A stretch of 64,000 bases of DNA from Magallana gigas. Taxonomy: Eukaryota. The stretch's first letter is position 1; every line of letters starts with the position of its first letter. Made by a program: the position numbers and the translations under genes. Under the pieces are notes generated by a model. It saw only the letters and a program-made list of their open reading frames with translations. It had not been told where the DNA came from and did no database searches. The stretch is taken from positions 50,964,001-51,028,000 of the forward strand of contig NC_088854.1 of NCBI RefSeq assembly GCF_963853765.1, given 5' to 3'. Below are positions 1 through 64,000 of the stretch, in pieces.

Positions 1-2505
1 TTCTGTGTTGGACACTTTTCTCGGCTTCACCGAATGACACCTCTCCATCAGGGATGTGTCTGGGTCTCCTCGGCTCCTCCCTCTCGGGCTCGGGCTCAGG
101 TTCCTCCTCCTCCTCTTCTTCCTCCTGGTACCCCGGGGCCTGAGGGGGCCTCTCCTTCAGCTTCTGCATGAGGTCCTTCTGGATGGGTACAGGGATCCTG
201 GGAAACAAGGTAGAGTACCACTCCAATTTGACCATCCACTGACGGAGCACCTCCCCCATGGTCATCTTGTGTCCTCCTCCCGCCTTCACATCTATTTCCT
301 GAAATTTTTTGGAAAACAAAGCTTGAATCTGAATCAATGAAACTATCATAAAAGGCCTTTATATAGGTGTTGCTCTAGACTCTTTTGACACAAAAGAAAG
401 AAATCAAATGATATTAATTTCAATAAATAGGGCCAAAACAACAATGCTGCTATTATTTCAAGAAGTACATGGTACTTCTTGTGCACAGTCATACATAAAA
501 AGTGCAAATGTTAGTATTTTTATATTTTATCATATCAAATGCAATCTTTGTAAAATATCTAAACACATATATAGTCATATATATATACACTTGGAGACTG
601 AATTTTCTACATACACACATTTTCAAAAACCACAAATACATGTTGGTAAATAACAAGAGATGGTGAATAGCTTAACCTCTTCAGGACCAGCTGTAGACAA
701 GGATCGGCCTGTACCCCACAGAGACTAGAGCTAACACCCTGTAGTATACAAACAGCAGTCAATACAAACATACAATGTACACCATACATACAATACTTTA
801 GTCTTCATTTTATATTTATTTATGAAACAGATTTCCTACTTTAGTAAAGATAATTTTAATTTTCAGCAAAAATTTGTGCTTCGAAATGTAGACTGGCATT
901 ATAAAGTCAAAATCTAAAGTAGGAAAGTCTGTTTGGGTGACATTACCCGGCTTTGGCAGACAAGCTGTCCTTTCATACCTCCTCATCATCCAGGTACGGC
1001 TCGTACCAGTCCCACATATCCTTGGGGTCCTGACAATATCTACAACATCAGGTAAAGCCAGTCAACAATGATCAACAGTGATACAAAATTCATTATATGG
1101 GTGATATTCATCTGATATTTGACAGAGATCAATGCATGGCAGTTTTCTGACCAATAATCATGGGTCTCCCCCCCCCCCCCCCCCCAGGAAAAACTTAAAG
1201 ATCCTATATTCTTTTGCCCCCCCCCCCCCCCTTTCAAAATAATAATGATAAATTTTATTAAGAATATTTTCAAAATAAACACCTAGATTAATACCTGTTT
1301 TCAGGCGTAGTAACTGTGATGTAAATTTTTGAAGACAGTGACATGAATATTGAGGACTGACCTGATGTACATGAATCCCAGTCCTCTGATGTAAGGGGAA
1401 TCCTTGTGTGTGATCAATCCCATCAGCTGTTTACGTGTTAATTTCAGCGTATACAGCTTGTACAGTAAACAGTATGCACTGGAGACTATTCCACCCGCAC
1501 CCACTCCTCTTACCTGTAGATTATTATAACACAGAGAGATAAATGGAAAAATTTCATTGGGGATAATTACAAACAAGGAAAATTTACAGATAGAAAATAT
1601 TTAAAGACAATTGTAGTAAATAGAGAAAAATTCCATGGCAATACATATATATTCTCTTGAAAACTATCCTACATCATTCAAAGAAATATGATGGAAAAAT
1701 AGGTTGAGAGAGAGAATGAGAGACCTACCCCTCCACACATTCCTGTTTGTCCTGCAGTTTTTCTGCTTCCCTTTTCCCATGGTTCTAAATGGTCAACCTG
1801 TTAAATTTGATTTTTCTTTAAGTAAGATAGTATTATTAATCAAACATAACAGTCAAAGAACTTTACAATGTAAAGCTACATGTAAACCCTGTCCCAAGAT
1901 ATCCTTGATTCACATTTTGCTTAATTCTTCGATATTCATAAATACCTTACTGGCGTGCGACCAGTTCTCGCCGAGTACCATTTCTCGCCAGTACATTGTG
2001 ACGTCATTTTATCAACACATGAAAATATAGACGAAAAATGACATCACAATGTACTGGCGAGAAAAGGTACTCGGCGAGAACTGGTCGCACGCCAGTAGTG
2101 TTTAAATGATGTTCATTCATTAGTATGAAAAAATTTCCAATATTTTCCCTTTCAAATGCCCCCTCTAACTTATCAGGTTTTTATACACTGCTAAAAATTG
2201 GTTTTGCAACAGACTCAGATGATAGCATTGATATTCCAAGTGACTTCTGAATGGAGAAAAAATGTAAACATTCCATATTATAAATCTCCGTAACAAATCA
2301 GTTTTTGTGTTGAAGTGAAAATGCTATAAAGGTCTTACCTCTCACTCACCTTGTAGTATATTTCATCAATAACCTCATGGTAGGTTTTTAACTCATACAA
2401 ATTGACTTTGAAGTATGGTGATGCCTGAATATTTGTCAATATCAATGGATTCATGTTCATCGTTTTCTCATTCCCCCAGTTTGGGAGTGGATTGTTAGGT
2501 GCCAT
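1..2505 (-). CDS. PRPF38B: Pre-mRNA-splicing factor 38B (partial; 3' part lies beyond window start)
   Basis: Coding exons 2505-2350, 1797-1729, 1513-1362, 1039-979 and 298-<1, all GT-AG and in phase. Translation: MAPNNPLPNWGNEKTMNMNPLILTNIQASPYFKVNLYELKTYHEVIDEIYYK-VDHLEPWEKGSRKTAGQTGMCGG-VRGVGAGGIVSSAYCLLYKLYTLKLTRKQ...-YCQDPKDMWDWYEPYLDDEE-EIDVKAGGGHKMTMGEVLRQWMVKLEWYSTLFPRIPVP, which is the PRP38 domain of PRPF38B. Confidence 0.95.
677..738 (-). other. Candidate 62-nt frameshifting (poison) cassette exon in PRPF38B intron
   Basis: GC-richer island bounded by tgtttgtatactacag| and |gttaag on the minus strand. Inclusion shifts the frame and gives TAG at 294-292. Confidence 0.5.
1948..2097. 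mobile_element. ~150-bp palindromic MITE with TA flanks (Tc1/mariner-type)
   Basis: TACTGGCGTGCGACCAGTTCTCGCCGAGTACC... at the left and ...GGTACTCGGCGAGAACTGGTCGCACGCCAGTA at the right; ~65-bp near-perfect inverted arms. Confidence 0.85.
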
Positions 2506-2829
2506 GGTGTTTCTCTGTTATCTAAAGTAAAAGTAACAGAGGTCAAAATAATTAAGTTACATTCGCCGGTCTAGGTATCTTGAATTTATCAACAGAAATA
2601 AATATTGAAATCTAAAGGAAACAAAGGGATATAACTTTCACGTGCGTTCAAAAATTAGGATATATAAATCAATTAAGGAATAAAACTGATACCTACAGAT
2701 GAACTTTTTGAAGTAATTAGCTGTTTGTCATCAATATTTACGACCAAATCGGCATTTATGACGGTAAAATTCGTAATCAGAACTTCTTTAAACAATGATT
2801 TCTCTAGTTTCAATCCACTAAACATGGCG

Positions 2830-3445
2830 ATTAAAATTTAACCATTTATATCATTATTTACATCATAAATTTAAAACATACATGATAAAGTATCTTTTTT
2901 TAATCTAAAATATACACGTACCTATATATTTCATACAGAGCCTCACCCAAAACGTTTTCAAACCATTAAAAACGACCGAGCACCGATTATGCGATCGCCG
3001 GAAATGGAATACCACTTTTAACCCAAAGTTTGTGAATAACCTGAATGAACATTCGAAATACAATTTTCATGATTTTTATTTTTTAGAAATTAGAAAAAAG
3101 TAACAAAAGCGTAGAGTTGTTGCAAAAAAATATATTATTTAGTAGCGTTCAACAGAGCTGTTCAAAGATACAAGCAAAAATGTTTTACATAATGGCTTCA
3201 TGACTGTTTGTGAAACGATTATTATAACGTTAATGCAATTTTTTAAATACCGTTGTGAAACCAATTATTGAATCATTTCATTGAAAATATTCAAAGTATC
3301 ATATTTTGAATATTATCGTTCAGACTATGGAAAAGTCAGACATATTTGGTTACAAATTAGGGATTGTTGTGTCTAGTTGGGTAATTTGATACCCCAAAAG
3401 ATTAGTGTAGGGTCGGTTTCAAAAGTAGATAAATTTAAGGATAAA
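2830..3445. promoter_or_regulatory. Putative bidirectional promoter region, PRPF38B/LACTB
   Basis: Divergent genes with ATGs at 2505 (-) and 3446 (+). There is a probable non-coding PRPF38B exon ending at 2693 (ctgtag|gtatc) with acceptor at 2521, and a YY1-like AACATGGCG at 2821-2829. Confidence 0.5.
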
Positions 3446-6400
3446 ATGGTCGTGGGTCTGCGTCTGATAAGATGTTCCAAAAATTGCCGTGGTTATGTTT
3501 ACAGAAATATCTTTAGTGGCGCAAGACAGTATAACAATGGATGGCCCACGAACTATTTCAAGAAAATTGCAGCTAACGTTTGCATAGGTTTGTTTTCTTC
3601 TTGATCTGTTTTGAAAGGGGGGGGGGGCGGCATTGTGCTTACTCAATAATAGGCTTTGTCAGTTGTTACCTTCTCTTCTAAATTTGGGAAAAATTTCATT
3701 CCTGAATTTTTATTATTTTTTGTTGGGAGGGTTTAATTAATTAAAAAGGGGAGAAATAATCTATGAAGGACCAGACTAGGATTTCCAGACTAGGATTTGA
3801 ACCAATTTTAACTTTTAAGGCCCCGAAATCTGTCAGAAGCTTGACCTGCTGAAATATCCGAATCTAGTAATCAAGTTTGTCAGACTGTAAAATTTTTACA
3901 CCTCAAATGACCTTTGCCCTCAAGAATCAACAGCCTGTAACGGGATGGGAGAAATAATGACGGACCAGACCGGGATTCGAACCCAGGCCCTTTGAATCTC
4001 TAGTCAGGTGCTCTATCAACTGAGCTATCTGGTGCCGGTATTTGAACCGGTCTGGCCGTCACAAGTCCAAGTGCATTAAGGTACTTTCCACTAGCTGGCA
4101 GATGTGGTAGTTCCAGGGGTTGCACAGCTCAGCTACCACAAATGTAATTAAATGGGAGAAATAATGAATGACCAAATTGGGTTTGAACCTGGACCCCCTG
4201 AATCTGTATTAATTATACCAACAGAGCTATCTGGCCCAGGTGATCAAACCAGTCTGTCCATCACATTCCTTCTCTCTAAAATGATCTTCACCGTCTTAGG
4301 TTCTTTTCCCTGTAGGAGTTAACTTGTCAGTTCTAGGGGCTGGTCATAGCACCAAATGTGATGCGATAGGAGAAATAATGATTAATTAGTCAGAAGACCA
4401 AGATATGAACCTAAATGCCCCCCTGAATCTGTAGTCAGGTGCTCTACCAACTGAGCTATCAGATATCTGGCCCTGAAGATTGAACTAGTCTGACTCTTCC
4501 AAGGGTTCCCCAAGAATATCTATCATGTTAATATAAACTTGTGCTTCTAATGTCCATCTTGACCTGTTTACAGCAACTGGAATAGGGGTTAGCGCTTTGA
4601 CTCTCTATACCCTGACCGCGGAGTGTAAACAGTCCCCGCAGACAGAGGAGAAAGAGAGCACGGCTAATGCTATGAAAGTCCAACAGAAGCAACTGTCCCT
4701 GGAAGAAACAATAGAAAGGGCCAGAGATATTGTACAACGGGCAAAGGTATGTCAATGTTCAAGTGTACAGATTCAGAAAATTCCAGAGGTTATATGTGTG
4801 TATCTGTTAACTTAGTAAGCTTACCTTATCTATCAGAATAACAATGAGGTCTCCTTGAAATTTATGTTTGAACATGATTGTTCTGATATTCGGAGTCAGA
4901 TACCATATGTATTCATTTATGACGATTTCATTATTTCTATAGTATAAACTTAGTTTTGCTATTAATTTTGTATCGCAAAATATAAAACTTGTTGAAATTA
5001 TGTCAGTTGTAATACTTCGTACAATAAAACATTTTTTGAATCACAAATATTTTTTAATAATGACAAATACAAAAAAGGAATGAATTTACTTTTCCTTCAT
5101 TTTTTGCAAAATTTGCATCTGATTCAGGCAAAACAGTATGCATGAAAACAAAAAATACATAATTTATTGGAGTCATCATGTCAGTCTGTCAAATCATCTT
5201 TCTTTTCATCCAACTCCATTACTTTATTTTAAACAAAATACAGGGAATACTTGACTGAAAGGCTTGTATCATGACCTTTGAATGTGTCATGACCTTGACC
5301 CAACATTATTTGACCAAGGTCAAGTTTACATCATCATCACACATGGTGTTTATCCGGGGGAATTAGTCATTTGTTTACAGCTCTAGTTGTTATAGTAACG
5401 ATCTTCAGTTCATTTTACAGATTTGGATGATAAATATCAATTATAGTAGAGTATCCAAATCCTGTAACATTATATTCAGCCATTCTGTTTTATGAAATAA
5501 ACATTTAAAAATAATCATAAGATACCCCTTTTTTTTCACTATCCAGGATGAGACTGGGAGCCCGGGTTTGGTGGTAGGTGTCAGTATCAATGGAAAAACT
5601 GTATGGGCAGAAGGTACATCTAAATTTAACGGAGTTAAATTACATTCCAAGTTCATACAGAGAATTATAAACACTGTAAAGTAACTTAAACAAAATCATT
5701 TCATAAACTTGCACAAACTATACCAACTCTAAACCTATACTGAATGGCTATTCTAATAGACAAATGAAAGTCCATTAATTGCCGAACTCGGGGAAACTCT
5801 GCATGATGTTGTGAGGATGAGAAGAAATCATGAATGTTATAATTCTTTGTATCTGATGAATATTATAGTAATTAGTAAACGACTTGTGCATTGTCTACCA
5901 AGGTCTGGGATATGCAGACATAGAGAACAGAATCAAGATGTCTCCTGAGACAGTTCTTAGGATTGCCAGTATCAGTAAGCCCATCACCATGGCAGCAGTT
6001 GCTAAGCAGTGGGAGTTGGGCAAACTAGACTTGGACAAACCAGTGCAGTTGTATGTACCATCCTTCCCAGAGAAAGAAATCAATGGTGTCAAAGTGAGTT
6101 AAAAATTGCTAAAATAGTTCTATTTTTATAGAGCTTTTTAAATTGACTCCATCAATTGTAAATACCTTGTGATTTTACCCTGAATTTCATTCATATTTTT
6201 AAATGTTTTCCCAGGTAAATATAACAACTCGCCAACTTGTATCTCATATGGGAGGGATTCGTCATTACCGCAAGGACTATATGAAAAAAAATAAGGTATG
6301 TTTCAATGCTTTACGCAAGCCCTATAGTGATCAGTCCATCCATCCTTCCATCCATCTGTCTGTCTGTCTGTCCGAGATCTCTTGTCCAGAGCATATCTTC

Positions 6401-9400
6401 TCTCCTCTTGGCCCAATCTGGCTCAAAATTTCACCCACAGAGTGCCTTTTGGTAAAGGGTGTGCAGTGACCTTGAACCATGTTTCTAGGTCAAAGCTGGA
6501 GGTCATTGCAGAATTAAATGAAAATCCTTGTCCGGAGCATATTTTCTCTCCCCTTAATCCAATTTGGCTCAAACTACACTCACAGAATGCTTATGGTCAA
6601 AGGGTGTGCAGTGAGCTTTAAGTTTGTAGGTCAAAGTCATATTTGATCATGCAAAAATTCTTTTTTTTCAGAGCATTTGTAATCTCCACTTAACCATATT
6701 TGGCTCATACTTCACATAAGCAGAGCTTTTGAGTAAAGAATGTGCAGTGACCTTGAACCAAGTTTCAATGTCAAAGCTGAAGGTCATAGCAGAATTATAT
6801 GAAAAATCCATGTCTGGAGCATATCTTTTCTCCCTATGGTCCAATTTGGCTCGTACTTCACTCACAGAGTGCCTACGATCAAAGGGTGTGCAGTGACCTT
6901 GAATGATGTGTGTAGGTCAAGTGTCAAGGTCATCTTGGATCATGCGAAATTCTTTTTTCGGACCATATATATACTCTCCACTTGGCCTAATTCGGCTCTT
7001 ATTTCACTTTAACAGAGCATTTAAGTTAATGGTATGCAGTGACTATAATTTGAACGAAGTCAATGTGACGGTCTTAGTTTTAGACTATAGAATATTTCCC
7101 ATTTGTATGGTGGCATATCTCTGCCCCTTGTGTGCAAGTTATTTTCTCTTCATTATGTTGACATGCAAGATAAATATGTTGACATGCAAGATAGTTATGT
7201 CAACATGCAACATAACTATGTTGACATGCAAGAAAACTGCAATCAAATAAGAGTTATAAAAAATCTCAAATATCGCCAACAAGTGACATCCAAGATACTA
7301 GATACGCTACGATGTCAACATGCAACTTATTTCTGTTAAAATGTTAACATACAACTTATTTATGTTAACATGCAAGATAAATATGCTAACATGCAACTTA
7401 TTTATGTTAACATGCAACTTATTTATGTCGACATGCAACTTATTTATGTCAACATGCAACTTAATTATGTTAACATGCAAGATAAATATGTTGACATGCA
7501 ACATATTTATGTCAACATGCAAGTTAGTTATGTTGACATGCAACTTATAAATTGCATGTCAACATATTTATCTCGCATGTAAACATAACTAAGTTGCATG
7601 TTGACATATTCATCTCGCATGTCGACATAAGTAAGTTGCATGTCGACATAAAAAAGTTGCATGTCGACATAAATAAGTTGCATGTTGACATAAATAAGTT
7701 GCATGTCAGCATATTTATCTTGCATGTTAACATAAATAAGTTGTGTGTCGACATAAAAAGGTAGCATCTAACATCTTGGATGTCACAGGTGGGCGGTATT
7801 TCAGATTTTTCGGGATTTTTGTATAATTCATATCAGATTGCAATTTCTTGTATGACAACATAGTTATGTTGCATGTTGACATAACTATCTTGCATGTCAA
7901 CATATTTATCTTGCATGTCGACATATTTGATAGAAAAATAAATTGCACGCAAGGGGCAGAGATATGCCACCATACATTTGCTTAATCTTGCTTAGGTTGA
8001 ACAAAAAATGCCAGTATGTAAGGGGTAATAAGATTGAATTAAAAGTTTAATGCCAGCTGGAAATTTATAGGACAAGGTCAAAGAAAAATTCTCTGAAATG
8101 GTTATCATCCTATTGTCCATTATTTAAGTGGGGTCCTTTGAGATGGTCACCATCTCAATTTGTCTAGTTTCCAATGAAGTTCAACTAGTTTGAAATGTAT
8201 CAAGTTCATAGACATCAATGTAAATAACAGTCAGTGTGAATGTTCCTCTCTTGTCTGGCCACCATTGCATGAGAAGGATATGTCTTGTAAGCTCATTGAT
8301 GTATTGACTAATGCAGCTAAAGCGTAACCAAAGATCATTAACATGACATCAAGAAGCTTGTAGAATCCAAGCTGGTCACATGCAACATCACATGAATTAT
8401 CAAGTTGTTAATACTTGTAAATTCCTTATTTTACGCGAGTACTAAATTCCGTGATTCAACCGTTTTCCATCAAATCGCCAGAACAAAAAATCGCGAATGC
8501 TGAATTTTTATCATAGTTTCTTGTAATTAATATATCTGAAAAATATATCTAAAAAAATGTTTATATATGCATTTTTTCTCTCTATTTTGTTCACTGTTTA
8601 AGTTCACCTATCAGTTGTACAGTTGTATATTTTTCTTTTATAGGAAACTGATGAGAAGGCCAATGCAAGTGAGTTGAGGTTTAATAAATATAAAAATGAT
8701 TTCACTTGGTATGTTGTTTTGAAATAGAAGTCTTTTTATATCTGTATTCCTTAAATATACATAGAACTTATCATTGAATGAAAAAACCATTTTGTGATGA
8801 TCAAGGGACCACAAAAGATAGCCATTTTCTCAGCAAACTTGGAATCATTCTTTGGCTTTTATGGAGTGATTAGTACAGTTGGGGATGTGATCAAATCCAA
8901 TAAAGCCCAAAGGGCTTTATGATAGATTTGATCAACTACCGACTGTAATGATCACCCCCATCAAAGTCAAAGAATAATTCCTATTTTGCTTATGGTATAT
9001 TTACATCATTTATTTATCATTATATGTAAAATTAAAGTTTTGATATTTTTACTTTACTTTTATCTTGCAAACCTTACTTGTGCCCCAACTGTGTACGTTA
9101 AGTATACATCAATTCTTAAAGTAATGTCTATTATGTCTGTGTATTATCATGCAGTGAAAAATACTAAATGATGCTGTTTCACATACCAAATTTAGACAAT
9201 GTGCCGATGATAAAATTTGATTTGTAGTTTTATCACAGACAAAGACTGAAAAATGTAGAGAGAGAGAGAGAAAGAGCGTGTGTGTGTTAAAGCACAGTAG
9301 AGTAGACTGTAAAGACTTTTGGATGTTTACCATGCCATGCATTTACAAGCTTTTCTGAGAAAGCCTAAGCTTAGCTTAGTGCAGTTTTACTGTAATAACA

Positions 9401-11648
9401 GGCAAGAATACTGGACAAAAAACCAAAAACAAAGCAGAGGAGCAGTTGACCGAGATGGAGCTGGATGAATATTTCATAACAAAATCATTCCAAAGTGTGA
9501 CTGAGAGCTTGTCTTTATTCAAGGATGACCCACTGGTCCACAGTCCAGGTAAAGAATTCTTTGAAAATATAGTCCAGGTAAAAGGATACCTGTAAAACAT
9601 CATGCTGGCATTTACATAACAGTCAAAGCAAAATACTCAGGTCTTTGATAATTTACCTTGAATGGTATATGTATAGGTGATATAATGGACTTGTCCATGC
9701 AAAGTATTACCAGTATATATTTCTATCTATCTTAAAAAGTCCAGGTAAACAGTAAGATAGCGATTGTGGTTTATATCAAGATATAGGATGCAGTCCACAG
9801 CGCAGGTAATGCCCTCAATTAACAGAGCAATTTATCGAATTCTGGTTTCTTGTAGGTTTGGTGTACCAAAATGGCATCCACACTGTATTTTTAATTTACT
9901 GTAAACCAACTTTTATTTGAATGTGAGAAAATTTTGGGTCTTCTAAAATAGCTAGGATATTTTTGTAGAGAATATTTTTTTCCACAAACCTGTCTTTCAA
10001 ATAGCCAATCCATATATTTGTTTAAGATTACATTTTTACCTACATTTAGGCTTGGTCACAAAATATAGACACACAAACTATTTTCGCTTTGGTAAAGTTG
10101 TTGCACATTACAATTGGTATACAGTATTATCCAGCGAACATCCATGTTTTTTCTAATGCTAGATAAAATAAAAATGAAGTTTGTGGTCTCAGAAATGCCA
10201 TTAGTATTATAAAACCCCAAAAGCTTGCTGGATATGATACATGGATATATACACTATTTTATCAATAAATATCATATCCAGGTAGACCCATGTTACTGTC
10301 AGTATAAGGGAACTTATTACTAAATACGGGTATTAACTGAAATTTTTTGTTCTTGTGTTGTTTTTTAAACTATTGTTGTATGCTCAACAGGAAGTGAGTT
10401 CTTGTATTCAACGCATGCCTGGACCTTGATAAGTGCCATTCTAGAGGCTGTGGCCAAAGAACCTTTTGAGAAACACATCATCAAAATGGCAAAAGAACTA
10501 GGAATGGACCACACCTACCTAGATGAAAATTCTCCCCTTATTTACCACAGAGGAAGGTAAGATGGCTGTCTCAACGTATATCCAATCAATGAACATGTAG
10601 AAAATTGGTATGATATAGTTCCAAGTCTTGATCAAATTCTATAATACTATTTAAAGCGCTAAGCATAGCCCAGCGCTTTATTGTCGTTAGACTTCTACTT
10701 CCAGTGCATTGAATATAACCGCCCCCTATGAGCAGAAGTATACATCATTTAAACTGGTTAGGGAACCAGTTTCAGGGGTTTATGCACATAACTGCACGGG
10801 CTATAATTGTAAATCTAATGTACAGGGTATTGTGAATTAAATGTAGGGGGCTTACATACATCATTGCAGTGGCTACAATGCAGTGATAAGGAAATATACA
10901 GATATTTGTTATATACAAACAGAAGCTGGGTTAGCTGTTTCAGTACTTTGAGTACTTTGATTTTACGTAGTAATCAATCACAAACTAATAGGATGAGTAT
11001 TGCCATATCTGAAGCAAAGAAATTTAGTTGCACCAATTATTGTAAGTATTCTGTGACTCCTTTTTTATTATGACATATGAATTTTTCAGACATTATATGA
11101 AGAACAAATCAGGAAAGAAATTGATAAATTGCCCATACGTAGACTTGTCTTATAAATGGGCAGGAGGAGGCTTGCTATCCACCGTCACTGACCTTCTGCA
11201 ATTCGGGAACGTCATGTTATACAGTTATCAAATTCCTAGTTCCTCATCCAAACATAACAGTGCCAAAAACTCGGCTGTTAACCAAAACAATACTGTCAAA
11301 CCGGGCTTTCTGAAGCCAGAAACAGTGAAATCCGTGTGGGCACCTTTGTATAAATATGGGAAAAAAGCTGACTTTTTCTATGGCATGGGCTGGTTTGTGA
11401 ATGAAGAGAACCAAAAGTATGGCCAAGGAAAGCAGACTAAATTCTGTGTCTCCCACACAGGGAATGCTGTGGGGGGAAGCAGTGTTCTTTTGATTCTTCC
11501 ACCATCGTCCAAAGCTATGGATAATCCACCCAAAGGCGTGGTTGTAGCCATTATTGTAAACATGATCTCAGTAAACCTCGATCCTGCTGCAAGAGATGTA
11601 GCAGAATTGTTTGAAAACTACTACCTCGGACAAGATGAATCTGCATAA
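3446..11648 (+). CDS. LACTB: Serine beta-lactamase-like protein LACTB, mitochondrial (~516 aa)
   Basis: Exons 3446-3587, 4574-4746, 5547-5613, 5903-6093, 6215-6295, 8644-8668, 9402-9548, 10391-10556 and 11090-11648 (1551 nt, in phase). Motifs: SISK (SxxK), LYSTHAW (YxT), SHTG, GIRHY and YKWAGGGLLST. The N-terminus is Arg/Lys-rich and presequence-like. Confidence 0.93.
3745..4495 (-). mobile_element. Cluster of four degenerate tRNA-derived SINE-like units in LACTB intron 1
   Basis: The best copy (3936-4071) reads on the minus strand CCAGATAGCTCAGTTGATAGAGCACCTGACTAGAGATTCAAAGGGCCTGGGTTCGAATCCCGGTCTGGTCCGTCATTATTTCTCCC, with A- and B-box-like motifs. Related copies at ~3745-3830, ~4151-4270 and ~4365-4495. 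Confidence 0.75.
6330..7085 (+). repeat. (TCCA)n/(TCTG)n microsatellite followed by five ~145-bp tandem units (Helentron/HINE-like central array)
   Basis: Units containing GAGCATAT..CTCTCC..CCAAT.TGGCTC..ACTTCAC..ACAGAGTGC...AAAGGGTGTGCAGTGACCTTGAA start near 6381, 6527, 6663, 6810 and 6955. A microsatellite followed by a tandem array is the layout described for bivalve non-autonomous Helentrons. Confidence 0.7.
7106..7974. mobile_element. Non-autonomous IS3EU-like DNA transposon, nearly fully palindromic
   Basis: TIR TATGGTGGCATATCTCTGCCCCTTG / CAAGGGGCAGAGATATGCCACCATA, with a 6-bp direct repeat CATTTG on both sides (7100-7105 and 7975-7980). Internal ATGTYRACATGCAA repeats flip orientation near 7550. 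Confidence 0.8.
8841..8982. mobile_element. Palindromic MITE-like repeat (second, partial copy at ~28330-28433)
   Basis: GGAATCATTCTTTG...TGATCAAATCCAATAAAGCCC-AAGGGCTTTATGATAGATTTGATCA...CAAAGAATAATTCC; the core is shared with ~28330-28433. Confidence 0.7.
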
Positions 11649-13145
11649 GATAAAGCATAATATACAAGGGTATATGTTAATTTATAAATCGTTATGACTG
11701 GTGTATGTTTGACAGAAGTGAATATGAATGATTGGTTTCTATTTACAGTTGTATAAATATATTTGACATCAAATTGTAGTTTCTTAATTTTCTATAAATC
11801 ATGTCTCTTTCCTTGACTAAAAAAATTTATTTTTATCATATTTAATATTAAGAAAAATATATCCTCGAATGTAAAATCACTAATTATTGGTTAAAAACAA
11901 AAACCCTAAAAAGTATTGTTTTATATTTAAACCAGTATGAGAGTAACATTTTATGATTGTTACACATTGATTGATATTATACCGATTATGATACTTGCAA
12001 TAAAAGTTGTCAATCAGAATTTTTCTAATTAGTACTTGAAATGATTTATATTTGGCTAATGGTTTAGCAGAAATTAGCTTTTGCCTTTTGGTTCATTCCA
12101 GTTTAGTCTGCAAGTGCTTTGCTGTTAAGTTACACGGAATGAATGCTCATTGAAGTTTATAATATTCATTTCTTGCAACCACAATCAAAATAGTCTCTAT
12201 TGTATTTCTTTAGTTTTTATTCGACATTTTGAAATAAAACTCTCTGTAAACATTAATGTTGGAATCATTTTTAATAAATATACTTGTAAAAATCATGAAG
12301 CACATAAATAAACAGTAAATAATGCTGTAATATCAAAAGTTATACATGTTAAAATCACAACATTCATGGCAAGATTGTTAAATCTGCGTAGAAGATACCA
12401 GCTCCACACTTTGTTGTGTATAAAATACAGTATTGTACCATTACACTGTTAATAAATTCAAAAGTTATGAGTATATGTATTTTACTCTTTATGTTTTGTT
12501 ACAAAAACCAAAAAAAAAAATATTTCAATATTGATCATTGACAAAGTAACAAGATAAAAGAACCCTATAACTGAATTGCTTACAATTAATCAGTAAATTA
12601 CATTGGAGATTATATCTGACTGATCAGACTATGAAGAAAATGAAGGATTTAGAGAGAATAAATTTATTTGAAATTAGAGTAATTTATTTTTAGTTACCAA
12701 ATGTTTATTGCTCAAATGCACCCTTCTCTGTGTTTAGTTGATCAAATGTAATTGAATAGTGAAGTCTGATGTCAAAATGTATCACTGAGGGGTTTGAAAT
12801 TAATTAGAGAAAGTACACTTATTTGATGATATTTATATATTTATTTATTGGATGTGCAGAGCACAAAATAGGTTTTTACAATGATGAGTAAAAATTACTA
12901 ACTAAAAATAATTATTTAATTAAGTGATACTTGTATAATAAATTCTCAGACAATCCCATTGTCATAACATATGGTTTTTGAGTACACAAAATCGATGCTA
13001 ATCACAAGTGGCTTACCAATGATGAGACAACCCAAACTTACGATACATTTCACTCAAAATATTAAAAAGTCTAATGTTTGCTGTACAGCTAAAATCAATT
13101 AAATGATAGGTCTATATCACCAAAGAATTTACTTTCAAAAATGTT

Positions 13146-13500
13146 TGTAGAACAACAATGTAGGATTGAATGAATTCTGATTGGAAGTGTATAAATACAA
13201 CAAAAGCTGTGATCGAGGTTCGTAGAACAACAATGTGGGATTGAATGAATTCTGATTGGAAGTGTATAAATACAACAATAGCTGTGAGGTTTGTAGTACA
13301 TGTACAACAATGTGGGATTGAATGAATTCTGATTGGAAGTGTATAAATACAACAAAAGCTGTGAGGCTTGTAGAACAACAATGTGGGATTGAATGAATTC
13401 TGATTGGAAGTGTATAAATACAACAAAAGCTGTGAGGTTTGTAGTACATGTACAACAATGTGGGATTGAATGAATTCTGATTGGAAGTGTATATGCATGC
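13146..13500. repeat. Minisatellite, five ~70-78-bp units
   Basis: Repeated ACAACAATGTGGGATTGAATGAATTCTGATTGGAAGTGTATAAATACAACAAAAGCTGTGAGG. It accounts for the three overlapping repetitive ORFs at 13095-13599. Confidence 0.9.
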
Positions 13501-14365
13501 ATGAATACAAAAAAAAATGTGAGGGTGTTCAAACAGTTCTATGGAAGACGCTAGAGCAGTAACAATATAGTACATGTATACATGTATTGTAAAAACCAAA
13601 ATGGTGTAATTTACATGTGTATCTTAGCTATACATGATTGTATATGCAAGAAAATATAAATGCATACATTGATAGTACATTGCAAGGATATAAATTTAAA
13701 AAATAATATCATAATCAATGTTCCTACTAGAATATAAAGTTTTGGTCTTGCAACATTAGGTGTTTGTGTATTAACTGTCTTGTTAGCTCAAATTATCCAA
13801 GTACAAGCTAGGATAAAAATGTACACAACCAATTTGCTGATATACTGCTGAATCATATGAAATATTTGGGGCTGGTTTTAATTGATTATTTATTTAATGT
13901 TTGAAAAGTTCATTAGAATGTAAATTTGTGAATTTGTTTAGGTAAATTGATAAAGATATAATTCGTTGAGACGTCACAATTAATATGATAAGGGTTCTCA
14001 TGAATATCACAGAACTTTATCCCGCAGAAAATTTAAGCTAATGATTCCAGAGTAAATGTATTTCTAAAATAAAACTAAATTCATGGACATTTGTTTATGT
14101 TTTAAAAAAAAGAAATAATCATCATATATATTCTTAGAATACAAAAAAGTGTCTGTTTATATTAGCACATATTAAATGAGTAAAGTGCTGATTGACAAAT
14201 GTGCTGAATGGTAGATAAGAAAATAATTTATGTTTTATCTTTTTTTAAGCATGGTTTGTTTCACAAGACACTGGTAAACCCTAACTATTGTAAAATGGCT
14301 AAAGGAGGGCTGGTTTTGAATATCAAATTTTAATGTTTTTGCACCATAAACTCGGATAAAAGGAA

Positions 14366-17300
14366 TCATCTATGTTCTTCATGAATGTCTTTGCGGGACA
14401 ATAAAGGAAGAATCTTGACTATGAGGGTTTGGTCCGCCATAAGATCATAGACATCATCAAGCGAGGTATCACTGATGTTGAATCCATTTACTTCTAATAT
14501 CTCGTCGCCTACATTAAGTAGTCCGGCAAAACGTTCATCAGCATCCGCCTCTTCCGAAAATCTTGAAACAAAGATTCCTGTCCAAAAGAAATTATTTAAT
14601 CATAAAAGATAATTGAAGGAAATAGATTATCAAGTTTTTAATTCTTGACAATAAGGATTTTGAATTCAAATAAGTACATAATGGTACATGGAAAATGTTA
14701 ACAAGATGTTAACAAGATTTCGTTGATTTCGTTCTTAAGTTGATCCACGAAATTAAGTATTCATTGAAGTGCAATTTCTATTAAAATTTTGTATTGATAG
14801 GGTCATTGGCCATGAATTTATGTATCCTTGTAACTGTGATTTTCACTTTATCTTTATCCATGAAAATTGATACCCTTGAATATTAATGAAACCACAGTTT
14901 ATGAAGTATAAGTATACCAAATATAAGATAATTATTAAAAAATCTACTATCAGAGTTGTAGTTATCTCCCTTATTTAAAGAGTGTGCTACCATTAAGCAT
15001 ATAGAAGAAGTATGAATATATACACAAATCTTGAATATTAGATTTGAATATTCATAATCTCCCTTATTTAAGAGTGAGCTTCCGTTTAGCATATATAAAA
15101 GAAGAATGAATATATTTATACACAAAACTATTATAGTTCTAGACTATTACAAAGAAAAGGATGTTAACTATAGAAGCTTCTTGTTTGTAATAAAAGCTAT
15201 CAGTTGGGAAAGAATAACTCAAGTCTAAATAGTACCACAATGTATCACCCTGTCAAACTACATGTATAGTTAAGGAAACTATCTCACATCTTCTATTGTA
15301 CCTATATATCCCTATGAAATGCTTCATTCAGAGATAAGTTGTGAAAAAGGTGAGTGAAACAATTCTAACTTCTTTCAAAATTTGTCATTGACTATGGTAT
15401 CTTTAGTTTTCATAAACACAAAACATTTGCAAATCAAAAGTGACAAAAAATCATGTGACTGTAAAATCTGTAACTTGTTAGATGAACTTAAGATACCAAA
15501 ATCACCAAAAAAAAAGAAACAGAGCACCAATAAAAACTGCATTCACAACCTAACTACTTACCAACTCCAAGAAACCGTCACACACCTTGGAAATTTAAAA
15601 CAATTCACTTTACCGTTTTTATGTTTGTTTGAATTTTTATTGTTGAACCATTTTCAGTAAAAAGGGTCAGAGTATAAGAATTCAAAATATGTATCAATAT
15701 ATACATCAAACTGCTTTTTTTAATACATGTACAGAGTTTATGGTATTAAGTTTAATAGGTCCTTGCAAAAACAAGTTCCACTTATTTAGATTCAATAGGA
15801 AAGTTGCTCTTGTCTAAATATACATACAAATAGTTTTTTCAGCTTCCTAAAGATATTCAATATACAGTTCATACACGTCCATGTTACGGATATGATTATC
15901 CCGGGGTTTTTAGAATTCCTGCAGACTTACCGTGTTTGAACTGAGTGCTCCCCCTTGCAATATAGAATCCGATTGGTCCTTTGTGTCTCCTGTTAAGCTC
16001 CACTGTCTGGGTCCCATCAGAGTGCACCTCCCTGAGCTGACTGACAGAGACCTCCTCCTCCGACGTCCTGGACTCGATAGAACTACATGGACCAGTCACT
16101 AACTCTTTGTTTGTTGACTCCATTACACCTCTGAAATTAATTTTAATTTTATCAGTGGTTATAAATGGTATAAATGTACTACTTATTTGTCACACTGTAG
16201 TGTAAATCATGTGATTCATTAATGCTTCAAGACGATGTTGAGCATGCTGCAGATATTTATCAGTATATAATAAGATAATTATTTTCAAAAAATAGGAAAT
16301 AATTTAAAGAATCTTAGATGTCTCAAAAAATTCATCACTGAATATGTATATACATGTACTAAGAAGTTTCAGTTTTAAGTTAATATCATATATCCTTATA
16401 CTAAAACAAGTATTTGTAATGAAATGAAATACTATTTACCCATGCCCAGAAAATTCTGCTGATTTATGTTTGGTACTCCTTCTTGCAAAGAATTTCTTCA
16501 GGGACCTCCCTTTCTTGGGTTTTGGAGGTTTCCCTTGCGGTGGAACATCCGAGGGGAATTCCAGTTCCTCTGGTCTAAATTCCCCCTGAGTTTTGTTGAT
16601 GCCTTTGTCCAGACTCACCGCCTTCCGCAGGGTCTTAAACTTGCTCTTTGCTGCAGCCTTAAAGTTGCTCATCTTGTTTGACAGGGATATCCTGGACCCA
16701 CTAAGCTCCTTGCTTTTGGACAAGTTGGTGGTGCTTCTGTTTTAGATATATATACACACAGGTTTAAATACACCAGAACTTCTAAATGCATGACCATTAG
16801 TTGGTTTCAGCAAAATGTGGTAAACAATCAGAAAACTAGGTGAAACTACTTTAATATTTCTTGTTGCTAAGTATAACTTTAAAATTAAAATAATACCATA
16901 AAATGATAGTCAATTACCCATAATTCCTGACAGGAAGGGGAGGAACATCCTGATTGTTGTTGTGAGAAGTTCCTGCTACATTGGGTGTACTCTGTGAGAC
17001 TTCTCGACTCAGCATTGATCCACATTCTGCCCCACTACTGGTAAAACTGTACGCTCTATCATCATGAGGTCTAACCCCCTCCTCTGGACCATTTAGCTTA
17101 CCCTTCTCAGTCTCTGAATCACCCATGTCTAGTTTTCTGTTCACACGCTTCACCTTGGCATAAATGGGATGAGAGGTATCAGACTTATCTTCCTTCCTGT
17201 CTCGTCTTTGATCAACTATAAAATCAGTCAAACATCTCTGTCATATTAAATTTTCTATCATATAACCATGATAATGAAAAAAATCTAAACATTTTTATGT

Positions 17301-20300
17301 TCCAAAATAATTTTGTAATGTTACAATCAATGTCTTTAATATAAAAAGACCCAATATGTTTTAACATTTGTTTCAATTTAATGGTCTTATAATTTTTTTT
17401 TTTAAATATTCATATTACATGTATTCAGTAACACTAAAAAGCAATGCATGAATTTTAACCTGTTATAGCAAGTTGTCTGATGCCTTCATCATCTGAGCAT
17501 ACAACAGTTGCATAGTCAGAATCCTGAGGATCATATATGTCCTCCATCAATCCAGTTTGTGGTCCAGCATTGTCCTGAAAAACATGGTTATTGTCCGATT
17601 CCAAAGAGAGGTCGGGAGAGCCAGAAAGAGGCTCTGAATTCACAGACTCTGGTAAAGAAGCTGACGATTCTCTGCTGACTGACACATAGGTCTTTGTCCC
17701 ATTCTCTCTAGATTTATTTTTGATGTTCATTCCCTGGTCATCTGATTTTGGATCTTTTTCAAATGTTAGAGGCGTAGCAAACACATTGTCTGAATCACTC
17801 TCAATTATATCTTCTACATCTAGACCCAGTCGGTCCATCTTGATCACGGAGGCTTCGTATGGCGTCAGTCTCTCTGGTCCTGAGAGGCTGGAACTACCTG
17901 TATCAACCTCTTCAAGATGTCTAACATGATCCTCATTTAAATCTGCTTGCTTAAGATCTTTCTTAAACTGTTGCTTCACTTCTGGTTTGGTTAAACCTGA
18001 CCTTGAAGGGTCTTCATCATCAGAGGACAAACTTTCGGTGGAGATACAGTCTTTACAGTCTTCAGAGGTAGTTGGTGTTTTCTGTAAGCGATGTTTGTGT
18101 GTGAACTGATTGTCAATGTCTGCATTGAGGGCTATCTGGGAAGATATGAGTGTCTTTTCAGAATAATCAGAATCACTAGACCCAGACAGTTTCCTTGAAT
18201 GTCTTCTGATCTCCTGCTCAAGTTTAGGATTGAACTTGAATGCACCATCATCACGAAAGAAGGCTCCTGGCTCTGACTTCTCAAGAAGAGAACTCTCTGA
18301 TTTACATTTGAATGTTTGAACACTCTCTCTTCTCTCTTCTCTTTTTGGATCAACAGGGTCGAAGTTGAAAGTTTTATCTGTTCTCCTTGGTGTACACAGT
18401 ACTGAAGCATTGCTGCCACTAACACAGTTCTTCCATGTTGGGGCACTATTGGCCCTTGCTGTTAAGCACCGTTTCACTATCTTGTATGGAGTTGGCTTTT
18501 TTCGTTGCTGGTAGACTTCTCGAACAAATAAATCATCTTCTGTGATGGTTGGAAGCCCAAGACTGGGGTCTGAGTCATCAACTTCCTCCTCTTCTTGCTG
18601 GTGCACAGACCTAAACTGGTATCCTGACAATACAGGATTGTGTTGAATTTCTTGAATTATGGAATCATCATCACTATCTCTTCTCCTACAAAATACAGTA
18701 CAAAGGGTATGTTATATAGATATACTAGAGGCATACTTAGATTATCTTTCAATTTAACACAGACTAAATTCATTGTTCATTTTCGCAAGGTGATACAGTA
18801 CTTCTATCAGTGGACATTCTGGTACTGTAGGTCTTTAAACCGAGGAATTAATATCCATGTAAAATTCAGAGAAGTACATCTCTAGGATTTTAAAGCCTCG
18901 CTTTTTTTTTTCAAAGAGATGTAAACTAAATGTACTTATGATAAAAATTATGCATTCGTGATTTAATATTTTTGCGATTTGATGCAAAACGGTTCAATTG
19001 TGGAATTAAATATTCGCGTAAAATAAGGAATCTATAGGGAATCTACAGCATGCTTTCCCAAAGATTTTTCTTATTTTGATGTAAAACTTTGGATTTACAA
19101 TGCCACAACCCAACAGCCATGCAAAGCTAACAAACGCCCTTTTTAAAGTCGATCATTACCTTGATTTCTTGGAGCCTGCTTTATTCCACATTCCTAGAAA
19201 TTCCAACTTGTCTGGTGCTAACCCTTGGTGACTAAATTCAACAGCAGACATCGGTCTACGAGATGAGTGATACTCTTCCCACATAGAAGCCCTTAAATGG
19301 AATAACAATGCATTAGACATGTAATAATGATCAATACTTTGTTAAGTAGTGCAATATCAAAGCTACCCGTTATGATAATTTAGACTTTTGGTCTGTGTGG
19401 TCTGAAAGAGCTGTATTTAAGAATAAATTGGTATTATATAAATAGCTCTACCTTGGCCCAATTTGAAGAATTTACAATGTTACCTTAAATACTTATTTTT
19501 GGGGAAAGTGAAAAGGATTTATTTTTTCACAAGTGTCATGTAACCCCAACCTAATCAATGACAGATTTTATAATATATCCACTTCCAAGAAAAGAGATAA
19601 AGAATTTGCATGTCTAAGGTTCATTGAGGGCAGAAACATTGGAATTCATAATATACCAGTAAATTCTCCATTACCCTCTGAAAATCTACTTATATACAAG
19701 GTACATGTATATACAGTTGTGTTTGAAAATTCTTACCATGCAACAACTCAAAAGAGACTGATAAAATTTAAAATATAATAAAAGAAAACTAAAAAAGAAA
19801 TTCATCTTTCCTATTTTCAAAATCATCATACATTTTGATGAATAATCATAATTAATGATTTAGAAATCATAAAAGCTTAATTAATTCTTTTTGTATTGAA
19901 TACTCCATATAAAATTCTAGCTCATATGGCATCCATATCAACCTATCATGAATTTATGCTCAATCTAATATTGTACAACAATAGAAGGTACTTCAAATAG
20001 CAGACACAAGAAGCCAGTTTAGCAGACAGACAAACTAAAAACATTACTGGTAAATAGAAATGTCTTAATTTCTTTTAAAAATCAAAAACCAGATAGAACT
20101 AAACTGATATACATTCAGCTATATTAATTTAAATGTTAAGCTTGCTACATAAAGAGTAAAAAATTTATCAAAACTTAATGAGATGTAATCACTTTCAAAT
20201 TACTAGAACATGACAAAATAAACTAAAACAAGACATCTCAAATGTTTATATTTCAAATGTGCTGTAAAATCAAGGGTCATTAGTTCTTGCAGACAGAGAC

Positions 20301-23300
20301 ATAGAAAACTGACTCCTCCGAAGATGTTTCTGGTGGCAACGAATCAGAAAGATAAGATACGTACCCGTTGTAGAGGTCTCTTCTGGATTTATCCGACCTA
20401 GTTCTTGGTAATGGCTGAGCGATGCCCGAGTCCACATCTGAATCTGTAGAAAGAGAGTACATTGAACTTGAGAAGAATACATCTCCAGAACTCGATCACG
20501 TCACCACGTTTGTATGTAAACATTTCTAGGACACATCAATCTTATGACTAGTCAATGATCGTTAAATCATAAAAAATGTATGATTGATGTATTTCTCTCA
20601 ACTTTTAATATTTCACTACATGTTAATTGATTTGAGATACTTCATAAAATAACTTATGTTCCTCTATAAACAACCACCCCCCCCCCCCCCCCCCCCAACA
20701 AATTGGAAGCAATTTATTAGCACAATACTAATTCATATACTTCAAACCAATTAATATTGAAATGAAGTGCAGAGTTCTACGACACATAAATCACCTTAAT
20801 TTGCTGCATCATAAGTTTAGTGAGTCATACACCATACTGGTATTATGGTAATTGGTATGGAATAAAGTTTGAGTTACGAACTGACAGGTAAAAATTGTGC
20901 TGATGGATTGCAATTTTACTTGAACTTAATTCATACCTAAACCTCTTCTAGTACATTGATAAAATAAAAACAAACATAAATCAAATTGAATGTACCATAT
21001 ATTTGAAGGGGTGGTGGAGGCATTTTATTAAATAATATAGCTCTCTTTCTATGATTTTAAATTCTATTTATCACACATCAAAAGCACATTAAAATTGCAC
21101 TCAATTTAAGCCCATGAAGTATAGTGTAAACATTTGGAGTACCATATAGATCCTCTGTTTATTACATTTCGCTGCCCCTGAGACTGGAAATGTTGTATTC
21201 TTTTCCAGTTAAGGAGGAACCCTACCAATATATGTGCTATGACAGCCTTTTCTATCCAAACAATGAAATCAAATGATTTAATATAAGATGTACACAAAGA
21301 AATACATCTGCCACCACCTCCCCCTTTTTCCTCCACCTACCACTGCATGCTGCACTCTTGATACTGGCTATGCTTGAGTTTTATTTCCCTCTAAAAGTGT
21401 TTGTTGCAATTAAGTGAACCTCCCATCAAGAAAATCAAAGCAAACTATTCAAACAAATTACAAGCAATCTCTGTTACCAAATTCTATCCTACTGATTGTA
21501 TGTTAAAACCTTGTTTGTGCAATTTAAAGTTTTAATTTGTCCTTTGAGGGAGTTTTTAACCCAATTTGGATTCCTTTTAGGTCTTTATCAATGTAAAAAA
21601 TGTTGTCAAGTTCTTTTAATCAATGGCATTTAAAGAATCAGCTCCTATTTTTAATGACACAAATAAATTAATGGATTGCAAGGATAAATTCTCAAGGGAA
21701 TTCTCAATGATATCACACTAACATCTTAGAAATATGTTATGATTCAATGCATATTTTATCATGAAGTGTGACAATTTTGTATTTCAATTACAGGTATTAA
21801 TAATTCAAATCACAAAATTAATATTCTTAAATATTGGGAGCTATAGAGTCATACAACAATTTACATTAATATATTGAACATTTGAAACTGGCATTACAAA
21901 GTTTTGAGAAAAACCAATATAACTGCTAGTTTTTTCCAATATTGTTGTAAAAATTTCTGACACGTACTTTTCAAAGAAGAGATGTTTATAAATTTAAACA
22001 AAGAGAAATTTTATATAGGATGCCTATTATTTCATTTGATCCCTGTGGGAAAATGTGCCTAGAAAACAAAGAGTTGATACCTGGTGCTGCTACATTGTAT
22101 AGATAAAACACGGGACTCTCAATATTGATTGGAGCCATTATTGATGGACATGCCGATACCTAACATTCTGTCTGATAAGCTCCCCTCTAAAATATGCCAT
22201 TTATGGGTAAATATCAATAAGATTATTTACCTGTCGGCTAACCAAACAAAACCAAGCCCTCAAAACAACACCCCTAACGGACAATGTATGTAATGCGGGC
22301 AAATCTATACATCTATTTAACGTACCAGAGCTATTCTAAGCTTTTATGTTAACTTCTGGCTTTCTTTTGGCTTCGAGATATGTTGCCTAAACAGTTTATA
22401 CAATCTGTACCCATTCGTCTACAACAACATTGACTCCAGATTTTGTTTGACGTTAAAAAAAAGATTTTAGATTCTTGCAGTGTTTTGAAAAACTAAACAC
22501 AAAGTCAGTACTATATTTTAGGAATAAGTTATTATTGAAAACCCTAATCTCCAACCAAGGACCACTAGAAATCAATGAAAAACCTAACAAAAGGTATCAA
22601 TGACAGGTGTAAACCCAGGAAATTTTTGAGTGATAGATGGCAAGGGTGACTCTAGTGCAAATAGATAATGTTTTAACATATCTTTGAAATGGAATATTGG
22701 TATGATATTTTGCATGGGCCTTTTGGAATATTTGTTAGATCTTTTTGTAAACATCAAGGTTTAATGCTGTATGTGGTATATGTACAATTTCAACTTATAG
22801 TGACAATATATCTACGTAAAATGATTATGCAAAGTGTGAGCAACATTTAATTCAAAATTTGATGAGGCATCAATGAAATTTTGTGAAAACAAAAAAAAAA
22901 TAGTACACAGTTACTCTACCTTTGTTGTAGTTAAGCACCATGTTGTCATTCTGCTGTTGGTATCCTCCGGCATAACTCCATCGTTTCTCTTGGCGCAAAA
23001 TGTCTCGATTCCCATGCCCACCATTTGTTTCAAACAGAATGTTGTTGTTCCTAGGGGATAGGTGTGTTGGTCCTAAGTTAGAGGACTGCACAGAAGAGGA
23101 ATCCAGGTCAATGGCACTATCTGGAGGAGAATCCGGACAAAACGCTCGCCAGTGAGAAGAGTCCGTAAAGGCACTACCAGTAATTTGTGGAGATTCCAGT
23201 CTGGATCTGTAACTTTGAAGTTGCTTTTCTTTCTTCTCAAGTTCAAGTTCCAACAATTTAATTCTCTCTGGAGTATTATCACTCTCTGAATAACTGGCTC

Positions 23301-25216
23301 TATGATTTCTTACTTGAGATTTCAATTCACCATTATTCTCACCAAACCTATGACCATAAGATGTGACATGAGACAAGGACCTTGGGAGAGAACTACCTCG
23401 AGTAGCACCATATTCGGAATGTCTTTCAGCTCGGTCTAAAATCAGAGATGGAGTAGGACTTGTCAAACATGATCTTGGGTGTCGATGGTGTCCAAATATC
23501 TTCTCCATTTCTCTGTCCCATTTTGTCACATGCATCCTTTCTGAACTGATACTCCTAGCATCATCATCATAATGAACTTCATCATCAAAATGCACATGTA
23601 GTCCAGAATTGAACATTCGTCTTGAAGGTCTCCTGGAATCATTAAGAGTTTTTCTATGAAAAGAATGGGGATATCTGTTATACAGACATTGGAAGTAATC
23701 TGAATTCATCCCATTCTCATCATGACTGCCTTTTCCAATATCTCGTCGTTTATTTTTCAAATCCTGCAAGTAAAAGAGAACATTTATTTTGAATATTAAC
23801 TGATGCACTAAATATCACTAACTTTAACTGTACAAGATACATATATATCTATATTGCCTCCATGCATTCATAAAAGCTATAAAGTAACAGAAATGTCATG
23901 GTTCAAAATGATACAGACCAGGACTGTTCTGTCGTACTAAATATTGGACTAAATTACAGTGTGATGCTGTGAAGTTGAATTAGTACATTGATTATATATA
24001 CACCAATAATATATACCTATCACAGTGACTGAAACTGCCTCGGGCAATTCTGACAAGGTGCAAAATGATTCATCAGTATAAACACAGCATATTTTGTATA
24101 TACATGCGCATGCATTAATATAAAAAGGAAAAGGTAAATCTCTCTCTCTCACTCTCTCTCTCTCATTACACACACAGACTTATACAGAATTCGAAGAAAT
24201 AAAATCAATTAACATTAATTTTAATCAGGTAATAAAGGCAATCATTTGTCCATTATATTATAAATGCATGTCAATTAATTAGAGTTTAGATGATACTAAG
24301 TGCTAGTATATACACCAAAGTAGATATCTCTACAAAGAATTTTCTCATTAGATCCAGTCATTGGCTATGCAATTTGCATATGATGAAATATAAATGAGAT
24401 AAAACAAAATATCATATCAAATGACAGACACTCTAGTGTTTCCGTTCATGTGTGTGAGAACATGAATATAACATAAACAGTGACTATATATATAATTATT
24501 ATCATACAGATATGTTAAATTCCAAAGCATTCCAAATGCAATGTATGTTTTCACATTTAGTTCGAGGAAAATATATGATTAAAAAATTTACATAATTAAG
24601 TTGTTGTAAGACATGTAAATGTTTTAATACTGGTTAAATCTAAAACAATGAAGATTGATATGTTAATCATGTTGAGTGTATCAATGAGTTACAGGTGTAT
24701 CACACATTATATATAAAATTCAGTACATGTACATCCTCTCCCCCGCATTATTTTGATATTAACCTACAGTTAAAAAAAAAGTGATGTTCACATTTGCACA
24801 ATCAACATCATAATAATCTTTTATCATAAAAGTATAACTTCAGTTCTGAATCTGCTATTTTGTCTGTAAGGTGAATTGCAAATATGTAAACATTCTATAA
24901 TAAAATGCATGCAGGCTAACATCTATTATATTTTTTATATTAAATCACACATATATACCTGTAATGATTTCGATCGCATTGCATAGTTTTTGCTCTTGCT
25001 TCTTTCTCCAGCTTCACTTGATAGGTCTAAACCTGAAGGATCGGCTCCATGTACGAAAGGGTTCCCACCCTGATCGTGCTGGTCCCCATCAATAGATTCC
25101 TCCGGTTTCTTTGACGAATTGTCAGTTCTTTTCCTAGCAATTCTACCGGACTTTATTAGTTTATCGTAGTACGACCGGTGTGTGGGAAGCCCATTGTTTA
25201 ATCTCAATTCATCCAT
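14366..25216 (-). CDS. Large low-complexity protein (~1156 aa) with C-terminal Par6-like PDZ domain; KIAA1614-like
   Basis: Exons 25216-24959, 23763-22920, 20443-20365, 19291-19160, 18610-17460, 17215-16918, 16736-16440, 16130-15931 and 14577-14366 (3471 nt, open frame). PDZ: TVELNRRHKGPIGFYIARGSTQFKHGIFVSRFSEEADADERFAGLLNVGDEILEVNGFNISDTSLDDVYDLMADQTLIVKILP. The acceptor of the 1.15-kb exon was chosen on phase alone. The KIAA1614 assignment is from memory of its PDZ and from synteny. Confidence 0.8.
18823..19050. mobile_element. ~230-bp MITE family with TACTGTAGATTCCT-type TIRs (other copies ~8412-8530 partial, ~31545-31766, ~56966-57193)
   Basis: Copies share GATTCCTTATTTTACGCGAGTA...AGATGTACTTCTC..GAATTT..GTGGATATTAATTCCTCG...AGGAATCTACAGTA blocks and TA termini. 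Confidence 0.8.
22081..22138 (-). CDS. Candidate alternative first coding exon of the PDZ gene (MAPINIESPVFYLYNVAAP)
   Basis: ATG at 22138, open for 58 nt to G|gtatc. Its phase-1 end matches the acceptor at 20443. Confidence 0.4.
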
Positions 25217-25936
25217 TGTGTTATTCAGTTTTGACAATTATCACAAGTCGACAGGTGCGCGAAAAATCTCGAGTGTTGATAAAGTTTTTTTTAGAAATCC
25301 TTCACATATCCAGCAGGTTTCTGTTTGAATCTGTTGTATAAGTGGAAATACTGTGCCATATCGTTTTCATTTGGGATAGCACACACACCGCGGATCTTAC
25401 ACTTTTCCTTATTTCATTGATTTTTAAGCTTACACTTCTAGTCATTCAACCATATTCAACAATGTGACCCATCTTTGTAAGCTTTGTGTAGTAACCTTCA
25501 AACGTCACGGAATTTTGTGAACACAGAAATCGATGACGTTTAACCCTGTGTAAACACAAGACAAGCACTTGGCTCACTGCTGTTTGTTCCTCAAATAAAA
25601 AATCAAAAGTTCAGCCTTAATACAAAGACAATGTTTCGGATATCCGGCCGTCTTAGTCAAAGATCGATTTTTGTTTGGTACGTATGAACGATTTGTCTTT
25701 ATCTTTTTCTGAAAAAAGATGACAACTCTCTAGCTTAATGTCACAGTAGCCTGACTCCGCTGTTACTGTATAGTAATACAGCTACTGTAGCTGTCGATGA
25801 TTAACATAATCAGTGATCAAAATAACAAGAAAAACTGAAGAGAATGATTTAGAAAAAAATCCATACATAATTTTTTTCATTGATGTATGTTTTTGCTTTT
25901 TCAGATTAATTTATCAGGGTTGAATATCAGAAGACA

Positions 25937-28900
25937 ATGAAGTTTGCAGAACATCTTGGTGCCCACATCACACCAGAGTGGAGGAAGCAATACATACAGT
26001 ATGAGGTATGTCAGTAGGTAATGAAGTCAGTGGGAATATTAATACATGCAGATCTGTAAATGATGCGTTAACAGGGATGTATATATGTCCCTTGTGTTAA
26101 AAATAGTATTGGATATTAATATGTACAGCTTATTTATAGATGGGGACATAATTATAGATGTACGTAAGGAATGTGCCGACACATGCATTTATTCATACAA
26201 ATATAAGCTGGGTAGGGACGGCTTATGCTTTAATTTTAGTTCTCAAATTCATGCAATTAAATATTTGCAAACAGATATTGAATTAAACCAGGGACATATA
26301 TACTAAGATGGGTATATATGCCCCTGTTCAGATTTTTTAGAAAAAGCAAAAAAAAGATCAAATTTCTTGTAGTTAATGCTAAAAATTAATTGTTTATATT
26401 GTAGGCCATGAAAGAAATGCTTTATGAAGCTCAGGAGCAAGCACCCTCCCCAGAAGGTAAAACTAGCATTGAATATTCAATTATCTTAAAAGTTTATAAA
26501 GATGTGAACTGCTGTGTTGGATTTGATTGTTCGGCATAAAAAATATATTAACTTCAAATCACATGACCTACATCATTCTAAAGATTTTTTTCATCATCCA
26601 TAAACCTAGATTGTGATAATTTTATTTTCTGTAATGAAATGGTGCTCTACCACATAAATATCACTCATAAAAGATGTACTGTCCTATTATGTAGGTCATC
26701 CAAAATTGAATAAATAGCTGATCTTGACACAATCTGATTAAAATCAGATCCTTGATTTGCTCCTTTTATTGTCGGTACATGAGGAGATCCTCATATAGTG
26801 ACAATAAAAAAGAAAGAGGGGATTGAAGATCTGATGTGTACCCATAGTGACAATGAAAAAATAAGCAGTGGGTCGAGGATTGGATGTGTATAAGGACAAT
26901 AAAAGAGTAAGGAGCGGATCGAGGATCTTATTTTAATCAGATTGATCTTGAAACTGATTAAAACTAAACGCTGAGTATAAACTATTATAATCTATTTGAA
27001 AAATTTGATAAATTATTTTTATCATTATAGTGACAGATGAAAGCACCATTCACAGATTTCTTGCCAGATTTGATGAACGCTTTTTCCAGTTCTGTGACAA
27101 AGAATTATCCAAGATCAACACCTTTTTTTATGGTAAAAAGTTACTTTTCAAATTCCAAAAGGCTATCATTCATTAATTAAGATGACAGCATTTTGATGTT
27201 ATCAATGTTTTACTTTGAAAATGATTCTAGTGAGATACATGTGTGTCATAGAAATATACCAGTAGCTGAGCAAACATGATTCTTTTTTTTCATAACAGAA
27301 AAAATATCTGAGGCCAATAGGAAATATGCTAGTTTAAAAGCCGAATTGGAGGCATACAATGAACACTCAGCCAAACCGTCCACCCTGGGGGGACTTCGTC
27401 ATCGCAGACAGAATGGAGTGTACGCTCTGTTCAAGGACAAAGAGAAGCAGGGAATATCCCACGCCCGGAAACACAACGACCTGAAGCTGGCCTTCAGCGA
27501 GTTTTACCTCAGCCTCATTCTCCTCCAGAACTACCAGAACCTCAACTTCACAGGGTTCAGGAAAATCCTCAAAAAACATGACAAGGTATAGCGGCTTCAT
27601 CTATCTGTTTTTCATTAGGAGCATGACATAAGTGTTGAATATTTTGCTTAAGTTTGTTCAAGAAATATTTGTGCATCTTAGAGTAAATGTCCTTATATTG
27701 ATTGCCTTTTGTACCGGTAGACTTGTGTCAATATCTTACGTAACTTTTGGATCTATTATGTATAGTTTTCTATGCATCATATGAAATAGAATTTGTTATG
27801 CATAGTCATGAGAAATTGATTTTTCCCAAAGCTTAAAATAGCTCACTAATTTCAATATTGTAGCTTATGCAGACACAGCGGGGTGGTGAATGGCGTCAGG
27901 GGAATGTTGAGACAGCCCCTTTCTATACCAATAAAGAGGTGGATCATTTAATCAAGGAGGTGGAGGTGTGTATGTTTCACAGATGGACAAGAAGTTATTG
28001 AACTATAGAGCCTAAACAAGCATGCCGTATTGTAAATTATTTGAAATACATTCATCACATGCACCAAGCTGTTAAACATATCAGTACAGGTACATGTAAT
28101 TGCGTGTACAGTATTGGAACTTGTTATTTACTTAATAATTTTTTTAAATTAATAATAAACCAGTGGCCATCTTTTATATCAAAATGATGGTTTTATTTTT
28201 TAAACACGAAAACTACCATATTTCCTTTCTAATACTGTAAACGTGGTGATTTTGACGACGTGTAAATTTTGACTATATTGACAATTTTTCTCGTCAAAAT
28301 TTTCACTTATCAATCTTCAACTATGGTCAGAAGTGATCAAATCCAATAAAGCCCGCAGGGCGTTATGATAGATTTGATCACGCCCAACCCTATTTGATCA
28401 CCTCATACTATTCAAAGAATGATTCCTTATTTCTTATATTGATATGATTTCAGCCATAATGAGATTAGATAGTAAAATAGTCATTCATGAAATGTATTGG
28501 TCAATACATTACAAAATCAATTTGTAGTGTTATTGCATACAAGGACACTGGAGAATGTTTATATATAATATGATAAATAGATTTTAAGCATCTACTTTGC
28601 AGAGTGTTGTAACAACAGACTTAGAGGGAGGTAATAGGAGTAAGGCCATGAAGCGGCTGAGGGTGCCACCTTTAGGTGAAAAGGTAACTATTCATCATTA
28701 TTTGAAACATTGCATGGGCCCAGCTATGTGGCATCATTTCAGATCTCTTTCTTCCAGTTTTTGACAAAACATTACTATTGACACGTGCTTTTGTTTGTCG
28801 TCAGCTGTATCTTCCTCCTTAAGGTAATGTGACATTCAGTACCTATATTGTTTGTTACTTTGTCTGTAGATGGATAGACTTTGAAATATTCTTTATGCAT

Positions 28901-31900
28901 GATTTATATTTTAAAGACTTTGATAAGTAAATAAAATTAGAACAGCCTACTAACCTAGGATAAGCGGAAGACAGTTAATACATATAACTAATCGACGGGA
29001 ACATTAACACATTTACATCACACAAGAAAAACTTTTGTTTTCATGTATATGGATTAATGACAGTTGAATCTTTTTTGTAAGAAAGAGTATGAAAATTATG
29101 CTAAAAAATCAATTGAAGTAATATGTGTAAAAATGCCTCATTTCTGTTTCAGCAAAACCCATGGACAACATTTCGTGTTGGATTGTTTTCTGGTTGTTTT
29201 CTAGTGTTAACAGTCTGCATTATAATCACTGGTAAGTGTGTTATTATATTGGTAAGTTTGTATTGTAATAACTCGAAAGTTAGTAGTACGTGTCATCAAT
29301 TGATAAATCATTAAGGTAAAGTCAGGTAAACTTAAAATGCATTCAATGGTAAGTCTGCATTATAATACTGAAAAGTTAAGCCATTGTAATCACTATTAAT
29401 TCTGCTTGTAATCACTGTTAAGTCTGCATTGAAATTTTTGCCCATGGTAAGTCTGCTTTGTAATCACTGTTAAGTTTGGTAGTAATCAATGTTAAATCTG
29501 GTAGTAATCACTGTTAAGTTTGGTAGTGATCAATGTTAAATCTGGTAGTAATCACTGTTAAGTTTGGTAGTGATCAATGTTAAATCTGGTAGTAATCATT
29601 GTTAAGTTTGGTAGTGTTCAATGTTAAATCTGGTAGTTATAAATGTTAAGTCTGGTACTAATCACTGTAAAGTCTGGTAGTTATAAATGTTAAGTCTGGT
29701 ACTAATCACTGTAAAGTCTGGTAGCAATAACTGTTTAGTCTGATTGAAATAACTGTTAAGTCTAGTCAGGGACATATATACGTCCCTGGTCTAGTAGCTA
29801 TCACCATTGAATAGAGTATTAATCTTTTTTAAGTTTTCCAGTAAATTCTGTTATGCCACATAGTAATCACTATTTTTTCTGCTAGAAATTACTATTACAT
29901 GTATGTCTGTTTTGAAAGCACTGGTAAGTCTGCTAGTATTGTGTGTTACAGTACTGGTATTTCAGTTGTAGAAGTTAGCCCTGTTTTTTCTGTTAAAAGA
30001 GATTTTTGATTATTTATTAAATTGCTATGTACCGGTAATTAGATACAGGAACCTTTTATCAAAGTTTGATCTGTAGTTTGTTCCCTATTAACCAGCAAGT
30101 TACCTGTTAAGCTACAGAACGGGATGTTTAATTCTAGTAAAGCATGTACTTGTCTCATGTAAGACATCATAACTTTGCTCAAAAATAATCTCATGCAGAA
30201 AAAATTTGATGGTTAAAAAAAAATTCATAGTGACCAATGATAATATTATGCATCAATGTTTGATAAGCTTATACATTATCTAATTTTTATAATGACCAAT
30301 CAACAATAAACTTAAGATAGACAACCGCCACTTGTCTAATGTACAAGAATAAAATAAATGGACTATATCATCAGCAAATACACATTAGTTACTTCGAAAA
30401 TAAATCAAATGTGATAGTTTTATATTTATCTGGATGTATGTTATACCTTGACTTAGTTGATTCTTAGGCATTTTTGGGTGGTTTGGTCGTGCAATATTCA
30501 CCAGTTTGTTATTTATGTATGAATGATTACCATTCTCTGACTCTATTTGCTAAGAGTATGTGTGACTTTGCTTTAAACAACTGTTATTCAATGCTCTTTT
30601 TGTAGGATTTTCATTTAACTGTATATTCAATCATCATTAAGACATTTAACTTCCCTGTAAATGCTTTAAATAGTCGGACAAATTTTGTTAGGATGCATTT
30701 TTGAATTACATTTAACTTTCATCACATTCACGTTAAAGTGATATATATTGTTTTGTATACAGCCATATTTCCCCTTGATGACACCCTGAAGTGGGATACT
30801 GCAGTACAGATGTACAGAGGCCTATTCCTTGTTATTCTCATCATCTTTCTCCTTGGGATCAATACTTACGGCTGGAGGTCATCTGGGGTCAATCACGTTC
30901 TAATATTTGAGATTGACCCGAGACATCATCTATCTCACCAACAATTACTAGAGGTACAACATGTAGCAAAGTGAGGATAAAAAAAGATGATAAAAGGAAA
31001 ACTTATTTATAAAAGTTGAACATTGGTGAGAGAACACAAAGTTATTAAAATACACCGTCTAAGCAAAATATGATATTTGATGCATGATTTATAAGATGAT
31101 GTAAAATGATGCTTACATAATTGATACATATAGCTTATCATAATTATTTTTATCGGTATGCATGTTCAAGTATTTATTGGCCATTATCCCATGATGCATG
31201 AATTTGGCTTATTTATTAAGAATGTTCATGATACATTGCTTAACAGGCTCTATGTTTGACATATTATCGGGACTTGTATTGTTTTGACAGTTGGCCTCCT
31301 TTCTGGCTGTGCTCTGGGCCCTGAATGTGCTAGCCTTCCTGTACAGTAAGTTCATCCACATCCCGCCCTATGCCTGTCCCCTGGCTCTGGTAATATTCCT
31401 CATCCTGTACCTCATCAATCCATTCCCGATTCTCCACTACAGCTCAAGGATGTGGCTGCTCAAGATTCTGGTAAGTGGAAGCATTTCACAAGCTGCTAGG
31501 TACTACAAATGTAATCACAGCAAAGAAACACTATTGTACCATGCTACTTATGGAAGATTCCTTATTGTACGCGAGTACTCAAATTCTGTGATTAAATCGT
31601 TTTGCATAAAATCACGAGAACATAAAATTAGGAACACCTTATTTTTAGCATGTTTCATAAAAATTACACATGATGTAAAATCGAAAGCGAGATTTTAAAA
31701 TCTGCGAGATGTACTTCTCCTGAATTTGCGTGGATATTCCTTGCGTTTAATTAGGAATCTACAGTATATGTTCTCAGTTTCAGATGTGTTTCAGATTTGT
31801 AGCATTTACTTGCTCTCAAATGCTACATATTTTTTGGTCCCAATTATAAAAGTTCTTATCTCTACGTTTCCATTATTTCCACCAATATCGTTGTCGTTTT

Positions 31901-34270
31901 AGTTCCACATTCTGACGGCTCCATTCCACCACGTTGGATTCGCTGATTTCTGGCTGGCTGACCAGTTAAACAGTCTCTCCACAGTACTGCTTGACTTTGA
32001 GTACATGGTCTGTTTCTATGGTTTTGAGGTGAACTGGCTGCCAAATCCTGACAGTATGTAATATAAACCCCATACTTGAATGAAAGGGTGATGAATTTTT
32101 CTTGAATTAGGCAAATTAATTTATTTTTGCATATGTTAAAATCAATTTTTGTTAAATTCTAATACACAGAACATTTAAAATTGTTAAGTTATTATCAAAT
32201 CTTCTTTAATTTGTAATCCATATGCATTTTACGTAATGGAAAAAAGTTTTAGCAGTATAAATGCTGTTATGACATACTCTGTACTTATATAAAAATGTAA
32301 TACAATTTATGTAACACAAACTGTAAAGTTCTACTCTGATCTCTAAAATGAAGACAAGAGCAATCTAGGAGCGGACAATAATTTACAGTTATAAATACCA
32401 TTTATTTGCATGCTTTCTGTATTTTTCCAGCTTCTCATGTCTGTACGAAGAATGTGTATTCCGTCGTTCTGAGGGCCGTTATAAGTTGTCTGCCAGCGTG
32501 GTGGCGATTTGCTCAGTGTTTACGACGTTACCGAGATACCAAGATGGCTTTTCCCCATTTAGTGAACGCTGGAAAATATTCAACCACATTCTTTAATGTT
32601 TTGTTTTCAACACTTTACAAAGTAGAAACAGGTAAATACAAGGACAATACAAATACAGTTTCAAAAATTGATTATTACTATAAAATTAAAAATCAAGTAT
32701 TAAAAGCATAAAATAGTTTAATTGATATTTATTTACTCATTAAATTTACTCATCAAATTTTTTTTCAACAATGACAAACTTTAAACTTAAAATTGTAGTA
32801 AAGTTTAAAACTGTTAAATGTTAAGCGTGGAACTCCTTGCATCTATAATTCTATATTCAATAACTTTATGAATTAGAGCATTCTTGCTTTTACAGTTGTT
32901 AATGATAACCAAGGATCTATGCAAAACCATGCCTTCTTTTTCCTGTGGATTGCTTTTGCGATCATAAGTTCTTGTTACACTTTGACATGGGATCTTAAGA
33001 TGGATTGGGGATTGTTGGATTCCAATGCAGGAGAAAATAAATTTCTACGAGAGGAGGTTGTTTATGCGTACAAAGTAAGACATTTTTTCCTTTTAGCTAG
33101 TTGAAAGCATGTAATTAACACATTGTTTGTCATTGAATAGATATGATAAGATCTGCTATGTAAAATGGTCATCCTTTTCACAAATAATTTACATGTACAA
33201 GGTTTCACTTGGATTTACCGATACTCTGCTTGCAGGCTTACTACTATTTTGCGATAGTAGAAGACTCCATCCTTAGATTTGTGTGGACTCTCCATGTATC
33301 ATTAGGGGAAGGTATTTTGTTTCAACAGAGGGAAGCTCTCACAACTATATTAGCATCTTTTGAGGTATTCAGGTAAGTTTGTCTATACAAATTAAGAGAG
33401 ATTTGGGTTCTCATTTGTTTGGGTTGTAATTTTATTATGAATTGTACTTTTATTGAGTTGCAGAATTTTTACATTTCTTACTACATTCAAGTCAATCATT
33501 ATTGACATAATCTATACCTAATACAATGGGAACATAATCACTTAAAATATATTTACACATAACAGGAAGCAATTACATGTATCAAAAGTATTATATCACT
33601 CTGGTCTCATCCTCATATTTTAATTAACAGGAGATTTGTTTGGAACTTTTTCCGGTTGGAAAATGAGCATCTCAACAACTGTGGACAGTTCCGAGCAGTG
33701 AGGGATATTTCTATCGCTCCAATAGACTCAAACGACCAGAACCAGTTGGAGGAAATGATGGACGAAGATGATGGAGTATTTACATATCGTAGTGAAAAAC
33801 GTAAACTCTTGTCAAGGTAGGAATTTATATTCTGCTTATCCCTATTTATGTTTTCGTATGTCATAAAGCTTTGTTTTTTATTTCTTTTCACATAAAATTG
33901 TGGGTTTTTGGCTTTTTTAACCAGTTAACAAATACATGTACAAACACCAAAATTATCATAGTTAAGTTCTAGTAATTGCAGGCTGGTCTGCTTGTAAAAA
34001 CTGTTTATGGATGATTTCAAAATACTCAGATCTTTATACGCTGGCCGATTTTATTTCAGCAACCATAAGAGGAGGTATGACGTGTATGAATTGGAGCATG
34101 AAAAGCATGCTTTATTGGGGCATAACATATATGCCTTTCTTAGTTATTGTAACATGAACTTCCATCAAATGCTTGTTTCAAAGCATGCTACTTCGTTCAG
34201 TTGCCTTTTGTCAAGTAATACCCATGTACTGATTTAACTTATTCATAGCAATTCAGATGATGAGATATAG
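25937..34270 (+). CDS. XPR1: Xenotropic and polytropic retrovirus receptor 1 / SPX-EXS phosphate exporter (SLC53A1)
   Basis: Exons 25937-26005, 26405-26456, 27031-27132, 27299-27585, 27864-27965, 28603-28683, 29153-29231, 30763-30953, 31291-31470, 31903-32053, 32431-32631, 32896-33074, 33236-33372 and 33631-33816. Motifs: [68 protein letters not shown] and [27 protein letters not shown]. The terminal exons are uncertain; 34060-34074 plus 34249-34270 give ...SNHKRSNSDDEI* (677 aa). Confidence 0.95.
28805..28823 (+). other. Candidate 19-nt stop-containing micro-exon in XPR1 intron 6
   Basis: gtgcttttgtttgtcgtcag|CTGTATCTTCCTCCTTAAG|gtaatg, with an in-frame TAA at 28820-28822. Confidence 0.4.
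29345..29765 (+). repeat. Minisatellite of ~18-19-bp units (GTAATCACTGTTAAGTYTGGTA family)
   Basis: Directly visible tandem units in XPR1 intron 7; the first units resemble the exon 7 3' end and donor. Confidence 0.85.
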
Positions 34271-35242
34271 GGTTGACATCCGAAAAAAATAAATGTTGAA
34301 AAGTCGTCTCTGCAGTTGTCATGCTTTGTTTTGATGATAAGTGTCTTAATGGCTGTTGTCAATGTTGCTACAATTGTTTTACTATGCAGCCTGATTGAAA
34401 AGCTAGATATTGCTGCAAATGGAGATTGATTTATCCATATTAATGGAAATGAAATGTTCCATGCTTGAAAACATTGCTTGAATTCATGTTTAATCATGTT
34501 TAAATCACTGTGTTGTAACATATTTATATATATCCAACATGCTGAAAGATTTCAGCAATGTAAAATAAAAAAGGACGTGTTTTTTAATACAAATCACAAT
34601 ATGTTGAAGAAAAGTATATTCTATAACACTAGTATTCTATGGGTTAATGGTTTATTACTGCCATCCCACAAGCAGAAACTTACATAATATCTGATAATCA
34701 ATATCTTGTAGTTGGATAGTTACTGAAAAACCCAAAGCATGAAGGTAACTTTAGTACGATTGGGTTTGTCATTTCATGTGTGTTAGGATCCCCATTTGAG
34801 TAGAATACAGTTCTCACAATGACACTTAGATGTTATTGTTAGGTTTGATTTGTTTTTGTATTACACATTTCATTTTAGGAAAGTAGAAACAAATTGTTGT
34901 CTATTGATCATTTTTGAGGATACTAAAATTTGGAAGATTTTTTGGTATGATTTCAGGGAATATATAGTTTTACACATGTTTTATTTCAAGACATCCATGG
35001 ACTAACAACAGTATTTGACATACCGGGTACCTAGTATGTCTTTTTCTAATGCCAGTAAATAAATGTACTAACATATCACAACTATTTCACAGTGTGGTGA
35101 ACTAAGTATTGTGTGCGTGACAATCTAGCATGCATCTATAGCCATTGTCTAGCTGTTGTGCGTTTTCATGTTTTAATTATGTAGCCTGTACTAATGTCTA
35201 GCAATAACTGTTGTGATAAATTAAGTACTCATTGTTTTCCAG

Positions 35243-35303
35243 TAAAAGCTCGGCTACCTTGAGATCTCGCCGCTCTTCCGCCATCTTTCGTTTCATGGAC
35301 CCG
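35243..35303 (+). CDS. Candidate alternative XPR1 C-terminal exon (SKSSATLRSRRSSAIFRFMDP)
   Basis: GC-rich island with ttgttttccag| and CCG|gtaggc; phase matches the end of exon 33816. Confidence 0.5.
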
Positions 35304-36455
35304 GTAGGCTCTGCTCTTTTCTATCTGCATGTAAACACACTCTTGTGCTTTCAGTAAAGAAAGGGGGGGGGGCAGCTAGGAAGCAATTTTTCACAATTTC
35401 AATGATCAGAATTAGCTGATTTAAATTTCTAGATTCATTTGGCAAAATAAACTATTGAAAATATAATTTAATTAAGCCACATATGAATAATAATTCATGC
35501 ACTTCTTCACATCACAATATATTGAAAGCTCTGACTCTATTTTTCTCTTTTAATACCTTTATTAATTGACATCTCTAATATTAATTTAAGATGGTCATCA
35601 TTTTGTTTACATGTATTTTTTTTTAAATTGTAGCATCAACAGTTTTGATCTTCTGTGGTTTCATTAAAATTCTTTGACATCAATTGTAATGAATTGTTCA
35701 CAGTTTCAAGGATAAAATTCATAGATATATACACTATTAATACATTAATGTTATTAGAAATTGCACTTTAATTAATAAACATGCAATTTTGTGGATCAAT
35801 TGCAGTTCAGTGAATGTTGATGTAACCACAGTATTCTTTTTTCAACAGAAAAACAAATTGATTAATTTATAGAAGAAAAAATGTAATAATTTATAGAAGA
35901 AATCTTCTTGGAGACAATCAGTGAAAAAGTATATCAAAATCGATCGTAAATCTATGCCTGAAATGCTAAAAAAAAAAAACGACCTTGCAATCTATTTATG
36001 AAATTACTGTATGCATATTACATGCAGCATATATCACTGCTATTTTATGTTTGATATCAGAATACACAATGGAAATTACATCACAGTTTATAAACAGTCT
36101 TTTTTAAATCTTGTAATATATATCCAGTCAAAATAAAAACAGTGGCAGTCATAAATCTTTCAAGTCAAAGTAGTGCAAAAGATACATAAAGAGTGATAAA
36201 ATTGCACATTAATTTAAAGTTTTATTTATAAATTAATATGGATAATGTGGTACAGAATCTAGAATTTTAAAATCCTTATTTTTTATTTCCAGTATACCTA
36301 TTAATCAGCAATAGAATGCTCATATGATGCTTATTAATATCTCTAAGAGTTCGTTTTAAAGAAAAGAGGCACCATGCAATCAATGGCAAAATCCATTTAC
36401 CATAGAAATGAGGAAATTAAATCAATTGATTAAATCAAAATTGACTTTTTTTTAG

Positions 36456-36628
36456 GGGAAAGAAGGATAAACATGATGAGGAGAAAATCAAATGGAACTT
36501 TAAAGGTGTATAATAGAACTCGGAGGTTCATCAATACCCATCCGAGTGGACACCTGATGGAGACAATCCAACCAGACTCTGTCGTCAGTGATGTGTTCAG
36601 AGTGATCGGTTTCGTCTGTGATAGATAA
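36456..36628 (+). CDS. Candidate distal terminal exon of XPR1 with two usable acceptors
   Basis: The acceptor at 36456 (ttttttttag|) gives RGKKDKHDEEKIKWNFKGV* after exon 33816. The acceptor at 36506 gives VYNRTRRFINTHPSGHLMETIQPDSVVSDVFRVIGFVCDR* after exon 35303. Confidence 0.5.
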
Positions 36629-39132
36629 GTGTGCATTTTGTGTGTGGCAGGGTGTGTGGGTGTGTTGTGTGTAGGTGTGAGAGAACAATGCAATTTACAT
36701 GCATTCCTGTGACATGGAGACACCATTAGTTCTAGAAGGTGACAGCGAGGGTGAAGCCTAATCCACTTTGTGCCGATGTTCCATAATTCCACAAAAATGG
36801 TTGACCTCCGCCTGTACGCAATACTATGGTAATAAATGTAATGATTTGAAGTAAACACACATTGTGTTTATATATATGTGTATGATTTAACCGTTTGATG
36901 ATATATATGTTGTATTGGCGGATTACGATTGTAATTTTGTCTGGTTATTTGTTGTATCAAAAATCATGACAATGATGACCAATACATTTTAGAATCTTTC
37001 AGTTTTGTTTCAATATATTTGTTTGTATTCCACAAAGTTTTTATGTCTACATATTGATGAAACGAGCCAGAAGTACTATAGGGATTTGTTCTTTTTTATT
37101 ACAATCTCAATTTTGTGGGGTTCACGATCAGCTAGGACCTTGTCATCCCAAATATTTCTCAACCATTGTTCAAATGTTTTTGGTACATGTATTCTGTTTT
37201 CAGATAATCTTGATTGTTTGCAAGAGAATTCATATTTTGCAGGCTTTTGATTAAGATACGATATGTAGTTTTGAGCTCTTGTTGTAGGATTAATTACATT
37301 ACTTAACCCCAGATATCAAAATCTTTTGTGCAATATATAAAGCTTGAACTTGTGTGAGATTTACAGATGTAATTCATACTTACCTGGTTGTACATAACAT
37401 GATTTTTAAATCTTTAAAAAAGGACAATTGCAATCCAAATCAAATGTACTCATTGAGTGGAGCAGTATTTTCTGTAATTTAAGTGGAGTTTCTCCACCTT
37501 GAAACACCATGATGACACCAATGATAAGGTTTATATCACCCATATATGTTCTGGACCTGGTACACATTTACAGTTCTGAAACTGAATACATGTTTTGATT
37601 TTTTAGCTGTTTTTTTTGTGTGTGACAACTTGTGTGCTGATTTATTGTAAACCAATATCTTTAATTGTGATTGTGATATTCAATAGAATATTTTTTTTTA
37701 ATCTTTCCATTCCATTCTATTTTCTGATTCTTCATTTATGAAATTTTTTTTGTGTATTCTCTCCAACTATTTCTCTCCCACTCCACAAGATTTTATCAAT
37801 ATGTCCACTCTTCTAATTGCAATACTCCAACCAGTTGTTCAGTAACATATTTTATCAGGGATGCTTTCTTCTGCATATTTTGTTAAAGATATAATTAATA
37901 TGTCCAGTGTGTTGAAAATCATTATCAATTAATCATTCCATAGATACTCATTTCAAATTATAAAAATTGCTGACCAGTAAGTAATGTAACAGTTATTGTT
38001 TTTATTTAATTAGTAGTTAAAATTTCCTTTCATTAAATACCAAAGGGGTTAAAAATAACTAGCATAACTATCACTGCAGTATAACCTATTGAACGCTTTA
38101 TTGTCTCCATCATAAAGTTTGTGAAAAGGACATCTAATCTACCCAAAAATAAGTTTGGTACATTAAATAGGTTGTTAGAGTAATTAATATACAAATAAAT
38201 GTAATGTAGCAATAATTTGATAATATAGCAAATAATAATATAATACATGTAATATAGCAAATAAATGCATTCATTTGCTATATTGTTTTTTTTTTTTTAA
38301 TGTAAATGTACATGTAATTATTTATTGAAATAGATCCTTATTTACAGACAAGTAAAATTTGATCTTACTTTACAATAGTCGTTCAGACATTGGTGCTTGG
38401 AAATGGACAGATATACAGTAAAAAATTTGGCCTTATACTGAAACAATTAAGACAAATAATATTTATTGTTATGCATAGGTACTTGTACATTAATGTGTAG
38501 TCATATATGTGGTTCCCAGACAATGTGTTTGTTCAGCACACAGCTTTTTGGGATTCGTGTGTAATTAAATTTGTTTACTTATATGTAGGAATGTTTTATA
38601 TACCTGTATTATGTTTGTTTTTTGTTTATATAAATTATTTCTTTGTATTACATGTATTAATGTAATCAGAGTAACAGGATTATTGTTACAGTATTTATAT
38701 ATCTTGTACAAGTTCAGGTATAATGAAAGGCTACTGTGATATTTCACTGCTAGCAGAGTAACCATTACCGTACATAATTCAGTGTACCATTTCATGGCTG
38801 TTTACACTGCATCAAGTATGTATAGTTGTATATCTGGCCTACCGTGTATTTCAGATCAGTGTTAATTTCTGGGCTTTGTTGTTGTTTTAAAATAAGTTAG
38901 CTGCTAGATCCCATTGTGTTTTGATGTAGCCAGATATTCTGAAATGATTGCAGAGTTTAAATTATTAACTTTGCTTTGTCTTGCATATTATTTGTTCCTA
39001 TATGGTATTTCCAGTAAACATATCAGTAGTCATTTCATGTTTGTTTCACAAGAGATAAAGCTAGACTCTTAATGTTGCACAATACTTAATGTTAGTAAAT
39101 TACAATTGGCTTTTCTTGGTGCAAAATGTTTT

Positions 39133-39286
39133 NNNNNNNNNNNNNNNNNNNNNNNNNNNNNNNNNNNNNNNNNNNNNNNNNNNNNNNNNNNNNNNNNNNN
39201 NNNNNNNNNNNNNNNNNNNNNNNNNNNNNNNNNNNNNNNNNNNNNNNNNNNNNNNNNNNNNNNNNNNNNNNNNNNNNNNNNNNNNN
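39133..39286. other. Assembly gap (154 N)
   Basis: Run of N in the sequence. Confidence 1.
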
Positions 39287-39799
39287 ACTTTAATATGCAT
39301 AATAATGAAAGTGATGTCAGGAAATGGCACGAGTGCTTAATATCTGACCCTAGTCAACTTGCCAGTTGCATGTGTACTGTTATTCGGATTTTAATATGTA
39401 GTTTGCAATATAAATATTCTTCATCGTTCTGCCAAAATGTGTTTTAACTGCATTTAATAGATAAATTTGTTTTTTAATGTTGATATTTTGGTGTGCTTTT
39501 AGTTAATTAACATTAAGTGTGTCATAATAACTCAATAAAGATATCAACTGACTTCTGTTTCTTCATGGGATTTTTTGTACCAAATGCAAAATATGTAACA
39601 CAATGCCATATGCTGAATTTGTGTTGCCTAATAAAACCAAGAATTTATTTTTTGGTTGGACAAAATTAAAAAGATGTGCAATATGTTCTTTATATAAAGA
39701 ATTAATTTGTCTTTGTGAGAGCAAAATATTGACATACATGCATACTAGAAATGTTTCAGTATAACTACACATTTAATATATTACACTGGATAAATAAGC

Positions 39800-52376: not shown

Positions 52377-53860
52377 AAGTAAATATATTTCTTTTAAAAA
52401 TATTTTACTCTTTATAATTATTCATGGTACTCTGTATCTTACAGGAATCGCTGTCTTTAGATAAAGTTCCTGATGTATTTGCTGCCTTTCCTGATCTTAA
52501 AACTAAAAGGTAATTCCCGTACATACCGGTACACATCAGAATTCGGGTTGTTGATTCACATGCAATAACATTTTTATGATATTTTCACCCCCTGTTTTTC
52601 TCTTGGAAAATTTTTGTCATCTGTCTTCTTCTTCACTTTTTCTTTTTTTCTTCTAGTCTTACCGAGTTATTTGAATTACAAGATGAAGAAGACAAAATCT
52701 TAGAAATGATTCAGAAACTTCCTCACGTAACAAAATTTGCTGAGGAGAGGGAGAAGATTTCTAATGAATGTATTGAGCTTGCAAGTGAGTTTTTTTCTCC
52801 CTATCTTGTTTGTTTGTTAAAAATTGGTGTGTGGTACTTCATACAAAATGATATAGATTGATGATCCTATTTACTATATGTACAATGTTGCTAAGAATGG
52901 TATCTATTACAAATTTATATGTTCAATGCATTTGAAGTGTTTCCAACATGCAGATTAAGTTGTTTTTATGTAAATTTTTGGAGGAAGGTGATTTGGTCAC
53001 ATATGATACATAGATACTGTATGTGCCTTGTCATATATTCTACATTTCCACTGAATTTGTAAGAGATACATAACTGTTATATCGTTTTATAGTAAAAAAA
53101 AATATGAAATTGGAAATAAAAAATATCATTTTATTATTATGTCATTGTATTGTAGGAGCTAATTTAAGCTATAAGCCTGTACTAGAGCAGCACAGACAGT
53201 GGATTTTGGAGAAGGTATTTAAAAACTGAAATACATACTGAAATACATATATGGAAATCATGTGTACATTAAAGAAAGGAGGTTTTCACAATATGCATGT
53301 ACATTTTTTCTTAAAGAAAAACCTCTATCAGAAAACTGAAGAAGAATTCCAGAGGAATCAGCAGAGACTGATGTCTAAGTCTGAGGACTTCCACCCCTCG
53401 GTCATCCAGAACAACTTGAAGGTAGCACTAATGGAAGCAGAAGAGGAGTCCGAGAATATCGTTGAGCAGTTCTTAGAAAGTGAGTGTTCGCTTTTAAAAG
53501 CTTATTTCCTGTGATACACTTCAGAAATTTGCTATTTGTACTTTTGAATGTCTACTTGTTTAATAACATCTGAGACATGTAGATGATAATGAAGTACATT
53601 CACTATTTTTATTTGTCAATCTTTTCTCGCCTTAGAAAAAATGGACGTTGAAGAGTTTAAGCAGAGATTCATTCAAACTAGAAGTGTAAGTACACTTTAA
53701 AATTTCAATGATATTTAAATCATTTTTCTACCAGTACTTCTAATATAATAACAATAAATTTCATGTTTAACTTGTGTTTATTTTCTAGTTATGTCATGCC
53801 AGGAGAGCAAAGGACGAGAAGTTGACTCACATCCTTGTACAACAAGGATACAGTAATTGA
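50642..53860 (+). CDS. VPS37A: ESCRT-I subunit VPS37A (358 aa; N-terminal UEV-like region and C-terminal Mod(r) domain)
   Basis: Exons 50642-50748, 50961-51035, 51194-51308, 51526-51614, 52023-52176, 52445-52509, 52657-52784, 53156-53214, 53317-53479, 53636-53685 and 53789-53860 (1077 nt). Motifs: MSWLFG, EYRITF, LPPLFPQDQPSISVHPPIYHQWVD, FSMHSSLAVIVQSIIDEF, LKVALMEAEEESENIVEQFLE and CHARRAKDEKL. Confidence 0.9.
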
Positions 53861-54330
53861 TTCATTTGTTGAAACCAACGACAATATACCTGGTGAAGCC
53901 CCAACACTTATTTCTGAAAATATTCAGTCATTATTTTATTGTTCAATGAAGCTAACTTATTGGAAATTTTGAATTGGCAGGGTCTTATACCTTTTGTACA
54001 ATGTACATTTATATGTATTGAGTAGACACCAAAATATGGATGGCTTTCTTTGAAATCCTATTATACCGTACATGTACTTTGCAAGAGAAAACTAACTCTT
54101 TGCTCTGTGAGATTGTTGATCTTGAGTTTGAGTCCTATTAATAGGGCATCCATTTGATGGCTGTGATTTTATTCATGTTTTGCTACGCTTCCACTAGTGG
54201 TGAAGGACATGTTGTACACAGTACATGTACATATTCACGTGTGAAGTTGTCATGATCTCTGTCAAACTGTGTCATTCACATACCTCTTAAAGCACTTGCG
54301 TCTGTAACATATACATGTATTTCAACAATA

Positions 54331-54508
54331 TACTGTATTCTGGGAAATGTTCCCCCCTTTTATTTTCACCCCTTATGCCCTTGTTGTCATCAACAAATTT
54401 ATCACTCTTTAATCCCAACTGTGTCCAGGCGAATTCAAGATGGGGCAGAATTGTTTGCAAGTGTAGAGGGCAAAATTTACATTGGGTGAAAATAACCCTG
54501 AATACAGT
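54331..54508. mobile_element. ~180-bp MITE
   Basis: TACTGTATTC.GGG..AT.TT...CCC ... GGGTGAAAATAACCCTGAATACAGTA inverted ends with TA termini. Confidence 0.7.
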
Positions 54509-55788
54509 AATAACGTGTATAAATTGAAATTGTTTTTATAATATGATTTTAATACATGCATTATAAAGTTGATTTTGTTTTAAATGTATGTTTCACTGTT
54601 TATTGCTTAAGAATTTATTGTAAAGTAGTACAATGTATATGCATGTACCAAAATTTATTTGTAACATCTTATGTGTGAATTTTGGCTCTGATCCATATCA
54701 ATTTTACTGGATTGTAGGTATACATGTATATGCAACCACATTGTGCATAAAAGCAACAAATTCAAATGAGCCTGTTAACATCAGTCAATTACTTGTTAGC
54801 ATTGTGATGTTTCAATGATAGTTAAATATCAGTCTTAAATGCTTTTATGTCAGTGAAAACAGATTAGATGGAACAGTTTTGTCATTAAGACACATTTTAA
54901 GATCCATTTTACTTGGATTTTATATGCCTAGAAAATACCAGAAAAAATGTACACGTTAAGTTTCACGTTTAACATTTGCCATGACAATTCAAATGAATTT
55001 CAATTGAGATACTGAAAACAGCAGGATTTCTTTTGCCATAGGTCATATATGCATGTACAAGGAAGCCGAATTTACTTCCTCTGCAACTCCCAATCAAGAG
55101 ATAAAATTACAACGTAGTCATGCAGATCCAGATTTATGTGTTCTTCCACTAAGTTTACACCAAACATCCCTGCAATCCTTGTTGAATTGTACTCACTGAA
55201 ACCTTTTATTTATTAAACAAATTGTTTACCTGTGTATGAACTAGAAGAATATAATGCAGAATGAAAAAATGTAGATGGAATTTTAGTTTTAAATATAATA
55301 ACCCTTGTTCTGGTTCTGGTACCAATTTTAGCAGATAATAACACACTGTTAAAGTTTTGATCCATAACATCATTAACATGTGTACTCACAAATTAAAACA
55401 CACCAGACTTACTGCTGGACAAGAAGATCTTGGTGTCAACTTTAATGGAAATAATAGCTTTTTCAATCCTGATATCATGGATATGTACCGTATTTGTAGT
55501 CAGTATGTACCGGTATTTGATAATCAACGTGTATGACTGCATTTGTACTATCGATAATAAGTGTGTTAATGTACCTTACATGTATGTGGAACATGAGTTC
55601 TGAGAACCGATTACCGTAGCAGTTTTGTGTTAGTGTGTACTGTGTACAGGATGTGGCAGTTAAGTGATAGCATGTCAGTATATCATTTTGTTAAGAGATG
55701 AGAGACAATTGTTTTGAATAAATATTGTTACCATAATGTTTTTTTTCTTTTTATATATGCTCATCATAATTTGCATTACTTTACTGAT

Positions 55789-55833
55789 GCCAGATAGCTC
55801 AGTTGATATAGCACCTGACTAGAGCATCCAGGG
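55789..55833 (+). mobile_element. Truncated tRNA-derived SINE head (same family as 3745-4495)
   Basis: GCCAGATAGCTCAGTTGATATAGCACCTGACTAGAGCATCCAGGG. Confidence 0.65.
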
Positions 55834-57449
55834 AGCACAACAGTGTCGCAAACCACAGCCAGTATGTATGATCATCTCCTTCTGGCCATGGTGTAGTTCA
55901 TGAAGTTCATCATGAAGTATAAAGCATAATTATATAGTTGAGATTGATCGACTTTTGATACGACCTTTCATCAACTTGGATGTTGAAATTAAACTATATT
56001 TAATAACCCTTCCACGAAAACTAGACAAGCACACCAGTATTTTGTTCAGTTATTTGGATTCTTGTTACTGGTTGTTCAAAGCTAGGTTGTAGGTTTAAAA
56101 GGAGAAGAGTTTTTGGCAGCAATGAAATTTTAACGACATCAAATATCTTGCATGCCAAGAATCATTATAAGCACAACAGTAACCATGCACCTCATGAGTA
56201 GTAATTTTAAAACATGAATCATTTGGTTTGACCTTATTAACATCTTAAATAATGTTGCAAATCCTTTATCCAACAAGCACTCTATGGGTGTAGTAATATA
56301 AGGCAGATGTGGCCAAGGGGAGAAAAAAAATAGAGTCCAAAAGAGGATTTAACATAGAGGTATGACTTGACCTCGATATGGAAACTTGGTTTTCCATTAA
56401 TCTCTGACACTCTCATGAATTAATCCATAATACCCGAATGATAACTGTAAAATAATTTATTGAATCAATAATATAGTAATAAAACAATAAAATAATATGT
56501 AAACAATGTCACGATACATGTAAATTCCTTTTAGATAAATTTATACATTGCTATTGAATTTCTCAGTGACAAATACACCAATACATTGTACTAGTGATCA
56601 GTTCACAAATGTGCAATTTCATTTTCATGTGATGTCTGTAGTATATAAATATTGTAGTATGCAATTCAAACTTTGATGCTGCTACATGTAATCACTTGAT
56701 GTACCAAGGGTGTGACAAGGTAAAATTTGATTTAAATTCTTAATTTCAAGTTACTTAACAAGAAAGAAAGAATAATTTAAAAAATTGGTAAAACATATAA
56801 AATCAATACTAGAAATCAATTTACATATGTGTAATTTTCATTTTCACATGAAGTCTATGAAGTAAATATGATAGAATGCAATTCAAATTCAGATGCTGAT
56901 GCATTTTTTTACCGATGCATTAGCATTTGTATTATAAAGACGTGTACAACACAATAAAAATTGATAATGTAGATTCCTAATTAACGCGAGGAATTAATAT
57001 CCGCATAAAATTGCGAGAAGCACTGGTACATCTCCCAAATTTAAAAATCTCACTATTATTTTTTCAGACAGATGTAAACTGAATAAAATTTTTGATAAAA
57101 ATTCAGTATTCTCAATTTCATATTTTTGCAATTTGATGTAAATCTGTTGAATCACAGAATTAAGTACTCGCATAAAATAAAGAATCTACAGTACAGTGTA
57201 TTATCATAATTTCCAGTTCAATAATGAAAGAGAAAAAGAATGTAATGCATAAAAAATTCAGATAAATAAAACCTTGTCTCCTTATCATAAAATACATGTA
57301 CTTGTGCTACAAAATATCCATGAGATTAAAAAGTGAAAGACCATAATACATGTACCATAACCACAGACAGATAAGATGTTTCCTGTGAATGCTGTACAAT
57401 CCAGGTGTTAAGGAGTTTCCAATAAATACACATAATGGCCCTCCCTGTG

Positions 57450-60400
57450 TCAGGAGAGCTGACAGGATGTCTTGTTTTCTTCTCTACGTTGAGCTGCTTC
57501 TTGCTAAAACAGAAAACAGACATAGCTGAGATCTTATCTGTTTTCTATCTGACCGCCATCAGCCCCTGTGTAAATAACAACAAAGGTACATAACCAATCA
57601 ATGCTGCTCCATGCAACAAAGCAATTCTACTATACTATTTCATTTATCCCATACATGTATTAAGATCATTTTAAGCACCTTTTTGCATAGAGTACAACTA
57701 ATACTGTATTTAATACATGTAGTACATAAGTATATGTTCCTGTATGAAAAATACATGTATTGCTACTGCATTACCCTAAAAAATGTTAAATTCACGAAAA
57801 AATTTGATCCAGGTTGTTCAGTTAGAGTTGAGGAGTCTACGTTATTATAAAACCTACCCTTCTCCTTTGTTCCCGCCTGTTTTCTTCTTGACTGGCAGCT
57901 ATGGCCTGAGCTAGAAGGAGGTCGTCCTGTTCCTGTTGTGTCAGACTGAAAGAAAAAATTTTCACTAGTTCAAACCCATTAAAAGTAGTATTTATTACAG
58001 AGTCCTCTCTTTCTACATTCATGTAACTGCTCATATAGCAGATAAACACAAATCAATCAAAATAAGAGTTTCATAAATCAAAGAAGAGTTATAGTATAAC
58101 TATTATGATAACTATACAGATATATTTTTGCTTACGGTTTTGAAGGCTGTGTTGGTTGGGATGACTCTGCCATTGACATTTGAATTGCCTGAGCTAATGC
58201 CTCATCTTCCGTCTGCGCAATAAAAACAGAAATCCATTTATGAATAAAATTAGCAGATACGTGTACTATTTACATGTCAAGAACAATTCAAATTTTGAAA
58301 GAAAATGTTGATTTCCATGATCCCGAGACCAGATCTAATGATTTCTACTACTCGGTTAAAGAAGACAGTTACATACCATTCCTCCCTGTACTGTTCGAGC
58401 AGCCATAGCTTGTCTTTGCCTTCTCTCACTGTAAAAAACATAGGGTAAATATTGAAATAAAATGCAGAAAGTTGATAAACTCTGTGGAATTCTAAGTGTT
58501 ATCAATGTAATCTGGTTTAAGTATCAAATTTATTAATATGAATTCTCAATCCTCACTTCCCCATAATAATTATTGCATTTGCCATCAATTCTGTTAAAAA
58601 CTCTAACAAGTTTTTTAATACATTTTAATATAGCCTTCATGCTGCCATTGTAATTGCACATTACCAATTTTCTAGGCCAATGCTGATTATTGATTAAGAA
58701 AATACAAACATCAATTGGACACCTATAACCTTACCTGTCTAGTTCCCGGCCTAACTGTGACAGTGGGGTGGTTTGAGGTTTAGCCGCTTTAGCTGAAGGC
58801 TTATTACTACTTCCACTAGTTGTTGGATTACTGGAAGACTGGGGAGTTCTAAAAATAGCTGCAGCACTGAAAAACGAAAAAGGTAAGCATGTATGTCATT
58901 ACGTCCTGTTTCAGTATAATCAGGTCCAAGACAAAAAAAAAAAAAAAATTATCAAAATAAGCTAATCTTATTAATATTTACAATACTTTAGGAATGTATT
59001 TCTAATGATCAAGTGAAGTTTGAGAGTCAGTCGTAGAGTTATGAGCAAGATACACTTCTCAAAACTCTTTGTCATGTAAACAAGACTCGTGCCCTTTTAT
59101 TGTTTACATTGGTTTAATATACCAGTAAAAAATCTTTTTCAAGCAGATTTGTCTATCTTCTTATTCATTTTAAGCATAAATAAACAGTTTCTAATGTTTA
59201 ACACATTCATTTAGTTTTAAACTAGAATTATCAGTTTAACGTTCAAAATGTAAACAAAAGTTTTGTTTGATACATTGCAAAGAATTGTAAGCTCTGTAAC
59301 TCGCTTAAAACTCAAAAAATGATACTCAAATTATGGTTGCCTATTAAAAATGCATTGATGAAACATTGTAAACATTAAAATCAGAAAAATAATTTTTGAC
59401 CAAAATTGTGACCATGCCCCTTTAAGGCCAAGATCTAGCAGAGTGTCTTTTTGGTGCCAGATCCAATATGACATCATAAATTGATTTGATATCTTTTTCC
59501 TAACTTTATCGCTTTAATGGAATTACCGTTTGTAGAAAATAAAACATTTCCTTGATCATCCGTTTGAAAAAATGTTCAAAGAAATTTTGATACCTATGTT
59601 TAAACTTGTAACATCATCAAGAGGGGGTGAGGAACACATTACCAGTAAATATTGTTTTTGAGACACTAAAGGCATTCTGGATATAATTCACATGTCAGAA
59701 ATGAAAAGAAATCTAAGAATCATTTGTGGTTCATTCCATATTTCTTTGGAAATTAATTTTAAGAAAACATTTCTTCATTGTGTTTAAATAAAAATTTATT
59801 TATGATATACATCTGTACCTATTTTGACAAAGCTTTTGTCTTGAAGCATCATGATTTCATAAATATGTATAAGGCTCCTTTCAACCTTAATTAATATAAA
59901 TCAATGTTCATAGGGGGTGGGGGTCTCTGTCCTTACCCTGCTCTGGACACACCCCTCCCTGTGTCCTGGAAACCTTTACAGTCATGATCAGTTTCATGTC
60001 GATGTTTTAGGCAGTAATTCTGATGACAATTCTCACAGAGAACTTTTATCAACTGTAAAATAGAAAATCAAAGATTTTCTAATCAGCAAAAAATTCAATG
60101 ATGTCTGAGAAAAATGGAGGTATGAATATAACCAAAAATAATTTATAATCAAAGCGAGCTTTTTCAGATAAAAAAAACATTTCTATTGGAATTGCAAGCA
60201 TTCCGACTTACTTCTTTCTGTTTACATCCTTTAAATGAACATCTGTTGGTGTATATCTGAAACAAAATAGAGATTATCTTGTATATGGACCTTACATTTT
60301 ATTTTTTGCTCTTTTTAATATGTGAACAGTTGAAAATCCAATATACAAATTAATGTATAAAGTATACTTTAAACCACATAAAAATTGTACAAAGGTTACT

Positions 60401-61776
60401 CAAATCTAGTCAGATCATATGGAGGAAAGGTATTAAGTCAAACCTTTCTCCTATTGAGGGCGGGGTCTGATTGACAGTCCCGGTCAATGTGCTGTCCCAC
60501 TACTACATCTGGCATCTCCCCCTTCTTGACTGGGACAGGGTTGTTACATAACGGACACACAGGAACCTGATTATCCTGCAAAATGTACACAAATTTGTAA
60601 GAATATTGAGCCCTAAATGTATAACAGTAAATCTATCCGATTTAAACTTGCTGTAAATTGACTTGAAATAAAAATTGTCCAAAATTTAAATTGAATTGAC
60701 ATAAAATATGACATACCAAGATGCTCTCCTAATTCATGAGAGATCTGCCCCAACATAATATCATTTGGAGCTGCTTTGTTAGTTAATCTTTTTCTTCAAT
60801 ATTTCATCATTTAAAAATCAATTAACCTAATACTTCATTATCAACACAGGTACATCTGTAGTTATTTTTTTAATTGATAAAATCAACTGAAATGACATTA
60901 TACAAACAGACTCATTGTAATTCAAAGACTTAGTTTTTCAGACCTTCAATCTGAACATCATCATATGGCTTATACATTTCAATATCGATAAATGTAATGT
61001 TCAAATACTCAATATGAAAAAGACAATAGAAATTTTGAACAACCAGTAGTTTTTTAAATTTTCATATTTCTAATATGTTGGGGGGGGGGGGGGGGGGGCG
61101 TGAAACTATAATATTTCAAAGACAAGTACTTAGAATCAGTTTTTTGTAAGATCACAATTATGTATAATTCACATTTTTGAAACTATACATAGGTTACTTA
61201 CTTTCTTATATGACTCTGGGCAGTTGTGTGTATTGTAGTGTATATGATCTCGACTGAAAAAAGAATTATAAATGCCTTTATGACAATAACATGATTTTTA
61301 AAAATTGTTTTTCACACAACAGAGCTCAAGTATCTATGTTGTGAAAATTTTGTCCAAATTTACATTATTTCACGAATCTAAATCTCTGCTCTCCACTATA
61401 TCGTTATATATAAATATGATTATGAGCAGTGTGAGTAAGCAATTTAGAGTTCTAAATTTTATCTTTTTGTTTTAGTTAATTTTGATTCATTATGGCATCA
61501 CAAAAAGTATGTACTTAAAATTAACACACATACCAAAATATGTGTGAACAGGCATCACACTTCATAGGGAGAAAATCTGGAAAAAAAAAATTGTGAAGAT
61601 ATATTTATGAAACATCAGAATGAGTAAAACTCAGCTATAACGTGTTACACTGAAATACATGTAAAATTAGAAAAACCCACGAATCTCTTCTTTACACATT
61701 ATGCTGTTATGAGCAACATACCTAACTGTTTACAAGTTTTCTCATTACAGTTTTGTCCCAAGTCTGGAAACTCCAT
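57450..61776 (-). CDS. ZFAND2B: AN1-type zinc finger protein 2B-like (AIRAPL; 281 aa, two AN1 fingers, two UIMs, CaaX box)
   Basis: Exons 61776-61722, 61576-61534, 61253-61202, 60575-60444, 60256-60212, 60052-59937, 58866-58735, 58428-58377, 58212-58136, 57945-57858 and 57503-57450 (846 nt). Motifs: MEFPDLGQNC...DFLPMKCDAC...FCRDH...HNC, VPVCPLC, CENCHQNYCLKHRHETDHDC, UIMs EDEALAQAIQMS and DDLLLAQAIAAS, and C-terminal CQLS*. Confidence 0.92.
58980..59425 (-). mobile_element. Kolobok-like non-autonomous element, one end retained
   Basis: The minus strand reads TTAA|AGGGGCATGGTCACAATTTTGGTCAAAAATTATTTTTC, i.e. a TTAA flank and an RR terminus; no matching opposite TIR was found. Confidence 0.5.
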
Positions 61777-61807
61777 CTTCGACCCAAAACCCAAGCGTTT
61801 GTTAAAG

Positions 61808-62039
61808 TGACTATGCTGTTTTGGAGTTATCGTGACTATTTATACTCTACATTGCGTCACATCCGGGTTGTACATGTAGGTTATTTCTACTTTCGTTTCC
61901 TACATAGTGATTTTTCGTAAATTACTGAGATAACCTGGCCTTGATTCCAACGCAATGCAGAAAAACAAAGAGAAACTCCTCTTTGAAAAATATATTTATC
62001 CTGATAGTAATCAATTTCGAGATACTCCTAGAATATTCG
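61808..62039. promoter_or_regulatory. Candidate stress-response motifs upstream of ZFAND2B
   Basis: TGACTATGC (ARE consensus TGACnnnGC) at 61808-61816, ATTGCGTCA (C/EBP-ATF-like) at 61851-61859, and an imperfect HSE CTCCTAGAATATTCG at 62025-62039. All are short motifs that can occur by chance. Confidence 0.3.
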
Positions 62040-62216
62040 TATTTGATGATGCAATTTTATGGAACACCTACCCATAGCCTAACGTTATCTGTCACGGGTT
62101 GCTAGATTATCCGTAATTTACAGAGATAGCGATATAATAATTAAAACGTAGATATTCCCCTAAAGTACGTTACATTTTTTATTTTGATGTTGGATATTAA
62201 TTTGACTTTCTGATAC

Positions 62217-62507
62217 CATCATCATCATCCTTCACACCACATGCACGGGGCCAAGCCCGTTTTAACATTAATTTCAATGTACCAAAGTAAAGACCTTTCT
62301 TTATTTGTGGTTACATTGAAATTAATGATGAAACGGGCTTGGCCCCTGTGGCCACATGGTGTGGAGGACAGCGACACATTTCCTCCACTCTGGTCTGTCC
62401 TATAGGCCAGCCTAGTTAATGTTCCTCAGGTACAGTGCTTGGTTTTTATCTCAGTTTCCTCCATGGCGTACGCTATTGACGGCCGCCCTCACTCTAAGTC
62501 TCTTGGG
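62217..62507 (-). mobile_element. 5'-truncated RTE-clade LINE 3' end with long hairpin and (GAT)n tail
   Basis: The decayed minus-strand translation GRPS...ETEIK...(W)GTLTRLA..DRPEWRKCVAVLHTMW resembles RTE ORF C-termini. It is followed by a 139-nt inverted repeat (62229-62367) and GATGATGATGAT. Confidence 0.55.
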
Positions 62508-62509
62508 TT

Positions 62510-64000
62510 TGAGAACGCAGTTTGCAATTCAAAATTTATAATTTGTATTTGGAACCTGAAATTTTCAGAGTCATCTACTAGTGGTATACCACTATAGTCC
62601 ACTACCATTGAAAAAATATGGTGACGTGGTCAGTTCACTTTTCAATTGCAAATAAGCCCGAATGTAGATAACCCTGAATGCAGATGACTCTAAAAATTTC
62701 AGGCCACAAATATGAATTATAAATTTTAAATTGCGACCTGCGTCCTATAGAACGCAGTTCACATTTCAATTGCAAATAAGACCGAATCTTAAAAACTAGA
62801 GATGACCACGTCACCATATTTTTTCAGTGGTAGTGGTATACTACTAGTAGATGACCCTGAAAATCTCAGGCCCCAAATATGAAATACTAGTATGAATTTT
62901 GAATTGCGAACTTCGTTCTAGAATGCAGTTCACTTTTCAACTGCAAAAAGGCCGAATCTCAAAAAATAAACATCAGAGGCGGATCCAGCAATTTGGAAAA
63001 GGGGGGGTTCCAATTGTTGAAAATCAATACGTGCAAAATTCATTATTTGTCATTAAACAAGGCCTTTTGAACGTTTTCCATGCGTAATTTAATAAACATT
63101 TATCTCGTCAATATCTTTTTCATATCTATTTTAATATCAGAGTGCACTGCATTATTTAGCGTATTGGTTTGGGTATTAAGGGAGATTTGCATAATTTCTA
63201 GCCTTAAAAAACCTCCAACAATGAAAACGCGCGTATATGCTTAATAGAAATATACACTAAGAAAAAAAAAGTATAATTCAGACTAATTACGACAAGCTAT
63301 TATACAATTTTCTTTGTATTTTTCGTATAATTTTCTTTGTATTATTCGTATGTAACGAAGTAAAACTTTTCTATCATAATTACTAAAGTTAATTAACTAA
63401 AAAATACATTTGAAAGCAGCTTTTAAAAGTAAAGCAAATGCGTGTACTCGTACTTGAACGTCGTTTTACTCGATTGCTTGTCAATTCAAAACTGTATGAA
63501 CTATAATCGATTTTATTTAAAGAAATGGAGCAGAAAATACATTTTAAAAGTAATTATAAATCTTTGTTTTTAAGCGATACTGCATAAGTTTATGATTTTT
63601 TAAAAATTTTCCACGTGTTTACTCATGGAAGTGAACATCGGATGCTGACGGGGAGTATTTTTTTTTAGATAAAAAGATCGTTAGGGTTTTTTTCATATAA
63701 GAAATGCATGTAAATTATGGTACGTTGTGCGAAATTCTTAAAATAAGCAAGTTTAAAAGCATTTAATTGAGATAATTACAGAATTGTAATTATAAATGCG
63801 AAAAATTGTCTTTAAATAGGCATTTCAAGTTTTCCAAAAAATTCACATGCCCCAGAGAAAGGGGGGGTTCCGACCCCCGGAACCCCCCCTCTGGATCCGC
63901 CAATGAACATGACCACTTCACCATATTTTCACAGTGGTAGTGGGATACCACTAGTAGATGACCCTGAAAATGTCAGGCCCCAAATATGAATTTTGAATTG
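62510..64000. repeat. Satellite-like repeat block with direct and inverted units, interrupted by a transposon and continuing past the window end
   Basis: TGACCACGTCACCATATTTTTTCAGTGGTAGTGG...CTAGTAGATGACCCTGAAAAT.TCAGGCCCCAAATATGAA occurs at ~62803-62920 and ~63910-64000, and inverted at ~62513-62635. Confidence 0.75.
62974..63905. mobile_element. ~930-bp non-autonomous hAT-like element
   Basis: CAGAGGCGGATCCAG ... CTGGATCCGCCAATG TIRs with G/C-run subtermini. The flanks share AACAT only, so the TSD is incomplete. Confidence 0.75.

What the first reader, a model, noticed from the sequence alone, without database searches (positions are those of the whole stretch)
14366..34270. KIAA1614-like PDZ gene sits head-to-head with XPR1, a pairing that also seems to exist in human
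Seen in sequence: a nine-exon, ~1156-aa gene ending in a Par6-type PDZ (GFYIARG...GLLNVGDEILEVNG), whose ATG (25216, -) is about 720 bp from the XPR1 ATG (25937, +). Recalled knowledge: human KIAA1614, a poorly characterised protein with a similar C-terminal PDZ, is the immediate neighbour of XPR1 at 1q25, there in tandem orientation. Inference: this is a lophotrochozoan KIAA1614 ortholog. The linkage may then be ancestral to bilaterians and kept despite a change in orientation, hinting at co-regulation or a functional link between the phosphate exporter and an uncharacterised scaffold.
Basis: partly seen in the sequence, partly recalled or inferred. Interest (0 to 1): 0.7.

Follow-up and report, generated by a model that had tools for sequence, protein, structure and literature searches.

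The report
Oyster KIAA1614 ortholog sharing XPR1's promoter
An oyster gene for a long, mostly disordered protein ending in a Par6-like PDZ domain is the ortholog of the uncharacterised human gene KIAA1614, and it shares a promoter region, back to back, with the phosphate exporter gene XPR1, an arrangement also found in mussel, a brachiopod and amphioxus.

Summary
A nine-exon, in-frame, all GT-AG gene of 1181 codons lies on the minus strand (ATG 25216, stop 14366-14368). It ends in a PDZ domain split between exons 8 and 9. Its ATG is 720 bp from the ATG of a plus-strand XPR1 gene (SPX + EXS).

Stranded RNA reads confirm intron 1 and the exon 2-3 junction. They also show a non-coding XPR1 first exon, so the two transcription starts lie within about 200 bp of each other.

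The KIAA1614 reading is supported by:
- collinear motifs outside the PDZ;
- a shared intron position inside the PDZ;
- a PDZ tree (97/93 support) that groups the invertebrate family with vertebrate KIAA1614 and away from PARD6;
- a profile match to the vertebrate DUF4685 region.

The same head-to-head pair occurs in Mytilus (510 bp) and amphioxus (1.1 kb, with STX6 two genes further on). It occurs more loosely in Lingula. Papers give the human order XPR1-KIAA1614-STX6. XPR1 was not within 10 kb in a nemertean, an annelid, two hemichordates, a crinoid, a spider, a gastropod or a sole.

A protein-level link to XPR1 is untested. The family's C-terminus also resembles the Par6 semi-CRIB + PDZ module. 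Interest is moderate.

The parts
24959..25216 (-). KIAA1614-like coding exon 1 (86 codons from ATG 25216). The transcribed exon continues 5' to at least 25464.
   Evidence: Splice joint in RNA reads and contigs; the X1 contig runs to 25464 and is then followed by adapter. Frame check.
22920..23763 (-). Coding exon 2. It carries the coiled-coil-like stretch and the DSPPDSAIDLDSSSV motif.
   Evidence: Joint 23763|24959 and a contig running off at 22920 into exon 3. BLASTP to mussel and scallop orthologs, E 1e-13 to 1e-33. Motif block.
20365..20443 (-). Coding exon 3, with the SDVDSGI motif.
   Evidence: The loose end of the RNA contig at 22920 reads into this exon. The motif is conserved from oyster to mammals. 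Splice sites.
19160..19291 (-). Coding exon 4, positional counterpart of the small exon that carries PLKADH in other phyla. The motif is diverged in oyster.
   Evidence: Canonical splice sites and phase. Exon order compared with amphioxus. No direct sequence match, so this is the weakest exon of the model.
17460..18685 (-). Coding exon 5, a large Ser/Asp-rich, probably disordered central exon.
   Evidence: BLASTP to mussel and scallop orthologs, collinear. Splice sites.
16918..17215 (-). Coding exon 6.
   Evidence: Open frame with canonical splice sites in the right phase. No homology hit.
16440..16736 (-). Coding exon 7, with the conserved basic motif ..SLSNKMSNFKAAAKSKFKTLRKAVSLDKG..
   Evidence: 45-69% identity to the same motif in ten family members, always about 100-150 residues before the PDZ.
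15931..16130 (-). Coding exon 8: the strand before the PDZ and the first third of the PDZ (..DGTQTVELNRRHKGPIGFYIARGSTQFKH).
   Evidence: The intron position is shared across phyla.
14366..14577 (-). Coding exon 9: the rest of the PDZ to the C-terminus, with the stop at 14368-14366.
   Evidence: Pfam PDZ, E 1.3e-6. phmmer against 1.84 billion proteins. Trees.
25465..25600 (.). Core of the shared, divergent promoter. Read strand switches inside this interval.
   Evidence: Stranded depth by 200-nt bin, and the X2 contig that runs unbroken from 24958 to 25677. CpG observed/expected is about 0.9-1.1 across 25000-25800, against 0.44 for the window.
25479..25540 (.). Conserved promoter block. A 20-nt stretch (25479-25498) is identical in Mytilus. 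It is followed by two inverted CRE-like half sites (ACGTCA at 25502-25507, TGACGT at 25534-25539) with the same order and spacing in Mytilus.
   Evidence: The 20-mer is unique in the 564-Mb oyster genome. The chance expectation for a shared 20-mer between the two intergenic regions is about 3e-7 (own arithmetic).
25550..25677 (+). XPR1 non-coding exon 1. The 5' end is approximate; the donor is at 25678.
   Evidence: Joint 25677|25905 in 15 stranded reads and one contig. Sequence.
25905..26005 (+). XPR1 exon 2, with ATG 25937 ([23 protein letters not shown]).
   Evidence: The 22 residues compared ([22 protein letters not shown]) match Mytilus 22/22, amphioxus 20/22 and Lingula 18/22, in each case at the head-to-head position.
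26405..33817 (+). Remaining XPR1 coding exons. Spliced exons from RNA lie at about 26405-26456, 27031-27132, 27299-27585, 27864-27965 and from 28603. EXS exons span 30738-33373. The exon with [17 protein letters not shown] lies at 33656-33817.
Evidence: Pfam SPX and EXS. Joints.

Best explanation
The minus-strand gene is the single-copy oyster ortholog of vertebrate KIAA1614. It encodes a protein of about 1180 residues that looks mostly disordered and Ser-rich, with a few conserved short motifs and a C-terminal PDZ whose closest solved relative is Par6. It is transcribed divergently from XPR1. The two transcription starts lie within about 200 bp, around a small non-methylated-looking (CpG-retaining) region that holds a block conserved with mussel. 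The head-to-head XPR1/KIAA1614 pair dates back at least to the last common ancestor of protostomes and deuterostomes. I infer that it persisted because the two genes share one promoter region, so a break between them would damage both. It was nevertheless broken or stretched in many lineages. In vertebrates the genes stay neighbours, with STX6 next, as also seen two genes along in amphioxus. Shown: gene model, orthology, arrangement in four phyla, close divergent starts, conserved promoter block. Inferred: promoter sharing as the cause of retention, and co-regulation. Untested: any physical or functional link between the two proteins.
For: Gene model and RNA.

Family:
- Exon 9 alone retrieves 1000-1500-aa proteins with a PDZ at the very C-terminus from molluscs, nemerteans, a brachiopod, an annelid, hemichordates and amphioxus.
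- The amphioxus C-terminus finds mammalian 'KIAA1614 homolog' at E 1e-18, 35% identity over 83% of 277 aa.
- A Dreissena query finds fish, lizard and marsupial KIAA1614 homologs, all carrying PDZ + DUF4685, ahead of MPDZ.
- Collinear motifs appear in a 21-sequence alignment.
- hhalign of the invertebrate middle region against the vertebrate DUF4685 region gives probability 90.5%, E 1.4e-6.
- The intron inside the PDZ sits at the same place in nine other species, including sole, whereas oyster PARD6 has its PDZ in one exon.
- In the PDZ tree, the family plus six vertebrate KIAA1614 plus window exon 9 stand against PARD6 and the other PDZs with support 97/93. The AU test rejects vertebrate KIAA1614 + PARD6 (p 0.0125).
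- Exons 8 and 9 together score 67-75 bits against vertebrate KIAA1614. The two other closest oyster PDZs score 38-52.
- Only this locus matches strongly in the oyster genome.

Synteny: amphioxus, Mytilus, Lingula. XPR1's first coding exon was found at the expected spots. Human gene order comes from PMC8990796 and PMC10651736.

Promoter.
Against: - No XPR1 was found within 10 kb upstream in Lineus, Owenia, Ptychodera, Saccoglossus, Antedon, a spider, Gigantopelta or sole. The pair is therefore often lost, or lies beyond the 10-kb reach of the tool.
- Pfam DUF4685 does not match any oyster exon or any invertebrate member directly.
- The AU test could not reject window exon 9 (68 aa) + PARD6 (p 0.24). 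The oyster's own placement rests on the free tree, the summed scores and the motifs outside the PDZ.
- Exons 4 and 6 have no homology support.
- Transcription starts come from low-depth reads and contigs, not from CAGE.
- A lizard KIAA1614 query searched exon by exon ranks another oyster PDZ first (31 against 29 bits), because the window's PDZ is split in two.
- Vertebrate orientation was not tested.
Confidence: 0.85

Rival explanations
1. The pair is kept because the proteins work together: the KIAA1614 PDZ scaffold binds or traffics XPR1, so co-expression from one promoter is selected for function and not only for promoter geometry.
For: The genes remain neighbours in human although the orientation is recalled to differ there, which promoter sharing alone would not explain. 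Both genes are expressed in the same two oyster RNA samples at similar depth.
Against: There is no interaction evidence. KIAA1614 is called uncharacterised in the papers I opened, and no paper held linked it to Cdc42, CRIB or Par6. The pair is lost in many lineages that keep both genes. The oyster XPR1 C-terminus could not be defined, so no PDZ-binding motif could be checked.
Confidence: 0.12
2. The gene is not a KIAA1614 ortholog but a lineage-specific PDZ protein derived from PARD6 or another Par6-like PDZ gene, and the likeness to KIAA1614 is limited to a shared PDZ subtype.
For: PAR-6 is the closest solved PDZ. One amphioxus member is named 'PARD6A' by an annotation pipeline. The AU test does not reject exon 9 + PARD6.
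Against: Collinear motifs outside the PDZ are shared with mammalian KIAA1614. The intron position, protein length and C-terminal PDZ placement are also shared. The tree and the AU test stand against KIAA1614 + PARD6. The oyster has a separate true PARD6 with CRIB and PDZ in one exon.
Confidence: 0.03
3. The XPR1 adjacency in bivalves and amphioxus is a chance or convergent rejoining, not inheritance.
For: The pair is absent within 10 kb in eight of the twelve lineages sampled.
Against: The same two genes occur in the same head-to-head orientation, with 0.5-1.1 kb between ATGs, in oyster, mussel and amphioxus. In Lingula the orientation is the same at 6.6 kb. STX6 lies nearby in both amphioxus and human. 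For two given genes among roughly 20,000, independent adjacency in the same orientation is very unlikely (own estimate).
Confidence: 0.04

Closest known systems
Vertebrate KIAA1614 (Pfam DUF4685 + C-terminal PDZ; an uncharacterised protein of about 1100-1300 aa)
   Same: Length and a PDZ at the extreme C-terminus. Motif order is shared: SL..R...N....LL, then SDxDSGI, then PL[KR]A[DN]H, then K.K[KR].PSL.SL, then the strand before the PDZ, then the PDZ. The intron inside the PDZ is at the same place. XPR1 is the neighbour.
   Different: Pfam DUF4685 does not score on invertebrate members; only its first half is detectable, by profile-profile comparison. The oyster's PLKADH motif and the stretch before the PDZ are diverged. 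The orientation to XPR1 is head-to-head here and is recalled as tandem in human.
PAR-6 / PARD6 semi-CRIB + PDZ module (PDB 1NF3 chain C, 1RY4, 2LC6)
   Same: It is the closest solved structure by sequence profile (62 bits, with the alignment starting in the semi-CRIB ISxPxxFRxVS) and by predicted fold (121-123 aligned columns, against about 86-90 for plain PDZs). The GFYI carboxylate-binding loop and the ..LEVNG.. helix region are also alike.
   Different: There is no PB1 domain. The PDZ is at the C-terminus of a long disordered protein, and it is interrupted by an intron that PARD6 lacks. The semi-CRIB-like stretch adds only about 3-4 bits of sequence score and is degenerate in bivalves, including this oyster. 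GTPase binding is untested.
Ancient conserved microsyntenic or bidirectional gene pairs in metazoans (surveyed by Irimia et al. 2012, PMC3514665)
   Same: Two unrelated genes are kept adjacent across phyla. The divergent starts are close, in a short CpG-retaining interval.
   Different: I could not find this particular pair in any text held. That paper's supplementary lists were not available, so prior listing cannot be excluded.

Membership tests
KIAA1614 orthologous group | PDZ domain at the extreme C-terminus of a protein of about 1000-1500 aa | tested here: met
   The model has 1181 codons. The PDZ occupies exons 8-9 and ends 12 residues before the stop. Hits show the same layout.
KIAA1614 orthologous group | The PDZ groups with vertebrate KIAA1614 PDZs and not with PARD6 or other PDZs | tested here: met
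   Support is 97/93 for family + vertebrates + window exon 9 against the outgroups. AU p is 0.0125 against KIAA1614 + PARD6. An HMM built from invertebrates only scores mammalian KIAA1614 at 80-86 bits, against 64 and 52 for the next oyster PDZs. Only exon 9 of the oyster was used, as a partial row.
KIAA1614 orthologous group | Pfam DUF4685 (PF15737) | tested here: not met
   No hit on any oyster exon at E <= 1, nor on amphioxus, mussel, acorn worm or Lingula proteins. The first half is detectable only by hhalign (probability 90.5%, E 1.4e-6). The Pfam model appears to cover vertebrate members only: all vertebrate hits carry it and no invertebrate member does. I treat this as a limit of the model and not as exclusion from the orthologous group.
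KIAA1614 orthologous group | Collinear conserved motifs outside the PDZ | tested here: met
   DSPPDSAIDLD (exon 2), SDVDSGI (exon 3) and the basic KSKFKTLRKAVSLD motif (exon 7) occur in family order. The oyster's PLKADH equivalent is doubtful.
KIAA1614 orthologous group | Shared exon-intron structure (phase-1 intron inside the PDZ after the ..KH/G position) | tested here: met
KIAA1614 orthologous group | Single best reciprocal match in the oyster genome | tested here: inconclusive
   A scallop query hits this locus first. A lizard query searched exon by exon ranks another PDZ (C7) slightly above exon 9 alone. Summing exons 8 and 9 restores this locus as best by about 20 bits.
PARD6 family | PB1 domain + semi-CRIB + PDZ in a protein of about 350 aa | tested here: not met
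   No PB1 on any exon. The protein is about 1180 aa. The oyster's true PARD6 is elsewhere, at G000 C3.
XPR1 (for the neighbouring gene) | N-terminal SPX domain and C-terminal EXS domain | tested here: met
   Pfam SPX at E 2.4e-15. EXS on five exons, E 1e-9 to 3e-21.
Bidirectional-promoter gene pair | Opposite strands with transcription starts less than 1 kb apart | tested here: met
   The strand of stranded reads switches inside 25401-25600. One contig bridges both first exons. Exact starts were not mapped.

The most novel reading that the evidence does not exclude
KIAA1614 proteins are an ancient bilaterian class of scaffold whose C-terminus is a Par6-like semi-CRIB + PDZ switch. That would make them a second family of small-GTPase-regulated PDZ proteins. 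Their half-billion-year coupling to the XPR1 promoter would then reflect a working partnership with phosphate export, for instance polarised placement or turnover of XPR1.
Probability: 0.12. Interest if true: 0.75.

Novelty: new member of a known kind. Interest (0 to 1): 0.45.

Why it matters
KIAA1614 is a human gene with no known function. Showing that it has orthologs across bilaterians gives experimenters concrete handles. Those orthologs are currently labelled 'uncharacterized', 'SRRM2-like', 'dentin sialophosphoprotein-like' or even 'PARD6A'. They share a defined set of short motifs and a Par6-like module. The deep head-to-head link with XPR1 adds one well-documented case to the catalogue of ancient gene pairs. 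It also offers a small, testable promoter element (a 20-nt block plus two CRE-like sites) conserved between oyster and mussel. It does not by itself show a functional link to phosphate transport.

Tried and rejected
- Pfam on each exon gave only the PDZ; DUF4685 was not found.
- The exact-protein look-up of Mytilus isoform X2 failed because only the longest isoform is on record. Isoform X1 worked.
- No full-length oyster protein came back from either protein search. Only a 77-aa fragment with 85% identity appeared, so the model could not be checked against an annotation.
- The amphioxus N-terminal region found nothing in the oyster genome exon by exon.
- The supplementary lists of Irimia et al. 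2012 are not held. Paper searches for XPR1 + microsynteny and for KIAA1614 + CRIB/Cdc42 found nothing relevant.
- No sequence block of the oyster or mussel promoter is shared with amphioxus.
- STX6 is not near the oyster pair: same chromosome, 47 Mb away.
The oyster entered the trees as exon 9 only, and the structure was predicted from the amphioxus ortholog with a family alignment.
Full report
**What is in the window.**
The window comes from an oyster: RNA and DNA runs labelled as oyster hold it, and the genome is 564 Mb in 29 contigs.

On the minus strand between 25216 and 14366, nine open segments join through canonical GT-AG sites into one frame of 1181 codons:
- E1 25216-24959
- E2 23763-22920
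- E3 20443-20365
- E4 19291-19160
- E5 18685-17460
- E6 17215-16918
- E7 16736-16440
- E8 16130-15931
- E9 14577-14369, with the stop at 14368-14366

The PDZ is split by a phase-1 intron between ..GFYIARGSTQFKH and G/IFVSRF..GLLNVGDEILEVNG. Exon 9 alone passes Pfam's PDZ threshold.

On the plus strand, XPR1 is plain. It has an SPX exon and five EXS exons, and its ATG is at 25937.

**RNA evidence.**
I had one read-laying run and used it on 22801-28800, with two stranded poly-A runs and two sets of RNA contigs.
- It confirms intron 1 of the PDZ gene (24958-23764).
- A contig leaves exon 2 at 22920 and continues with letters that code SDVDSGIAQ, which is exon 3.
- Reads for the two genes lie on opposite strands.
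- XPR1 has a non-coding first exon ending at 25677, followed by a 227-nt intron. Its transcription start is therefore far closer to the other gene than its ATG suggests.
- PDZ-gene reads reach the 25201-25400 bin and thin out in 25401-25600. XPR1-strand reads begin in 25401-25600.
- One PDZ-gene contig stops at 25464 next to adapter sequence. Another runs unbroken from 24958 to 25677, bridging both first exons.

The two starts therefore lie within about 200 bp of each other, or overlap. This is a true divergent promoter, although the exact starts need CAGE. Exons 3-9 were outside the laid stretch and rest on homology and splice logic.

**What the gene is.**

Exon 9 (68 aa) was run against 1.84 billion representative proteins. 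Besides multi-PDZ proteins whose scores sum over many domains, it returned a clear class: proteins of 1000-1500 aa with a single PDZ at the very C-terminus and 50-60% identity. They come from mussel, zebra mussel, a vent snail, abalone, two nemerteans, Lingula, the annelid Owenia, acorn worms, amphioxus, spiders and a tick. Their database names are 'uncharacterized', 'SRRM2-like', 'dentin sialophosphoprotein-like' or 'PARD6A'.

The oyster's other exons match the same proteins in the same order. Exons 2 and 5 match bivalves only. Exon 7 matches members from most of these phyla through a basic motif, and exon 8 matches all of them.

The C-terminal 277 aa of the amphioxus member finds echinoderm members and mammalian 'KIAA1614 homolog' proteins (E 1e-18, 35% identity over 83% of the query). 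A zebra-mussel query finds fish, lizard and marsupial KIAA1614 homologs, all with PDZ + DUF4685, ahead of any other named family.

A 21-sequence alignment shows motifs shared with mammalian KIAA1614 in one order:
1. SLKERL..N...M.ELL
2. SDxDSGI
3. GPLKADHxIQP (mammals: QPLRANHDIVP, inside DUF4685)
4. K.KK.PSLRSL
5. A conserved strand just before the PDZ
6. The PDZ

Profile-profile comparison of the invertebrate middle region with the vertebrate DUF4685 region gives probability 90.5% and E 1.4e-6 over 60 columns. Both sets were anchored on the SDxDSG motif, so only the second motif is independent evidence.

The intron inside the PDZ sits at the same place in amphioxus, mussel, Lingula, Owenia, Lineus, Saccoglossus, Antedon, a spider and the sole KIAA1614 homolog. 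The oyster's real PARD6 has CRIB and PDZ in one exon.

The PDZ tree held 36 rows and 106 columns and was built with a careful search. It puts the invertebrate family, six vertebrate KIAA1614 PDZs and the window's exon 9 on one side of a 97/93 branch. On the other side are oyster PARD6, a second Par6-like oyster PDZ and domains of multi-PDZ proteins. An AU test rejects vertebrate KIAA1614 + PARD6 (p 0.0125) (an earlier version is).

The AU test could not reject exon 9 + PARD6 (p 0.24), because a 68-residue partial row has little power. The oyster's placement therefore leans on three things: the free tree, the motifs outside the PDZ, and summed scores. Exons 8 and 9 together score 67-75 bits against five vertebrate KIAA1614 tails. 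The other two oyster PDZs score 38-52.

A lizard query run exon by exon against the oyster genome ranked the other PDZ first by 2 bits. This is an effect of the split PDZ.

Pfam DUF4685 itself does not score on any invertebrate member. I read this as a model that covers vertebrate members only, since all vertebrate hits carry it and no invertebrate member does.

**The linkage with XPR1.**
I used exact-protein look-ups with 10-kb flanks. Positions of the XPR1 first coding exon come from a tblastn check.

| Species | XPR1 within 10 kb upstream? | Detail |
|---|---|---|
| Amphioxus | Yes, head-to-head | SPX+EXS gene on the opposite strand; ATGs 1124 bp apart; downstream a TsaD-family gene, then STX6 |
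| Mytilus trossulus | Yes, head-to-head | ATGs 510 bp apart |
| Lingula | Yes, looser | XPR1 first exon on the opposite strand 6.6 kb upstream, with a small PTPA-like gene model between |
| Lineus | No | Upstream neighbour is an EamA gene |
| Owenia | No | Upstream neighbour is a hydrolase |
| Ptychodera, Saccoglossus | No | Both have a GT25 glycosyltransferase head-to-head instead |
| Antedon | No | |
| Spider (Oedothorax) | No | |
| Gigantopelta | No | No gene called within 10 kb |
| Sole | No | Flanked by Roquin and an HLH gene |

The tblastn check also found no XPR1 piece in any of the negative loci.

Two papers list the human 1q25 genes in the order ACBD6, XPR1, KIAA1614, STX6 (PMC8990796 and PMC10651736).

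The same orientation with sub-1.2-kb spacing in bivalves and a cephalochordate, and STX6 close by in both amphioxus and human, make inheritance from the bilaterian ancestor by far the simplest reading. The frequent losses show that the constraint is not absolute.

**The promoter.**
The interval 25000-25800 keeps CpGs (observed/expected about 0.9-1.1, against 0.44 for the window). The oyster and mussel intergenic regions are otherwise hard to align. They nevertheless share a 20-nt identical block (window 25479-25498; L002 9820-9839). Next to it lie two inverted CRE-like half sites with the same order and nearly the same spacing (31 and 33 nt).

The 20-mer occurs once in the 564-Mb oyster genome. 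It sits exactly where the read strand switches. No such block is shared with amphioxus.

**How it most likely works.**
Shown: one short region drives two divergent transcripts, and part of it is conserved between two bivalve orders.

Inferred: a rearrangement between the genes would cut through both promoters, which slows the loss of the pair. This is the usual explanation for old bidirectional pairs (compare PMC3514665).

Both genes are expressed in the same two samples at similar depth. That agrees with co-regulation but does not prove it.

Nothing here bears on a physical link between the proteins. I could not define the oyster XPR1 C-terminus, so I could not look for a PDZ-binding tail.

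**A further point on the protein.**
A profile of the family's last 130 residues finds PAR-6B CRIB-PDZ (1NF3 chain C) as the best solved relative. The alignment starts in the semi-CRIB (family V-x-S-P-x-H-[FL]-R-x-[IV]-G-R-L-L against Par6 I-S-x-P-x-D-F-R-x-V-S-x-I-I).

An AlphaFold model of the amphioxus C-terminus (pLDDT 77.5) has an extra strand before the PDZ. Its two best Foldseek matches are Par6 CRIB-PDZ structures aligned over 121-123 columns, whereas other PDZs align over about 86-90.

The sequence gain from the extra stretch is small, about 3-4 bits. The stretch is also degenerate in bivalves, this oyster included. I offer GTPase regulation as a hypothesis only. No paper held links KIAA1614 to CRIB, Cdc42 or Par6. 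The only biochemical datum I found is a human KIAA1614 peptide that binds the USP8 rhodanese domain (PMC12057046).

**Verdict.**
This is a new, well-supported member of two known kinds: an ortholog of a known but uncharacterised family, and an ancient bidirectional gene pair. Interest is moderate.

Noticed in passing
window 46112-47402 (-) and 52580-53511 (+): A CAF1-family deadenylase gene (CNOT7/8-like) and a VPS37-like (Mod_r) gene lie head-to-head. From memory, CNOT7 and VPS37A are also divergent neighbours on human 8p22, so this would be a second ancient pair in the same window.
   Followed up: partly
G000:C7:8061337-8064585 (L010, ORF 376-1992 -): An intronless 538-aa open frame with an N-terminal Par6-like PDZ (..TLGFYIREGNG..GVFISRI..) and a long disordered tail. 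It is the second-closest PDZ in the oyster genome to the KIAA1614 family (64 bits), above PARD6. Its identity is unknown.
   Followed up: partly
L005 and L015 (Ptychodera, Saccoglossus): In both acorn worms the KIAA1614-like gene is head-to-head with a GT25 (COLGALT-like) glycosyltransferase instead of XPR1. From memory, human COLGALT2 is also at 1q25, which hints at reshuffling within one ancestral block.
   Followed up: no
G000:C2:4085484-4086202 and G000:C2:54244184-54244348: The oyster STX6-like and Roquin-like genes lie on the same chromosome-scale contig as the window (C2:50.96 Mb), 47 Mb and 3.2 Mb away. This is the same large-scale linkage as human 1q25 but not local synteny.
   Followed up: partly
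window 28333-28440: A short inverted-repeat element in an XPR1 intron has very high RNA depth, joints between opposite strands and many loose ends. It looks like a MITE-type repeat that is expressed from many copies.
   Followed up: no
window 7090-7980 and 13098-13623: Two stretches are open in several frames on both strands with repeating peptide-like words (..LTCNLFMSTCN.., ..IRIHSIPHCC..). They are probably tandem repeats and not genes.
   Followed up: no
window 2-358 (-) and 5872-11645 (+): The last exon of a PRP38-family splicing factor and a serine beta-lactamase-like (LACTB-like) gene lie downstream of the KIAA1614-like gene. Neither has a counterpart next to human KIAA1614.
   Followed up: partly
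protein databases: No full-length oyster product of this gene was returned by either protein search, only a 77-aa last-exon fragment (P0001, 85% identity).
   Followed up: no
L006 4925-6896 (Lingula): A 99-aa PTPA-like gene model sits between XPR1 and the KIAA1614-like gene. It may be a fragment or an insertion that stretched the shared promoter region.
   Followed up: no
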